Below, one piece after another: positions 1 through 64,000 of a DNA stretch of 64,000 nt. The notes under the pieces are model-generated. The model was not told where the DNA came from and did not search any database. It was given only the letters and a program-made list of their open reading frames with translations. Numbering within the stretch: position 1 is the stretch's first letter; each line of letters opens with the position of its first letter. Origin of the DNA: Candidatus Latescibacterota bacterium (GTDB lineage Bacteria; Latescibacterota; UBA2968; UBA8231); NCBI GenBank assembly GCA_965243025.1, contig CBDETY010000003.1:4352001-4416000 (forward strand), written 5' to 3'. The translations under genes and the position numbers were made by a program.

Positions 1-1
1 C

Positions 2-1126
2 CACTTCCGGGCGGCGGGACGCCTCGCGAATGCACTCGCACAGCAGCGGGATGCCGTCGCGGATGTCCTCCAGGGAGGTGTAGCCGAAGGCGAGGCGGAT
101 GTTGGGCACTTCGACGTTGCGCACGTGGAAGCCGGCCCCGGCGGCGTACCGCACTCCCCGTTCGGCGGCGAGGTCGTTCAGCTTTTTCAGGTCGGTCCCA
201 TCGGGAAGCGTCACCCAGACGAACAGCCCCCCGACCGGACGCGACCACGTGCAGATGTCGCCGGCGCCGCGCTCCAGCTCCTCGAACAGGGCGTCCCGCT
301 TCTCCTTCAGGGCGGCGTTGGTGCGCGCGCAGTGCTCCCACAGCCGGCCGCGGAAGTACCCGGCTACGACCGCGGCGGCCAGCAGGCTGTTGCCCCCGTC
401 GTAGCGGCGGTCGAGAATGCGCCCGAGCAGCGGGGGCCGCGCGATGAAGTAGCCGAGGCGGACGCCGGGGCCGAAGATCTTCGACAGCGAGCAGATGTAG
501 ACCTGGTTGGGCCCGTCGTCGAGGGCGTACAGGGCCGGCTCCTTCTCCCCCTCGTAATGGACGTCGCCGTAGCAGTTGTCCTCGACGACGACGCAGTCGA
601 AACGCTGCGCCACCTCGAGGAGCTCGAGGCGGCGGGCGCGCGGCATCACCGAGCCGGTCGGGTTCTGGTAGGTGGCGAGAGTGTAGATGAACCGCGGCGG
701 CGTCCCTTGGTCGTGCAGGCGCCGGAGGGTCTCCTCGAGGGCGTCGACGCGCATGCCGTGCCGGTCGAGAGGCACCCCCACCATCTCGATGCCGAGGCGG
801 CGGTACACCGCGATTGTTCCGCTGTAGGTCAGCTCCTCGGTGACGGCGATGTCCTCCTTCCCCTTCATCAGGGCCTCGGCCACCAGGGTCACCGCCTGCA
901 TCGAGCCGTTGGTCAGGGCGATGCTTTCCGGGGTGACCTCGATTCCCTCGCGGTCGGATTCCCTTTGGGCCATCACTTCCCGCAGCCCGTCGTGGCCGAG
1001 GTCCCCCGGGTAGCGGACGAAGGCCTCGCCGACCTCCTGTATCGCCGACGCTGCCGCCCCGGCCAGCGCCTCGACCGGGAACGTCGCCGGATTGGTGCAG
1101 CCACTGCCGAATTCGTACTCGCGCAT
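2..1126 (-). CDS. PLP-dependent aminotransferase, class I/II (MocR-like effector domain only); stop lies just outside the left edge
   Basis: Own translation from ATG at 1126: MREYEFGSG...TNGSMQA...YQNPTG...VEDNCYGD...SLSKIFGPGVRLGY (PLP lysine motif). Absent from the ORF track because it runs off the window. Confidence 0.85.
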   Translation of the reverse strand, partial: MREYEFGSGCTNPATFPVEALAGAAASAIQEVGEAFVRYPGDLGHDGLREVMAQRESDREGIEVTPESIALTNGSMQAVTLVAEALMKGKEDIAVTEELTYSGTIAVYRRLGIEMVGVPLDRHGMRVDALEETLRRLHDQGTPPRFIYTLATYQNPTGSVMPRARRLELLEVAQRFDCVVVEDNCYGDVHYEGEKEPALYALDDGPNQVYICSLSKIFGPGVRLGYFIARPPLLGRILDRRYDGGNSLLAAAVVAGYFRGRLWEHCARTNAALKEKRDALFEELERGAGDICTWSRPVGGLFVWVTLPDGTDLKKLNDLAAERGVRYAAGAGFHVRNVEVPNIRLAFGYTSLEDIRDGIPLLCECIREASRRPEV

Positions 1127-1194
1127 CTTCCTTCTCTCTCCTTTTCAGCCCGTTGAAACAGTCCATCCGGACTGCGGCCGGCCCTTGCGGGCGG

Positions 1195-2202
1195 CTATGG
1201 GGAAACTCGCTTCAGTCCCGGGTTCTCCGTTATCCCCGGCACGCGGCCTAGCTTGGCGACCGGGCGGCCCTCCACCTCCTTGAGGTCCATGGTGAAGTCG
1301 ACGGCCGGGGCGGCGCTGACGGCGCTGCCGACCCCGAAAGCGTCGACCGGGGCGCCGGCCTCGACGAAATATCGGATGCGCCGGGCGTCGATGCCGCCCG
1401 AGACGACGATCCTGACGTTCCGGTGCCCCGCTTCGTCCAGGCGCCGGCGGGTCTCGCCGACCAGCTCGGCGGTGACTCCGCCCCTTTCGCTCGCCGTGTC
1501 GAGGCGCACCCCCCGGAGCCGCTCCTTCAGCGCTGCCGCCACCCGCACGCTCTCCTCGGGCTCGGGGAGGAAGGTGTCGACGAGGGCGATGCGGTCGACG
1601 TCCGCCTCGATCACCCGGTCGAACATCCGCGTCGCTTCCAGGGTGTCGCCGACAACGAGGATCAGGGCGTGCGGCAGGGTGCCGCTCGGCTGCCTGCCGG
1701 CCAGCCGGGCCCCGGCCGTGGTCGCGCAGCCGCTGAAGCCGCCGACGCAGGCGGCGTATTCCATGCGGCTGCTGACGTCGGGATGCAGGTGGCGGGCCCC
1801 GAAGCCCATCACCGGGATGCCGGCGGCGGCCTCGACGCATTCAGCCGCCGCGGTCGCCCAGCCGGTGCCGCTGCTGAGCATTCCCAGCAGGGCGGTTTCG
1901 TAGAGGCAGAACCGGCGGTACGGGGCGCGCACCCGGAGAACCACCTCCTTCGGCCCGAAGCGGCTGCCCTCCTCCAGGCTCCAGACCTCCCCTTCACCGG
2001 CCAGGGCCTCCCGCAGCAGGGCGTGCACCTCGCGCATGCCGCACAACAGGGCGCCCCGGCGCGCGAACACCTCCGCCGCCACCACGGGGTCGAGGCCTTC
2101 GGCGTCGAGGATGCGGGCGGTGCGCCTGAAGTAGACGTCGGCGTTCTCCCCCTCCAGCGTCGCCGCGCTCGGCGCGAACAGCTGCTGCGGGACGGGCTGC
2201 AC
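1195..2202 (-). CDS. pncB: Nicotinate phosphoribosyltransferase (short QPRTase-like type)
   Basis: ADVYF, FGARHLHP, PSGTLPHAL, GVRLDT, VSGG and FGVGS motifs; directly downstream of a nicotinamidase-like gene. Confidence 0.8.
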   Translation of the reverse strand: MQPVPQQLFAPSAATLEGENADVYFRRTARILDAEGLDPVVAAEVFARRGALLCGMREVHALLREALAGEGEVWSLEEGSRFGPKEVVLRVRAPYRRFCLYETALLGMLSSGTGWATAAAECVEAAAGIPVMGFGARHLHPDVSSRMEYAACVGGFSGCATTAGARLAGRQPSGTLPHALILVVGDTLEATRMFDRVIEADVDRIALVDTFLPEPEESVRVAAALKERLRGVRLDTASERGGVTAELVGETRRRLDEAGHRNVRIVVSGGIDARRIRYFVEAGAPVDAFGVGSAVSAAPAVDFTMDLKEVEGRPVAKLGRVPGITENPGLKRVSP

Positions 2203-2208
2203 GCTGTT

Positions 2209-2739
2209 TCAGCCGCGGTTGGTGATGCGGGCCCCGAGGATCTTCTCCATGTGCCCGAGGGCCCACTCGTGCTGCTCCGGGTCGAAGCTGGCGACGCAGT
2301 CGGCGGGAACCTCCACCTTGTAGTCGCGGTTGCGCAGTCCGGAAACGGTGTGCAGCACGCAGATGTCGGTGCAATCCCCCATGACGACGACCTCCTCCGG
2401 CTTCAGCTCTTGCAGCTGCGCCGCCAGGTCGGTCTCGAAGAAGGCGGAGTAGCGGCGCTTGCGGACGATGCGGGCGCCGGCCGCCAGGTCGGCCAGCTCG
2501 GGGATGATCTCCTCCTCGCCGGAGCCCTCGACGCAGTGGGGGGGAAACATCTCGAACTCGGCGTCGTCGGGGGCGTGGGTGTCCCTGGTGAAAAAGACTG
2601 CGGCGCCCTCCGCTTTTTCCCGCTCCACGCGGGCGCGCAGGGGGGAGATGATTTCGCGGGCCCCGTCGCCGCAGTAGAGCGTGCCGCCGGGAGTCATGAA
2701 GCCGTTCTGCATGTCGACAACGATTACAGCTCTGGCCAT
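2209..2739 (-). CDS. pncA: Isochorismatase-family cysteine hydrolase, probable nicotinamidase
   Basis: VVDMQNGF, DTH, FPPHC, KRRYSAFF and TDICV motifs; 6 bp from pncB. Confidence 0.75.
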   Translation of the reverse strand: MARAVIVVDMQNGFMTPGGTLYCGDGAREIISPLRARVEREKAEGAAVFFTRDTHAPDDAEFEMFPPHCVEGSGEEEIIPELADLAAGARIVRKRRYSAFFETDLAAQLQELKPEEVVVMGDCTDICVLHTVSGLRNRDYKVEVPADCVASFDPEQHEWALGHMEKILGARITNRG

Positions 2740-2807
2740 ATGCCCACCTCCGTGAATCCGTGGTCGGCCCGGGTATCAGCGAGAATATATGGGAGCCGGA
2801 AAGTCGC

Positions 2808-3071
2808 GGCCCGGTTCACCCGTGCAGGATCGCGTGCCCCTTGCCGAAAAACCACGTCAGATCGATCCCGTACGAGATGCCGACGCCGGGGCGTCGAAGG
2901 CCCCGGTTCATCCGTGCAGGATCGCGTGCCCCTTGCCGAAAAACCAGGTCAGATCGATCCCGTACGAGATGCCGACGCCGGGGCGTCAAAGGCCCCGGTT
3001 CATCCGTGCAGGATCGCGTGCCCCTTGCCGAAAAACCAGGTCAGATCGATCCCGTACGAGATGCCGACGCC
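2808..3071. repeat. Three tandem 92-bp copies of the 3' end of the 3000-4973 gene
   Basis: The stop triplet (tca on +) recurs at 2816, 2908 and 3000; copies differ at only a few positions. Confidence 0.95.
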
Positions 3072-4973
3072 CAGGTAGAAGCCGACGATCAGGCCGATGA
3101 AGAAGGGGCGCAGGTCCCGGTACAGTGTGATCCCCCCCGTTCTCATGATGACCACCTTGCAGGCCCAGGCGATGAACACCCCGGTCCAGATCAGCCTCAT
3201 GTTCCAGAGCGAGGCCATGGTCAGGCCGACCGGGTGCAGCGGCCACCAGGAAAACCTGTACTGGCAGACCGAAAGGACCGAGTACACAAGGGCGCCCGCT
3301 CCGAACAGGGAGAGCTTCGTCCAGTCGGTGGTCTCCGGGTTGCCGAGACGGCGGGTCACCTCGTCGAAGGCGCGGCCCCCGGCCCCTGCCCCGGGGTCGA
3401 AGAACCAGGAGCGGAAGTTGCCGGCCCCGTGCTTGTAGCAGATGACCAGCACGAAGTAGATGCTCACGACGAACCCGACGACAACGGCGATGGCGATGGC
3501 GATCGCCAGCCGCCGCTGGTGGCGTCCGAGCTCGTTGAGGCGGGCCCCGTGGGCCGCCGCGGTCATGAAGATCGACTGGATGTCGCTGGCCCAGGAGTAC
3601 GACAGGGCGATCCCGACCAGGGCGTGGGGGTTGACGTCGGTCCCGGTGATCGCCGTGGTCAGCGCCTGGGGACTGAAGGTCGCGGTGATGTAGAGCACCC
3701 CCGACTGTATCGCCAGGCGGGTTATGCCGATGTAGACGATCATCACCGAGGCGAGCAGCAGCACGGCGATGTGGAGATCGATCCCCGACTTCCAGAACCA
3801 TGCCAGGATGTACACGGCAGCGGCGATGCCCCCGATCACGGCGAGGCGGTAGGAGCACATCTCCCGGGAGTCGTCGAGCTCGCCGGTGCGCCCGAAGACC
3901 GAGCCCAGCACCGCGCGCAGGTGCCTGCGCGCCATCCAGAACCCCCAGACCACCATCGCCGCGAAGGCGCCGCCGCACTGCCAGGACAACGCCTGCGTCG
4001 GGCTGTAGATGTAGGCGTCGGGGGTGACCGTCAGACCGGCCCAGTTGGCGACCGCGGCCTCGGCGGTCAGCAGGAAATAGAAGAACCAGACGCTGAAGGA
4101 AATCGGCGTGGCGATCAGGTAGACGAAGCCGATTACCGGGAAGTACATGCGCACGAGGATGTCCGGCGCTCCCGGAAACAGCGGGAAGGAGATGCCGCGG
4201 TGGACGTCGAGCCGCGGAAAGCCGGGGTGCCAGAAGCTGATGGTGTTGAAGAGGATGACCCCGAGCGGCACGGCGCAGCCGATCCAGAAGGCGCGGGAGT
4301 TGAGGATGGGGGGCAGGCTGCGGCCCGGCTGGTCCTCGGCGAGCAGGCGCGGCACCTCGGTCACGGGAAACACCAGGCGCTCGTTGTCGACCCACTGCCG
4401 GCGCATGACGACGACGACGCAGAAGCAGAGGAAGTAGACCGCGAAGATGATGCTCAGCCACCATGCAAGCGGTCCCAGCCAGGCATCGAACGGCACCGGC
4501 ATGCCGCGCGGGGAGCCCTCGTAGAAGTAGCGCATGGCGTCGTTGTCGGGGCTGGGGATGATCCACTCCGGCAGGTACGGCTGCAGGTACACCGCCCACT
4601 GGTTTTCGGGGGTGGCCCCGTAGTACGGCTTGGAGGGAATCGACATCAGCAGGCCGACGATGAAAATCGGGATGCCGCTCGTGACCAGGCCCATGGTTAC
4701 GATGGTGATCAGCTCGGGCGTACGCAGCGCCCAGGAGCGTTTCAGCTTCCTGACGAGGCCGTTGGCGAGAACGATGACGATGAAGGAGAAGCCGACGCTG
4801 ACCGGGAAGAACGACCAGGTGATCTCCGAGGAGCCGACCATCCAGATGGAAGTGGGAGCCCCGATGCAGATGAGGAGCACGACGCAGAGCCCGAGAATCG
4901 CCGAGCGGAGCGTCAGGCCGGAGCGGATACCGGGCGGGGGTGCAGCCATACAACGGAAGGAGACGTTGTCCAT
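3000..4973 (-). CDS. Polytopic membrane protein, DUF6785/DUF6784-like (possible transporter)
   Basis: 657 aa, many TM segments, QWVDNERLVFP and WWPLHPVG...PFFIGLIVG motifs. Confidence 0.7.
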   Translation of the reverse strand: MDNVSFRCMAAPPPGIRSGLTLRSAILGLCVVLLICIGAPTSIWMVGSSEITWSFFPVSVGFSFIVIVLANGLVRKLKRSWALRTPELITIVTMGLVTSGIPIFIVGLLMSIPSKPYYGATPENQWAVYLQPYLPEWIIPSPDNDAMRYFYEGSPRGMPVPFDAWLGPLAWWLSIIFAVYFLCFCVVVVMRRQWVDNERLVFPVTEVPRLLAEDQPGRSLPPILNSRAFWIGCAVPLGVILFNTISFWHPGFPRLDVHRGISFPLFPGAPDILVRMYFPVIGFVYLIATPISFSVWFFYFLLTAEAAVANWAGLTVTPDAYIYSPTQALSWQCGGAFAAMVVWGFWMARRHLRAVLGSVFGRTGELDDSREMCSYRLAVIGGIAAAVYILAWFWKSGIDLHIAVLLLASVMIVYIGITRLAIQSGVLYITATFSPQALTTAITGTDVNPHALVGIALSYSWASDIQSIFMTAAAHGARLNELGRHQRRLAIAIAIAVVVGFVVSIYFVLVICYKHGAGNFRSWFFDPGAGAGGRAFDEVTRRLGNPETTDWTKLSLFGAGALVYSVLSVCQYRFSWWPLHPVGLTMASLWNMRLIWTGVFIAWACKVVIMRTGGITLYRDLRPFFIGLIVGFYLGVGISYGIDLTWFFGKGHAILHG

Positions 4974-4983
4974 GCCGGGGACT

Positions 4984-5805
4984 TCAGGGAATCCTCAACG
5001 AGGCCCCCGTACCGGCGTACATATCTGCCGCCGACTCGTTCAGCCCGACCCCTGCCCGGATATCCCACTGGAAATCCTCCGCCAGAAGCCGGGTGAGCCC
5101 GCCGTTGGCGTAGTGCTCGGTCCTGGGATCCCCCGGTTCCCGGTGGAAGAACGCGTACCACTCCGCGTAGAGACCGGTGCGGGCGCCAACGGCCAGCCCG
5201 GCTGCAAGCGACTGGGCCCACTCCGGATAGCCGCCCCCCGAGCCTCCCGCTGCCCGGTTCAACTGCGTGCTGCCGGCCAGGGAGACCTCCCCGGTGACGT
5301 CCCAGCTGTAGGTGAGGTTCACCCCGGGCAGGGTCAGGTCGCTGGTGAAGGCATCGCTTCCGGTGGGCAGCGTCATCTGCGGGATGAGAGCCGCCGCCGG
5401 ACGGACGCCCTCCTGTTCCATGAGAGCCAGCTTCAGGCCGAGGTAGAGATCCTCCATGCCGGTCTCGCCAGGACCCCCGTCCACCCCGGTGCGCTCCACT
5501 ACCGGGCTCACGCCAAGCCGGAGCTCCAGCCAGTCCGCCAGCAAGCCGGCGCGAAGGAGAGGCTCTCCGAGGGAATGGGCCCAGCCCCCCTCGTCGCCCG
5601 GCCGGTCGTACTCGAGCGTGTAGCCGAACTCGATCTGCACGACGCCCCGGCCGACGGTCACCGTCGCCTCGGTGAAATCCGGGCGGTCCCCGACCAGGGG
5701 CCCCGGCTGCCCCTGCGCCCCCTCCACGGCAGCCAACCCCATTCCGCCGACCAGCAACAGCCATCCACCCGCTGTAATGCATTTCGTCCTTCTTGTTCTG
5801 TTCAT
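4984..5805 (-). CDS. Outer-membrane beta-barrel 'transporter' family protein (Phenol_MetA_deg-like)
   Basis: Signal peptide, DRPDFTE...QIEFGY N-terminal motif, alternating beta-strands. Confidence 0.7.
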   Translation of the reverse strand: MNRTRRTKCITAGGWLLLVGGMGLAAVEGAQGQPGPLVGDRPDFTEATVTVGRGVVQIEFGYTLEYDRPGDEGGWAHSLGEPLLRAGLLADWLELRLGVSPVVERTGVDGGPGETGMEDLYLGLKLALMEQEGVRPAAALIPQMTLPTGSDAFTSDLTLPGVNLTYSWDVTGEVSLAGSTQLNRAAGGSGGGYPEWAQSLAAGLAVGARTGLYAEWYAFFHREPGDPRTEHYANGGLTRLLAEDFQWDIRAGVGLNESAADMYAGTGASLRIP

Positions 5806-5874
5806 TTCATCCCTTGTGATAGGTTTCGCCCTGGCGTCCCGGCCGTCTCCTCCCTGCGGGCCACGCGCGGGGTG

Positions 5875-6588
5875 TCAGATCCACTCGCCCCGCTGCCGCG
5901 CCCGGTTGATCAGGATTCGCTGCTTGTCGTTCTCGTTGAGGCAGGGCTCGAACTTTTCAAGGAACTCCGCCAACTTCTCCTCCGGAGTACCCTCCGTCGT
6001 ATCGATGCTGATCTTGTTGCGAATGGCCGAGCGCTCGAACTCGGTCTCGAATTCCCTCATTACCCGCTCGATATCCGCTTCCTTCAGGACCCCGTTGGGG
6101 TGCGGGTTCTCCTTCATTCTGCCCGCGATCGTCTCCGCGGATGCCCTGACCAGAACCAGGGTCATGTCGGGCGCCAGTTCCACGATGCTCTTCTCGAAAT
6201 GACCGAGAACGGCCTGACGGGCCCAGGCCCGTTCGCCCACGTAGTAATCGAAATACAGCTGCCCGTAGACGGCGTTCTCGATGTGGAGGCCGATGGCGAC
6301 GTAGTCCGGGTTGCGGAGGGCCCCGGGGGCGGTGTGATAGGCGAGGCTGTGGCGCTGCATCATCTCCTTGACCTTGGGGGGAAGGGCAAGGATCTGCTCC
6401 TGCTCCCCGGGGGTTAACAGGTTCTCGTCGTCGAGCCCGGGATGCCCGCTTATGTGGGGAATCTTCCAGTGGTCGTGGATCATCCTCAGGCCGTTGCCCT
6501 CACCCATGACCTCGCGGCTCCAGCGCTGAAGCCCGACGGCGAGTGTGGTGGTGCCCGCGTACTCGCAGCCAATCAGGATCGCTCTCAT
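5875..6588 (-). CDS. Hypothetical nucleotide-kinase-fold protein with an atypical P-loop
   Basis: ATG at 6588 after GGAAAAG; GCEYAGTTT and PDMTLVLVRAS..I..R resemble the thymidylate-kinase fold. Confidence 0.65.
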   Translation of the reverse strand: MRAILIGCEYAGTTTLAVGLQRWSREVMGEGNGLRMIHDHWKIPHISGHPGLDDENLLTPGEQEQILALPPKVKEMMQRHSLAYHTAPGALRNPDYVAIGLHIENAVYGQLYFDYYVGERAWARQAVLGHFEKSIVELAPDMTLVLVRASAETIAGRMKENPHPNGVLKEADIERVMREFETEFERSAIRNKISIDTTEGTPEEKLAEFLEKFEPCLNENDKQRILINRARQRGEWI

Positions 6589-6811
6589 CTTTTCCTTTCG
6601 CGGATCGGTCGGTTCGTCCGCCGTCGCAGCGGACTGTTCGGGGTTGCCTCCGGGAGGAGGTTGACAATTTCGCGCAACCAACGCCATATGGTAGAGGGTT
6701 CGCGGCGAAAATAACTCCGGCCGCACAGCCCCGGGCAGCTTATCCCCTGGGAAATGCTGTCCATTTCCGAGGAGGGACCGGACCCTCCGTGCAATCTGGA
6801 GAGGAGATACC

Positions 6812-7411
6812 ATGCGCGTAGCGGTAATCGGTGCGGACCGGCCCTGGGGTGCGCTGCTGGCAGCCGGGTTGGGTTCCGGCTTCGAAGTGGCGGCGATCGG
6901 CGGGGAAGAGACCAGCGGCCTGGCCGGCTACCGGCAGGCCGACCTGCTCCAGCGCGAGTCGCTGGACCCGGCCCTGGCCGGCGCCGAAGCGATCATTCAC
7001 GCGGCCGCCAGCGAACCGGCCGGCGACGACGGACAGGCCCTGCTCGACTCGGCGGCTCGGGGCACCTACGTGGCGCTGACGGCCGCCTGCGCCGCCGGCA
7101 TCGGGAAAGCGGTGCTGCTGAGTCGTCTCGACCTGGTGCGGGATTACCCGGAAGAATTCCTGGTCGATCCGCAGTGGAACGCACTTCCGCGGGCCGAGGC
7201 CGGGTCGCTGGCCCCGCATATGGCCGAGCTGGTCGGCCGCGAGATCGCCCGCACCGGCCGGATCGAGGTGCGCTGTCTGCGCCTGGGGGATCTCGGCACG
7301 GAAACCACGGCCGAGGACGCCGTTGCGGCAGTGGGTCAGGCCCTTTCCTCCGAACGGAAAGGCCATCACTGGTCGCTGGAGCACGTGGCGTCCAGCGGGC
7401 GCTTCGCCTGA
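6812..7411 (+). CDS. Short NAD-dependent epimerase/dehydratase-like protein lacking YxxxK
   Basis: Rossmann start VAVIGA, AIIHAA, GTYVAL..A..AGI; RBS GGAG. Confidence 0.7.
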   Translation: MRVAVIGADRPWGALLAAGLGSGFEVAAIGGEETSGLAGYRQADLLQRESLDPALAGAEAIIHAAASEPAGDDGQALLDSAARGTYVALTAACAAGIGKAVLLSRLDLVRDYPEEFLVDPQWNALPRAEAGSLAPHMAELVGREIARTGRIEVRCLRLGDLGTETTAEDAVAAVGQALSSERKGHHWSLEHVASSGRFA

Positions 7412-7424
7412 GAGGAATGGGACC

Positions 7425-8222
7425 ATGGCAACTGTGAACGAAGGAAAAGTGGTGTTGTTCGGGGCGGGGGGTCCGGTCGGGGCCGCGGCGATCGCGGCGC
7501 TGAAAGGGCATTACACGTTGCGGGTGACCGACCTCCGGCCGATGGCGGAGATCGCCGCCTCGCCGCCGCAGAGCCCCAGGGCGCCGGTCCCGGAGGTGTT
7601 GGGTCCGCCGCACGAAAACCGGGTCGTCGACATCACCGACTGCGAGCAGGTGCTGGCAGCCTGCGAGGGAATGGATGCGGCGATCAATGTGTCCGTCATC
7701 CGGCCGCACCCGGTGCTCGCCTTCCAGGTCAACATGGTCGGCGCCTACAACGTGGCCAAGGCCTGCGTCGCCTGCGGGGTAAGGAGGCTGATCCACACCG
7801 GGCCTTTCCACACGTCCCTCGGACACGACGCCGACTACTGGAACGACTTCCAGGTGGAAGCCGACATCCCGCTGCACCCGGGCGGCGATCTCTATGCGCT
7901 GAGCAAGTATCTCGGGGGACACGTCACGCGCGTCTTCGCCGAGCGCGAAGGCCTCGAGGTGCTCTCCTTCATCTATACGCACTTCCGCCCCGGGGAAGTC
8001 CTGCCCGAAGAACGAGGGAGCGGCGTGTATCCCTACACGACCTCGTGGGAGGATACCGGGGAGGCGTTCCTGTACGGGTTGCGGGCGCCGGAGATGCCGT
8101 CGCCGTACGAGAATTTCTTCATCTGCGCGCGACTTCCCCACGACAAGTACCGGCCCGACAAGGCCGGGCGGCTCCTGGGATGGGAGGCCAAGGACCGGTT
8201 CGAAGCTCTGTACCGCCGCTGA
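7425..8222 (+). CDS. NAD(P)-dependent epimerase/dehydrogenase (uronate-dehydrogenase-like extended SDR)
   Basis: GAGGPVG, VNMVGAYNV, YALSK catalytic motif. Confidence 0.8.
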   Translation: MATVNEGKVVLFGAGGPVGAAAIAALKGHYTLRVTDLRPMAEIAASPPQSPRAPVPEVLGPPHENRVVDITDCEQVLAACEGMDAAINVSVIRPHPVLAFQVNMVGAYNVAKACVACGVRRLIHTGPFHTSLGHDADYWNDFQVEADIPLHPGGDLYALSKYLGGHVTRVFAEREGLEVLSFIYTHFRPGEVLPEERGSGVYPYTTSWEDTGEAFLYGLRAPEMPSPYENFFICARLPHDKYRPDKAGRLLGWEAKDRFEALYRR

Positions 8223-8330
8223 TCCGGCTCCGCAGCAGACAGGTCAGCGCACCGGCTTCCCCACCGGGGTGTGACGTCTCCTGCCGACCCCACTCCTGCC
8301 TGCCTGAGATACAGCAGCCGCGTCCAGCCC

Positions 8331-8414
8331 TCACACTGAACTACCTGGGTCGACGTGAACCCTCGCCATGGGATCGGCGTCGGCCGGGTTGGCTTGCCTG
8401 ATCCGTATCTCCAT
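8331..8414 (-). pseudogene. N-terminal remnant of a GNAT acetyltransferase
   Basis: MEIRIRQANPADADPMARVHVD is a typical GNAT start; the ORF stops 5 codons later. Confidence 0.5.
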
Positions 8415-8510
8415 ACTTTTCTCCAGCTGCCGGGACCCGCCACCGGATCCTCCGAAGAGGAAACCCGGGGGCCGTCGAAACGGCCGCATACGGCACTTGA
8501 AAGTCAGGTA

Positions 8511-9374
8511 ATGACGCAACTCACTTCAAACGGCATTCCCCTGGACATGTCGCCCCATGCATTCGGTGAGCTGCGCGAATCGAACGCCCTGCTCGACGAC
8601 ATGCCCGCCCTGAGGGAGCGAATGGCGGACGACGGCTACCTGCTGCTCCGAAACTTCCTGAACCGTGAGTGGGTCATGGAGGCACGGAAAGCCGTTCTCG
8701 AAGTGTTGGCCGAACACGAGATGGTCGACCGAAGATTCCCCCTCATGGAAGGACGGGCGGCTGTCGGCGATCAGGAAGAGTTCCTTTCCGCGATCAGCAG
8801 CCATTCCGAGTTGGGGAAGCTTCCCGCGGTCCGCAGGCTGGTGCACTCCGGCCGCATGCTCGAGTTCTTCGCCGCACTCCTCGGCGGTCAGGTGAGGTCG
8901 TTCGATTTCGTCTGGATGCGAGTCATGGGACCCGGCAGATCGAGTGCGCCGCACTACGACATCGTGTTCATGGGGCGGGGTACCGTGAACCTGTACACCT
9001 CGTGGACGCCCCTGGGGGACGTTACATTCAGTGACGGGGCCCTGATGCTGCTGGAAAACTCCCATCGTCTGGAAGAGGTGAAAGCAACCTACGGGCGGAT
9101 GGACGTCGACAAAGAAGGCAACTGGAAAAGGACAGGAGGGGTTTACGGCAAGGACCCCGCCGCGATTCGGAGGAACCTGAGATTGCGCTGGCTGACGACG
9201 GACTACCGGGCCGGGGATCTGCTGGTGTTCAGCATGTACACCATGCACTGCTCGCTCGACAACACTTCGGACCGGATCCGGCTCTCTTCCGACACGCGCT
9301 ACCAGTTGGCATCCGAACCGGTGGACGAGCGTTGGATCGGGGAGAATCCGATCGCCCATTCGTTGAAGGAGTGA
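8511..9374 (+). CDS. Phytanoyl-CoA dioxygenase (PhyH) family Fe(II)/2OG enzyme
   Basis: DGYLLLRN, HYD, WTPLGD, GDLLVF..YTMH and R.SSDTRYQ. Confidence 0.85.
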   Translation: MTQLTSNGIPLDMSPHAFGELRESNALLDDMPALRERMADDGYLLLRNFLNREWVMEARKAVLEVLAEHEMVDRRFPLMEGRAAVGDQEEFLSAISSHSELGKLPAVRRLVHSGRMLEFFAALLGGQVRSFDFVWMRVMGPGRSSAPHYDIVFMGRGTVNLYTSWTPLGDVTFSDGALMLLENSHRLEEVKATYGRMDVDKEGNWKRTGGVYGKDPAAIRRNLRLRWLTTDYRAGDLLVFSMYTMHCSLDNTSDRIRLSSDTRYQLASEPVDERWIGENPIAHSLKE

Positions 9375-9472
9375 GGAAAATCACGGACCTGACCCGCTGC
9401 ATCCCACTCAGCCCCGCTGACCGTGGCGGGAACCGCGCGGCACCTGCAGATCCCCGTTCCACCCTCTGGACC

Positions 9473-12037
9473 ATGGGCGGCCGGATCTCCTCCGTCTGCG
9501 CAGCTCATTCAATAAAGATGTCGGTTGTTGCCGCAGCGGTGATCGGGAGCCTGGGGATGGGTTCGGCATGGGGTCAGACCGCTGTGATTCGGGGCAATCA
9601 GCTCCTCGTGGACAGGCAGTCCCACTGGGAGGAGTGGCAATTCCCGCCAGGTACGGTCGAAGTCGAAGAAGGCGGGGTCAGACCCCATTACGTCAACAAG
9701 AACATCGACGCCACCGGGGATATCGTCTTCCACCTGAAGCGGAACCCGCCGGGGGGGAAGGATCCGGCGGAGGTGACCCTTCTCGACGCGATCGACGCCG
9801 GAGTCAACAAGGGGGATGTCGCCAATCTTTTCGACGACGACGAAAGCACCTACTGGGAGCCGGAGATCGGCAGCTCCCTGACGGAATGGTGGTTCCAGGT
9901 AGACCTCGGCAGGCTCGTTTCCGCCAGGCGCATCGTGTTGAAGTTCGTCGGCGAAGGGGAAGGAGATCCGTTTCTCCAGTTTGTCGTGCTCACTTCGGAT
10001 GGAAGTGAAAGACTCAAGGGGGTTTACGGCTTCCACCGGGCTTTCCAGACCAGGCACGACAACAAGGGACAGCGGGTTTTCGAGATCGAACTGCAGCCCA
10101 CGCGCACCAATGGCGATGGAGATTTCACGGGTGACATGGTCCGCATCGTGCAGGTGGTCGTGACCGCCAGCGACGGCGAACGGGGGGCCGAGGTCACCGC
10201 TGAGGAACACTCCCTGCTCGACGACGACGACCGCGGAGCGGTGGATCACTACAGGAAAGTCGCTGACGGCGAAGTCCGTGTGAGTCAAGCCTCACACGAG
10301 TCCATGAACCCCGAGAAACGGGGACCGGTGCGGCATTTCCGCCGCGAGCGGCCCCGGCTTGCGGAGCTGGAGGTGATCAGCGTCGGAGAAAACCTGGCTC
10401 TGGGAATAAAAGACCGGGGGGGTATCGCCCTCGATTACCTCGGAGAGTCGATCTTCACGCTTATCGATGGGGACTTCGCGAGCCTCAAGAACATCAACGT
10501 CGGCGACCCGGGCACCCGCAGGCCTCTCTTCTTCGACCTGAACTCCAGCTACTGGATCGACACCTTCCAGGCCTACTACAACACCTTCCGGGCCCCGTTC
10601 GGCAATTTCATGGTTCAGACCTCGGACGGCTCGCTGGCTCCGGACGGCAGCCTCGCGTGGGTGACCCAGGTGACCGAGACGGGAGAAAACGAGTCTACGG
10701 GCGCAGACGCCTACGAGTTCACCACCTTTCCCCCGGTCCGGGCCCGCTTCGTCCAGATACTGTACTGGTCGCCGTCGCGATGGACGGAATACTACATCCC
10801 GCGAGAGCTGCAGCTGTTCGGCGAGGGGTACCAGCCCGAGGTCGAGCTGGTCACCGCCGACCCGATCCTCCTCGGGGAGTCGATGAACCTCGTCTCCGTG
10901 GAGTGGGACGCCGTCACTCCTCCCGGCTCCCGGGTGGAGATCCAGACGCGAACGGGAAACCGCCTGGCCGAGAAATACCTGTACTACAACAAAGCCGGAG
11001 TGGAAGTGACCGAGGAGGCCTACCGCCAGCTCGGCTTCTTCTCCAAGGGGGACTCGGTTGGCGTCGTCATCCCCGGCCCCGACTGGAGCGCCTGGAGCCG
11101 TCCCTACCGGGTCTCGGGGGAGCGAATTACCTCGCCCAGTCCGCGCAGCTCCCTGATGATGCGGGCGCGGCTGCTTTCCTCGGACCCCCAGGCGGCAGCC
11201 ACGCTCGAGGCCATCCGTCTCAATTTCACCGCGCCGGTAGCCTCCCAGCTTCAGGGTGAAGTGGTCCCGGCCGTCGTCGAAGCGCTGGGAGTGGAGCAGG
11301 GGTTTTCCCTGTTCGTCAAGATCAGCAGTCAGGCGGATCCCTTCGACGACATCCTTCTGGAGGCCCCGGAGGGAATCCGGCTGCAGTTCGGTCAGCTCCT
11401 GGTGGGCCGGGAGAGTCAATGGGAAAGCGAGAACGTCCAGCCGGTGGTCGACTCCGAACTTCGGGTCATGTCCACGGAAGCCGACTCGCTGTGGGTTCAA
11501 CTGAGTGAGCCCGTAATGCCCGGCACCGCCGACCTGATCGAGCTGCAGTTCAGCTCCGCGTTGTACGCACCGGGAGCGGTTTTCTCCGCCCTTGTCGGCA
11601 ACTCTAGCAGGGAGGACTCGTGGCAGCGCGTCGATGGGGGGGATGCCACCGCCCTCGCCGCGGGGGACGGGATGGTCGTGGTGGGACCGATCGGCGGCCA
11701 CAGGGTTCTCAGCGAAGTCGACGTCTCGTCCTCCGTGATGACGCCGAACGGGGACGGAGTCAACGACGAGACGACCTTCGAATTCGCGGTGATCAACCTC
11801 ACCGGATCCCAGGAAGTGGGGGTGCGGATCTACGACCTGTCCGGCCGCCTGGTGAACCGGATTACCGACGAGAGACCCGAGGTAAGCGGAGAATACAGGA
11901 TGTCCTGGGATGGCCGGGGAGCCTGGGGCGGCACGGTGGCGCCGGGAATCTACCTGGCGGCCATCGAGATCGACACGGATGACGCCGGGAGCGTCGGGAA
12001 TGTAGTGGCGCACCGGTTGGTCCACGTGGCCTACTGA
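9473..12037 (+). CDS. Large secreted protein with discoidin-like segments and a C-terminal FlgD-Ig domain (start 9473 or 9518)
   Basis: Signal peptide; C-terminal TPNGDGVND...IYDLSGRLV...WDG...PGIY. Confidence 0.8.
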   Translation: MGGRISSVCAAHSIKMSVVAAAVIGSLGMGSAWGQTAVIRGNQLLVDRQSHWEEWQFPPGTVEVEEGGVRPHYVNKNIDATGDIVFHLKRNPPGGKDPAEVTLLDAIDAGVNKGDVANLFDDDESTYWEPEIGSSLTEWWFQVDLGRLVSARRIVLKFVGEGEGDPFLQFVVLTSDGSERLKGVYGFHRAFQTRHDNKGQRVFEIELQPTRTNGDGDFTGDMVRIVQVVVTASDGERGAEVTAEEHSLLDDDDRGAVDHYRKVADGEVRVSQASHESMNPEKRGPVRHFRRERPRLAELEVISVGENLALGIKDRGGIALDYLGESIFTLIDGDFASLKNINVGDPGTRRPLFFDLNSSYWIDTFQAYYNTFRAPFGNFMVQTSDGSLAPDGSLAWVTQVTETGENESTGADAYEFTTFPPVRARFVQILYWSPSRWTEYYIPRELQLFGEGYQPEVELVTADPILLGESMNLVSVEWDAVTPPGSRVEIQTRTGNRLAEKYLYYNKAGVEVTEEAYRQLGFFSKGDSVGVVIPGPDWSAWSRPYRVSGERITSPSPRSSLMMRARLLSSDPQAAATLEAIRLNFTAPVASQLQGEVVPAVVEALGVEQGFSLFVKISSQADPFDDILLEAPEGIRLQFGQLLVGRESQWESENVQPVVDSELRVMSTEADSLWVQLSEPVMPGTADLIELQFSSALYAPGAVFSALVGNSSREDSWQRVDGGDATALAAGDGMVVVGPIGGHRVLSEVDVSSSVMTPNGDGVNDETTFEFAVINLTGSQEVGVRIYDLSGRLVNRITDERPEVSGEYRMSWDGRGAWGGTVAPGIYLAAIEIDTDDAGSVGNVVAHRLVHVAY

Positions 12038-12098
12038 ATCTTTTCCCGCTCCTGTTTGCCCGCGCAGGTCAGGCAGGCAGTCCTCGCGATGCGGAGCC

Positions 12099-14078
12099 TC
12101 AATAAGCGATGGCTACTGGACGCTGCGCGCGGTCCCTGCCGGCGTCGGTTTCGACCTCGAGCTGCAGCAGGTAGAGTCCCGGTGCCAGCGGGCCCTGGTG
12201 GCCGCTGCCATCCCAGGAAACGCTGGAAGGCCCGCTGACGGCGCCGGCTCCCGGTCCGAACCCGCCGACCTGCCGGCCCGTCAGATCGTAGACGGCGACC
12301 GATACCGGAACGGCCCCCCTCAGATTCATCAACTCGTACTCGACCCGCAGGACATCGTTGACGCCGTCTCCATTCGGCGTGAACGCACCGGAAGACAGGC
12401 TGAAACTGCGGATGGAACGATCGGGGATTTCCAGGAGGGCTACCCTTGTCCGGTTGCTGTCGTTCAACTCGTCCGCGTCCCCCTCGGAGACCGGTTGCGG
12501 AACCTCGAACGGGGCCTCGCTGTCGGAGAGCCTGGCTGTGAAGGGGGTGCCGTAGTCGAAAACCCGGGCCTGGAAGTCCAGCTCGATGAGCATTCCGTTG
12601 TGGTCCGGTCCGATTCGCGGAAGCTCCAGGGCGAAGCCGTTTTCATCCTGGCGCGTGACCGTGATGTCGAGGCCGGCGCCGTCCAGGCGGGCCCGGGGCT
12701 CGACCGCGGCGATTCGTGCGGGAGTATCGACGGCGATGACGTCGAAGCCGGGATCACCGGGCTCGATCCGGGGACGCACCTGGTAGGTGAAGGAGGTGAC
12801 CTCGCCGACGGCGGCGGCGGCGGGGGCGATCTCGCCTGTCGCCCGCGTGGCCAGGGGGGGCGAGGCCGCAAACTGCAGGTAGTCGACCCGGCCCCCCGAC
12901 CCGGGGGTCGAATGGAAGGCGACCTGGAGCTGCACGAAGCGGCGCGGGCGGGCGGCGTTCGCCGTCCCCCTCCCGGCGATGAAGTCGTAGGCGGCGTTCC
13001 AAGTCAGCCAGTTTTCCTTGTCGTGGGTGACCCTCCCCTTCTCCCCCGGTCCGAGGCGATTGTACTGGGGGCGAGTAAGGAGCCCGCCTGACTCTGAAAA
13101 GGGGACCTGCTCGTCCCCCCTGAAGGTTTTTCGCCAGAACACGTCCGGCTGGTCGTCGTCGCCGCTGCGCATGGTGATGTCGACGCGGGCCTCCGGATCT
13201 TCCCCCTCCTGTCCAGCCCAGGACAGCTCTCCCAGGTTGAGCGCTTCTCCAAGGTCGATGACGTTGGATGTATACCTCGCGAACGGGACAAAGCCGCTGG
13301 CGTAGATCTCGAACTCGGCAACCTCCCACCACAAGTCTCCAAAGCCGAAAACCTGGAAGAGCAGGCGCCGGGTGGGAATGGAGGGGAAGCTGAGATCGAC
13401 CACGGCATCGCCCGGGCCGTCGTGCGCTATGTCGAAGTCGTAGCGCGTCGCCGGGTCGACTTTGCTCCCGTACGACGGTTTGTACGGCCGGCTTCCGTCC
13501 CTGGCAGCGTCTGCGTCGTTCACGCCGATCAGGAACCGGTGAACCGGGTCCTGGCCTCCGGACCTGCACGTGGCCGCTACCCTCCAGCTGAATCCGCACG
13601 TGACGAGGGTGCCGTCATCGTGACGGGTGTAGAAACGTATGCGCTCGAGATGGACCAGCCGTTGCAGATCGAACAGGTAGGTGGTGCCCCTGTAATCGGT
13701 GTAGTAGGAATCGGCATCCTCGTCTCCCATGCGAACGGACCATCCCTGATACGAGGATCCCGTACCCTGGACGGCCTCCCACGATCTCCACCCCAGGAAA
13801 TGGAAGTTCCCGTCCAGCGTGGTGGGGGTCAGGTTCACACTGGAGTCCATGGCCTCCGGGGCGACCGCGCCGGGCTGGATATCCATGCCGACGGAGTCCC
13901 CGAAGCGTTCGGCATCGAGGTCTTCCCAGTGAAGCTGCACGAAATCGAAAGCCGCCCCTTCGAGCCCGGGCTGCGGCAGACCTTCCCCGCCGAGGCGGTA
14001 TACGGTCAGGGCGTCTCCGGAAACGGCCATGCAAACCACGGCGAAAGCGGTTGCCGGGAATGGAAGTTTCAAACGCAT
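12099..14078 (-). CDS. Secreted protein with a C-terminal FlgD-Ig domain; paralog of 9473-12037
   Basis: Signal peptide; FTPNGDGVND...VYDLTGRQV...WDG...PGLY. Confidence 0.8.
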   Translation of the reverse strand: MRLKLPFPATAFAVVCMAVSGDALTVYRLGGEGLPQPGLEGAAFDFVQLHWEDLDAERFGDSVGMDIQPGAVAPEAMDSSVNLTPTTLDGNFHFLGWRSWEAVQGTGSSYQGWSVRMGDEDADSYYTDYRGTTYLFDLQRLVHLERIRFYTRHDDGTLVTCGFSWRVAATCRSGGQDPVHRFLIGVNDADAARDGSRPYKPSYGSKVDPATRYDFDIAHDGPGDAVVDLSFPSIPTRRLLFQVFGFGDLWWEVAEFEIYASGFVPFARYTSNVIDLGEALNLGELSWAGQEGEDPEARVDITMRSGDDDQPDVFWRKTFRGDEQVPFSESGGLLTRPQYNRLGPGEKGRVTHDKENWLTWNAAYDFIAGRGTANAARPRRFVQLQVAFHSTPGSGGRVDYLQFAASPPLATRATGEIAPAAAAVGEVTSFTYQVRPRIEPGDPGFDVIAVDTPARIAAVEPRARLDGAGLDITVTRQDENGFALELPRIGPDHNGMLIELDFQARVFDYGTPFTARLSDSEAPFEVPQPVSEGDADELNDSNRTRVALLEIPDRSIRSFSLSSGAFTPNGDGVNDVLRVEYELMNLRGAVPVSVAVYDLTGRQVGGFGPGAGAVSGPSSVSWDGSGHQGPLAPGLYLLQLEVETDAGRDRAQRPVAIAY

Positions 14079-14298
14079 TTGCAGGGCTTCGATGACTCGT
14101 CGGGCGCCGGAAGCGGGCCGAAGCAGCAGGCGGCGGCAGTTCAGGAGTTAAACTCTGCTCCTCGCAGACGATCTGCAATATCCCGGTTTGACCTGAGAGG
14201 TTCCCCCAGTCCCCGGAAGAAGCGGAAACAAACCCGTGGCTGTTGCACGGGCGCGGTTCCCTTCGCAAAGCCCGGTGTCGATACCATACGAAGCAAAT

Positions 14299-15351
14299 TC
14301 AGGCCAGGAGGGACTCGTTCAGGCGGACGCCGAAGCCGGGGGCATCGCCGGGAGTCAGACAACCGTCCTCAGGTTCAGGCGCGTCCAGCCACAGCTGTTC
14401 CCGCGCCGAATGCCGGTTGCCAAGCACCAGCTCGGCCAGGTCTTCACAGGCGGTTCCGGCGATGACGTGCAGCCCCCAGGGCTCTCCGCCCCGGTGCAGA
14501 ACCACCGGCACCCCCGCCGCCCCGGCCAGCTCGACGATGCGCAGCGCCGCGGTGACGCCCCCGCACCAGGTGACGTCCGGCTGCCAGATGTCGAGCGCGC
14601 CGGCCCTGGCGATGGCGGCGAAGCGGTCCGGGGCGAGGTCGTGCTCCCCTCCCGCCAGCAGGACCGGCTTGATCTGCCGGCGCAGGTCCGCAAGCCCCTC
14701 CAGATCGTCCGGGGTCAGCGCATCCTCGAACCAGTGGACGCGGTAGGGCGCCAGGGTCCGCGCCATCTGCAGAGCCGTCGAAGCGTCCCAGGCCATGTAA
14801 CAGTCGAACATCAGCAGGGCGTCGGTTCCCAGGTGCCGGCGGGAGGCCTCCGCCGCGGCCGCGGCCCGCTCGGAGGAGCCGGAATCCTGGGGAGGGCCGA
14901 AGGGCACCTTGTGGGCGGTGAAGGACATCTCCGCATACCACTCGGGGTCGCCGCCGGATGCGTAGGCGCGGATGCGCTGCCCGGGCGCACCGCCCAGCAG
15001 CGCGTGAACCGGCTGTCTTTCCGCCCTGCCGAGAAGATCCCACAGCGCCAGGTCGACGCCGCTGAGCGCCATGCCCGCAATCCCGCCCCGGCCGTAGGGA
15101 ATGGAGGCGGCGTACAGCTTGTGCCAGAGGCGTTCGATGTCGGAGGTGCTGTTGCAGTTCTCTCCGAGCAGCAGCTCCCGCAGGTGGCGGTTGACCACCT
15201 CGACGCCGGCCAGGCCCCCTCCGCCGCAGCCGCAGCCGCTGACGCCGGCGTCGGTATCCACGCGCACGACGATCTGCCACAGGCCGGCGCGCCAGCCCTT
15301 CAGCTGCTGCCGGTAGTCGGGATACGCCGCCTGCACGTCGGTGATCTTCAT
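14299..15351 (-). CDS. Mandelate racemase/enolase-superfamily acid-sugar dehydratase (rhamnonate-dehydratase-like)
   Basis: SGVDLALWDL, LMFDCYM, WFED, GEH, QPD. Confidence 0.85.
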   Translation of the reverse strand: MKITDVQAAYPDYRQQLKGWRAGLWQIVVRVDTDAGVSGCGCGGGGLAGVEVVNRHLRELLLGENCNSTSDIERLWHKLYAASIPYGRGGIAGMALSGVDLALWDLLGRAERQPVHALLGGAPGQRIRAYASGGDPEWYAEMSFTAHKVPFGPPQDSGSSERAAAAAEASRRHLGTDALLMFDCYMAWDASTALQMARTLAPYRVHWFEDALTPDDLEGLADLRRQIKPVLLAGGEHDLAPDRFAAIARAGALDIWQPDVTWCGGVTAALRIVELAGAAGVPVVLHRGGEPWGLHVIAGTACEDLAELVLGNRHSAREQLWLDAPEPEDGCLTPGDAPGFGVRLNESLLA

Positions 15352-15632
15352 GGGGTTGTCCTGGTTTGGCGGTCTATTGTATTTGCAGTCCTTCCGCCGG
15401 GTCCAGTACGGTTTCGTCGGCTACGGGGCCAAGCGCGGAAGCGGAACCAAGTCCCGACAACCGTAAGGCACGGAAAACCACCCGGGTGCAGGAGATGAGC
15501 CAAGCCTCCGCAGCAGGTATGAACCCGGGGGAACCCTTGCGGTTGGAGGAAGGCGGTCTCCCGCGAAAAACCACATTTCCCAGGTCGTTCTGTGGAAACT
15601 GACTCGCACAGGTCCCGGAAGGAAGCTCGCTG

Positions 15633-16646
15633 ATGTACATCCAGGAACAGGTTTCCGTCGACGAGCTCGACGACGGGCATCTCAGCTTCTTCCGCGCCAT
15701 CGGGGTGGACTCGATCCACCTGGATTTGCGCGGAGGATCCCCCGCTGCCGGGCGCCGGGGCGGTACCGGATCGGCGAACACCTCGCTGGCCCGGGACTTG
15801 AAGGCCGGCAGGGACTGCACCGGCGCGTTGGCCCGGGCGCGGGAAACGGTCGAGGCCCACGGCATGAAGCTGAACAACATCTTCATGCCCGCCTGGGAGG
15901 AGATCACCCTGGCCGAGGAGGACGTCGACGAGAAGACCGGCCACTGGTGCAGGATGCTGGAGAGCGTGGGCCGGGCCGGGATTCCCTGCCTCGGCTGGAA
16001 CTTCAAGCCGATGGGCAACTTCCGCACCCCTTCGGACACGGGCCGGGGCGGTGCGCACTACAGCACGTTCGACTACGCGGTTTTCGACAGGAACCGGCCC
16101 GAACCCCACCAGCCTCCGGTGGACGAGGAGCAGATGTGGGCGCGGATGGAGCGGTTCCTGGCCGCGGCGGTCCCTGCCGCCGAAAAGGCGGGGGTGCGCA
16201 TGGCTCTGCACCCCGACGACCCGCCGATTCCCGAGCCGCTGGCAGGGGTGGCGCAGATCTGCTCCACCCTGGAGCAGTTCCGCCGGATCTTCTTCGAGAT
16301 CGCTCCGAGCGACAGCAACCGCATGCTCTTCTGCCAGGGGTGCATGACCGAGCTGCTGGGGCCGGAGAAGGTCTACGACGCGATCGCCGAAATGGCTTCC
16401 AATGGCAAGATCGCCTGGGTGCACTTCCGCAACCTGCGCGGCCGGTTGCCGCGGTTCGCCGAGGTCTTCATCGACGAGGGGGAGGTGGACATGAGGCGGG
16501 CGATGGAGGTCTACCGGGACAACGGGTTCAACGGGCCGTTCATGATGGACCACACCCCCTCGTTTGCGCATGGGTACGGACCGTTGCACGGCAAGGCGTA
16601 TGCCATCGGGTATATCCGGGCCTTGATACAGACGGTGTACGGATGA
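15633..16646 (+). CDS. uxuA: Mannonate dehydratase family
   Basis: MALHPDDPP, FCQG, VHFRN, F.E.FIDEG, DHTP. Confidence 0.8.
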   Translation: MYIQEQVSVDELDDGHLSFFRAIGVDSIHLDLRGGSPAAGRRGGTGSANTSLARDLKAGRDCTGALARARETVEAHGMKLNNIFMPAWEEITLAEEDVDEKTGHWCRMLESVGRAGIPCLGWNFKPMGNFRTPSDTGRGGAHYSTFDYAVFDRNRPEPHQPPVDEEQMWARMERFLAAAVPAAEKAGVRMALHPDDPPIPEPLAGVAQICSTLEQFRRIFFEIAPSDSNRMLFCQGCMTELLGPEKVYDAIAEMASNGKIAWVHFRNLRGRLPRFAEVFIDEGEVDMRRAMEVYRDNGFNGPFMMDHTPSFAHGYGPLHGKAYAIGYIRALIQTVYG

Positions 16647-16756
16647 ACGGGGCGTTGACCCGAGCGGTCGATCCCGGGGATTTTGGCCGTGAGCATTTCT
16701 ACGGCCCTCGACCGCAGCTGCTGTGCAGGCCCGGCAGCGGCGCTGCCGGAACGGGG

Positions 16757-17566
16757 TCATGGCCGGTAGAGCCGTGAGCCTTTGTCCTCACCCCGGTAGT
16801 GTGGCTGCGAGATGACGGCTTTCTGGGCATCGGTCAGCTCGTCGTAGAACGGCGGCGGGGCGTAGGTCCCCATCACCGATTCTCCCATGACGCCTGAGTT
16901 GTAGCGGATTACCACCGAACGCCGCTGGTGCCTGGCGGTCCACGGCAGGGCGCCGTGCATCAGGCATTCGACGAACAGTATGGCATCGCCGGCCTTCGCC
17001 GCAGGCGCGACCATCCGGTCCTGATGGGTGTGGTAGAGCCTGATATCGTCGGGGCACGGGAAGTTTGCCTTGTGGCTTCCGGGCAGGCAGGCGAACCCGC
17101 CGTCTCCAGGCTCCACATCGGTCAGCTGAACCGCCATGTTGGTCATGCCGCAGTACATGCGCCCGTTGCGGTAGAGGAAGCCGCGGGAACGGTCATGCGG
17201 TTCTCCCCCTTCGTGGAACCAGAAGCCCTCGGCTCCCCGGTCCATCGTGATGATGCCGAGCCCCTCCAGCCGGAATCCGGGTCCCAGCAATTCCTGCAGG
17301 TAGGGCGTGAGCACGGGGTGGGCGATCATTTCGCGGAACACGTCGCAGTGGGGCTTATCCCACGTCAGCATTCCGCCCAGGTCGCCGCGCCCGGCAGTCC
17401 CGCGCAAGGTTGCCGATTCGTGGGCGAGGTCGTTCGGGCGAATGCCTATCTCACCCGCGTGGTGGTCGACTGCCGCATTCGCAGCCGCGACTTCCGCCGC
17501 TGAGAGGGCTTCTTCTATCACCAGGTATCCGTGTACGTCGAACAGGTATTTTTCCGCTTCCGTCAT
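16757..17566 (-). CDS. PhyH-family dioxygenase
   Basis: YLFDVHGYLV, FHEG, PGSHK, GDAILF.E.L.HG..PW. Confidence 0.85.
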   Translation of the reverse strand: MTEAEKYLFDVHGYLVIEEALSAAEVAAANAAVDHHAGEIGIRPNDLAHESATLRGTAGRGDLGGMLTWDKPHCDVFREMIAHPVLTPYLQELLGPGFRLEGLGIITMDRGAEGFWFHEGGEPHDRSRGFLYRNGRMYCGMTNMAVQLTDVEPGDGGFACLPGSHKANFPCPDDIRLYHTHQDRMVAPAAKAGDAILFVECLMHGALPWTARHQRRSVVIRYNSGVMGESVMGTYAPPPFYDELTDAQKAVISQPHYRGEDKGSRLYRP

Positions 17567-17585
17567 GTCCTGTTTCCCCTTCTCC

Positions 17586-19742
17586 TCAGAAGCGGGAGCT
17601 GACGGTGAGGCGGAAGCTCCGGGAAGCCCCCGGGTTGCGTTCCTGGATGTCGACGTATCCGGCCTGAAGCAGGTTGGCGACCTTGGTCTGCAGGTCCATG
17701 CCCATGACCTTGAAATTCAGCCGCAGGTCGACCACGGTGAAAGCAGTGCGTTTGTCGAAGGGGAAGACGAGGACCACCTCGGGCCGGCTGCGGTAGCGCA
17801 CGTCGAGGGCGGCCGAATCCTCCAGACCGGAAAGGGTCGCGGTGACGATATGGCGCGACCGGTAGGCGAGTTGCAGGCCGGTGCCGAGATCCCTGGAATC
17901 GATGAAGAGGTAGTTCGTCTGAAGATGGAGCATGTCCGGGACCAGTTCGGCGCGCAGGCCCGTGTCGATTCCCCTGACCCTGGCTTCGACGAAGTTCTGA
18001 AACTGGAAGGTGAAGATCTCCTGATCCGGGGCGAAAGCCACCTCGATCAGGCCGGAGTACTCGCTCCAGAAAAAACCGGTGTCGAGCCAGAGCCGGTCGC
18101 TGGGGCTCGCGGTGGCCCCGATCTCCCCTGCCCAGACGGATTCGCCGCGCAACTCGAGGTTCGGGATGACGCGGTAACCGAATACGGTCGTCGAGGAATA
18201 CTGCTCCGAGACGCTCGGGGCCCGGTAGCCCCGGCTCAGCGAAGTCCGCAGGCTCAAACGGTCCACCAGATGGTATACGGCGCCGATTTTGGGATTCAGC
18301 GCCAGGTCGCTTTCGGCGAACGAAGCCCTGTGCATGTCGAGGCGGATCCCGACCGAACCCTGCAAGCGCTCGGAAAACTCGATCTCGTCCTGACCGAACA
18401 GCGCCAGGTCGGTCACGTCCGGATCCGGGTCCAGAAAGTTCGACGCCACCCCGGTGTAGGCCGCCTCTCCGCCGAGCGTCACCGTGTGCCGGTTTCCCGT
18501 GAACAGGGACAGCTGGAGATCGGTGCCGTAGCGGGTGGAACGGTGGAAGTCGTTGTTGTTGTGGAAGTGGTTCCGCGCACGCAAGTGCAGGATCTGGGGG
18601 CGCAGCTCGAACTTGAGCCTCGGGGTGACCACCGGGGTGGCGGTGAGACCGACGAGCAGGTCCGACTCCCGCTTCCAGTCCCCCAGGTAGATCGGTTCGA
18701 CTTCGAGGCGGTGCCTCTGCGACCTCCAGGTGAAGAACTCCTCCGCGTCCTCGCGCTTCCAGGTCGCAAACAGCTCCAGGGGGGTCGCCGACCTCGCCCC
18801 GAATACCGCCTTTGCCCGCAGGCGCCACCGGTCCACCTCTCCGTTCTGCCGAAAGCCGGCCGAACCCTCGCGACCCGCGAACAGCGTGGTGTGGGCGCTG
18901 CCGACCTTGCGGGAATGCTGGACCTGGATTCCCTGTAAGCTCAGGCGTTCGTCGGAGAAAACCAGTGAGTCGGGAGTGTTGAAGAGGCCGTAGTATCCCC
19001 GCACCACGGTCCGGGTTTCCTCCGGCGGCGGCCGCGTTATAATGTTGACGACGCCCCCCAGGGCGTTGGTGCCCCAGAGCGTCGAGTGCGGCCCCTTGAC
19101 GATCTCGATCCGTTCCACGTCCAGAGTCGGAAGGATCCCGAAGTCGACGGAGGAGCCCACCCCGGAGAGCGTCCGGTGGCCGTCGAGAAGCATGAGCACC
19201 CTGCTGCCCACGCCCCGCGACAGCCCGCTGGAACCGCGGATGTCCATCTGGCCGGCATTGAAGGTCACGCCCTGCGCGAAAGGAAGCGCCTCGGTGAGAT
19301 CGGCGACGCTTCGCCGCTCCAGCTCGCCGCCGCTGATCACGGCGACGCTGGTGGGGGCTTCGCCCGGGTGTGTCCCCCGGTTCGCCGTGACGGTCAGGCC
19401 CGGCACCTCGAAGTGGAGCCGCTCCATTGCGAAACGCAGCGGCTCATCCCCTGCCTCGCCCGGCTGGATCGTGCGCGCGACGGTGCGGAACCCCCCGGCG
19501 ACCACAACGAGGGTGTAGGCGCCTTCGCCGGGCAGGGGTATCTCGAAGCTCCCGTCCTCCCCCGACGAAACCCACAAGGGCGTCGAGTGCACCAGGACAT
19601 CAGCGCCGAAGACCGGCTCCCCGGTCTCGGCGTGAACGAGGATGCCGCGGACCGTCGCCGACTCCTGAGCATCCAGCCGGAGGGGGGCCAGGAACGCTGC
19701 GAGGAGAACCAGCGCGGACCAAATGCGGGCGGGCTGAGCCAT
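17586..19742 (-). CDS. TonB-dependent receptor with an N-terminal carboxypeptidase-regulatory-like domain
   Basis: Signal peptide, plug motif VERIEIVKGP.STLWG.NALGGVVNIIT, C-terminal F; start estimated. Confidence 0.85.
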   Translation of the reverse strand: MAQPARIWSALVLLAAFLAPLRLDAQESATVRGILVHAETGEPVFGADVLVHSTPLWVSSGEDGSFEIPLPGEGAYTLVVVAGGFRTVARTIQPGEAGDEPLRFAMERLHFEVPGLTVTANRGTHPGEAPTSVAVISGGELERRSVADLTEALPFAQGVTFNAGQMDIRGSSGLSRGVGSRVLMLLDGHRTLSGVGSSVDFGILPTLDVERIEIVKGPHSTLWGTNALGGVVNIITRPPPEETRTVVRGYYGLFNTPDSLVFSDERLSLQGIQVQHSRKVGSAHTTLFAGREGSAGFRQNGEVDRWRLRAKAVFGARSATPLELFATWKREDAEEFFTWRSQRHRLEVEPIYLGDWKRESDLLVGLTATPVVTPRLKFELRPQILHLRARNHFHNNNDFHRSTRYGTDLQLSLFTGNRHTVTLGGEAAYTGVASNFLDPDPDVTDLALFGQDEIEFSERLQGSVGIRLDMHRASFAESDLALNPKIGAVYHLVDRLSLRTSLSRGYRAPSVSEQYSSTTVFGYRVIPNLELRGESVWAGEIGATASPSDRLWLDTGFFWSEYSGLIEVAFAPDQEIFTFQFQNFVEARVRGIDTGLRAELVPDMLHLQTNYLFIDSRDLGTGLQLAYRSRHIVTATLSGLEDSAALDVRYRSRPEVVLVFPFDKRTAFTVVDLRLNFKVMGMDLQTKVANLLQAGYVDIQERNPGASRSFRLTVSSRF

Positions 19743-20008
19743 CCTAAGGCTCCCCGGCGGTAACGCCAGGCGGGGACTCGACGGCATCGGCCGACAGGGT
19801 ATTGCCGTCGAGGGTGAAGGTGCCGTTTGTCTCGAGACGCAGCACGCGATCCTCCCAACTGTGGGCATGGGCAAAGCCGGGTGCGTCACCCCTGCTGTTT
19901 CAGCAATAAGATACCGTTTTTGGCCCCCGAACAAGGGAAATCAGCTTCGGATCGAGGTCCCGGCCGATCGCGAAAAAGGGGGGCTGCCTCCTTCCGGAAT
20001 TCGAGTCG

Positions 20009-20323
20009 TCAGGAAACGTATCTCTGAATGCCGACGACGAGGGCTATGGTCAGGGCCGACATGAGCGCGACACCGGCGAGCACGATGGTCAGAGTCTTGC
20101 TGATGAACAGCCAGATCCCCAGGCCCATCAAAACGGTCACCACCCCGAGAAGGAAGAGCATCAACCCGACCCAGCGGCCCAACCCCTTCCTGTCGGCGAC
20201 CCGGTCCGGCTGGAGACCGGCGATCAGGCCGAACTGTTGCCTGACCCCGATCAGATAGGCGATGACGAAGAGCGGCAGGGCGGAGAGCAGCATGACCAGG
20301 AAGACAACCAGGCCTTCGTCCAT
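20009..20323 (-). CDS. Small 3-TM membrane protein, DUF3784-like
   Basis: Three hydrophobic helices, LIAG...D.KGLGRWVG. Confidence 0.6.
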   Translation of the reverse strand: MDEGLVVFLVMLLSALPLFVIAYLIGVRQQFGLIAGLQPDRVADRKGLGRWVGLMLFLLGVVTVLMGLGIWLFISKTLTIVLAGVALMSALTIALVVGIQRYVS

Positions 20324-20437
20324 ACGAGCATCCTTTCCGTCAGAGATCCCTTCTTCTCGTGATGCGGGGGCCGCCACCCCCTTCGCGGCGGCGGCGAACC
20401 CGGAGGCTGCGGCATGGTCAAGCACCCGCCCGATCGC

Positions 20438-21826
20438 TCAATTGGCCGCGGACGGGCCGCCCCCGGCCGGCTCGAAATACTCGCGCGTAACCCTGAAGAC
20501 CATCGGCGCCAGCAGCAGCAGGCCGACGAGGTTGGGCACCGCCATCAGGCCGTTCAGCGTATCCGACAGGTTCCACACCAGATCCACCTTCACGTTGGCG
20601 AAACCCAACGCCGCCAGGACCCACAGCCCGCGGTAGACGAGCAGGCTCTTTTCGCCCAACAGGTACTGCCAGCAACGCTCGCCGTAGTAAGACCATCCGA
20701 GAATGGTCGTGAAGGCGAATACCGCCAGGGCGATGGTGACGATGTACTGGCCGCCGGCCATGGTGGTATGGAAGGCGGTGGATGTCAGCACGGCGCCGGT
20801 CAGGGCGCCGCCGTCCGCACCTGTCATCGTCCACGCGCCGGACGTGAGGATCACCAGCGAAGTCACCGTACACACGACAAGGGTGTCGATGAAGGTCCCG
20901 AGCATGGCGACGATGCCCTGCCGCACGGGGCTGTCGGTGCGTGCGGCGGCGTGGGCGATGGCGGCCGAGCCCAGGCCCGATTCGTTGGAGAACACCCCCC
21001 GCGCCACGCCGAAGCGGACGGCCGCGGCGACCGCGGCTCCGCCGAAGCCGCCGGCCGCGGCCGCGGGGGTGAACGCGTGGGTGAAGATCAAGCCGAAGGC
21101 CGCCGGCACCTCGGCGATGTTGAGGAGGACGATCAGGACCGCGGCACCCAGATAGAGCACGATCATGGCCGGCACCAGCCTGCCTGCGACCTCCCCGATC
21201 CGCCGGATTCCGCCGATGATGACAACGGCAACCAGTACGGCGACAACCACGCCCGTCAGCCAGACCGGCAACCCGAAGCTGTCCCCCAGCGCGGCCGCCA
21301 TCGAGTTGACCTGCACGGCGTTGCCGATGCCGAAAGCGGCCACGGCGCCGAACAGGGCGAATCCCAGCCCCAGCCACTTGCCCAGTTCGGGGGCGAAGTC
21401 GCCGACGCCGTTGCGCAGGTAGTACATCGGTCCGCCGACGTACTTGCCCGACTTGTCGACCTCGCGGTAGGTGACGGCGCATACCGCTTCGGCGTACTTG
21501 GTGGCCATGCCGAACAGCGCGATCAGCCACATGTAGAAGATCGCCCCCGGACCTCCCAGCGCGATGGCCGTGGCGACGCCGGCGATATTCCCGGTGCCGA
21601 CGGTTGCCGACAGGGCGGTCATCAGCGCGTTGAAGGGCTTGACCTCGCCGGCGCCGCCGGGGTCGCTCCGGTCGAAGAGCAGCCGGAATCCGTACCCCAG
21701 CTTGCGCCACGGCATGAACACCAGACCCAGGGTCAGGAGCAGGCCGGTGACCCCCAGCATGCTGAGCATGGGCGGGCCCCAGACAAAGGCGTTGATCGAA
21801 TCGATGAACGAGTTCAGTCGGTCCAT
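20438..21826 (-). CDS. Sodium:alanine/glycine symporter (AGCS family)
   Basis: ATVGTGNIAGVA, GGPGA.FYMW, GGPMYY, FSNESGLGS; RBS GGAG. Confidence 0.92.
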   Translation of the reverse strand: MDRLNSFIDSINAFVWGPPMLSMLGVTGLLLTLGLVFMPWRKLGYGFRLLFDRSDPGGAGEVKPFNALMTALSATVGTGNIAGVATAIALGGPGAIFYMWLIALFGMATKYAEAVCAVTYREVDKSGKYVGGPMYYLRNGVGDFAPELGKWLGLGFALFGAVAAFGIGNAVQVNSMAAALGDSFGLPVWLTGVVVAVLVAVVIIGGIRRIGEVAGRLVPAMIVLYLGAAVLIVLLNIAEVPAAFGLIFTHAFTPAAAAGGFGGAAVAAAVRFGVARGVFSNESGLGSAAIAHAAARTDSPVRQGIVAMLGTFIDTLVVCTVTSLVILTSGAWTMTGADGGALTGAVLTSTAFHTTMAGGQYIVTIALAVFAFTTILGWSYYGERCWQYLLGEKSLLVYRGLWVLAALGFANVKVDLVWNLSDTLNGLMAVPNLVGLLLLAPMVFRVTREYFEPAGGGPSAAN

Positions 21827-21973
21827 TTCATCTCCAGGAGATCGGCGGCGCGGGCGCAGAAGACACGGTCGGCCGGCACCGGCATCGGTGTATGGGGAAA
21901 CCAGGTCACCTTCCGGGACTCTCTGTCGAGGCACCGGACACACGCAAGGGGGGCGGAGTGAGCGCGCTGAAAA

Positions 21974-23344
21974 TCATCTGCACGCCTTCCTGAACTGCGA
22001 GCCGTACAAGATGGTCCCGTAATAGTTGAACCACCTTTTCGCCGCAGGATCGTCGAAGGGGTATTCCGCGCCGAGCTGTCTTGCCGCGGCGAGCCCGGTG
22101 ACCAGGCAGGTTTCCTGGCTGTTGATCAGCGTGTGAGCGCCGCAGTGCCACGTTCGTCTCCTGCCCTGGATGAAGCGGAACAAGCTCACGAGCAGCGCAA
22201 CGTGGCGCACGTCGTGGACGATGTGCTGGAACGACAACCTCCTGACGACCTTTCCCTCGTCGATCGGGCTGACTGGATTGTAGGTCACCAGGCAGGGCCT
22301 GTCCGAGCGATTCGCCCACGGCTGCTGGTTGTGCATGATGTAGGTGATTTCATAGTTGTCCGGTCTCGCGCCGTACTGCTCGATATGGTTGCTCCGCGTT
22401 TCCAGGGGCTTCACCTCGTTGTCCGGAAGAACCGAGGAGTCGGAGTGGACGACCGCCCGGTGGTGGAGCTCGGTATCGTAGCGTATCGACGAGAGAATCC
22501 GGCGCTCGAGAAACGTCGGCTTGTCGAGGATAGCCAGCGTATGGTTCGCGTTGCATGCCAGAATCACCTCGTCGAACTCCTCCCGAATGCCCTCTTCGTC
22601 CTCGACCACGACGCGGGACGACTGCCGGTACACCTTCCGGACAGGCCGGTTGAGGCAGATCCGGTCCCTGAAGTCAGCGCACAGATTTTCGTAGATGCGC
22701 CGGGTTCCCTGGTCCCAGGTGTTCATGGGCGTGGCGGATTCGATATCGAAGAATTGGAGATACCTCGCGAAGAGGGATGCCGGCATGGCGAACACATCGG
22801 TCGCCATCAGGAAATTGACGAACATCGGCTTGAGGATCTTGTACCTGAAGTCGTCGGAAAATCCCCCCAGGTTCAGAACCGTCCCCATGCTGATGTAGTT
22901 GAACGGGTCGAGGGCGTTGAGCAGCTTCGACCGGGAACGGCTCAGCCAGCCGATCCGGTGCAGGCGCCTGAGGACCCGCTGGAACTTCGCAATTTCTGGT
23001 TGCAGCTGCTTCCTGATGTCTGAATCGAAATCGTGGGCGTATACACGGCCGCCGTACTTCACGCTGTAGCTGAACCGGGTAGCGATCAGCTCGATGCCGA
23101 ACCTTTCCATCAACAGCAGGATGTGGTGATACACCGACGGGATACAGGCAGTGACGGATATGTCGAAGGGAATCGAGCTGCCGTCGTTCTGGGGCATATC
23201 GGCTGTAACCGCGTTCCCGCCGACCTGTTCCCCGGCCTCGAACAGCCTGAAATCGAAACGGTCCGGGTGATGGTGCAGCGCCCATGCGGCACCCAGCCCC
23301 GAAACACCTCCGCCTACAATGGCAATCCTCCGCGGCATCGTCAT
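21974..23344 (-). CDS. FAD-dependent oxidoreductase (COG2907-like)
   Basis: IAIVGGGVSGL.AA, FEA...GG, IQG.RRTWHCGA. Confidence 0.8.
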   Translation of the reverse strand: MTMPRRIAIVGGGVSGLGAAWALHHHPDRFDFRLFEAGEQVGGNAVTADMPQNDGSSIPFDISVTACIPSVYHHILLLMERFGIELIATRFSYSVKYGGRVYAHDFDSDIRKQLQPEIAKFQRVLRRLHRIGWLSRSRSKLLNALDPFNYISMGTVLNLGGFSDDFRYKILKPMFVNFLMATDVFAMPASLFARYLQFFDIESATPMNTWDQGTRRIYENLCADFRDRICLNRPVRKVYRQSSRVVVEDEEGIREEFDEVILACNANHTLAILDKPTFLERRILSSIRYDTELHHRAVVHSDSSVLPDNEVKPLETRSNHIEQYGARPDNYEITYIMHNQQPWANRSDRPCLVTYNPVSPIDEGKVVRRLSFQHIVHDVRHVALLVSLFRFIQGRRRTWHCGAHTLINSQETCLVTGLAAARQLGAEYPFDDPAAKRWFNYYGTILYGSQFRKACR

Positions 23345-23575
23345 CGCCTCGCCGGTTTCCTGCGACGTCAGGTCACGCTGGACGTCTGTTCCCCCCGGGG
23401 CTTGCCGGAAGGCAGCAGGTCACTTCCATGTAACTGGCGAACCCACAGGCAATCGGCTCCATCCCTCTCGGAATAAGAAGCCGTCCGAAAACCCCCCGTA
23501 CGCCTCGTGCTCCAGGCATATCAGGGGTCTCCAGACGGCTTCCCGGGCTGACGCTTCCCGCCCGACCGTTTCGCC

Positions 23576-25216
23576 CTATTTGAGGTATAGCAGCCGGCGC
23601 GTCTGCACCCCGCCGGGATAGCTCAGGCGGGCGATGTAGATTCCCGACGACAGCGAGACGCCCTGCTGGTCGCGGGCATCCCACTCAACCTTGTAGGAGC
23701 CGGCGGCCTGGAACTCGTCGACCAGCGTTCGCACCGGCTGGCCCAGCACGTTGTAGACCGCCAGCTGCACCGGCCCGGAGCTGGACAGGCGGTAGGCAAT
23801 CTGCGTGGAGCTGTTGAAGGGGTTGGGCGCGTTGGGCGCCAGCCCGCCGGCCGCTGCCACTGCCTTGGCCGCGGCCATTGGTTCGACGCGTACGACCCTC
23901 ATTCCGCCGCCCAGGGTCAGTTCCAGGACCTGGCGTTTGTCGCGGTTGAGGGGAATGCTGTTCCACTGACCGACGACTTCCCCGGTGGCGTTGCGGGCCC
24001 GGGCCTGGTAGAAACCGCTAACCTGCCTGACGCTGGAAATGGTCAGGGATACCTGGCCGTCGGCATCGGTGAATGCGTTCCAGGCGAAATTGCGGGAACG
24101 GCCGGCGACTGCGCGGGAAAACTCGACCGCCAGCCCCTCGACGGCGTCGCCCAGGACCGTGACCTCCACTTCCGTACGGGTAATGTGTCTCAGGTCACTG
24201 CCGGGGTCCCCGGTATAGAACCCGGCACCGAGGACATATTCCCGACCCTGGAACGTGAACAGCTCGGCATAGCCCACCTTGGGAGAACCGATGTCTTCGT
24301 CTCCCGTCACCGCCGGATCGTCGAAGTAATACTCGACGAAGCCGCCGCCCTCCCTGGCCACCTTGATGAGCTCCTGGGCAACCTTGACTCCGTGGATATC
24401 CTCCCAAGGGGTGGCATCCCTCAGCTCCCGCGCCCGGTCGGCGCCGTGGAAGATTACATGGCCCTCGGTGGTGAAAAGAAAGAAATAAATGGAACCCTTC
24501 CTCCAGGGCCCTCCTTCTTCCCTGAAGATATCAAAATGGGGCAGGAGCTCATCGAGCGTGAATTGTTCCAGGGCCTTGTCATAACTCTCTATCGAGCCGT
24601 GTACAAAAGCCCTGAGGGTTTCCCGGTCCACCACGTCGGCGGCCGTAACCTCGGGGGGGTCAAAGATCGACGGATCGAAGGTTGTCGGGACGGCATGCGA
24701 GGGGTCCTGGTAATAGCCGCCGATCAGCACCACCGTGGTAGCCGTCGTTCCGGAGGTATAGCTGGTGGCGTAGGCGGTCTTGGCGGTCTCTTCGTCCCCC
24801 TCCTGCTCCGGATCGTCCCAGTAATACTCGACGTGGCCTCCGCCCATCCCGGCTGCCGCCAGAAGGGCTTGCACGACCTTGTTCCCACGGTCGTCTTCTG
24901 CTTCGTACAGGCTCTGGCCGTTCACAGTCGGGTCATCTGTGTGAATGATCACCGTGCCGTTCGGCAACATGAGGATGAGGTAGGTGTTCCCGTGCTTCCA
25001 GTCGCCCTCGGTACTGATGGCGCCCACATAGGCCGGGAAATCGTTGGGATCGGTAAACGTCGCCGACCATTCCCGTGCGGCTTCCACGAACGCCTCCAGC
25101 GTTTCCGCGTCCACCACGTCGCCGGCCGTTACTTCCGGGGTCTGGCCTGGGGTGGGACAGGTGGCGACGAAGAGGGCGGCCAACCCCGACATGAGTGCTG
25201 CGGTCAGATGCTTCAC
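23576..25216 (-). CDS. Secreted protein: two Cache domains, an Ig-like domain and a FlgD-Ig C-terminal domain
   Basis: GTG at 25216 after AAGGAG; two repeats VTA.DVVD.ETL.AFV...GGG.VEYY.DDP; NAPNPFN...YNVLGQ.VRTL...WDARD. Confidence 0.8.
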   Translation of the reverse strand: MKHLTAALMSGLAALFVATCPTPGQTPEVTAGDVVDAETLEAFVEAAREWSATFTDPNDFPAYVGAISTEGDWKHGNTYLILMLPNGTVIIHTDDPTVNGQSLYEAEDDRGNKVVQALLAAAGMGGGHVEYYWDDPEQEGDEETAKTAYATSYTSGTTATTVVLIGGYYQDPSHAVPTTFDPSIFDPPEVTAADVVDRETLRAFVHGSIESYDKALEQFTLDELLPHFDIFREEGGPWRKGSIYFFLFTTEGHVIFHGADRARELRDATPWEDIHGVKVAQELIKVAREGGGFVEYYFDDPAVTGDEDIGSPKVGYAELFTFQGREYVLGAGFYTGDPGSDLRHITRTEVEVTVLGDAVEGLAVEFSRAVAGRSRNFAWNAFTDADGQVSLTISSVRQVSGFYQARARNATGEVVGQWNSIPLNRDKRQVLELTLGGGMRVVRVEPMAAAKAVAAAGGLAPNAPNPFNSSTQIAYRLSSSGPVQLAVYNVLGQPVRTLVDEFQAAGSYKVEWDARDQQGVSLSSGIYIARLSYPGGVQTRRLLYLK

Positions 25217-25326
25217 GATGCTCTCCTTTTTGGGGGAAGTTGAGGAGGATGTGAATGAAATGCGCTTCGCTGCAGGACGGCAAGGCGTAAGGTACGCCAC
25301 TTCTTCGAAGATAGTTCCCCTCCATT

Positions 25327-26451
25327 CTACCAATCCACGACCGACCCGTCCTCGGGGTCATGGCTGACTCGACAGGGCCCCGGGTCCCCGACCAGGTCCA
25401 TGAGCCTGTCTTCGTCGATGGTGATGCCGAGGCCGGGATCGGTGGGCACGGGTCGATGGCCGTTGGCGACCGGTGCCAGGGGTTTGGCGAGCAGGTCCTC
25501 GTATTCGTTGTCGCCGCGCTCCTGGATCAGAAAGTTGGGAATGGCGGCGGCGATCTGCAGGCTCGCGGCGAGCGAACAGGGACCTTGCGGGTTGTGCGGG
25601 GCCAGCGGCGAGTAGTAGGCCTCGGCCATGCCGGCGATGATCTTCAGTTCGGTGATGCCGCCGGCATAGCAGACATCCGGCTGCAGGATGTGGGCGGCGC
25701 GCTTTTCGAGGATCTCCTTGAACCCCCACTTGGTAAAGATGCGCTCGCCGGTGGCGATGGGGATGTGGGTCTTTTCGGCGAGCTCGGCCATGACGTCGAC
25801 GTTCAGGGCCTGCACGATTTCCTCGTAGAACCAGGGATGATACGGTTCGAGCGCCTTGATGAGCAGCATGGCGGTAGGAGGTTGCACCGCGCCGTGAAAG
25901 TCAACTGCAATATCCACGCCGGAGCCGTGCTGTTCGCGAAGCGCCCTGAAACGCTCGACGATCTCGTCGACGAATTTCTGCCCCTCGATGTACTTGAAGG
26001 GAGACCGCGACGTGCCCGGCCCCACCTTCATGGCGTTGACCCCGGTCTTCTCGCTCACCTCGCCGTAAACCCGAATCCGCTCGCGCGTGGGGCCGCCGAG
26101 CAGCTTGTACACGGGCACGCCATGGCATTTTCCGGTGATGTCCCAAAGGGCCATGTCGATGCCGGAGGAGATGGCGGTTTTGATCGGGCCGCCGCGATAG
26201 AAGGCGCCGCGGTGGATGGCCTGCCAGTGGTGGGTGACCGGGCGGGGATCCTTGCCCACCAGATAGCCGGCGACCTCGAGCGCGCCGGCGGCGCAGGCCC
26301 TGGCGTCGTCCTTGAGCATCTCGCCCCAACCGGTGATGCCCGCATCCGTCGAGATCTTTACGAAGACCCAGGAGTTTCTGAGAACGAACGTCTCGATCCT
26401 GGTGACCTTGATCGCATCGTTGGGTCCGACAAGGGCTTCGGTGCCCGACAT
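25327..26451 (-). CDS. Galactonate-dehydratase-like enolase-superfamily enzyme
   Basis: SGIDMALWDI, VDFHG, YEE, ATGER, QPD, APHNP. Confidence 0.85.
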   Translation of the reverse strand: MSGTEALVGPNDAIKVTRIETFVLRNSWVFVKISTDAGITGWGEMLKDDARACAAGALEVAGYLVGKDPRPVTHHWQAIHRGAFYRGGPIKTAISSGIDMALWDITGKCHGVPVYKLLGGPTRERIRVYGEVSEKTGVNAMKVGPGTSRSPFKYIEGQKFVDEIVERFRALREQHGSGVDIAVDFHGAVQPPTAMLLIKALEPYHPWFYEEIVQALNVDVMAELAEKTHIPIATGERIFTKWGFKEILEKRAAHILQPDVCYAGGITELKIIAGMAEAYYSPLAPHNPQGPCSLAASLQIAAAIPNFLIQERGDNEYEDLLAKPLAPVANGHRPVPTDPGLGITIDEDRLMDLVGDPGPCRVSHDPEDGSVVDW

Positions 26452-26523
26452 GGAGTACTCCCCCCTAGCTATGGGCGCGGCCCGCGAACGGAGGATGTTC
26501 CCGCAACAGCGCCCATCGTCTCT

Positions 26524-28089
26524 TCAGCGCATGAGATCGGCGATGCGCTCGCCGATGGCCATCGAGGTGACGTTGGTGTTGGCGCGCACGCAGTCGGGCA
26601 TGACGGCCGCGTCGGCGACGCGCAGGTTTTCGATGCCGTGCACCCGGCCGTACTGATCGACGACGGCCATCGCGTCGCTCGCCGGTCCCATCTTGCAGGT
26701 CGAGGAGACGTGGTGGCTGGTGCCCACTTCGCGCCGCATCCACTCGTCGAGGGCGTCGTCGGTGTCGAGCTCGGCGTCGGTGGGGCCGATGCGCCCGGCG
26801 ACCAGGGAGTCGAGTGCCTCGTGTTCGAGCAGGTCGACGATGATGCGGACGGATTCGCGCAGCCGGCGGCAGTCCGAGGGCTCGGCCAGGTAGTTGTAGT
26901 CGAGCACGGGCTGCACGTGGGGGTCGGTGGAAGCCAGTTCGAGTTTCCCCTGCCCCTCGGCGAGGTAGATGCAGGCGACCAGGTAAAACCCCAGAGGTCT
27001 GGAATACGACGAGGCGTAGTAGCCCTCCTCGGTGGCAAAGGAGGCCGGGATCACGAACATGTCGTTGCGCCAGTCCGATCCGGCGGCGGTGTAGCGCAGG
27101 CCGATCTGCAGCCGGGGCTCCGTGCCGTCGCCGAGGTACTCCTCCTTTGCCCGCAAAGTCACGCTCACCTGCGGATGGTCGCGCAGATTCCGGCCGACGC
27201 CTGGAAGGTCGCAGACCACGTCGACGCCCATTGCCTCCAGGTGCGCGGCCGGCCCGACCCCCGACAGCAGGAGCAGGTGCGGCGAGCCTATAGCCCCGCC
27301 GCAGAGGACGATCTCTCCGCCGTGGACCGTCGACAGGGCGCCGCCGCGCTCGACGAGCAGGCCGGTGGCGCGCCGGCCGTCGAAGAGCACGCGGTGGACG
27401 TGGCTGTCGGCCTGGATGGTGAGGTTGGGGCGCCCGCGGGCCGGGTCGAGGTAGCCGATGTTGGAGCTCCAGCGAATGCCCTCGGGGTTGTTGAGAGCCA
27501 GGGGGCCGACGCCGGTTGAAGCAGGGTCGTTGTGATCGGGGCAGTCGGGGTAGCCGGCGGCGAGCGCCGCCTCGTAGAAGGCGCGGTGCTCGGGGTTGAG
27601 CTCGTGATCCCTGAACCGCCGCGCGCGGATGGGGCCGTCGGCGCCGTGGTAGGGGGCGTCGCCGTAGTCGGGGTCGGATTCGAGGCGGCACAGGAAGGGC
27701 AGCAGGGCGTCGTGGCTCCACAGGTCGTTGCCCGCCGCCGCCCACGAGTCGTAGTCCTCGGGCACTCCCCGCAGGAAGATCTGCGCGTTCACCGCACTCG
27801 AGCCGCCGACGATTTTCCCGCGCGGCACGAACATGTCGGGGCGCAGGTCGGTTGCGCGGGCGCGGTACTCCCAGCCGAACCGGGTGCCCGCGCCGAAGGC
27901 GCGATCCCAGATATTGCGGTCGCGCCCGTAGGCATGGCGGATCTCCTCGGGCAGGTCTTCTACCGCGGGGAAATCCGGCCCGGCCTCCAGCAGCAGGACC
28001 GAGCGGCTCGGATCTTCGCTCAGCCGCGCCGCAAGCGCCGCTCCCGCCGCTCCGGCCCCGGCAATGACGACATCGCAAGGCGCAGACAT
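26524..28089 (-). CDS. GMC-family oxidoreductase (choline-dehydrogenase-like)
   Basis: GAGAAG, RGKIVGGSSAVN, GRNLRDHP, HH.SSTCKMG, NTN. Confidence 0.9.
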   Translation of the reverse strand: MSAPCDVVIAGAGAAGAALAARLSEDPSRSVLLLEAGPDFPAVEDLPEEIRHAYGRDRNIWDRAFGAGTRFGWEYRARATDLRPDMFVPRGKIVGGSSAVNAQIFLRGVPEDYDSWAAAGNDLWSHDALLPFLCRLESDPDYGDAPYHGADGPIRARRFRDHELNPEHRAFYEAALAAGYPDCPDHNDPASTGVGPLALNNPEGIRWSSNIGYLDPARGRPNLTIQADSHVHRVLFDGRRATGLLVERGGALSTVHGGEIVLCGGAIGSPHLLLLSGVGPAAHLEAMGVDVVCDLPGVGRNLRDHPQVSVTLRAKEEYLGDGTEPRLQIGLRYTAAGSDWRNDMFVIPASFATEEGYYASSYSRPLGFYLVACIYLAEGQGKLELASTDPHVQPVLDYNYLAEPSDCRRLRESVRIIVDLLEHEALDSLVAGRIGPTDAELDTDDALDEWMRREVGTSHHVSSTCKMGPASDAMAVVDQYGRVHGIENLRVADAAVMPDCVRANTNVTSMAIGERIADLMR

Positions 28090-28118
28090 TAAAAATCACC
28101 GCAGATATTAAAAATCAC
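28081..28118. repeat. 19-bp tandem duplication spanning the GMC gene start codon
   Basis: cgcagacattaaaaatcac / cgcagatattaaaaatcac, one mismatch. Confidence 0.9.
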
Positions 28119-28267
28119 CATTGTTCGACCCGATCCTTAATATAGCCCCCTGAAACACGACGGCAGTCCAGGAGGCGTTACTCGGGGGCATCCGGCATGA
28201 GATGCTTCGACTCCGCTTCTGCGGTCGTGACACACCTTGAATTTCAACTGCTGCAAGGGAGGCGGCC

Positions 28268-31200
28268 ATGCTCCACAAAACCAGGAATCTCGTGGAGGAC
28301 TGGCGGAAGGGGGACGCGGAGAAGCTCGCCGCATTCGAGATGGAGGCGGATACCGCCTGGCCGGGAGGGGGGGGTTGGCAGACGACCGCGGACGAACAGG
28401 AGCGGGAAATCCGCGAGAGCAGCCTGCTGGGGGCCTTTGTCACCGAGAACGAACGGAGGATCGTCAGCATCTGCACGATCCGGGCGAAGCCGGGGCAGAA
28501 GGCGAATGCATTCATCCCGTACCTCAACTGCCATCCGGAGTACCACGGGAAGAAGCACGGGAAGTCCGTGCTCCAGGCCGCCCTGGACCGCGCCTGCGAG
28601 GCGGGATTCCAGCGCGTCGATCTGTACACCTGGTCGGGGAACCTGAAGGCCGTTCCCCTGTACAAGAAGATGGGTTTCATGTGGCGGCCGGACTCGGCCG
28701 TGCACATGGAGAACTTCACCCCCGCCGCCCGCCGGAATCCGCTCGCTGCCGTTTTCTTCGCCAGGCACGACTGGTACGACACCCAGGTGCGGAAGCTCGA
28801 GCTGGAAGAGGACGTGATGACCCGGGGGAATGTGAAGGTTTACGAGTACCTCTGGCGGGCCCCGGACGGCGATTTCCTCAGGCTGGTGTTCGACCGCCAG
28901 AGCTGGGGGATCATCGAGATCGAGAACAGCGACCTGTCGGCGTCGTGCAGCCTGTCCGACGAAAAACTGGTCGCGGGCGTCCCCCACCCGGTCCGCTGGC
29001 GGATCGTGAACAAGAAGCCGGATCCGGTTCGCGTCTCTCTCACCGCCTCGGGGGATCCCGGTGTCCAGGTCGAGATGCGCGAGACGCTGGAGGTGGCGAA
29101 CGCCGCCGAGCTCGAGGGGACGTTCGCGATCGATCCCGACGTCCAAGAGAAAACACACGCTCCAAAAGCGGCGTTGCTGCGGACCGACCTGGAGATCGAC
29201 GGCGTCCGGGTCGAACTCACGGCCGGGATCGCCGTTCGCCAGGCGGTGGACGTTTCCATCGATGTTGTTCGCTCGACACTGGAACCCGGCACCCCTCAGG
29301 AAGCGCTGCTGACCCTGCGGTCGAACCTGGAGGAGGCGTGTGAGGCGCGGCTGCGGGTGACGCCGGCGGCAGGCGGGGATGCGAGCGAGCACAGGGTGGC
29401 GCTCGATCCGAAGGGTGGAGCCGAGTTCCCGGCGCCGGTGACGGCTTCGCAGGCCGGGCCGGTTGCGCTGGACGTCGAGACCAGCGCCGCGGCGGGCGGA
29501 AAGACGGTACCGGTAAAAACCAAGCGGATCGACCTCCTCGCCGTCGAGCGGGGCGGCGTCTCCGGAGGCGTCGGGGAGGAGGGCGCCCTGCTCTGCGGAG
29601 GCGGGCTGATGGTGAGCGCCGGCCTGCGCAGCGGACAGGTCTCGATCTTCCACAGGCTGCGGGCGCTGAGGTCCCGCAGGATGGACCTGCACCGCCCGCA
29701 GCTCGGACCCCCCTTCGCGGGAGACGATCTGTTTCAGGAGAAGGCCGAGGCGTCGGTCGAACGGGATGCCCTCGGAGTCGTGCTCCGCCTGCGGACCCGG
29801 TCCGTGCTCCGGCCCGGTGTGACGCTGGAAAGGCGGATCGCCGTGGGGCAGGGCCCGCTGGTCCGCGTGTCGGATACGGTAACCAACGGCTCGACCCTGC
29901 CGCTGGACCTGTCGCTGGTGCAGGGTTGGGGGGTGAGGACAGGCCCCGGGGCGTCCTATGTCGTGCCCCGGAAGCAGGGGGTGTACCGGCAGGCCGCCGG
30001 TTCGGGAGGGCGCGAAATGGACAGTCTCAGGCTTCCCGAAGAAGGGAAGGCGTGGCCTGAGGGATGGATCTGCGCCGAGAGAGAGGATGGCTGCGCCGCC
30101 GGATTGCTCTGGGACCGGGCCGAGAGGGTGCCCGGCCCCTGGGGAAGTCTGCGGCTTCCGGCAGGGCGTTTGCAGCCGGGCGAGTCAAAGCAGCTCGACC
30201 CGGTTTACGCCTTCGCAGGGGACGGGAACTGGCAGACGGTCCGGGCCTGGTGGCGGACCCTTTTCGGCAGCGTTCCGGAAATCGAGACGTCCGCCGCGCC
30301 GACGCACAGACCGATCGAGTTCGGAGTCGAGCCAGGTCCGCTGCTGATCGCAGGCGGGATGGCCGAAGCGACCCTGCGCATCGGCCACGTCGGCGAACAC
30401 CGGCTCGACGGCGAGCTCGTTCTGGAAGAATCCCCCGGTCTGCGCCCGGACGTTTCCTCCGTCAAGGTTTCCGGGCTCTGCGAGTCCAGTCCGGTCGTCA
30501 GGAAGGTGGAGTTTCATGCCGCCGGACGGGCCCGGCCGGAAACGGAGGAGATCGGTGCGCGATTCGAGACCGGGGAGGCGGTCTACCGGTATTCCGCAAG
30601 GGCGCTGATCCTGCCCCGGAACCCACGCGAGGTGCGGGTGTCGCGCCAGGAGAAGGGGCGCGTGATCGTTGTAGACAACGGGATTCTGACGGCGAAGGTG
30701 TCCCCTTCCTTCATGGGGTCCGTCATCTCCCTGCAGCGGGAGGGCCGGGAGTATCTCAACAGTTCCTATCCGGACACCGTCCCCCGCGGCTGGATGAATC
30801 CCTGGCACGGCGGCATCTCCCCCGCGTACGACCGGCTGGAGGATACGCTCTGCAAGGAACGGTTCCGCTACCGCGTGATCGAACGCAAAGGCCGCCAGGG
30901 GCTGGTATGGCGCGGGGTGCGCGTCCATTGCCGCATCGCCCAGGAACATGCCCGCGGCCAGTCGATCGCATTCGAGTACCTGCTGGCTCCCGGCGCCGAC
31001 GTGCTCGCGATTCTGCCAGGCTGCCGCGACGAGCTCGGAATCAGCGCTTCCGGGGACGTGGGCTTCCACATCTGGCCGGGGTTCGCCGCCTCACCCGGGA
31101 CCGCGTCGTTCTACAACGCAACCGATGAGTCGATCACCCCGCTGGCCGCGCCCCACTGGTCCTGGGCCGGGCGCTGGAACTGGGGCGGGATCGTGGGAAA

Positions 31201-31414
31201 AAGCGGTGAGGCACTGTTCCTGAGCGCAAAGGGAGAGGGGGTGCAGGCGAGCGGCACCTCGGTAGGAGACGAAGGGTGCCTGCTCGAAGGCAACCTCGAA
31301 CGGCCGATGTCCCCCCGCGACCGGATCGAGGGCCTGTTCTTCCTGCAGCCGGCTGCGGGCCTGGAGGAGGGGAAGGAGGGGGCGGTCTGGAGTGAGTTCG
31401 AGGCGCTGCCGTAG
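28268..31414 (+). CDS. 1048-aa protein with an N-terminal GNAT domain and a large uncharacterised C-terminal region
   Basis: LNCHPEYHGKKHGK and N..AVPLYKKMGF acetyl-CoA motifs; RBS GGAGG. Confidence 0.8.
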   Translation: MLHKTRNLVEDWRKGDAEKLAAFEMEADTAWPGGGGWQTTADEQEREIRESSLLGAFVTENERRIVSICTIRAKPGQKANAFIPYLNCHPEYHGKKHGKSVLQAALDRACEAGFQRVDLYTWSGNLKAVPLYKKMGFMWRPDSAVHMENFTPAARRNPLAAVFFARHDWYDTQVRKLELEEDVMTRGNVKVYEYLWRAPDGDFLRLVFDRQSWGIIEIENSDLSASCSLSDEKLVAGVPHPVRWRIVNKKPDPVRVSLTASGDPGVQVEMRETLEVANAAELEGTFAIDPDVQEKTHAPKAALLRTDLEIDGVRVELTAGIAVRQAVDVSIDVVRSTLEPGTPQEALLTLRSNLEEACEARLRVTPAAGGDASEHRVALDPKGGAEFPAPVTASQAGPVALDVETSAAAGGKTVPVKTKRIDLLAVERGGVSGGVGEEGALLCGGGLMVSAGLRSGQVSIFHRLRALRSRRMDLHRPQLGPPFAGDDLFQEKAEASVERDALGVVLRLRTRSVLRPGVTLERRIAVGQGPLVRVSDTVTNGSTLPLDLSLVQGWGVRTGPGASYVVPRKQGVYRQAAGSGGREMDSLRLPEEGKAWPEGWICAEREDGCAAGLLWDRAERVPGPWGSLRLPAGRLQPGESKQLDPVYAFAGDGNWQTVRAWWRTLFGSVPEIETSAAPTHRPIEFGVEPGPLLIAGGMAEATLRIGHVGEHRLDGELVLEESPGLRPDVSSVKVSGLCESSPVVRKVEFHAAGRARPETEEIGARFETGEAVYRYSARALILPRNPREVRVSRQEKGRVIVVDNGILTAKVSPSFMGSVISLQREGREYLNSSYPDTVPRGWMNPWHGGISPAYDRLEDTLCKERFRYRVIERKGRQGLVWRGVRVHCRIAQEHARGQSIAFEYLLAPGADVLAILPGCRDELGISASGDVGFHIWPGFAASPGTASFYNATDESITPLAAPHWSWAGRWNWGGIVGKSGEALFLSAKGEGVQASGTSVGDEGCLLEGNLERPMSPRDRIEGLFFLQPAAGLEEGKEGAVWSEFEALP

Positions 31415-31545
31415 TGATTCGGTGAAGCCGGATCCTGATGCCCCTGCAAGACGATCCAGAATATTCCCTTCGGGTGGTGATCACCGTCCCGCGATGGCGG
31501 GCCCGGATCCATCAGGGGGTGCCTTTGCAGGCCAGGTTTATAGCT

Positions 31546-32502
31546 TCACTCCGCCAGCGACGCCTTGATCCTCGCCCACGAATCCGGCTTCACTGCTGTC
31601 CCGCCGCCCCCGGTCCCGTCAGCCCCGAGGAGGACCGCATCCACGAACGATTCGGCAAACCTCCATGTTTCCGAACCGAGAGGCGCGGCAGCTTCGTAAA
31701 AGGCACGCTTGGTTATGTCCCCATCCCTGTCTATCACTATCGGGCGCAGCCCGATGATCTTCCCGGGAAACAATTGGGAGACCTCGCTGTTGTCCGGACT
31801 CTCCCAATCCAGGCGGTCGAACGCCGTTACGTAGAACTCGATGACAGCGACGAGAGGGTTTTCACCGAACAGCCCTCCTCCCCCGTCGCCGTACGGCGGG
31901 GAAGTCACCCACCCGCTGAACTCGCTGAACTGGTGGGTTATTTCCAGTACTAAATTTCTGCCCGTATGTGACTGCGCCATGCCCACGTACTCCTGCACGT
32001 GCACGTTGAATAACGTCCGGTAATCGTCGCTGTCCCACCCCGGGGAGTCGCGGTCTCTGTTGCGCCACGAGGAATCAGCCCAAAGTCCTCCGCTGTGATC
32101 GCCATCTATGGCGATCGCGAAAATGTCCCACGCAAACTCCTGGTCGCCGTGCTCAACGTCGGCGCCGAACTCATTGTCGTAGTGATCATCTGTGGCAGTT
32201 ACCGCCACATAGAGGTGATTGGTCAGCTGCCGCCAGCCCAACCACATCACGAAGTCCAGGTCGGACGGATCGTATGCACTGATGTCGCCCCCTATCTCGA
32301 AATCCGTGATGGTCAGCGCAGGCTCCCCCAGTATTTCCCACCACTCAGCGACGGTGCCATCCTGCAGGTCGATCCGGGCGGCGGCCTCCTCGGTTACCTC
32401 TGGAATCGGAATGACTCGATCACTGAGCTGAGCTCGAGCTGGGCTCTGTCCTCCAGCAAACGACCCGGCGATCAGGGCAGCCGACAGGAATTGATGCCGC
32501 AT
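31546..32502 (-). CDS. Secreted CBM9-like sugar-binding protein with C-terminal TAV...SWARIK motif
   Basis: Signal peptide; DG...EW, LYVAV..TDD, AIDGDHSGG; ends GGGGTAVKPDSWARIKASLAE. Confidence 0.65.
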   Translation of the reverse strand: MRHQFLSAALIAGSFAGGQSPARAQLSDRVIPIPEVTEEAAARIDLQDGTVAEWWEILGEPALTITDFEIGGDISAYDPSDLDFVMWLGWRQLTNHLYVAVTATDDHYDNEFGADVEHGDQEFAWDIFAIAIDGDHSGGLWADSSWRNRDRDSPGWDSDDYRTLFNVHVQEYVGMAQSHTGRNLVLEITHQFSEFSGWVTSPPYGDGGGGLFGENPLVAVIEFYVTAFDRLDWESPDNSEVSQLFPGKIIGLRPIVIDRDGDITKRAFYEAAAPLGSETWRFAESFVDAVLLGADGTGGGGTAVKPDSWARIKASLAE

Positions 32503-32551
32503 CTTCCACCTCCTCCAGCGGGAATCGGTTCGCCATTTTTCGGGAAGCCGT

Positions 32552-33697
32552 TCACCTGTCCTGCACCGACCCGTCGAAGCCGACAGGCGTATCCAGAACC
32601 TTGGGTTTCTCGGGCCGAGTCAGGGCCGCTTCGTTCAGGGTGATCCCCAGGCCGGGGCCGTCGGGAACGGTGAGATAGCCGCCCGCCAGTTCCAGCGGGT
32701 TCAGCAGAAGGTCGCTCTTGGGCGGTTCCGACTCTCCCGTGTACTCCTGCAAGGCGAAGTTGGGGATGCATGCGTCGAGCTGCACGCAGGCCGCGGTGCT
32801 GACCGGCGACAGCGGGTTGTGGGGTATCACCTTGACGTGATGAGCCTCCGCCATGGCGGCGACCTTCTTGCATCCGGACAGCCCTCCGCACAGGCACAGG
32901 TCGGGCCGGACGTAGGACGCGGCCTTCGCTTCGAGAAGCTGCTGATACTCGAAAATCGTGGTGAACCGCTCGCCGGTGGCTATCGGAATGGCGCAGTTCC
33001 GGGCGACGTCTCCCATGATCGCCGGACTGTCAGGCAGCATCGGGTCCTCGTAGAAGTAGGGGCTGAACTGCTCGAGCCGGCGTCCGAGCCAGATGCTCTC
33101 GGCCGGGGCCATCTGCCGGTGTATCTCGACGCACAGGTCCACGCCGGGCCCCACGGCCTCGCGAACCGCGCCCACCCGCCTCACCGCCTCGTCGGCCCAT
33201 TCACTGTACGAGCGGTGCAGGTAGTACCCCTCCGGGAACGGCGAGAACCGCAAGGCGGTGAAGCCCTCGCCGGCCGCCTTCAGAGCGTCCGCGGCAAGGC
33301 CCTCCGCGGTGTCGTCGTCCTCGGGCGCGTGGACGTGCATGTAGCAGCGAACGCGGTCGCGCGTCCTGCCGCCCATCAGGTCGTACACGGGAACGCCGAG
33401 CCGCTTCCCCTTGATGTCCCAGAGCGCGATGTCGATTGCGGAGAGGGCGCCCTGGACGACCGACCCCATGAAGTGAGAGCTGCGGTAGAGCCACTGGTAG
33501 TGGTGTTCGATCAGGTGCGGGTCCTTCCCGAGGAGATAGGGCTCCATGGTTTCGATCATGGTTCTGGTCGGCCGCTGCCAGCCGTGGACGCCGCCCTCCC
33601 CGATGCCGACGGTCCCGTCCTCGCAGTGAATCTTTACGAGCAGCCAGCGGTCCCAGAGAAACGTCTCCAATTTTTCAATCCTGGTCGGGCTGGGCAT
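32552..33697 (-). CDS. Galactonate-dehydratase-like enolase-superfamily enzyme
   Basis: SAIDIALWDIKGK, VEIH, YEDP, ATGER, IPHNP, LQEY. Confidence 0.85.
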   Translation of the reverse strand: MPSPTRIEKLETFLWDRWLLVKIHCEDGTVGIGEGGVHGWQRPTRTMIETMEPYLLGKDPHLIEHHYQWLYRSSHFMGSVVQGALSAIDIALWDIKGKRLGVPVYDLMGGRTRDRVRCYMHVHAPEDDDTAEGLAADALKAAGEGFTALRFSPFPEGYYLHRSYSEWADEAVRRVGAVREAVGPGVDLCVEIHRQMAPAESIWLGRRLEQFSPYFYEDPMLPDSPAIMGDVARNCAIPIATGERFTTIFEYQQLLEAKAASYVRPDLCLCGGLSGCKKVAAMAEAHHVKVIPHNPLSPVSTAACVQLDACIPNFALQEYTGESEPPKSDLLLNPLELAGGYLTVPDGPGLGITLNEAALTRPEKPKVLDTPVGFDGSVQDR

Positions 33698-33762
33698 TTA
33701 TCCTTCTCCTGTGAGGGCTTGTCCGACTCTATCCTTCTTTAAATCCAAATGAGATCCAGCCT

Positions 33763-34815
33763 TCACGGCTTTTTACTGATTCGCACGGTGTCGCCTGCCG
33801 AGCAGCCAACCGTCTCCGCGGCGTTGGCGAAATTCCTGGCGATGCGCAGATAACCCGTCGCAAGGTGGAATGCGATCCAGTCGCCCCTTTCGACATCCGA
33901 ATAAGTCGTGCCGTAGAACGGCTCCGAGGTGAAATCTCCATAACTGAAGAGGAACCGCTCTCCCTTCTCGATACCAAGGCGGGAAAAATCCTCGGGGACA
34001 AACTCCGTATCGAGGCTGCTCGTCAGCCTGGCGATCCTTGCGTAAGCCCACCCGTCCCGAAAAAGGGCTACCGAGGCGGGCGGCTCGAGATACTCAGTCG
34101 CGTCGTGGAGGCGATTCAGCTCCCCTGTGTCGAGATAGGCATCCATTGCCAGAACGGCCGTCAGACGCTCACCGGGCAGCATGTTGCAATGCCCGTCGCG
34201 CACGATCCCCCAGATGGCCGGCCTGAATGCGGATGCCAGACTGCGAATGGTATAGGCGGTCACATCGGCCAGCTCGTCCTGGTTCGACAAGAAGAGGATC
34301 TGCCCTTTTGGGGCGAAGTTTATGAGGCGGCGCTTGTCCGGCTCTTTGGACACACCGAGGGCTGCGCAGACAGAGATGTAGCCGTCGTAGCCCGGTTCCC
34401 CGCCGGACCGTTCGGCCAGCCGAACCACTATCTGTCCACCCATGGAACTGCCCAGCACGACAGTCCGCTTCGGGGCGCCATACTTCGAAGCGATGATTTC
34501 ATAAAGGTTGTCCAGATCAGCCATGGCGTCATCAATTATCCAGCCGTTTCGCCTGTAGCTCGTGATTGCCAGCATCCACCCGTCCTTCAACAATGCAGCA
34601 TTCATTTCGGTGGTGATGCTCAAGTTTGCGGTCAGGGGCTGTTCCTTGGGGCGGTACCCAGGCGCGTACAGAAGCAACTTTCCGTTGTGCTCGGGGGGTA
34701 TTGCGATTTGATACCTGGCTCCTTCGACCGCGCCACTGTCGATGACTGCGGTTTCACTCCCTCCAATTTCCAATGGCGCCAGACAGGTCAGGGCCAAAGC
34801 TATCAGACAATGCAT
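33763..34815 (-). CDS. Secreted alpha/beta-hydrolase fused to a SAM hydroxide adenosyltransferase/halogenase-type C-terminal domain
   Basis: GSSMGG nucleophile elbow and GHC; C-terminus TYSDV..G..IA....GYL.IA.N..NAA...G...GD.V. Confidence 0.65.
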   Translation of the reverse strand: MHCLIALALTCLAPLEIGGSETAVIDSGAVEGARYQIAIPPEHNGKLLLYAPGYRPKEQPLTANLSITTEMNAALLKDGWMLAITSYRRNGWIIDDAMADLDNLYEIIASKYGAPKRTVVLGSSMGGQIVVRLAERSGGEPGYDGYISVCAALGVSKEPDKRRLINFAPKGQILFLSNQDELADVTAYTIRSLASAFRPAIWGIVRDGHCNMLPGERLTAVLAMDAYLDTGELNRLHDATEYLEPPASVALFRDGWAYARIARLTSSLDTEFVPEDFSRLGIEKGERFLFSYGDFTSEPFYGTTYSDVERGDWIAFHLATGYLRIARNFANAAETVGCSAGDTVRISKKP

Positions 34816-34994
34816 GATTCTTACCTCTCCCACAGATCCACGGTTGCCGGGGGTCAAAGGAAGATCAGCGGCTCATTCTTTCGCAACTGATGGCTTCTCG
34901 GAACCACGACCTTTCCAAAAACGCCGGGACTCGAGCATCTCTGCGCCGACATTCCCGGTACGTTTGGGTGCAGCGGCGGTTCCTCCCGGGCATG

Positions 34995-35030
34995 AAAAAG
35001 CGCCCGACGTCTCGCTGGCATCGGGCGCTT
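34995..35030 (-). terminator. Intrinsic terminator after the 35070-36263 gene
   Basis: Stem aagcgcccga/tcgggcgctt with a T run on the minus strand. Confidence 0.7.
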
Positions 35031-35069
35031 AACAGATCCGGATTGAGTTTCGAGTCGCTGCCGGGCATC

Positions 35070-36263
35070 TCAGACCGGTTTCAGCCACTCCTCGGGCACC
35101 TGAAGTCCGAAGCCGGGCCCCGGCGGCAGCCCGAGTTTGCCGTTTTCCGGCATCGGTGTTCCCGGCGGCGTTCGATAGCTGCCTCGTCCCGATTCCGAAG
35201 GCGACCCCAGGTAGCACTCCTGCAACGGCACGCCCGGCGGCGATGCCTGAAACATCTCGATCAACGGCGTGTTGGGCATGGCGGCCGTCCAGTGCTGTCC
35301 GTACGGATTGTTGGCGCCGGTGTGCAGACACATCGGAACGCCGGCCGCGTCCGCAAAGTGCGCCAGCTTCATCGCCTCGGTAAAACCGCCGATCCAGAGG
35401 AGGTCTGCCTGAACGAGGTCAATCAGGCTCTCCTCCACCGCCCGCATCCCGGGCCAGCGCGTCGCCCAGTGCTCTCCGGTGGCAAGGGTCTGCCAGGGAA
35501 CGCGCCGGCGCACCGCTTTCAGCCCCTTCCAGTCGTGCGGGACCAGCATCTCCTCCATCCACCGCATCCGGTAGGGGCGCAGGGCTTCGCACATCTGCAC
35601 GGCGTAATCGGCGTCGTAAGCCATCCAGCAGTCGAGCATCAAGTCCGCGTCCGGACCGATCAGCTCGCGGGTCCTGGCGATCAGTTCGACAGTGCCGTCG
35701 ATGCCGGCCTGCCCGTCGTAGACGCCGTGAGGCCGAGCCAGCTTGAACTTCCTGAACCCGAGTTCCAGACTCCAGTCCACGTCGTTGCCCGTCACATACA
35801 CATCCATGGAACGGCGCGCGGGTCCCCCGGCGAGCCGATAGACCGGTTGATCCAGGGTCTTGCCCCACAGATCCCACAACGCCAGATCCACCCCGGCCAC
35901 CGCGCGGGCGGTCAGACCTTCGTTTCCGAAAGAAAGCGTCCCCCGCCACATCAGATCGTTGCAAAGGTCGATCGCACCCACCTCCTGCCCGACAACCAGC
36001 GGCGCGAGACACTCCTCGATGAGGATCGCCGCCACGTGGCCGGTGTCGGCAAGCCCCAGGCCCCAGGTTCCGTCATCGGCAGTGACCTTGACCCACACCA
36101 GTCCGCCGGGCTCCCGTCGACGGACCTGCTGGTCGAACCGGTCCAGGGGGGTCGCCTGGACGAACGTCTGCCCCCATGACGGGCGGCGGGCCGGCGTCCC
36201 TTCCTCGCTCGGGGGCGGCGGTTGCAGTTTACATACCTGTATGTCGACTATCCTGCTGGCCAT
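35070..36263 (-). CDS. L-rhamnonate-dehydratase-like enolase-superfamily enzyme
   Basis: GVDLALWDL, KFK, LMLDCWM, WMEE, TGEHW, QAD. Confidence 0.85.
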   Translation of the reverse strand: MASRIVDIQVCKLQPPPPSEEGTPARRPSWGQTFVQATPLDRFDQQVRRREPGGLVWVKVTADDGTWGLGLADTGHVAAILIEECLAPLVVGQEVGAIDLCNDLMWRGTLSFGNEGLTARAVAGVDLALWDLWGKTLDQPVYRLAGGPARRSMDVYVTGNDVDWSLELGFRKFKLARPHGVYDGQAGIDGTVELIARTRELIGPDADLMLDCWMAYDADYAVQMCEALRPYRMRWMEEMLVPHDWKGLKAVRRRVPWQTLATGEHWATRWPGMRAVEESLIDLVQADLLWIGGFTEAMKLAHFADAAGVPMCLHTGANNPYGQHWTAAMPNTPLIEMFQASPPGVPLQECYLGSPSESGRGSYRTPPGTPMPENGKLGLPPGPGFGLQVPEEWLKPV

Positions 36264-36293
36264 TCAATTCCCTTCGTTCAGGTTCGTCGTTGT

Positions 36294-37142
36294 TTACCGG
36301 ACGCTGCCCGGCTCCAGCTCTTTCAACCGAATCGAACCATTCGTCGTCTTCAAATCAATCAGTCTCCCGCCGCCGTTTATTGTTCCGTCGACCGACTTCC
36401 CGATCCGGCCCTTCACCGCAACAGGAAAATCCGAATCGATACTCCCGTTTACCGTGGATGCTTTCAGGTGCGCCTTCAGCCCCCTGGGCAGCGAAACCTC
36501 GATGCCGCCGTTTGTCGTTGAGGCCCGGATATCATGGGGTCCCTCGCTGAGTTCGGAAATCACCACCTCGATCTTTCCGTTCGTGGCATTGGCCCCTATC
36601 CGTCCCAGGACCTCCGACAGATCGACCTTGCCGTTCGTGGTCCTGGCCTTGACCACCCCGGTTATCCCAGCAAGCTCAATGCGGCCGTTGGTCGTCTTCG
36701 CATCCACCCCGCCTGAAACATCTTTGGCCTGTATGCCTCCATTGACCGATCTCAACTTCAGGTCGATCTCCTCGGGAACCGTCAATGTGTAGGCCACACT
36801 GACGTTCCGCTTCCGTTTCGGTTGGGCTACTTCCGTGCGGATGTCAATCAGGTTCCCGGTACGGTCGAACTTCACCGTGGTCTCCTCCAGCAGCTGCCTT
36901 GCTTCTTCCTCGCTGCCGGCACCTGCCCGCTTCTCCGCCTTCATCGTCACCTCGTGCCGGTCCCAGGTGCCGACGGATATAGCTCCGTTCACGTTGACAA
37001 GCGACAGCCGTCCTCCCGGCTGAAATTCGACCGAGCGCTCAACGACCTCCTCCGCATACTCGCTGGCCCCTTCTCCGACACCCCAGCCGGCAGCCGGGAG
37101 AAGAACGCCTGGAATGGTGGCAAGGATATAAATCGGCTTCAT
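36294..37142 (-). CDS. DUF4097 beta-strand repeat protein (exported)
   Basis: Repeated (T/S)(T/V)NG.I motifs; signal peptide. Confidence 0.85.
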   Translation of the reverse strand: MKPIYILATIPGVLLPAAGWGVGEGASEYAEEVVERSVEFQPGGRLSLVNVNGAISVGTWDRHEVTMKAEKRAGAGSEEEARQLLEETTVKFDRTGNLIDIRTEVAQPKRKRNVSVAYTLTVPEEIDLKLRSVNGGIQAKDVSGGVDAKTTNGRIELAGITGVVKARTTNGKVDLSEVLGRIGANATNGKIEVVISELSEGPHDIRASTTNGGIEVSLPRGLKAHLKASTVNGSIDSDFPVAVKGRIGKSVDGTINGGGRLIDLKTTNGSIRLKELEPGSVR

Positions 37143-37213
37143 ATAGGAATTCGCTCCTTTCTCATCGACCCCGGACCCGTTCTCCGGCTCTGCCAGCCTT
37201 ACGCCAAGTGGGC

Positions 37214-38134
37214 TTACTCATCGAAAAACGGGTATGGCTCCCCTGCCTCCTCAAGCCTCTGCAGCAAGCTCGAGTACTTCAACACTTCCGTGAGCCGGCT
37301 CCGCCAATACGGGGAGTAGAATTCGACGAACTCCCGGAAGAACGCCCGGGCATGCTCGTTCACGCCATTCAAGTATTGCGGCATCAGGAACCACGGCTGG
37401 TCGCAGCTGTAATCCAGTCCCCGCCGGCGGATCGAGAACTGGGCGGCGGCCCGTTTTTTCACCGAGATCATCATCGTGCGCCTGAGTTTGTCCGCGTGAT
37501 AGCGGCCGCGATGGATGCACAACTGGGTAAACATCGCCGCGTCGCCGGGTTCGAGGTGGAGGCGAACCGCTCCCGGCATGTCATTCGACCGATTGTGAAT
37601 CTCGCCGTCGGCGACGCAAATCGCGTGCTCTTCGGGGGAGTATTCACGCAAGTGCGACCCCGGCACCAGTTCGAGATCGTCGGAAGGAACCAGCGCAATC
37701 TGCATCTGCAATCCCGCGCCGGTTTCCCTGATCCGGGATACGTCGGCTTCTTCGCCGATTTTGTCCTTGTGCCAGAACCCGTCCTGACTCTCCAACGCCG
37801 GATTGAAGTAGAGGCTGGCCATGGCGAACAGGTACTCTTCCTCCAAGGCCGTGGTCAGTGGTTCGACAACCTGGGGGGCTCCTATGGCATTGAGCAGAAA
37901 GGCGAGATCGTCGGGATGACCGCGGTGGTATTCCGGGTCGTTCAGGTGCCTCATGTAATTCGCCCGGGGGCTGACAGGTGGATTGTCGGAGCGCGGCGCC
38001 CGCCGCCACTGTTCCAGCACCCGCTCACAGATCCCGCGCAGCCGCTCAGTTGTTGCGGCGTCGAACAATCCACGCACGACGGCATAGCTGCACTCGCGCA
38101 GCTGCGCCGGTCCTGGTTCGATTTCCACTGTCAT
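37214..38134 (-). CDS. PhyH-family dioxygenase
   Basis: WHKD, VPGSH, L.PGDAA.F....IHRG. Confidence 0.8.
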   Translation of the reverse strand: MTVEIEPGPAQLRECSYAVVRGLFDAATTERLRGICERVLEQWRRAPRSDNPPVSPRANYMRHLNDPEYHRGHPDDLAFLLNAIGAPQVVEPLTTALEEEYLFAMASLYFNPALESQDGFWHKDKIGEEADVSRIRETGAGLQMQIALVPSDDLELVPGSHLREYSPEEHAICVADGEIHNRSNDMPGAVRLHLEPGDAAMFTQLCIHRGRYHADKLRRTMMISVKKRAAAQFSIRRRGLDYSCDQPWFLMPQYLNGVNEHARAFFREFVEFYSPYWRSRLTEVLKYSSLLQRLEEAGEPYPFFDE

Positions 38135-38289
38135 TTTCGTCCTTCCGCGTTGTCGTTGAGAAAATCCGAGGCCATGGGACCCGGGTAGACCCCGAACTGA
38201 AACGCCATATGGTCCCTCGTGCCGCATTCACCGGTACCCGGCTTGAGCCCCCTCAGTTCGGTCATCAGGTGCTGTCGTTCACTAGAAAT

Positions 38290-38430
38290 CGAGCGGATGT
38301 AAGGGAAGTGATTGCCACTGCGGAAGGTTATCTCGATGCCGTCCAGGTGGAAACGACGGGAGAATTCCTCAATCGCCCCGAAATGGAAGTCCCTCACCTC
38401 GCGGAAACGAGAAATCGAGCGTGCCCGGCT
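38290..38430 (-). pseudogene. Frameshifted fragment of a GHL10/DUF187-like glycoside hydrolase
   Basis: LDFSFP + one extra base at ~38401 + EVRDFHFGAIEEFSRRFHLDGIEITF. Confidence 0.55.
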
Positions 38431-38547
38431 TGGTCAGCGGCCCCGCCGGCGGGAGGGATCGGTCTTGGTCCCGGCGGTCTCGAAGGCATTGGTCGTCGCT
38501 CTCCTTTGATTTGCGAAAGTCACCGCGCCGGAGAACCCTGGGGCGAA

Positions 38548-39063
38548 TCAGAACAACTGTGTCTGCTCGTCCGGTGGAATCGGTAGGTCGTAGGTCCTGA
38601 TCACTTTGAAGTTCAGTGACTCTCCCAGCTTCCCCAAGTCGGCGTCATCAGAGTAGATCGTGGTTTCACCTTCAACCCGGGCAATGGCAACTATCTGCCT
38701 ATCGAACTTTAACGAAGCCCGGGTGCTGCTGGCACCCACGCGAAAACTCTGCCCAGTTGATCCTTCTCGAGTAATGGCGGCGAGCTCGATGGCAGCACGT
38801 TGGTCGAAAGGGGCAATGCGGAAACGGGAAGTGTTGTTGAGAACTTCGAGATAACTGGCCACCGCGTCGTTGGCGTGTACGAGGACTTCACCAAGTGCCG
38901 GCGTAGGAACGATGATCCGTTCACGCTTCTGCTCCAACGTCTGAACGAGATTGTCGATCCGGGCCTTGGCATCGGCCAAAGGTTTCTGAGTTGCTGGATC
39001 GGTGATAGCAGGGGCGGCTGGCTCCAGAAGGTGAATCAGGGCCGTGGCATCGAATACAGCCAT
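38548..39063 (-). CDS. PIN-domain (VapC-like) ribonuclease
   Basis: VFDAT, PTPALGE, KFDRQI.AIA and IYSDD.DL give the acidic PIN active-site set. Confidence 0.8.
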   Translation of the reverse strand: MAVFDATALIHLLEPAAPAITDPATQKPLADAKARIDNLVQTLEQKRERIIVPTPALGEVLVHANDAVASYLEVLNNTSRFRIAPFDQRAAIELAAITREGSTGQSFRVGASSTRASLKFDRQIVAIARVEGETTIYSDDADLGKLGESLNFKVIRTYDLPIPPDEQTQLF

Positions 39064-39812
39064 CAGTGACTGTTTTCGGCCTCTTCCCGCAAGCGCTGGA
39101 GTTCTGCCAGGGGATTGTCGATGTCCCGCCAGCCACTGCCTTGGACCTCGCGGAGTTGCTGTACAACCTCGGGGAGAGGCCTGTCGTCCAGGACCTCGAA
39201 ATCTTTTATGTCGAAACGCAACAGGATCCACTTGCCCTCCTCATCGCGTTTCCAACGACCGTTGCCGACAACACGAATCGTTCCGCTGAAAAGGTGAGGT
39301 GCCAAGCGTCGGGCCATCTCCCTGGTCGCGTTGCAACTATGGACTACATCGCCGTCCAGCAGGTGTACCGGAACGGTCTCATCCCTGCCGCCTACACGGA
39401 TCAAAGTCCCGTCAAAGACCCCGTCCTGCCGGAATGGGCCAAACGTCGGGGGCTGCGTCCTTTCCGGACCAGGGAATAACAGAATCTCGGTCCCGTCAGT
39501 TTCCCGGAGGCTTGCCGTTGCGCCGTCTTCAGCCAAGCGGCGGTCAATCGCCCTGTATGGCTTCGCAATATCTTCCGGGGCGTGGGCGTCTCCGGCAATA
39601 CTCAGACGTTCCTGGACCGCTGCAACCGCATCCCCGTCTACATGCTGAACAAGGACCGTACTCCCGGGTTCAAGACGATCGAAATGGACATGTTCGTCCT
39701 CGCCGAACAACTGGGCTAGTTCAGCCATGTATTCCGCCAGCCGAGCCATGGGAAACTCCCCCGGTTCCCAAGCATCGATGACGAAGCGAAAGGTGTGCTG
39801 TGGATCACTCAC
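39063..39812 (-). CDS. Hypothetical 249-aa protein translationally coupled to the PIN gene
   Basis: GTG after AAAGGAGA; TGATG overlap at 39061-39065. Confidence 0.8.
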   Translation of the reverse strand: MSDPQHTFRFVIDAWEPGEFPMARLAEYMAELAQLFGEDEHVHFDRLEPGSTVLVQHVDGDAVAAVQERLSIAGDAHAPEDIAKPYRAIDRRLAEDGATASLRETDGTEILLFPGPERTQPPTFGPFRQDGVFDGTLIRVGGRDETVPVHLLDGDVVHSCNATREMARRLAPHLFSGTIRVVGNGRWKRDEEGKWILLRFDIKDFEVLDDRPLPEVVQQLREVQGSGWRDIDNPLAELQRLREEAENSH

Positions 39813-40241
39813 GTTTTATCTCCTTTACGGTCCACCCTGCACCAGTTCGGATTCGGTAGAGATCAATCGGTTTCGGTAACGGCCCCGGGGGTTCCCGCGT
39901 CCGTCCATGGTTTGATCGCCTCTGCAGAACCGCCAGCCAGTGTCAAGAACCTAGAATCAGTTCGCTTCCGGTCAAAGGTAGACCAGTCCTACCGGCCCCC
40001 AATACAAAGAAGATGGTGACCGGGTCGGCTCAGCATTTACAGATAGTGGGTCGAAGCACTGTCCCGGCTTCTGATGCTCGCGGCACCCCCGAAACACCCC
40101 GACACACCAACAATAAATACTGCTGATTCACCGCAACGGCCGATTTCATGCCGGATTCCTTGAAGCCCCCCGGCCGCGCCGGTAGATTTCCAACACTCCC
40201 GACACCCCGGCCTCCAGAGCACCCGTAACCCACTACGGCTC

Positions 40242-43200
40242 ATGAACATACTGCGGCTCCCCGGCCCGAACGCCTTGTCCGATTTTCGCCGGGAGGCGCT
40301 GCTGCAGCGCTGCCGGCAGGCCGAGCCCGCGGTCCGGGGGCTGGAGGCGCGCCATTTCTACCTCGTTCACTGGCAGGGCGGCGACCGCGACCGCTTGGAA
40401 GCCCTGGTCTTCGGCGACCCCGCCGGCCCGGGCCGCACCCCCACCGAGGACCCTGACATAAGCGCAGCCACCTCCATCTGCATCGCTCCCCGCCCCGGGA
40501 CCATCTCCCCCTGGTCGACCAAGGCGACCGACATCCTGCGCAACTGCGGCCTGGCCTCGGTCGCCCGCATCGAGCGGGGCACCGAGTACCGCATCCTCGG
40601 AGACGGCCCTTTCTCCCCCGCCTCCCTGCTGCCCCTGCTGCACGACCGCATGACCGAGGCGGTCCTGCATGACGACGCCTCCCTCTTCTCCGAGGTCGCT
40701 CCGCGGCCGCTGCAGCGGGTATCCCTCGCCGAAGGGCCCGCGGCCCTGGAGCGGGCCAACGGGGAGATGGGCCTCGCCCTGTCGGACGACGAGATCCGCT
40801 ACCTGTTCGACGCCTTCGCTGCGCTCCGGCGCGACCCGACCGACGTCGAGCTGGTGATGTTCGCCAACGTCAACTCCGAGCACTGCCGCCACAAGATCTT
40901 CAACGCCGGCTGGACCGTCGACGGCGCCCGGCGCGAGCGCTCCCTGTTCGCCATGATCCGCCACACCCACGCGCGCTGCCCGCAGGGGACGGTGAAGGCG
41001 TACGCCGACAACGCCGGCGTCATCGAGGGCTGGCAAACGCCCTCGTTCCGCCCGGGCTCGGAGGGCCCCTTCGCCTACGGGTACCGCGACCAGCTGAGCC
41101 ACATCCTCTGCAAGGTGGAGACCCACAACCACCCGACGGCGATCTCCCCCTTCCCCGGGGCCTCGACCGGGGTCGGGGGCGAGATCCGCGACGAGGGGGC
41201 GACCGGCATCGGCGGCCAGTCCCAGGCCGGGCTCTGCGCCTTCTACACCTCCCACCTGCGCATCCCGGGATTCGCGCAGCCCTGGGAGCGCGACTTCGCC
41301 GAGTTCCCCGAGCGCTTGGCGACGCCGCTGCAGATCATGACCGACGGCCCCCTCGGCGGCGCCGCCTTCGGCAACGAGTTCGGCCGCCCCAACATCCTCG
41401 GCCTTTTCCGCACCTTCGAGGAGACCGCGGCCGGCCGCTACCGCGGCTACCACAAGCCGATCATGGTGGCCGGCGGGGTCGGCCTGATCTCCGCCGGGCA
41501 GGTCGAGAAGAAGCAGCCGCAGCCGGGGGACCGGGTGGTGCAGCTCGGCGGGCCGGCGATGCTGATCGGCCTCGGCGGCGGCTACGCCTCGAGCATGGAC
41601 AGCGGCAGCAACCTCGCCGACCTCGACTTCGCCTCGGTGCAGCGGGACAACCCGGAGATGCAGCGCCGCTGCCAGGAGCTGATCAGCCGCTGCATCTCCC
41701 TGGGGGACGCCAACCCCATCGTCAGCATCCACGACGTCGGCGCCGGCGGGCTGTCGAACGCCTGCCCGGAGCTGGTCGAGGGGCAGGGGGCCCGCTTCGA
41801 CCTGCGGGCGATCCCCAACGACGACCCGGGGATGAGCCCGATGGAGATCTGGTGCAACGAGGCGCAGGAGCGCTACGTGCTGGTGGTGCGGGCCGCCGAC
41901 CTGGAGCGCTTCGAGCGCCTCGCCCGCCGCGAGCGCTGCCTCCATGCCGTCATCGGCGAGATCACCGGCGACGGCAACTTGTCCGTGTCCGACCCGCTGC
42001 TCGGGGGCAACCCGGTCGGGGAGATGCCGCTCGAGGTCATCCTCGGAAAGCCGCCGCGCATGCACCGCGACGTCAGCCGCGGCGCCGGCCGGCCTGAGCC
42101 CCTCGACCTTTCGGAGGTGACCATCGCCGAAGCAGTCGGCCGTCTGCTGCGCTTCCCCGCGGTCGCCGACAAGACCTTTCTCATTACGATCGCCGACCGC
42201 ACGGTCACCGGCCTGATCGCCCGCGACCAGATGGCCGGCCCCTGGCAGACGCCGATCTCCGACGTCGCGGTGACCGCGGCCTCGTTCCGCGACTTCCGCG
42301 GATCCGCCATGGCCATGGGAGAGCGCGCGCCGCTGGCGCTGATCGACCCGCCGGCTTCGGGGCGCATGGCGATCGCCGAGGCGGTCACCAACATCGCCGC
42401 GGCCCGGATCGGGCCCATCGAAAAGGTCAAGCTCTCCGCCAACTGGATGTGCGCCTGCGGCGAGGAGGGGGAGGACGCCGCCCTTTACGACACGGTCGAG
42501 GCGGTCGGCATGGAGTTCTGCCCGCGGCTCGGTGTCTCTATTCCGGTCGGCAAGGACTCCCTGTCGATGCGGGCGGCCTGGCGCGACAGCCGCGGCGCCG
42601 ACCACTCCATCGCCGCCCCCCTGAGCCTGGTGGTCTCGGCGTTCGCCCCGGTCGCCGACATCCGCGCAACGGTCACCCCGGACCTCAAGCCGGAGGCGGA
42701 CAGCCGCCTGCTGCTGATCGACCTCGGGCGCGGCCGCAACCGCCTCGGGGGCTCCTGCCTTGCCCAGGTCTACAGCCAGGTCGGGGACGAGGCCCCCGAC
42801 GTCGAGCCGGAGGACGTGCGCCGGCTGTTCGCCGCGGTGCAGGAGCTGATTGCCGAAGGGCTGCTGCTCGCATACCACGACCGCTCCGACGGCGGGCTGT
42901 TCGTCGCCGCGGCCGAGATGGCTTTCGGGGCCCGAACCGGGCTGGAGCTGACCCTCGACGGGCTCGGCGAGGACCCGCTGGCGGCGCTGTTCTCCGAGGA
43001 GATCGGGGCCCTGCTGCAGGTCCGCGGCGCCGATCTCGAGCGGGTACTGGCGGTGGTGGAAGCGAACGGGCTCGCGAACTGCACGCACGAGGTCGGCCGC
43101 CCGGACAGCGGGGGAGCCGGACCCCGGGACAGCGACGGACCCGGTCGGCCGGGCAGCAGCGGTTCGGGACCCCAGAACAGCTACGGACCCGCCCCGGAGA

Positions 43201-44597
43201 GCAGCGGCCCGGAACCTCGGAACGGCGGGGACACCCGCCCGGGCAGCGGAGAAACCCGCCCGGAAAAGAGCAGCACCAGCCGCCAGGACAGGGGGGACGC
43301 CGACCCGGGCAGGAGCAGCCCTGACATCGGCGGGGCCGGCCCGGACAGCGGGGGCGCCGGCCAGGACAGGGATGGCGCCGGCCTCCAGGGCAGCGACGAA
43401 CCCGCCCCGGAGAGCAGCGGCCCGGAACCTCGGAACGGCGGGGACACCGGCCCGGGCAGCGGAGAAACCCGCCCGGAAAAAAGCAGCACCAGCCGCCAGG
43501 ACAGCGGGGACGCCGACCCGGGCAGCAGCGGCCCCCTCAGCCCGGACAACGGCGGGGCCGGCGGCACCAACCGTCGCGAGATCGTCATCCTTCAAAACGG
43601 CGCCGAGCTCTTCCGGGAACCCACAGCCGAACTGAAAGCCGCCTGGTCCGAGCTGACCTTCCGCATGCAGGCCCTGCGCGACAACCCGGACTGCGCCGCA
43701 GAGGAGCGGGCCTTCAACGCCGACTTCTCCGACCCGGGGCCGCGCTACGCGGTCGCATTCGACCCCGCCTCGACGGCCCCGGACAAATCCGAAACCAGAC
43801 CACCCGGGACCGGCCTGACGGCTCCGCGCGCCGCCATCCTTCGCGAGCAGGGCATAAACGGCCAGGTCGAGATGGCCGCCGCCTTCGACGCGGCCGGGTT
43901 CGAGGCGGTCGACGTCACCATGACCGACCTGATCGACGGCCGCGCCGACCTCTCCGGGTTCCAAGCGCTGGCCGCCTGCGGGGGCTTCAGCTACGGCGAC
44001 GTGCTCGGAGCCGGCGCCGGGTGGGCGCGCTCGATCCTGTTCAACGAGCCGCTCCGCGACATGTTCGCCGCCTTCTTCGCGCGCCCCGGCACGGTGACCC
44101 TCGGGGTCTGCAACGGCTGCCAGATGCTCGCCCATCTCGCCGCGCTGATTCCCGGCAGCGAGGGCTGGCCGCGCTTCGCCCGCAACCGCAGCGAGCAGTT
44201 CGAGGCGCGCCAGGTCACGGTCGAGGTCGAGGCGACGCGGTCGGTGCTGCTTTCCGGCATGGAGGGGTCGCGGCTGCCGATCGCCGTCGCCCACGGCGAG
44301 GGCCGTGTCGAGTTCCCGGAGGGCGGTTTCGAGCGGCTGTCGGCGAACGATCAGCTCGGAATGCGCTACGTCGACAACCGCGGGCAGGCGGCGGACAGCT
44401 ACCCGTTCAACCCGAACGGCTCGACCGCGGGAGTGGCCGCGGCGACCAGCGACGACGGCCGCGTCACCATCATGATGCCGCACCCGGAGCGGGTCTTCCG
44501 CAACGTGCAGCTGTCCTACCGCCCCGGAGACTGGGACGCATCCGCCTTCAGCCCGTGGATCGAGCTGTTCCGCGGGGCGTATCGTTTCGTGAAGTAA
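40242..44597 (+). CDS. purL: Phosphoribosylformylglycinamidine synthase (large fused form) with an internal repeat insertion
   Basis: NSEHCRHKIFN, KVETHNHPT, GGEIRDEGATG, HDVGAGG, GGFSYGD, GVCNGCQ, MPHPER. Confidence 0.97.
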   Translation: MNILRLPGPNALSDFRREALLQRCRQAEPAVRGLEARHFYLVHWQGGDRDRLEALVFGDPAGPGRTPTEDPDISAATSICIAPRPGTISPWSTKATDILRNCGLASVARIERGTEYRILGDGPFSPASLLPLLHDRMTEAVLHDDASLFSEVAPRPLQRVSLAEGPAALERANGEMGLALSDDEIRYLFDAFAALRRDPTDVELVMFANVNSEHCRHKIFNAGWTVDGARRERSLFAMIRHTHARCPQGTVKAYADNAGVIEGWQTPSFRPGSEGPFAYGYRDQLSHILCKVETHNHPTAISPFPGASTGVGGEIRDEGATGIGGQSQAGLCAFYTSHLRIPGFAQPWERDFAEFPERLATPLQIMTDGPLGGAAFGNEFGRPNILGLFRTFEETAAGRYRGYHKPIMVAGGVGLISAGQVEKKQPQPGDRVVQLGGPAMLIGLGGGYASSMDSGSNLADLDFASVQRDNPEMQRRCQELISRCISLGDANPIVSIHDVGAGGLSNACPELVEGQGARFDLRAIPNDDPGMSPMEIWCNEAQERYVLVVRAADLERFERLARRERCLHAVIGEITGDGNLSVSDPLLGGNPVGEMPLEVILGKPPRMHRDVSRGAGRPEPLDLSEVTIAEAVGRLLRFPAVADKTFLITIADRTVTGLIARDQMAGPWQTPISDVAVTAASFRDFRGSAMAMGERAPLALIDPPASGRMAIAEAVTNIAAARIGPIEKVKLSANWMCACGEEGEDAALYDTVEAVGMEFCPRLGVSIPVGKDSLSMRAAWRDSRGADHSIAAPLSLVVSAFAPVADIRATVTPDLKPEADSRLLLIDLGRGRNRLGGSCLAQVYSQVGDEAPDVEPEDVRRLFAAVQELIAEGLLLAYHDRSDGGLFVAAAEMAFGARTGLELTLDGLGEDPLAALFSEEIGALLQVRGADLERVLAVVEANGLANCTHEVGRPDSGGAGPRDSDGPGRPGSSGSGPQNSYGPAPESSGPEPRNGGDTRPGSGETRPEKSSTSRQDRGDADPGRSSPDIGGAGPDSGGAGQDRDGAGLQGSDEPAPESSGPEPRNGGDTGPGSGETRPEKSSTSRQDSGDADPGSSGPLSPDNGGAGGTNRREIVILQNGAELFREPTAELKAAWSELTFRMQALRDNPDCAAEERAFNADFSDPGPRYAVAFDPASTAPDKSETRPPGTGLTAPRAAILREQGINGQVEMAAAFDAAGFEAVDVTMTDLIDGRADLSGFQALAACGGFSYGDVLGAGAGWARSILFNEPLRDMFAAFFARPGTVTLGVCNGCQMLAHLAALIPGSEGWPRFARNRSEQFEARQVTVEVEATRSVLLSGMEGSRLPIAVAHGEGRVEFPEGGFERLSANDQLGMRYVDNRGQAADSYPFNPNGSTAGVAAATSDDGRVTIMMPHPERVFRNVQLSYRPGDWDASAFSPWIELFRGAYRFVK
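43104..43565 (+). repeat. In-frame minisatellite inside purL: degenerate 21-24-bp units plus a ~130-bp block duplicated at a 213-bp offset
   Basis: PAPESSGPEPRNGGDT.PGSGETRPEKSSTSRQD.GDADPG occurs twice (~43188 and ~43401). Confidence 0.92.
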
Positions 44598-44633
44598 TTG
44601 GATTGTCCGGCGCCTTCCGGGACGCCGGATTTA

Positions 44634-44805
44634 CAGTGCCTGCGCGCGCAGGTCCCGCTTGAATTCGGCCGCCGCTGCATTCGGTTCGCGGCGTTGCCCT
44701 CGCGCAGGCTTACCCGGCAGAATCCCGGCCTCTGTAGCATCGGCGAAAGAACGCCGTTGGTCCTTTCCTTCGTTCGTGGCCTTACTTAATCGCGCGCAGG
44801 CACTG
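44634..44805. mobile_element. 172-bp MITE-like element with perfect 15-bp terminal inverted repeats
   Basis: cagtgcctgcgcgcg (44634-44648) and cgcgcgcaggcactg (44791-44805); no target-site duplication seen. Confidence 0.5.
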
Positions 44806-44841
44806 ACGCCGCGCGCGGCGCCGGGCGTGAAAGGAGTCGTT

Positions 44842-45579
44842 ATGACCGACGGACAGCAGATCGACATGACCCCGCTCGACTACGGGCGCTCGTTCCTGAT
44901 CGGGAAGGGGGCCGCCAACGAGGTGCGCTTCTGGATCGAGTCGCGCACCCGCATCCTCGACGACCGCGAGGGGGTCTGCGAGGATTTCTACCAGACCGCC
45001 TCCTGCAAGAGCGAGAACACCTTCGACGAGAAGGACCTGTTCCAGGCGGACAACTACGACTTCCTGCCGATCTTCAGCGCCCGCCACGGCCTGATTTTCC
45101 GGCGCCACGCCTACCTCAGCGACCGCTACCGGGACACGCGGCCGTACGAGGAGATGTTCGGCGGCTACGACCTGCACCTGGTGGAAGGGTCCGCGGTGCG
45201 CGAGCTGCCCTCGAACGCCGCGGTCCGCGAGGAGACCTACCGCTTCGCGCCGCTGGTCTCGCAGACCGAAATCGGCGACGACGGCACCGGGCTGCGGGCC
45301 CTGATCGAGTGCCCGGTGAAGACGATGAACACGCGCCGCGAGGACGACATCTACCAGGTCGACACCGGTCCGCTCGCCTTCCCCGACCTGTCTGAGCGGC
45401 CGGAGCGGCTCGTCGACTGCCTGGCGCTCGCTTTCGTCGCCTTCAACGCCCCCCACTTCGCCGACTTCGTGATCGAGGCGCCGACGGCGATCGACGCCGG
45501 GCACCCGGACCTGCAGGTGCGGCATTACTCGAAGATCGTCAGCCTGCCGGCGCGCAACCGGCTGTTCGCGGTCGAGTAG
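44842..45579 (+). CDS. Hypothetical protein (245 aa)
   Basis: ATG after AAAGGAG; strong GC3 codon bias. Confidence 0.8.
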   Translation: MTDGQQIDMTPLDYGRSFLIGKGAANEVRFWIESRTRILDDREGVCEDFYQTASCKSENTFDEKDLFQADNYDFLPIFSARHGLIFRRHAYLSDRYRDTRPYEEMFGGYDLHLVEGSAVRELPSNAAVREETYRFAPLVSQTEIGDDGTGLRALIECPVKTMNTRREDDIYQVDTGPLAFPDLSERPERLVDCLALAFVAFNAPHFADFVIEAPTAIDAGHPDLQVRHYSKIVSLPARNRLFAVE

Positions 45580-45584
45580 GGGTT

Positions 45585-45741
45585 TCAGCGGACCGGTCAG
45601 GCCTTCAGCGGCCCCGGCCGAGGGGCTCAGCGAATTCGGTCAGGTCCCTGACAATCCCGGCCCTGGGTATGGGCCTGCGGTTTGTCAGGGGGCCAAGCGC
45701 CCGGGAAGGCCCCCAGCGGTCAGGCTCTCAGCGGTCCGGCC
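45585..45741. repeat. Degenerate ~20-bp repeats resembling the end of the amidohydrolase gene
   Basis: tcagcg at 45585, 45605, 45627 and 45728 (the stop), cagcgg at 45714, often followed by cggtcagg. Confidence 0.55.
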
Positions 45742-46555
45742 ACTCGTAGGCGGCCCTGGCGTTCTTCCAGAAGAACTTCTCCGCCGCCTCGGCCCCCTTC
45801 CCGTCGAAGTATTCCCGCACGATGCCGAAGCAGGTGGCGTAGGTCGCCGCGCGCTCGCACACCGGCCAGTTGCTGCCGAAGAACAGACGCTCCTCGCCGA
45901 AGGCGTTCCACATCGCATCGAGGGCCGGCCGGTAGTAGTCGACGTCGCCGGGGGCGGGCTGCTCGGTGCTGTTTTCCGTATACGCCGACACCTTCATGTA
46001 GACGTTGGAGTTGGCGCCCGCGGCCTGGATGAAGGCGACCCAGTCCGGGTCGGGCGGCCCGCCGTCGATGGGAACGCTGGCGACGTGCTCGATCACCAGG
46101 GTGAGGTCCGGCAGCTCGCGGGCGAGCCGCAGCATGCCGGCGCGCGCCTCGGCGTCACCCGGCATGCAGTCGAGGACGAGGTTCTTCTCCGCCAGCAGCT
46201 TCGTCTCGTCGAGGAAGCCGCCGTCGAGGTCCCCCCAGGCGCGGATGCCGCGGAAGACGGGATGGGCGGAGAAGCGCTCCACCTGTCCGGCGAACTGGGG
46301 GGTGCCGCTTTCCAGCCTCCCCACGTAGCCGACGATGACGGGGTCGCGGTCGGCCATGTCGAGAATCCACTGGTTGTCCTCGACCGTGCAGGCCGCCTCG
46401 ACCACCACGGTCCCGGTCACCCCGTGCGGAGAGGCTTCCGCCACGAAGTGCTCGGGCAGCACGGTGCGGTAGAGGAGCTTGTTGTCCGGGGGCGGCCAGG
46501 GAACGCCTTCGGGCCGGGTGGGATCGTAGAAGTGGGTGTGGGTGTCGATGATCAT
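45728..46555 (-). CDS. Amidohydrolase_2 family (sugar-lactonase-like)
   Basis: IDTHTH, VIEH, MKVS, FGSNWPV. Confidence 0.88.
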   Translation of the reverse strand: MIIDTHTHFYDPTRPEGVPWPPPDNKLLYRTVLPEHFVAEASPHGVTGTVVVEAACTVEDNQWILDMADRDPVIVGYVGRLESGTPQFAGQVERFSAHPVFRGIRAWGDLDGGFLDETKLLAEKNLVLDCMPGDAEARAGMLRLARELPDLTLVIEHVASVPIDGGPPDPDWVAFIQAAGANSNVYMKVSAYTENSTEQPAPGDVDYYRPALDAMWNAFGEERLFFGSNWPVCERAATYATCFGIVREYFDGKGAEAAEKFFWKNARAAYEWPDR

Positions 46556-46660
46556 GGAGGTCTCCGTTCAGGTGGTGAGTCGCTGCCGCGAAGATAGGGC
46601 GCCTCCAACCGGTCCGCAGGTGTGGAGGCTCTGCGGGCTCCAGCGGCCCCGGCCGGTTCG

Positions 46661-47452
46661 TTATGCGAGGGCTTCCCGGACCACCTGCCCGGCCCAGTCC
46701 TCCGCCGGCGCCACTTCGAGCAGGGCGGCAATGGTCGCCGGGTTGTCGATGATGCTCACCGGCTCCCGCAGGCTGCGTCCGGGGGACACCCCAGGACCGG
46801 CGATCACCCAGGGAATGGTCATGTCCTCGTCCATCTCGGTGCCGTGGGTGCGCTCGTGCCCCCCGTGGTCGCTGGTGACGATGACCGCGGTCTCTTCCAG
46901 GTCGACCGCCTCCAGCACCGCGCCGATGGCCTCGTCCGCCCGCCCGATGGCGGCGAGGTATTCGGCCGACATCCAGCCGTGGCCGTGCCCTGCTATATCG
47001 GTGCAGCCGAGGTAGACGAAGGCGAAGTCGGGCGTCCATTCCCGCAGCGTCGCCGCGGCCAGGCCGGCCAACTCCCGGTCGCCCTCCGGCTCGCGGGTAT
47101 TGTTCATGAAGCAGGAGCGATCCAGCGAGCCCGGGTCGGCCAGGTCGCGCAGCTGTTCCCAGTTGTAGAAGAAGGCGGTGCGCTTCCCTGCCCGGTGCAG
47201 CACGTCGACCAAGCTGGGCACCGGTCTGACCTGGGGGACCCAGGTGTTGGTGGTGATGCCGTGCCGTTCCGGGGTCACGCCGCGAAACATCGAGGTGTGG
47301 CATGGCAGGGTTGCCGAGGGCATCACGGTGCGGGCCGTCCAGGTGCAGGCGCCCCGGCTGATCAGGCGGTCGACGCAGGGGGTGGATGCCTGCTGCAAGC
47401 CGTCGGGCCGCAGTCCGTCGAGGACGAAGAGGATGACGCGTTGTGGGGGCAT
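46661..47452 (-). CDS. Alkaline-phosphatase superfamily nucleotide pyrophosphatase/phosphodiesterase
   Basis: LDGLRPD, PSATLP.H, D.AGH.HG, TSDHGG. Confidence 0.88.
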   Translation of the reverse strand: MPPQRVILFVLDGLRPDGLQQASTPCVDRLISRGACTWTARTVMPSATLPCHTSMFRGVTPERHGITTNTWVPQVRPVPSLVDVLHRAGKRTAFFYNWEQLRDLADPGSLDRSCFMNNTREPEGDRELAGLAAATLREWTPDFAFVYLGCTDIAGHGHGWMSAEYLAAIGRADEAIGAVLEAVDLEETAVIVTSDHGGHERTHGTEMDEDMTIPWVIAGPGVSPGRSLREPVSIIDNPATIAALLEVAPAEDWAGQVVREALA

Positions 47453-47580
47453 GGGATCCTGGGCTCATGAGGAAGGAATACGGCAGTTTCCAGCTTGGCA
47501 TGCTCACGGCATCGGGTGCATGCGCGAACTTCGTGCGCTCTCCGCAGTTGTCAACCGGCCTGCTCCGCCGACTCTGCACC

Positions 47581-48306
47581 CTAATCCCAGCTCGGGATCG
47601 GGGTCTGCAGCGGATCGTCGATCCAGAGAAAGCGCCCGTTGACGTCGCTCTCGACGATGTCGATCACGAGCCTGGCCGCCTTCTCCGGCGGATCCCCTCC
47701 CGTTTGCTCCACCCACTCCACCCAGTCGTGGTAGCCGCTCTCGCTGACGGTGCCCATCTTGTCGCGGATATCCGCCCACATCGAGGTCTTGACGTCGCCG
47801 GGATGGATGACGTTCGCCGTGACGCCCGTCCCCTCCAGTTCGGCCGCAAGGTGCCGGGTGAACTGGTTGAGAGCGACCTTCGCCGTGCCGTAGGCGCTGT
47901 TCAGCCGTCCGGGCGTGTGCAGCGACGCCGCGGACGAAAGGTTCACGATCCGGCCCCAGCCTGCGTCCAGCATACCGCCGAGGAACGCGCGGGACACGAG
48001 ATAGGGCCCCACCGCATCAATCATGAGCGTTTCGACCCATTCTTCGGGGTCGCTGTCCTGTACGAGGGCGATCGGGCCGAAGACCCCGGCGGCATTGACG
48101 AGAACGGTGGGCCGGCCGAGCTCGGCTTCGACCGCGGTTTTGAGGCGGTCGACATCGGCCGGGTTCGAGACATCCGCGGTGAATCGCGCCAAGCGGCGCG
48201 CGACGGTTGCGACGGCGAGGCCGCGCGCCTCCAGCGCATCTGCGATTGCCTGTCCGACGCCGCGGCTGGCTCCAGTGACGACTGCGACGTGTCCTTCGAG
48301 GTTCAT
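47581..48306 (-). CDS. Short-chain dehydrogenase/reductase
   Basis: TGASRGVG, NAAG, YGTAK. Confidence 0.9.
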   Translation of the reverse strand: MNLEGHVAVVTGASRGVGQAIADALEARGLAVATVARRLARFTADVSNPADVDRLKTAVEAELGRPTVLVNAAGVFGPIALVQDSDPEEWVETLMIDAVGPYLVSRAFLGGMLDAGWGRIVNLSSAASLHTPGRLNSAYGTAKVALNQFTRHLAAELEGTGVTANVIHPGDVKTSMWADIRDKMGTVSESGYHDWVEWVEQTGGDPPEKAARLVIDIVESDVNGRFLWIDDPLQTPIPSWD

Positions 48307-48381
48307 GTTCTGGTCTCGGCTGTCACCATGCGATTGGGCATTTGATTGTCTGATTTCAAGCGGCCCCCCTCCTTCATGAAT

Positions 48382-48412
48382 AAAAAGGAAAGCCTCTCAC
48401 AGCAGGCTTTCC
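48382..48412 (-). terminator. Intrinsic terminator-like hairpin at the left edge of the low-GC island
   Basis: ggaaagcct/aggctttcc stem followed by T5 on the minus strand. Confidence 0.65.
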
Positions 48413-49000
48413 GCTTCAGGGCGGGTTCATCAAAGTAAAGTCCCACCTTCACCGTCCTGCCCCCGCTTCCCACATCATACACACCATAGCCTTTTCTCCG
48501 GTCGGCCGCACTGCCCGGGCGTTGGGCGGTGAGGAACAGTCGCGGCCTGCAGGGGGGTGTATCAACCCCGAAGCAGGTGAACGCCAGGCTTGAATTGGCA
48601 GTGGAAGGAATTTTGAGCCCCCAAAGGCGTGCATGTGGCTGTCCCGCCGTGGATTGGCCCTCGAAAAGTATCACCGAAATGTCACGGATAGGGGATTGTT
48701 TGTCACCGACAAATTCCTTTCTAATGCAAGCAAAACCTAAACCGGAGTTCTGAATTTCCAAAATAATCCTGCCGATTCAGGAACCGGATCCCCGGTCGCC
48801 GGACGACCCTGGAGGAATCCCTGGCCTTTTGGTGGTCAAAGTGTCGAAAGACACGTATCGCGAGTAGGTGTCGTGTGGGAACGATCGAGACCCTTGGCAC
48901 CCCTTCCCGACATCGGCCTAACGGCGTCAATGTGGGGGTTCCTGATCAAGGTTACCGGATTGGAGACAGCACTTTACGCGGACACACCACATTCAGGGAC

Positions 49001-49045
49001 GGTGAGGGCGGCCACGATCCGCAGGCGCCCGCCACAGGCCGGGCA
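49001..49045 (-). mobile_element. Remnant of an IS91/ISCR-like transposase C-terminus (copy 1)
   Basis: Minus strand reads CPACGGRLRIVAALT. Confidence 0.6.
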
Positions 49046-49157
49046 GCCGCTGGGGGAAGAAGGAGCGGTGGGGTTTCGTCCCGGCAGCACAGTCGAGATC
49101 GGCGCCAACGGCCGGTGGATGGACTTCAAACCAATCTATAAAAAGGGAGCATGTGTT

Positions 49158-50612
49158 ATGACAGGCATAGGATACCCTTCATTCCGCACTCAGCTTAGCC
49201 ATCGGGTCCGTCGGATGCCAGCCTGCCTGGTCTTTCTCTTGCTTTCGCCCATCGGTCTTACAGGGCAGGAAGCCGGACAAGTGGAACTCTACACCCAGGA
49301 CGGCGTCCAGACGCGGTCCTACAATTCGCCAACAGTCGTGGACGTGGGCTTACCCACCCCGGTGGACATACCCTCGGCCGTGACCGGAACCGGACAGGGG
49401 ACGCGCCTGACCGAGGTGGAATTCGTGGTACGGGAGGGGGAAGGTGGTCGGGTAGCACAGAGCATACCCAACAATGGAATAGGCGGTATCACGGAGGATC
49501 TAGCGGGCAATCTGTGGGTGGCAACCGGAGGAGGCCTCAGCCGCTTCGACGGCCAAACCTGGACGACCTTCACTGGAGAGGATGGTCTTTCAAGCCGCGG
49601 AATCAGGGATGTGGAAGTGGATCTACAGGGGCATGTGTGGGCTATCGATGGGGCCGGCATCAGCCGCTTCGATGGTCAGAGGTGGCATCATTACAAAGGC
49701 ATGCCCAATGGGATAGATCTGGCTGCGGCGCCGAATGGGGATATCTGGTATGTCGCCGAATTCAAGCTTTATCGTTTCGATGGGGAGGACTGGTGGAAAT
49801 ACGGCTATGAAGATGGGATTCCTGATCGAGCCGAAATTGAACGGATAACAGTAGACCGGTCCGGTACCTTATGGGCCGCTTTTATCATACATGGCTTAGA
49901 TACAGAGGCTGAGCCAGATTGGTATATCCTAACCTCATTTGACGGCCACCAGTGGACCTCTTATCAGCTCTATGGGGGAGCAAAAGGGTTTTTTGAGGAT
50001 AGCAGGAATCGACTCTGGGTGGGATCAAGTGATGGCTTATATGTGAGGGAGAATCAGACGTGGCGTCGATACGACAGAGGCAGAAGGCGTTGGGTAGGAC
50101 ATATAAGTATGGCGGAATATGAGGATGGCAAATTCTGGATAAGGAATGGGAACGAATTTGGTTGGTTGGATGGAACCAAATGGACCTATTTTCCTTGGGA
50201 GGAATTCAGGCCTGGGGTTCTGTTGATGGATAGCCAAGGCAATCTATGGATCACCTCGCGCAACGGACTGTTGAAGTGGGCATCCAGGGATCTCCCTACG
50301 CATATTGAAGGACAATCTGACGCCACCGAACCTCGCTCTTTCAACCTGATGCAAAACTATCCGAATCCCTTTAATCGGGAGACCCATATTGGGTTTCACC
50401 TGGGGAAACGGGTGAATCTTTCCCTGCAAGTATTCAATGCGACCGGCCAATCGGTGGCCACCTTGATGGCCGGAGCCTACCCAGCCGGAGCCTATCAGAC
50501 CCATTGGGACGGGCGGGATGATCAGGGGCAGGCAGTGGCCAGTGGGCTCTATGTCTACCGGTTGAATACGAATTCCTGGGAGTCCAACCGCAAGATGGTT
50601 CTGGTCAAATAA
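49158..50612 (+). CDS. Secreted beta-propeller (two-component-regulator-propeller repeats) + FlgD-Ig protein, copy A
   Basis: D..GNLWVAT..GLSRFDG..W repeats; QNYPNPFN...WDGRD..G..VASGLY. Confidence 0.85.
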   Translation: MTGIGYPSFRTQLSHRVRRMPACLVFLLLSPIGLTGQEAGQVELYTQDGVQTRSYNSPTVVDVGLPTPVDIPSAVTGTGQGTRLTEVEFVVREGEGGRVAQSIPNNGIGGITEDLAGNLWVATGGGLSRFDGQTWTTFTGEDGLSSRGIRDVEVDLQGHVWAIDGAGISRFDGQRWHHYKGMPNGIDLAAAPNGDIWYVAEFKLYRFDGEDWWKYGYEDGIPDRAEIERITVDRSGTLWAAFIIHGLDTEAEPDWYILTSFDGHQWTSYQLYGGAKGFFEDSRNRLWVGSSDGLYVRENQTWRRYDRGRRRWVGHISMAEYEDGKFWIRNGNEFGWLDGTKWTYFPWEEFRPGVLLMDSQGNLWITSRNGLLKWASRDLPTHIEGQSDATEPRSFNLMQNYPNPFNRETHIGFHLGKRVNLSLQVFNATGQSVATLMAGAYPAGAYQTHWDGRDDQGQAVASGLYVYRLNTNSWESNRKMVLVK

Positions 50613-50623
50613 GGGGCGCATAA

Positions 50624-53600
50624 ATGCTTATCGTGAAAATCAATCTTGAAATGGGTATTAAAGGACGTTATTCGAAAATATCCACTCTTGTGTTGCTGTT
50701 GGTTCTTAACACGGCGCTGCATGCGGAGTGTAGAATTGGGGTTTGGCAGCCGGGAGGGCTAATCGGGATAGGAGCAAACGCAGATACCTCTTTTACCCAA
50801 ACCGACGTGGATAGTCTCGAGTCGTTGGGAATTGATCTGCTGATTAATACGCCAGGAGTCAGTTACGATAGAAACAGAGTCCAGGATTTCGAAGAAAGTA
50901 TTATATCCCAGTGGAATGGTAGTGGAGGGTTTGTCGTGCATAAGGCAGCGGAAGACATCGCCCATCCTAACCCAGCCAATACATAGTATGATAATTTGAC
51001 GCGTTTTGCCGGGGATTTAGACTCGCTCAATGCTGGATATCACAATCCTTTAACTCCAGATGAGGTGGATCTCCTGGACGTAGTAGTTGATTCATTGGAA
51101 AGCAAGTGGGGCGATGAGGATGCTTTCTACGGCTACCAGATCGGCCATGAAATCGACTATCAGGGACACGGTATTTACGATTCGGACACGTATGACAACA
51201 TGGTCACCGTAATCAATACTATTCGGGACCACGATACCGAGCACCGCATTATTGCCATCGGGAACACAACAGACTCACGCTGGACATCGACGGAGCAGGA
51301 CAGCTTTCGTACCCACTTCTTTGGTCCAGACTCTCTATCGGGACCTGCCAATATCTTTATGCAGGAGATCTATGAGCTCCACCCTAATCATGACAATGAA
51401 ACTGAAGTCCAGGAGGAATTCAGGGAGATTATTTCCGGGTTGGGCGAAATTGGAGATATGGTGCGCACGGCGCTCAATGAAGATCGCAAGGCGGAGTGGC
51501 ATTTTATCCCCAATGTAGCAGATCAGTGGAACGACAGTTGTCGAGTTCAGTTTGGGCGAGGTCCAACCTATGCGGAGTTGAAGGCCCAGGTGAACCTCGC
51601 GTTATCACGGGGCGCCAAGGGGGTCACCTACTTTCTTTATACAAGCTCTGACCCTGATACGTCTATTGCGGCCAATTGTATAGATGACAATTATCGATAC
51701 GATGGCTTAGTTGAGCATGCGAATCCGAATCGCAATAAGAGGGGTCCTCACTGGAATAATGTAGAGATGGTCAACGACACGCTCCGAGTCCTTGGAGATG
51801 TACTCGCTCCTTTAACCTGGGAAGAGGCCTTTCCCGGTAGCGACATTCCAGCCGGCCGCTTTGTGGAAGCCGTGGGGGCCAACGATGATTCCCTTGAGTT
51901 TGGTAGGTTTACCGATTCGGACGACAATTACCGAGACTATTTGCTGGTTTTCAATAAATACGATCTCTGGGCTGGTACAACCATTCAAACCGTGGATATA
52001 ACCATAGATGTGGATGACCTGGAGTCGTCGGATAATGATCGAGGCATGTATGTTGTTACCGACGAACACTCCGGAAACCGTCAGGTGCACAGTACGGACA
52101 GCAACGGACGGTTTGTGCTGAAGGATATCACCTTGGCCGCGGGCGCTGCCAGGCTGTTCAAAATCGAGGAAACCGCCAGCCTGTCCGATACGCTGTCCAA
52201 CGAAGAATTGTGGTCGGGGGACATAGCGGTCAGCGGGGATGTAACCGTACCCTCTGGAGCGACACTCACAATAGAGCCTGGTTCGACGATCCAATTTGCG
52301 GCGGACTCGGATGACCAGAGCGGCCCCCCTTACCCGGGTTTGTGCGCGATCAAAGTACACGGAACGCTCGTAACGGAAGGCACCAGTACGAACCAGATTA
52401 CCTTTGAATCGGATGCGACCTCTCCAGAACGCGGCGATTGGGATGGGATTCTCTTCTGGGACAGCAGTGTCGACTCCCTTTGCAGGGTCAATCACGCCGT
52501 AATTAAGCATGCAAAAAAAGGCATTTTTACCTCATCGGCGACGCCGGCCGAGCTGAACAACAACGAGATTTCAGACTGCGTGTATGGCATCCAGGGCAAC
52601 ATGGTCAGCCCAACGATTCAGGGCAACACGTTGACGGATAATCTCTACGGGCTCTATTTGTACAATACCGAACAAGGCACCGGCATCCGGGACAATACTA
52701 TAACTGACAACGCAACGGTGGGACTCTACCTTTCAAACTGCTCGGTGCCCATATACGGCTGTACTGTCAACGATAACAATAAGGGCGTCGAAATCAGGGC
52801 GGAAACGACGTCGACGTTGGATAGTTGCAGGGTCGATTCAAGCACCTATTGGGGGATCTACGCATATGGCAACAATACCGATCCCGTGTTCGAGAACTGT
52901 CGGATTGCCCATAATGACACCGTCGGATTGCGCATGTACAATGAGACCGAGCCCGAGCTGGACGACCCTGACCACCCCAACGACTTTTACAGCAATGGCT
53001 CCTATGAACTCTTCCTGAAGGGGGATTCCCGCCCCTGGCTGGACGATGCCTTCTCAGGGCTCAACGACATTGTCCCAACGGGTTCTGGCTACGCGGTGTA
53101 TATCGATCAATCCGCGAATTACGATACGCTCTACGCACGGAACAACTATTGGGGTAGTAACAGTCCTTCTTCTTCCCTATTCTCGCCGGCATCCTACATC
53201 ATTTATTCGCCTGTCGACACTACCGAAAACTTCATCGGTGCCCCAAAGGTTGTCGTAGATGGTGTTGCTGTGCAACTGGAGCAGGCCCGGGCACTGGAGA
53301 ATGCGGGACAGCTGAGGGCGGCGTCGGAAGTTTACCGAGAAGTGGTCGAGGACCACCCGGACCATCCCAAGGCGCCGCGCGCGCTGAGTCGACTCTACAC
53401 CACGTGGCGCAACAGTGGGCAAGACATGCTAGCATTTTCCGAGCTTGCCCGTGATCTTGAACAACAGGCGGGCACTCCGGAAATGCTCCGGAAGGCTCGG
53501 GCGTGGAAGCTGCGGAGTTTGCTGAATGCTGGACGGATTGCCGAGGCGCTGGAGGGCTATCGGGGGATAGCGGCGCCGGCGCCAACGTCACCCGAGGGCG

Positions 53601-54106
53601 GATGGGCTCGGATCAACATAGCGGATGTCTACCACCACTACCTGTTCGATATTGAAGCGGCGCGAGCCCAATATGAGGCGATAGCGGCTGACTTTGCTGG
53701 AGAAGAGGAAGGCGAGCTAGCCCGGATGGCGCTGGCTGATTTGGATGGGTGGGTAAGTATGGGACCTGCCAGTCCGGAGTTGGTGGATTACGCCACACAA
53801 GAAGAGCTCCCCTTGGAGGAGGAGCCCTCGGGGGTTGTTCTGGAGGCCCTGCCGAATCCGGCCAACCCGGCGATGGCTCTTCGGTTCACGCTGCCCGAGG
53901 CTATGCAAGTAGAGCTTGTGATCTTCAACATGCTGGGGCAGAAGGTGCGGACGCTGGTTCCCTTTGGACCGTGGCTGGCGGGGGGGCATAGGGTGGTATG
54001 GGATGGCAAGAACAGCCAAGGGCGCTCAGTGAGCACCGGGGTCTATGTGGCCAAACTCCTCGCCGGGAAGCAGGTCAAGAACCGGAAGGTGCTGATCCTC
54101 CGGTAG
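50624..54106 (+). pseudogene. 1160-codon surface protein (GH-like TIM barrel, beta-helix, TPR, FlgD-Ig) interrupted by one in-frame TAG at 50984-50986
   Basis: ORFs 50624-50986 and 50996-54106 share a frame; the signal peptide is only in the first part. Confidence 0.8.
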
Positions 54107-54243
54107 TCAGGCGATGCGACCGGCGGCGATCCGGTCCAGCACGGCCTGGGCGCGGGCTTCGGCCGACGGATGCCCGTCGGTCTCGACCACGACCCCCCGC
54201 ATGCCCCGGTGGGGTGACAGGGTCGCCTGGTGGTAGGCCAGGA

Positions 54244-54326
54244 ACCTACCCCCTCCAGATAGGTCCGGATCGAGGCCGGATCGGTGAGGGCGGCCAGATC
54301 CGCAGGCGCCCGCCACAGGCCGGGCA
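54244..54326 (-). mobile_element. Remnant of an IS91/ISCR-like transposase C-terminus (copy 2, 1-nt deletion)
   Basis: CPACGGRLRI / AALTDPASIRTYLEGVG. Confidence 0.65.
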
Positions 54327-54438
54327 GCCGCTGAGGGACGAAGGATCGGTGGGATGTCGTCCCGGCAGCACAGTCGAGATCGGCGCCAACGGCCGGTGGA
54401 TGGACTTCGAACCAATCTATTATGGGGAAGCATGTGTT

Positions 54439-55905
54439 ATGACAGGCATAGGATACACCTCATCTCGCACTCAGCTTAGCCATCCGGTCCGTCGGATGGG
54501 AGCCTGCCTGGTCTTTCTCTTGCTTTGGCCCATCGGTCTTATGGGGCAGCAAGACGGACAGGTGGAACTCTATACCCAGGACGGGGTACAGACGCGGTCG
54601 TACAATGCCCCCACCGTTGTGGATGTGGGCTTGCCCACCCCGGTGGACATACCCTCGGCCGTGACCGGAACCGGGCAGGGAACGCGTCTGACCGAGGTGG
54701 AATTCGTGGTACGCGAGGGGGAAGGTGGACGGGTAGCAAAGGGCATACCCCATAATGTGATTGGGGGGGGTATCGCGGAGGATCTAGCGGGCAATCTGTG
54801 GGTGGCAACCAGTGGCGGACTCAGCCGTTTCGACGGCCAGACGTGGACGACTTTCGACCAGGAGGACGGTCTTTCAAGCCGCGGAAGCGGAATATGGGAT
54901 GTGGACGTGGATCAACAGGGGCATGTATGGGTTAGCGATGGTGTCGGCATCAGCCGCTTCGATGGTCAGAGGTGGCGTCATTACAAGGGCATGTCAAATG
55001 GGATGCATATGGCTGCGGCGCCGAACGGGGATATGTGGTTTGTAGTCAGTCAGCAGCTCTATCGTTTCGATGGGGAGGATTGGTGGATATACGGCTATGA
55101 CGATGGGATTCCCGATCGAGCCCATATTCACCAGATAATAGTAGATCGGGCCGGTACTATTTGGATGGATTTCATCATTCACGACTTAGACAGGGAGGCC
55201 GAGCCAGACTGGTATAGCCTTATATCCTTCGACGGACGCCAGTGGATGGCTTACCGGCTCCATGGGGGGGGGCCAAAGAACTTCTTTGTGGATAGAAGGA
55301 ACCGACTCTGGACGGGTTCAAATGAGGGTTTGTACGTTAGGGAGAATCAGACGTGGAGACTATACGAGCGAGACGGAAGACGCTGGGTCGGATATATAAG
55401 TATGGCGGAAGATGAAGCTGGCAAATTCTGGATAAGGAATGGGAACGAATTTGGCTGGTTGGAGGGAACCACCTGGACCTATTTCCCTTGGGAGGAATTC
55501 AGGCCTGGGGTTCTGTTGATGGATAGCCAAGGCAATCTATGGATCACCTCGCGCAACGGACTGTTGAAGTGGGCATCCAGGGATCTCCCTACGCATATTG
55601 AAGGACAATCGGACGCCACCGAACCTCGCTCTTTCAACCTGATGCAAAACTATCCGAATCCCTTTAATCGGGCGACCCGAATTGGGTTTCACCTGGGAAA
55701 ACGGGTGGACCTTTCCCTGCAAGTATTCAATGCGACCGGCCAATCGGTGGCCACCTTGATGGCCGGGGTCTACCCAGCCGGGGCCTATCAGACCCATTGG
55801 GACGGACGCGATGATCAGGGGCAGGCAGTGGCCAGTGGACTCTATGTCTACCGGTTGAATACGAATTCCTGGGAGTCCAACCGCAAGATGGTTCTGGTCA
55901 AATAA
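54439..55905 (+). CDS. Secreted beta-propeller + FlgD-Ig protein, copy C
   Basis: Clear paralog of 49158-50612. Confidence 0.85.
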   Translation: MTGIGYTSSRTQLSHPVRRMGACLVFLLLWPIGLMGQQDGQVELYTQDGVQTRSYNAPTVVDVGLPTPVDIPSAVTGTGQGTRLTEVEFVVREGEGGRVAKGIPHNVIGGGIAEDLAGNLWVATSGGLSRFDGQTWTTFDQEDGLSSRGSGIWDVDVDQQGHVWVSDGVGISRFDGQRWRHYKGMSNGMHMAAAPNGDMWFVVSQQLYRFDGEDWWIYGYDDGIPDRAHIHQIIVDRAGTIWMDFIIHDLDREAEPDWYSLISFDGRQWMAYRLHGGGPKNFFVDRRNRLWTGSNEGLYVRENQTWRLYERDGRRWVGYISMAEDEAGKFWIRNGNEFGWLEGTTWTYFPWEEFRPGVLLMDSQGNLWITSRNGLLKWASRDLPTHIEGQSDATEPRSFNLMQNYPNPFNRATRIGFHLGKRVDLSLQVFNATGQSVATLMAGVYPAGAYQTHWDGRDDQGQAVASGLYVYRLNTNSWESNRKMVLVK

Positions 55906-55926
55906 GGGGCGCATAAATGCTTATTT

Positions 55927-56240
55927 ATGACAGGCATAGGATACACCTCATCTCATACCGCACTCAACTTAGCCCTCTCGTTCGCCGGATGGCAGCCCGC
56001 TTGGTCTTTCTCTTGCTTTGGCCCATTGGTCTTATAGGGCAGGAAACCGGCCAGGTAGCGCTTTATACCACCACCGGGGTTGAAATGCGATCTCTCAATG
56101 CGCCGGCGGTAGTGGATGTGGACCCGCCCATACAAGGTGGAAGTGGCATCAGCCGTGACCGGAACCGGGCAGGGGACGCGTCTGACCGATGTGCAGGCGG
56201 TTGTGAGGGAGGGAGTCGGCGGCACTCAAGCGGCAGGACT
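55927..56240 (+). pseudogene. Third, frameshifted and truncated copy of the propeller gene 5' part
   Basis: atgacaggcataggatacacc start; LVFLLLWPIGL and SAVTGTGQGTRLTDV in different frames. Confidence 0.85.
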
Positions 56241-56293
56241 AGCTCATGAGAAGGTTGGCCGGAAAGGGCTCCTGATTGATCCAGATGGCGATT

Positions 56294-56568
56294 GGCATGG
56301 TGCCTGGCCGCCTGCAATGGCCGGACCACCCGTGCTCGCATCCATCGTGGCCCGGAAACCTGCTCTATCCCCTGTGTTGGGCAGCGCACGGGAGTGTGAA
56401 GATTCCCTCACATTCCCACTGATTTCCGGCGTGGCCCCGTAATACGACTTGGACGAATCGATGGCCGTACGCCCGGCCGTCCCTTTTCCGGTTCACGGCG
56501 GCGGTAGGCGGAAGGGCGGACAGGTGCTGTGGCCGGCATGGTGCCTGACCGCCAGCAATGGCCGGACC
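56294..56568. repeat. 34-bp direct repeat pair (56294-56327, 56535-56568)
   Basis: ggcatggtgcctg(g/a)ccgcc(t/a)gcaatggccggacc, two mismatches. Confidence 0.85.
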
Positions 56569-56820
56569 CCTGCGGTACCGCCGACGTGGGAAGGGCGGGA
56601 AATACCCAAAGGCCCAACGCCTGGTCAGCGGCAGCGGAGTTTCGCAGACTCTTTTGAAGCCGCTTGCAGCGGGTCAAGCACTGCGGTCGAAAGCGACTCC
56701 CGAGTGGAGCCGCACTATTGGACTGGCCTCCAGGACAGGAAGCGACCGCACCGGGATGGAGGGGAAGCGCACCGCCGGAGCCCCTGCCACCGGGAGTGAA
56801 GGCCGCCCTACGAAAGGCAA

Positions 56821-57816
56821 ATGATGACTGACAGGATTCGCTGGGGATTCCTCGCTACCGGCTGGATGGCGGAGATGTTCGCGGAGGGCATGTCGGTGGT
56901 GCCTGACGCCGAGATCGCCGCGGTCGGCTCCCGCGCCCCCGATACCGCCGACGCCTTCGGCGACCGCTTCGAAGTCCCGCGGCGCTACGGCTCGTACGCC
57001 GAGCTCGTCGCCGACCCCGGCATCGACATCGTCTACGTCAGCAGTCCGCACCCCTTCCACCGCGAGCACACCCTGCTCGCCCTGGAGGCGGGCAAGCCGG
57101 TGCTGTGCGAAAAGCCGTTCGCCCTGAACGCCGGCGAGGCCGGTGAGATGATCGCCGCGGCGCGCTCGCGCAAGCTGTTCCTGATGGAGGCGATGTGGGC
57201 CCGCTTCATCCCGGGGATGATCAAGGTGCGGGAATGGCTCGACTCCGGGGCCATCGGCGAGGTGCGCATGCTCGACGCCGAGTTCGGCTTCCGCGCCCGC
57301 TTCGATCCCACGCAACGGCTGTTCAACCCCCAACTGGGAGGCGGCAGCCTGCTCGACATCGGCATCTATACCCTCGCCTTCGCCTCGATGGTCCTGGGGC
57401 CGCACCCCGACCGCGTCGAGGCTTTGGCCGAGATGGGGAGGAGCGGGGTCGACGACCAGGCGGCCGTGCTGCTCGGGTACTCCGGCGGGCAGATCGCCGT
57501 GCTGCGCAGCGCCGTGCGCACCACCTTCGAGGGCCGCGCCCGCATCCACGGAACCGGGGGCATGATCACCCTGGACCCGCCCTTCCACAGGACCGAGCGC
57601 GTCACCCTCGAGTCCGGTGGGCGCACCGAGCGCTACGAGTTCCCGCTGCGCCGCAACGGCTACGAGTTCGAAGCGGAGGCGGTGAACGGGTACCTGCGCG
57701 CCGGCAAGCTCGAAAGCGACGCCATCCCCCTCGACGAGACCCTCGCGCTGGTCCGCCTCATGGACCGCATCCGCGGTATATGGGGGCTGAAGTACCCCGC
57801 CGAGAGGAGCTCCTGA
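56821..57816 (+). CDS. Gfo/Idh/MocA oxidoreductase
   Basis: RWGFLATG.MA, VLCEKPF, MEAMW.RF, GGSLLDIGIY. Confidence 0.92.
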   Translation: MMTDRIRWGFLATGWMAEMFAEGMSVVPDAEIAAVGSRAPDTADAFGDRFEVPRRYGSYAELVADPGIDIVYVSSPHPFHREHTLLALEAGKPVLCEKPFALNAGEAGEMIAAARSRKLFLMEAMWARFIPGMIKVREWLDSGAIGEVRMLDAEFGFRARFDPTQRLFNPQLGGGSLLDIGIYTLAFASMVLGPHPDRVEALAEMGRSGVDDQAAVLLGYSGGQIAVLRSAVRTTFEGRARIHGTGGMITLDPPFHRTERVTLESGGRTERYEFPLRRNGYEFEAEAVNGYLRAGKLESDAIPLDETLALVRLMDRIRGIWGLKYPAERSS

Positions 57817-57819
57817 CCA

Positions 57820-58791
57820 ATGCTATACGGCGACCTTCCGTTCGCCCGGGTGCGGCCCTCGCGCCTCGTGTTCGGCACGGTCTCGCTGAACGAGGAGGAG
57901 CTCGAGGCCGGCTTCGACCTTCTCGACGCCGCCTTCGACGCCGGGTACAACGCCTTCGACACCGCGGCGCTCTACGGCGGCGGCACCTGCGAGCGGGTGC
58001 TCGGCCGCTGGATGGAGGCGCGCGGCAACCGGGACGAGGTCTTCGTCATCGGCAAGGGGGCGCATCACAACGCCGACCGCCGCCGCGTCACCTCTTTCGA
58101 CATCACCGCCGACCTGTTCGATTCCCTGGCGCGGCAGCGCCACGGCCGCATCGACCTGCACCTGCTGCACCGGGACGACCCGGACTGCGGCGTCGGTCCG
58201 ATCGTCGAGATCCTCAACGAGCACCTCGATGCCGGCCGCATCGGCGCCTTCGGCGGCTCCAACTGGACCGCACGGCGCATCGCCGAGGCCAACGAGTACG
58301 CCGGAAAGCACGGGCTGGTCCCGTTCGCCGCCAGCAGCCCCAACCTCAGCCTCGCGGTGCAGGCGCAGCCGCCCTGGGCCGACTGCCTGTCCCTGTCGGG
58401 GCCGGACGGGGCCGCCGACCGCGACTGGTACCGGCAGCAGGGGATGCCGCTGTTCACCTGGTCGAGCCTGGCCGGGGGGTTCTTCTCCGGGCGGCTGACG
58501 CGGCAGAACCGGAAAGAGGTGGGCGAGGAGTTCGGCGAGTGGTTCACCGACTGCTACTTCACGGAAGGCAACTTCGAGCGCCTCGACCGCGCCGGGGAGC
58601 TGGCCGCAGAAAAGGGGGTGTCGGTGCCGCAGATCGCCCTGGCCTGGGTCCTGCACCAGGACCTCGACATCTACGCCCTGGTGGCCCCGCGCAACGCGCG
58701 CGAGTGCGAGGAGAACGCCGCCGTGTTCGACATCGAGCTCACCGGCGCCGAGTTCGAGTGGCTCGACCTGCGGCGCGAGCAACTTTTTTGA
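57820..58791 (+). CDS. Aldo/keto reductase
   Basis: FDTA.LYG, KG.H, LLHRDDP, GGSNW, QIALAW. Confidence 0.9.
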   Translation: MLYGDLPFARVRPSRLVFGTVSLNEEELEAGFDLLDAAFDAGYNAFDTAALYGGGTCERVLGRWMEARGNRDEVFVIGKGAHHNADRRRVTSFDITADLFDSLARQRHGRIDLHLLHRDDPDCGVGPIVEILNEHLDAGRIGAFGGSNWTARRIAEANEYAGKHGLVPFAASSPNLSLAVQAQPPWADCLSLSGPDGAADRDWYRQQGMPLFTWSSLAGGFFSGRLTRQNRKEVGEEFGEWFTDCYFTEGNFERLDRAGELAAEKGVSVPQIALAWVLHQDLDIYALVAPRNARECEENAAVFDIELTGAEFEWLDLRREQLF

Positions 58792-58808
58792 GAGGAGAAC
58801 GTCCGGCC

Positions 58809-60299
58809 ATGCCCCGGAAACAGCCCAACATCATTTACATCCTCGCCGACGACATGGGGTACGGCGACATGGGGTGCAACAACCCGGAGTCGAAGATCCC
58901 CACGCCCCACCTCGACCGCCTCGCCGCCCAGGGGATGCGCTTCACCGATGCCCACGCCTCCTCCAGCGTCTGCTCTCCCAGCCGCTACGCCCTGCTCACC
59001 GGGCGCTACTGCTGGCGCACGCCGCTGAAAAGCAGCGTCCTGTGGCCCTGGGATCCGCCCCTGATCGAACCGGACCGCCTGACCGTCGCCAGGCTGCTGC
59101 AACAGCAGGGCTACCGCACCGCCTGCATCGGCAAGTGGCACCTCGGCTGGGAATGGGCGACGAAGGAGGGCCAACCGGCTTGCGGAGACGTGCCCATCGG
59201 GCAGCACGACGGGGAACAGCGACTGGCCCTCGAGCGCAACATCGACTACAGCAAGCCGATCGGGGGCGGCCCTCTCGCCTGCGGCTTCGACCATTACTTC
59301 GGCGTCGACGTGCCCAACTTCCCCCCCTACACCTGGTTCGAGCAGGACCGGCTGGCCGCGGCGCCGACCGAACAGAAGCCGGACGAGATGTTCGGCCTGC
59401 CCGGAGCCATGAAGCCGGGCTGGAAGCTGGAGGAGATGGTCCCCGAGTTCGTCCGCCGCGCCCGCGACTGGATCGCCGAGGCAGGCTCCGACCCCTTCTT
59501 CCTCTACCTGCCGCTGACCTCTCCGCACACGCCCATCGTCCCCAACGAGCCCTTCATCGGCCGCAGCGGGACCGGCCTGTACGGCGACTTCGTATGCGAA
59601 GTCGACTGGGTGGTCGGGGAAGTCATGGCCGCCCTCGACGAGCAGGGGCTGGCCGACGACACGCTGCTCGTCTTCACCAGCGACAACGGCCCCGAGTGCA
59701 TCCAGGCGGCGGCCGGCGGCTGCTACGAGCACGCGCGCCTGTTCGGCCATTACAGCATGGCCCAACTGCGCGGCGCCAAGCGGGACACCTGGGAGGGCGG
59801 ACACCGGGTGCCGTTCGTCGCCCGCTGGCCCGGGGTCGCGCCGGCAGGGTCGGTCTGCGGCCAGCTCACCCTGCTCGGGGATTTCCTTGCTACCTGCGCC
59901 GGGCTGACCGGGGTCCGGCTGCCCCCGGGAGAGGCGGAGGACAGCATCAGCATGCTGCCGCTGCTGCAGGGCCGGACCGACGCGCCGGTGCGCCGCTCCG
60001 CGGTGCATCACAGCTGCTCGGGGGGCTTCGCCCTGCGCGAGGACGACTGGGTGTTCATCGACGCTCCCTCCGGCGACGACAACGGCGAGCCGGACTGGTT
60101 CAAGGAGGAGCGGGGGTACCGCGACCACGATTTCCCCGGGGAGCTGTTCAACCTCGGGGAGGACATCTCCGAGCGGCGGAACCAGTACGGGCGGCACCCC
60201 GGGATCGTGCGCCGGCTGTCCGCCCGCCTCGAGGCCATCAAGGCCGAGGGGGAGGCTGCCGCCGGCCCGCAGGCGGGAGCGCTGGATGAGTCGGAGTAG
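58809..60299 (+). CDS. Formylglycine-dependent (Cys-type) sulfatase
   Basis: PNIIYILADDMGYGD, CSPSR..LLTGRY, GKWHLG, TSDNG, WEGGHRVP. Confidence 0.93.
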   Translation: MPRKQPNIIYILADDMGYGDMGCNNPESKIPTPHLDRLAAQGMRFTDAHASSSVCSPSRYALLTGRYCWRTPLKSSVLWPWDPPLIEPDRLTVARLLQQQGYRTACIGKWHLGWEWATKEGQPACGDVPIGQHDGEQRLALERNIDYSKPIGGGPLACGFDHYFGVDVPNFPPYTWFEQDRLAAAPTEQKPDEMFGLPGAMKPGWKLEEMVPEFVRRARDWIAEAGSDPFFLYLPLTSPHTPIVPNEPFIGRSGTGLYGDFVCEVDWVVGEVMAALDEQGLADDTLLVFTSDNGPECIQAAAGGCYEHARLFGHYSMAQLRGAKRDTWEGGHRVPFVARWPGVAPAGSVCGQLTLLGDFLATCAGLTGVRLPPGEAEDSISMLPLLQGRTDAPVRRSAVHHSCSGGFALREDDWVFIDAPSGDDNGEPDWFKEERGYRDHDFPGELFNLGEDISERRNQYGRHPGIVRRLSARLEAIKAEGEAAAGPQAGALDESE

Positions 60300-60617
60300 G
60301 TCGGGTAAAGCAGCGCGGGCCCAGTCAGGCAGGTTCGGTGAGGCAACCGCTGGCGTTTGATCCGGGCCTGGCAGCCGGGCCCAGGGTTCCGCTGACTGCT
60401 CCAATCGGCCAGGCTCGGAAGCTGCTGCCCTGGCTCCGCTGACAACTCGGACCGGCCAAGCTCCGATACGGCTTCCGGGGGTTCGCCGGCCTTCCGTTCA
60501 CCAAGGCCAATTCTCGGTCAGCGCTTGCCTCCGGACCCTGCGGCGGACCATCTCGGAGATCTCTTCGATGGAGCTGTCCGGTCTGAGCGGCGGAAGCCGG
60601 ACCTCGGACTCCGGGGA

Positions 60618-62399
60618 CTACTCCTCCGGATCGGTAGCCATCGCCTCTCGCCGGACCCTGGCATTGCGGGCCCGCCCGGCAAGCTCATCCAGGTCCCATC
60701 CTGCGAGCGCGATGTCGGCTTTCAGCTCCTCCGACCACTCCTCCGGCGGGGTGGCCGTTACCCGCTCCACCACTCCCCGATGGAAGTCGCTCAACATGGC
60801 GTTGCCGGATGTGCGCTTGCGAACCGCTTCCATTTTTCGGCGCCCTTCCTCGGCAGTCAGTCCGCCGTTTTCAACTGCCGCCCGGATGCGGCGCACGGTT
60901 GCTTCGAGATTTGGACCACTGCCCTCCCGGCGCTTGCGGACCGCCGCGGCGATCTCTTCGATGGTGCTTTCCGGATCGAGCGCGAGAAGCCTGGCCTTCA
61001 GCTCTGCGGACCATTCGTCCGGGTCGGCAGCCATCGCCACCCGCCACAGCCTGCGCTTGCGGACGCCCTCGGCGATCTCTTCGATGGTGCTGTCCGGATT
61101 CAGCGCGAGGAGCCGGGACTTCAGCTCCGCGGACCACTCGTCCGGATCCGCAGCCAGCGCATCCCGCCAAAGCCTGCGCTTGCGGACCGCCTCGGCGATC
61201 TCCTCGATGCTGCTGTCCGGCTTGAGCGCGAGGAGCCGGGCCTTCAGCTCCGCGGACCATTCGTCCGGATCCGCAGCCAGCGCTTCTCTCCAGGCTCCGT
61301 CCTTCTGACCCGATTCCGTTGCGGCTTCGGCCATCGCCGGGTCGTCCCCCTGGCTGGCGTCCTCACTGCCGTGGGAGGGAAGCGTCACGGCCATCAGGGG
61401 GCCGAGCAGGACCACCGCCAGCACGCGGCCTCGCGTTCCCATCCGGCGGGCACCGCCGCCGAGCGACCTGCGGATCCTCAGGGCCAGATCCGATTCTGTT
61501 GCTGAAAAAGCGTTCACGAGGGGGATTCTCCTTGTCAGGGGGTTAGAGTTGGCTGTCAGCAGGGCGGCGCGGGCAAGACCCCGCGCATAGGTTTCGGAGC
61601 GGCCGGTGGCGCATACGACGAGATCGTCGCACGCCTGTTCCGCTTCCCGCCGCAACATGCAGCCGCAAAGCCATACCGCAGGGTGGAAGAAAAACAGGGC
61701 GGCGATCAGCCGGTGCAGCAGCAGCACGAGGTTGTCCCAGCGGCGCACGTGCCCCAGCTCGTGCATGAGGACCAGTGAGAGTTCATCCGGCCGAAGCTTG
61801 TCCGCGAAGTCGGCGGGGAAAACAATGACCGGTCTCCGGATGCCCACCACCATCGGCAAGCCGACGGAATGTGACGTCGCCACCTCGACTCCGGGGTGGC
61901 AGTCGAACGCCTGACGCGCCTGACGCATGGCATCGAAGAGCGGACCGCCGCGCTGCACCTGCGCCTGCCGCCGCAAGCGCCAGAGGATTCCGCAGCCGAT
62001 CACTATCCGCCCGATGAGCAGCGCCGCCCCTGCAATCCACAGTAACGCCCCCCAGCCGGCTGCAGTTAGTCCCACGCTGCTTGCGGCAACTATCGGAAAA
62101 GCAGCTGCATGCGCCGTTGGTTGCTCGACAGGCAGAATTGCGAGGGCATCCCGGCCGTACTCAGCCAGCGGCACCAACGGGGTGAATGGCGTGAAAAGCG
62201 TATAGGGGGAGCTGACAACGAGGGCGACAACCGGCTTCAACAGCACGACGACCCACAACAGGTGGCGCAGGGCCGGCGACTTGATCCGCAGCAGGCGGTT
62301 GACTGCCAGAACCACCAGGGCCAACACCCCCAGCTCGACACTCAGCTGCCCGAACCACCCGAACAGGTCGCTGCCCAGTCCGTTCAAAGCTGCATTCAC
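60618..62399 (-). CDS. M56 metallopeptidase (BlaR1/MecR1-like) with C-terminal helical repeats
   Basis: GTG overlapping the blaI stop; HELGH, FFFHPAVW, E.ACD; TM then repeats. Confidence 0.88.
   Translation of the reverse strand: MNAALNGLGSDLFGWFGQLSVELGVLALVVLAVNRLLRIKSPALRHLLWVVVLLKPVVALVVSSPYTLFTPFTPLVPLAEYGRDALAILPVEQPTAHAAAFPIVAASSVGLTAAGWGALLWIAGAALLIGRIVIGCGILWRLRRQAQVQRGGPLFDAMRQARQAFDCHPGVEVATSHSVGLPMVVGIRRPVIVFPADFADKLRPDELSLVLMHELGHVRRWDNLVLLLHRLIAALFFFHPAVWLCGCMLRREAEQACDDLVVCATGRSETYARGLARAALLTANSNPLTRRIPLVNAFSATESDLALRIRRSLGGGARRMGTRGRVLAVVLLGPLMAVTLPSHGSEDASQGDDPAMAEAATESGQKDGAWREALAADPDEWSAELKARLLALKPDSSIEEIAEAVRKRRLWRDALAADPDEWSAELKSRLLALNPDSTIEEIAEGVRKRRLWRVAMAADPDEWSAELKARLLALDPESTIEEIAAAVRKRREGSGPNLEATVRRIRAAVENGGLTAEEGRRKMEAVRKRTSGNAMLSDFHRGVVERVTATPPEEWSEELKADIALAGWDLDELAGRARNARVRREAMATDPEE
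60927..61292 (-). repeat. Three 123-bp (41-aa) tandem repeats in the M56 gene
   Basis: WR.A.AADPDEWSAELK.RLLAL.P.S.IEEIA..VRKRR; anchors at 60951, 61074, 61197. Confidence 0.95.
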
Positions 62400-62803
62400 T
62401 TCCGGCCTCCCTTCCTGCGCTCGAGGGCCCGGTCCAGCTCCTGCCGGATCGCGGCCAACTCCTCGTCGCTGAGCGACTGCCCGTCCAGCAGCTGACTGAC
62501 CAGGGCCTCGGCCGAGCCGGAAAAGAACGAGTCGATCACCTCGCCAAGGGAGCGCCGCCCCATGTCCTCCCGCGTTACCACCGGGCGGTAGAGATCGGAC
62601 CGGCCTTCCCGCTCCGAGGCCAGGAAGCCCTTGTCGCGCAGGATGCGCATGACGGTCAGCACCGTGTTGTAGGCCATCGGCTTGACGGTATTCAGCCGCT
62701 CCTGCACCTGCCTGACCGCCGCGGGGGACTCGTCCCACAGGACGTTCATGATCATGGTTTCGAGCGGGGTCAGCTTCCTGCCGGGTTTTTCTCCGGTCGC
62801 CAT
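62396..62803 (-). CDS. BlaI/MecI/CopY-family repressor
   Basis: LT.LE..IM.VLW, AYNTV.T.M..L..KG, FF.GS...LV..L. Confidence 0.93.
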   Translation of the reverse strand: MATGEKPGRKLTPLETMIMNVLWDESPAAVRQVQERLNTVKPMAYNTVLTVMRILRDKGFLASEREGRSDLYRPVVTREDMGRRSLGEVIDSFFSGSAEALVSQLLDGQSLSDEELAAIRQELDRALERRKGGRK

Positions 62804-62816
62804 TTGGCAGCCCTTT

Positions 62817-62880
62817 CAACTAAGAATTTAGTTGCAAAATACCTCGCGATGTCCGACTTGTCAACTAATTTTTTAGTTGA
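62817..62880. promoter_or_regulatory. Two palindromic operators CAACTAA-N4-TTAGTTG upstream of the BlaI-family gene
   Basis: Perfect 7-4-7 at 62817-62834 and 8-4-8 at 62861-62880. Confidence 0.8.
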
Positions 62881-63210
62881 TTCTGAAAAACGGATTGAAA
62901 TGGTCGGAAAATGCGGCCGGCTGTGGTTCTTCTCTTGGAAGGAATGGTAGGTCAGAGGGCCCACAGCGGGAGCCCAGGCACTTCGCGGAACTGGCTGTGG
63001 GTAAGTGATCAGGACCGAGTCAGTCTGAATGGCCTCAGCCGACAGCCAGCGTCATTTCCTGACAGTCATTAGGGTCCACCTTGCGACGGGTCAAGGCGTG
63101 GTATGCAGTCCGTTTCTCGGCGCCCCAAAACCCCGAATGGTCCAGAAATCTGCCCGGTGATTCGCCGGCTGCCGATCCAAGGTCACCTTCAGGGTTTCGC
63201 TTTTCCCTGG

Positions 63211-63999
63211 TTATCGGACACGTCTCGCACCCTGTCTCAGCACATAGTCCGCGATCTTCAAGCCCGTTTTATTGGGTCCGGCCCAAATAAGGTAGTATAG
63301 TGGTCGGCCCCGGGTGTTATGAATCTCCCGTGCTGTAGAAACGTAGCCGAAAACATCTTCGAGTCGTTCGCCATACCACTTCACAAGGACGTCGCCAGCG
63401 TTCTGTATTTTGGTGATGTTGTCTTCACCGAACATATCTGTACGGTGATCGTAAAGCAGGTTGTACCATTCTCCAGTTCCAAAGTATTGGTCGAGTTTGT
63501 CCCGTTCTTTAGACGTGAATTGTCCACTCCTCTTAAGCAGGCGCTGGATGGCCATGCCCACCGGGAAATTAATGAAAACCTCAATAGCCTTGGTCTTGCC
63601 AATTTCGACAATGGTTTCCCAAGGCACCTGCATGCCAAAAGGATCCAAGAAGATGACGCCACGCCAACGATTCCACTGTATCCTATTTTCCCCTAGCAAT
63701 TTGCGCAGATAGTCGTTACAGTCTCTGTCCCGAAGATAAATCTTCCGGTTAGGACTTTCGTATTTTTCCTTCAGCCTTTCAAGTTGATCTAAACGATTCC
63801 TATCCACTTCAATGAAAACGTAGTGTGAGAAAGGCCTTTCCAATTCCAGAGCGATACTCGGGGAGCCGCTGATGTACTCGGCTTCATCAACATCTTGCTC
63901 ACCACGGTCGGAGACCTCGAGCAGTAATTTCTGGGCGGAATCCTCCAGTTGTTGTCGACGGATCCTTAGCGTTCCTGGACCCGCAAAGGCGTCAATGTA
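63211..63999 (-). CDS. tcmP: Three-Cys-motif partner protein (methyltransferase-like); 5' end outside the window
   Basis: YIDAFAGPG, GSP.IAL, FIE.D, DCN, FLDPFG.Q..W, LYYLI.A; low GC. Confidence 0.8.
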   Translation of the reverse strand, partial: YIDAFAGPGTLRIRRQQLEDSAQKLLLEVSDRGEQDVDEAEYISGSPSIALELERPFSHYVFIEVDRNRLDQLERLKEKYESPNRKIYLRDRDCNDYLRKLLGENRIQWNRWRGVIFLDPFGMQVPWETIVEIGKTKAIEVFINFPVGMAIQRLLKRSGQFTSKERDKLDQYFGTGEWYNLLYDHRTDMFGEDNITKIQNAGDVLVKWYGERLEDVFGYVSTAREIHNTRGRPLYYLIWAGPNKTGLKIADYVLRQGARRVR

Positions 64000-64000
64000 G

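Follow-up and report, generated by a model that had tools for sequence, protein, structure and literature searches.

A tandem array of a β-propeller gene and a glycosidase-like gene at an IS91-scarred site in a Latescibacterota genome

What do the repeated genes of a tandem array in the genome of a Candidatus Latescibacterota bacterium encode, and how did this array form among scraps of an IS91-family insertion sequence? The array is located in the window, the 64,000-nt stretch of contig CBDETY010000003.1 analyzed here, and comprises a gene for a propeller protein (A), a long gene for a glycosidase-like protein (B), a second, intact copy of A (A') and the decayed head of a third one (A''). We consider it probable that A and B are a secreted glycan-binding and glycan-cleaving pair that was multiplied to three or more units at an IS91-scarred hot spot and has since begun to decay.

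Anatomy and authenticity of the array

The layout given in the preliminary description, namely an IS91 scrap, A, B, another IS91 scrap, A', 8 nt of B and the decayed A'', was recovered in full between positions 49000 and 56240 of the window (Table 1). Self-comparison of the window reveals a period of 5281–5293 nt: 49016–49315 and 54297–54596 are 91% identical, more colinear blocks extend as far as 50273/55566, and a weaker third copy is found at 55925–56222 (76–100% identity depending on the block). In a blastn comparison, 49000–50631 and 54282–55924 are 88.2% identical over 1647 nt; A'', over 269 nt, is 78.8% identical to A' and 76.6% to A. The passage from A' through the start of B into a third A also reads as described (...TAAGGGGCGCATAAATGCTTAT, then TTATGACAGG..., the latter being the start of A''). 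The jump into the third A had been ascribed to TTAT, but the joint after ATGCTTAT is blunt, and TTAT is present twice at the A'/A'' joint and is therefore not a shared microhomology. The low GC content noted earlier is real, with a drop to 0.50 at 50–52 kb compared with 0.65 for the genome and about 0.68–0.70 for the flanks. In the leader that precedes A, only the last ~20 nt (GGAG..TGTTATGA), which correspond to the ribosome-binding site and the start of A, resemble the upstream DNA of A homologues elsewhere (7 upstream regions aligned). The spacer downstream of B matches neither any IS91 copy nor any other part of the genome.

Table 1. Features of the island and its right flank (window coordinates)
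Feature	Position	Strand	Remarks
Island left part	47456–48999		SDR gene, ORF without family match, non-coding DNA
Short-chain dehydrogenase (SDR) gene	47581–48306	−	Pfam adh_short
ORF without family match	48303–48761	−	In the island left part
rem1	49000–49052	−	53-nt internal scrap of IS91-family transposase; element positions about 1473 to 1422; encodes ..CPACGGRLRIVAALT
A-upstream leader, copy 1	49053–49157	+	Repeated before A'; no IS91 element match
Gene A	49158–50612	+	484 aa; Pfam, NCBIfam, AF2 model, Foldseek
Gene B	50624–54106	+	1160 codons, one frame; in-frame TAG at 50984–50986 (codon 121)
Spacer between B stop and rem2	54107–54244		138 nt; in the place of the final ~280 nt of IS91 including oriIS
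rem2	54245–54335	−	91-nt internal scrap of IS91 transposase, 1-nt deletion; element positions about 1510 to 1420
A-upstream leader, copy 2	54336–54438	+	93–97% identity to 49053–49157
Gene A'	54439–55905	+	488 aa, intact; 85% identical to A
Second-B stub	55917–55924	+	ATGCTTAT; preceded by the same A–B spacer; direct reading
A'', decayed head of third A	55925–56240	+	About 105 codons; stops and frameshift
terIS-side non-coding scrap 1	56294–56416	−	Element positions 143 to 21, reaches element end; blastn
terIS-side non-coding scrap 2	56482–56568	−	Element positions 196 to 110; blastn
Right flank, core synteny resumes	56594–57816	+	Gfo/Idh/MocA oxidoreductase at 56821–57816

The array is part of a species-specific island of about 9 kb (~47.5–56.6 kb of the window) at a variable, IS91-scarred site. 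Synteny with two genomes of the same genus ends at 47455 (G002) and 46642 (G001), and the island is absent from this site in both of them, its place in G002 being taken by other DNA and IS91 scraps. With a threshold of E ≤ 1e-40, no counterpart of the SDR gene of the island turned up in G001, G002 or G012. The sequence of the array region is also found in sponge and marine metagenomes.

An assembly artefact, with the repeats of mixed strains collapsed or expanded, is extremely improbable. The assembly is of the metagenome type, with an estimated contamination of 6%, and the similarity of the copies is high enough to confuse assemblers; against this, the copies are 12% different, which is sufficient for resolving them, and independent contigs from four studies bridge the array junctions, so that the array is not a misassembly, the concern raised beforehand. 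Specifically, contigs of public runs from these studies span the left edge (48800–49045 to 49127), contigs of all four runs span the joint of A', the B stub, A'' and the tail into the flank (55840–55895 to 56800), and the stretch that includes the end of A, B, the spacer and the scrap is spanned by contigs of runs X1 (50602–54326, with 0 differences) and X8 (50588–54274). The depth of the contigs over rem2 is raised in the public runs (20–69), which indicates that this scrap is multi-copy in the samples.

Predicted structures and functions of A and B

The A protein consists of a leader, a β-sandwich (residues 40–100), a seven-bladed Reg_prop propeller (108–374), a linker and a T9SS C-terminal domain (409–482). 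The Reg_prop matches (PF07494) score 36.1 (A) and 42.4 bits (Pfam cut-off 20.4), the AF2 model (pLDDT 82.7) contains seven four-stranded blades, and the tail scores 44.2 bits with FlgD_ig (Pfam cut-off 27) and 30.4 bits with TIGR04183 (cut-off 23). A' includes two homopolymer runs, G8 (54763–54770) and G9 (55264–55272). In B, a putative signal peptide is followed by a GH42-like barrel with a β-sandwich (~35–520), a right-handed β-helix, TPR and a T9SS C-terminal domain; the Pfam matches are Beta_helix, NosD, TPR and FlgD_ig, and the tail scores 31.6 bits with FlgD_ig and 23.2 bits with TIGR04183, under the same cut-offs. The FlgD-Ig tails reported earlier are accordingly present in both proteins, in each case matching FlgD_ig and Por_Secre_tail, and the signal peptides reported along with them appear, in a reading of the sequences by eye, as putative hydrophobic N-terminal leaders. 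The genome encodes T9SS machinery, with two PorU homologues (621.5 and 615.1 bits, cut-off 420) and SprA_N (107.8 bits, cut-off 27), and at least 150 frames bearing T9SS tails.

The best Foldseek match of A is PorZ (5m11, E = 9.8e-13), and the glycan-sensing domains of BT3049, BT4663 and BT4673 match with E values of 3.5e-12 to 7.6e-11. Oligosaccharides are bound by the periplasmic sensor domains of Bacteroides hybrid two-component systems. With such sensors (the heparin sensor BT4663, BT3049 and BT4673), A has in common the Reg_prop-type seven-bladed propeller; A has one propeller, compared with sensor chains solved at 736–750 residues, which we take to be of a two-propeller build, and, unlike the sensors, contains no transmembrane, kinase or regulator part. 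Given the N-terminal β-sandwich and the T9SS tail present instead, export of A to the cell surface is predicted, rather than a function as a signalling receptor. The domains of the three sensors bind oligosaccharides, according to the titles of the PDB entries, and, by analogy, the most likely role of A is to bind glycans at the cell surface.

PorZ of Porphyromonas gingivalis, a surface component of the T9SS, resembles A in joining a Reg_prop-like propeller to a T9SS C-terminal domain. A role of A as a PorZ-like accessory that attaches or processes B or other cargo, with B being chiefly an adhesin and its barrel non-catalytic, is nevertheless quite improbable. It would fit the top rank of PorZ among the Foldseek matches and the adhesin-like, variable C-termini of the B homologues (fn3, cadherin, Calx-beta, β-helix), and NCBIfam does yield a PorZ match (NF052228), albeit one confined to residues 359–467, that is, the last blade and the tail, and scoring 28.9 bits, far under the cut-off of 260, so that A was rejected as a member of this family. 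Furthermore, A is a 484-aa protein with one propeller, whereas PorZ 5m11 is a 748-residue chain, presumably of a two-propeller build; at E ≤ 1e-20 the family of A comprises 300 members, and one genome frequently encodes more than one of them, unlike a single-copy part of the machinery; A adjoins an enzyme gene rather than secretion machinery; and the set of conserved Glu, His, Tyr and Trp residues in the barrel of B speaks for catalysis.

B aligns with its homologue in G012 straight across the TAG (48% over 540 columns, E = 1e-140). The N-terminal domain (520 aa) matches no GH model and no Pfam family at E ≤ 0.01, nothing in NCBIfam at E ≤ 1 and no PDB sequence at E ≤ 1. Its AF2 model (pTM 0.85) contains a (β/α)8 barrel (37–390) and then a β-sandwich (394–513), as in the GH42 β-galactosidases and α-L-arabinopyranosidases and the GH164 β-mannosidase of clan GH-A. 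All top Foldseek matches are glycoside hydrolases; the best VIA-align match is GH42 4ucf (Z 20.2, rmsd 4.0, 347 residues aligned), with 5xb7 (Z 20.1), 3tts (Z 20.1) and GH164 6t5o (Z 19.8) next to it and 347–365 residues aligned across the four; and the language-model neighbours in Atlas include, at 0.93, clusters named ‘GH42 N-terminal domain’.

In 34 sequences of this domain, E286, W287 and N237 are invariant, and H170, E171, E242 and Y244 nearly so; the conserved residues map to strands 4, 6 and 7 in the AF2 model, the acidic ones at strands 4 and 7 being a possible further likeness to GH42 and GH164. E171, which follows H170, and E286 lie in or at model strands 163–170 and 284–292, which makes the His-Glu of strand 4 and the Glu of strand 7 candidate catalytic residues. 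Because the structural matches are just 8–13% identical, this catalytic assignment rests on position in the predicted model. B differs from GH42 and GH164 in the low identity (10–13%), in the lack of a match to Pfam Glyco_hydro_42, in the His-Glu at strand 4, where Asn-Glu is the usual motif, and in its predicted secretion via T9SS and fusion to variable modules (β-helix, fn3 or cadherin). Its family is very small: at E ≤ 1e-30, 28 representatives were counted among 1.84 billion. In all likelihood B represents a small GH42-like family of retaining glycoside hydrolases that has not been described, and ‘glycosidase-like enzyme’ suits it better than ‘giant surface adhesin’.

We infer that A and B would jointly capture and cut extracellular polysaccharide. 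Pairs of a surface glycan-binding protein and a glycosidase, such as SusE/F with SusG, are known from the polysaccharide utilisation loci of Bacteroidota. The proposed logic of A–B would be analogous, with the gene of a surface binder beside that of an enzyme at the surface or secreted from it; on the other hand, the proteins belong to unrelated families, T9SS tails take the place of lipidation in anchoring, and SusC/SusD genes were not seen beside any locus examined. Given that the TAG breaks B in the source genome, the pair cannot function there in the proposed way, except if A and A' operate by themselves.

The A–B pair in other genomes

The two-gene unit claimed for the window recurs elsewhere: an A-type gene lies directly upstream of a B-type gene in 8 of the 23 other loci examined (G012, G141, G152, G137, G020, G001, G160 and L055). 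Among the eight loci with a B domain at least 34% identical, seven have an A-type gene upstream, and at the remaining one the contig breaks off; the gap between A and B is 11 nt in the array and 10 nt in G012. A–B is a conserved operon for T9SS cargo. The description of the unit as amplifiable is likewise borne out, by its repetition in the window and by the separate duplication of A (A–A–B) in another genus, an arrangement found in several of the eight loci. Distant B-like genes in G048 and in two Ignavibacteriota records have no A-type neighbour, and two A homologues in G008 have no B gene downstream, one being located before an M6-like peptidase gene and the other near a contig end, where the contig stops just past the gene.

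IS91 scraps and the history of the array

The CPACGG peptide of the preliminary description is encoded upstream of A as well as of A', on the minus strand (in rem2, as ..CPACGGRLRI/AALTDPASIRTYLEGVG), and the attribution of these remnants to an IS91/ISCR-like element holds: both are C-terminal coding sequence from the 3' region of the transposase gene of the IS91 family (IS91, IS801, IS1294, ISCR and miniature right-end derivatives). By blastn, rem1 is 88.7% identical to a near-complete IS91 copy of G001 and also matches truncated copies in its own genome; rem2 is 91.3% identical to the G001 IS91 and 87% to the own-genome copy L012; and truncated Y2_Tnp ORFs of the genome match both scraps. 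About 17–30 C-terminal codons are left per scrap, the zinc-binding N-terminus and the Y2 catalytic domain being absent. With the element ends set from dozens of copies, the oriIS end is missing from both scraps, in which homology stops at 1473 and 1510, compared with a shared end at about 1790; in each of the 14 comparisons that cover rem2, its homology breaks off abruptly at 54245. A full-length IS91 transposase was not found in the genome, which yields two partial Y2_Tnp matches only (84–178 and 111–179 of 183). At the right edge of the array, the first non-coding scrap is a terIS-end fragment, since other IS91 copies end at element positions 20–22, and the 75 nt between the two scraps resemble DNA beside a G001 IS91 copy.

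In line with the capture by IS91/ISCR elements invoked in the preliminary description, one-ended, rolling-circle transposition of IS91 might have brought A–B and made the tandem copies, a possible course but one on the doubtful side. An oriIS-bearing truncated IS91 would once have headed each unit, replication past oriIS would have copied the adjoining cargo, and the oriIS parts would have been lost later. Such a course is consistent with true IS91 scraps in one orientation with a common inner breakpoint (~1420) in both units, with the terIS-end scraps at the right edge and with the IS91 scraps and different DNA at the island site of G002. It is also in line with the behavior of the element in the genus: G001 and G002 contain 45 and 55 matches, respectively, most of which reach the oriIS end, are truncated to a variable extent on the 5' side and form one-strand clusters with a spacing of 3–8 kb, and one G001 cluster includes a 100% identical pair of a 590-nt IS fragment with 765 nt of adjacent DNA, 3148 nt apart. 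The genus displays the hallmark of the family (PMC13181058, PMC3189936), namely numerous copies that share the oriIS end but vary at the opposite one, with co-mobilization of adjacent DNA. According to PMC13181058, termination fails in 1–14% of events, with adjacent DNA mobilized as a result.

Several features of the array argue against this course. The scraps are internal pieces that lack the oriIS-proximal ~280 nt, and their outer breakpoints are unequal. The cassettes had been placed on the terIS side, upstream of the transposase, but A, B and A' have the transposase 3' scrap on one side and the terIS scraps on the other, inside the outline of the former element and not past terIS; ISCR-type capture beyond the terIS of a complete transposase gene does not apply at the array, which contains no transposase body. 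A further difference from IS91-family elements is the cargo, a secreted enzyme operon instead of resistance or virulence genes. IS91 sequence occurs at none of the eight other A–B loci, so A is not consistently preceded by a remnant; tandem cargo was not seen at other IS91 clusters of the genome; no full-length transposase was found in the genome; and the A'/A'' joint is a plain deletion joint. As for the ‘mobile, amplifiable’ module, the second adjective stands, whereas the first is circumstantial because the scraps are not part of the module, oriIS is missing and the cargo is not beyond terIS. Involvement of IS91 in the arrival of A–B is plausible; present mobility of the array is unlikely.

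It appears unlikely, too, that all of the following apply jointly: A–B is an undescribed T9SS cargo pair that spread both vertically and laterally, B founds a GH42-related family, A is its obligate partner for substrate capture or surface docking, and an unusually prolific IS91-family element of the genus moved and amplified the operon, building ISCR-like islands. If true, this would be a case of rolling-circle gene capture outside antibiotic resistance, in an uncultured marine (sponge-associated) symbiont.

In the history we favor, that of an amplified and decaying pair, a unit of IS91 scrap, leader, A and B would have been tandemly amplified to at least three copies, probably through unequal recombination between directly repeated copies; PMC3189936 presents IS801 fragments as serving mostly as homology for recombination. 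The left breakpoints of the two scraps, at element positions 1473 and 1510, are not accounted for by one simple duplication, which counts against this history. We infer that a deletion would then have taken the second B together with the beginning of the third unit, followed by decay of the third A. A and A' are sister sequences in the tree (100/100 support), with a dN/dS of 0.26 and with dS of 0.55 in the mid-propeller versus 0.03 in the last blade; gene conversion would have held the 3' ends near-identical while the propeller faces diverged. At synonymous sites, A and A' have diverged (0.32) as far as species of the genus have from one another, yet the sister species lack the island, so that the amplification may have occurred in a donor. 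As the latest step, B would have gained a TGG-to-TAG nonsense mutation in the source strain; position 50985 is polymorphic among strains, with TAG in runs X1 and X5 and TGG (A>G) in runs X6 and X8.

The repeated array

Between positions 49000 and 56240 of the window (G000:C3:4352001-4416000, in a 6.8 Mb genome of 3 contigs and 65% G+C), the repeat finder detects direct repeats in colinear order (period 5281–5293 nt), followed after another 1.49 kb by a weaker third copy. The order of elements read in the preliminary description, two propeller genes (A and A') each headed by an IS91 remnant, the first followed by the giant surface-protein gene B, the second by the first nucleotides of B and a decayed third propeller gene (A''), is confirmed by the sequence, the translations and the repeat finder. 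The A and A' proteins are 85% identical, the repeated DNA shows 88.2% identity across 1647 nt, and the G+C content dips to 0.50 at 50–52 kb, compared with 0.68–0.70 in the flanks. The junction of A' and A'' is present as described, but the TTAT through which the sequence had seemed to pass into the third copy is not microhomology: the joint is blunt and TTAT stands twice.

Features of the array and its immediate surroundings, in window positions
Feature	Position	Remarks
rem1	49000-49052	IS91 scrap; element positions 1473 to 1422
Leader before A	49053-49157	
A	49158-50612	
B	50624-54106	starts 11 nt past A
Spacer	54107-54244	138 nt; no assignment
rem2	54245-54335	IS91 scrap; element positions 1510 to 1420
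Leader before A'	54336-54438	
A'	54439-55905	
B stub	55917-55924	same 11-nt spacer as A-B, then ATGCTTAT
A''	55925-~56240	begins TTATGACAGG...; stops and a frameshift
Right of array, first scrap	56294-56416	element positions 143 to 21, terIS end
Right of array, second scrap	56482-56568	element positions 196 to 110

The concern that the array might be a misassembly is dispelled by contigs of public sequencing runs from four different studies (X1, X5, X6 and X8), compared with the window across 48800-56800, which bridge the junctions. The left edge is spanned in X1 (48800-49045), X6 (48800-49127) and X8 (48800-49069); the end of A with the entire B, the spacer and rem2 in X1 (50602-54326, 0 differences) and X8 (50588-54274, 64 differences); and the end of A' with the B stub, A'' and the right flank in all four runs, starting from 55895 in X1 and X6, from 55840 in X5 and from 55881 in X8, and in each case reaching 56800. 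X1 may be the source sample, and X8 is clearly another strain. At 55947, within A'', the X8 contig is without 5 nt, so this strain does not have the insertion that shifts the frame of the decayed copy.

A propeller protein and a partner with a glycosidase-like fold

The product of gene A matches Pfam Reg_prop (36.1 bits, cut-off 20.4) and carries a type IX secretion system (T9SS) tail (FlgD_ig, 44.2; TIGR04183, 30.4, cut-off 23). In the AlphaFold2 model (81 sequences, pLDDT 82.7), a small beta-sandwich (residues 40-100) precedes seven four-stranded blades (108-374), which are connected by a disordered linker to the tail domain (409-482). The best structural match is PorZ (5m11, E 9.8e-13), and the best matches also include periplasmic domains that sense glycans in three hybrid two-component systems of Bacteroides: BT3049, BT4663 (heparin/heparan sulphate) and BT4673. 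The genome encodes parts of a T9SS, namely two PorU homologues and SprA, all over the cut-offs, along with at least 150 frames with similar tails. Among the papers searched, none joins Latescibacter with type IX secretion or the two component regulator propeller with T9SS.

The A family, with 300 proteins at E<=1e-20, is larger than that of the N-terminal domain of B. In the maximum-likelihood tree, A groups with A' (100/100), apart from a clade that holds the A1/A2 copies of genus g14, which implies more than one duplication of A. The dN/dS of 0.26 between A and A' indicates, at the level of sequence, that both are under purifying selection. Their synonymous divergence is very uneven, with dS of 0.55 in the middle blades compared with 0.03 in the last blade, a pattern suggestive of 3'-end gene conversion or of different ages. 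A' contains G8 (54763-54770) and G9 (55264-55272) homopolymer runs that are not found in A; both are currently in frame, slippage would turn the gene off, and the G9 run is identical in the contigs of X1, X5 and X6. Proteins of the A family share a conserved N-terminal extension of ~20 residues with Arg-Arg ahead of the hydrophobic core (MIGVCNxSSxIRLRRML..., M1 nearly invariant; MTGIGY...HRVRRM in A, 49158-49270), which may serve T9SS cargo as an atypical export signal, possibly a Tat-like one. One relative of A (P0035; 48% identity, E 3.5e-189) is, at 843 aa, about twice the usual length and may represent a two-propeller, PorZ-like form.

Gene B is one frame of 1160 codons with a single in-frame TAG (50984-50986). 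Position 50985 is A in the window and G in X6 and X8 (TGG, Trp), the TAG is kept in X1 and X5, and Trp is the family consensus at this codon; the TAG is therefore a genuine nonsense allele, carried by some strains and not by others. Recoding of this codon was considered and rejected, given that other strains read TGG; the terminator of B is itself TAG.

B contains Beta_helix/NosD, TPR and T9SS tail matches, and its first 520 residues have no match in Pfam, NCBIfam or PDB sequences (0 in PDB at E<=1). The fold of this N-terminal domain was taken from the intact homologue in another genome, G012 (L025:9359-10930), modelled on 34 sequences (pLDDT 81, pTM 0.85), as a (beta/alpha)8 barrel (37-390) followed by a beta-sandwich (394-513). 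In Foldseek, every leading match of this model is a glycoside hydrolase (GH5, GH51, GH66, GH39); a second, independent structure search places GH42 first (4ucf, Z 20.2; 5xb7, 20.1; 3tts, 20.1), followed by GH164 (6t5o, 19.8) and GH5; and the protein-language-model neighbours are clusters named 'GH42 N-terminal domain' (0.93). Across the family, E286, W287 and N237 are invariant and H170, E171, E242 and Y244 nearly so. In enzymes of clan GH-A, strand 4 bears the acid/base, strand 6 a tyrosine and strand 7 the nucleophile. The conserved residues of the family fall at the same three strands of the model, and the His-Glu at strand 4 and the Glu at strand 7 are candidate catalytic residues; the alignment shows that the window's B retains H175/E176 and E291/W292. 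The family of this domain is small: counting the window's own member, it has 30 proteins out of 5.8 billion, and a set of 1.84 billion yields 28 representatives at E<=1e-30, or 138 when the threshold is relaxed to E<=0.001. The C-terminal modules vary between members (fn3, cadherin, Calx-beta, beta-helix).

Linkage of the two genes across genomes

The loci examined are all 20 non-self B matches from 168 genomes of the phylum and 3 further records from the species-wide collection, two other records of which were left out as the same contigs as G001 and G160. The suggestion that A and B form a unit holds up: an A-type gene stands immediately upstream of B, on the same strand, at 8 loci. The arrangement is A-B in G012 (10-nt gap) and L055, A-A-B in G141, G152, G137 and G160, two weak A-like genes and then B in G020, and an A-like (26%) followed by a B-like (29%) gene in G001. 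Among the loci with a B domain at least 34% identical, 7 of 8 have the A-type gene upstream, and the eighth (L035) ends at the contig edge. For 14 of the 29 non-self B homologues, the longest contig is equal in size to that of an A homologue among the matches listed, several of these contigs being only 4–25 kb, which lends indirect support to the linkage.

The linkage is not universal. G048 has a B-like gene without a linked A-type gene, G008 has two A copies without B, and none of the eleven distant stand-alone B-like genes (25–30% identity) has an A-type gene in its 1.5-kb flanks, which are too short to rule one out. Two Ignavibacteriota records contain a B-like gene of the barrel/beta-helix(/TPR)/tail build that is preceded by a different tail-bearing protein. 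These upstream proteins (~570 aa, T9SS tails) were considered as members of the A family and rejected, with no match to the A-family profile at E<=10 and no Reg_prop match; likewise, the neighbours of the A homologues in G008, a Spherulin4-like protein and an M6-like peptidase, resemble B only in the secretion tail. Spread of the pair across phyla is also rejected: the 'Gemmatimonadaceae bacterium' record L057 is the same contig as G160:C101 (L043), which the genome search places in the window's own family, the other records of which are titled Candidatus Latescibacterota, so that the taxonomic labels conflict; and the 'Armatimonadia' record amounts to one 3-kb contig from a metagenome bin. 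When residues 38-405 of A and 30-520 of B from G012 were co-folded, each with its own alignment, the score was 0.00, the mark being 0.32, which counts neither for nor against an interaction.

Taken together, the folds, the residue conservation, the T9SS tails and the recurring gene order suggest that the A-B pair consists of a surface glycan binder and a secreted glycosidase. Judging from the models, such a pair would belong to a known kind, secreted glycan-degrading machinery, the new component being the unassigned GH42-like family with its conserved propeller partner. If so, B represents a new, small glycoside hydrolase family with a conserved partner gene, and a first functional hint is gained for the numerous Reg_prop proteins of Latescibacterota-type genomes that have one propeller and a T9SS tail; major concepts are unaltered.

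IS91 scraps and the history of the site

The minus-strand peptides of the two scraps, ..CPACGGRLRIVAALT in rem1 and ..CPACGGRLRI/AALTDPASIRTYLEGVG, with a 1-nt deletion, in rem2, correspond to the 3' ends of two Y2_Tnp ORFs, both truncated, elsewhere in the window's genome. The scraps also match an IS91-family element that is nearly complete, apart from one frameshift in its transposase, in G001 (L061 ~10054-11829), a genome of the same genus. The element ends were defined from copies in G001 (45 matches) and G002, also of this genus (55 matches), most of which have the oriIS end in common and are variably truncated at the opposite one, being clustered on one strand, 3–8 kb apart; PMC13181058 and PMC3189936 describe a constant oriIS end with a variable other end as an IS91-family signature. 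rem1 and rem2 have a common inner breakpoint and different outer ones, both are missing the oriIS-proximal ~280 nt, and the IS91 homology stops sharply at 54245 in 14 of 14 comparisons of that stretch.

With 3' scraps ahead of A and A' and terIS scraps to the right of the array, the genes lie inside a former IS91 outline, at the expected place of the transposase gene. The proposed placement of the cassettes on the terIS side, as in capture, is thus not borne out, the genes being located between the transposase 3' scrap and the terIS scraps and not beyond terIS. Nor is the remnant a regular head of A: no upstream region of A homologues elsewhere carries IS91 sequence, and in the 105-nt leader, which is not IS91 sequence, only the ribosome-binding site and the start resemble those regions.

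The flanks in the same-genus genomes match the window at ~91–92% identity as far as 47455 in G002 and 46642 in G001, and the match resumes at 56594 or 56818. Between them, G001 has 1.4 kb without IS91 sequence and G002 has 5.3 kb of different DNA with two IS91 scraps, so the site is variable and associated with IS91, and the array of A and B is species-specific; close A homologues were not found in either genome. The GC3 of A and B is 0.59–0.61, compared with 0.81–0.83 in the G012 homologues. The low G+C is consistent with acquisition from a lower-GC donor; no donor was found.

At least three units once existed. A single deletion would have taken out the second B together with the head of the third unit, given that the B stub abuts the start of A''. 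The simplest route to amplification would be unequal recombination between direct repeats; PMC3189936, on IS801, suggests recombination for most such fragments. Alternatively, the units could have been made by rolling-circle copying from an oriIS lost later. That units of this kind do move within the genus is shown by G001, which has a 100% identical pair of [IS fragment + 765 nt] units 3148 nt apart; in the window's own genome, the other IS91 clusters contain no tandem cargo repeats, and the short peptides of the spacer (54107-54250) and of ORF 48303-48761 have no other copy. For the window's units, rolling-circle copying seems unlikely. As for the original interpretation, a mobile, amplifiable two-gene surface module, the two-gene part stands, but present-day mobility of the units is highly improbable. 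The locus itself is an ordinary, IS91-scarred case of amplification and decay, and a compact record of it: three units, a deletion joint, probable gene conversion and a still-polymorphic nonsense allele.

The IS91 clusters of G001 (L062/L063, G001:C10:352000-388000) and G002 (L064/L065, G002:C1:6288000-6316000) consist of same-strand, oriIS-anchored, 5'-truncated copies every 3–8 kb, with unique lower-GC DNA between them, and look like ISCR-style island building; A, B or T9SS-tail genes were not found in L062-L065. This sister-genome element, with its dozens of oriIS-anchored fragments, is relevant to research on rolling-circle transposons. In the window's genome, a truncated IS91 transposase ORF (L012, G000:C3:3438319-3441528) is broken on its upstream side by a gene for a DDE-type transposase, of which a 1565-nt copy, inverted and 100% identical, lies at a distance of 5 kb; low-GC ORFs follow. 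Within the window, the G+C is also lowered (0.58–0.63) at 31000-40000, upstream of a purL-type gene (40242-44597); in G001, an IS91 copy adjoins the purL-type gene. Beyond the array, four copies of a 123/147-nt tandem repeat (67–73% identity) occupy 60543-61328, in a minus-strand ORF (60618-62819) that matches BlaR1-type peptidase M56.
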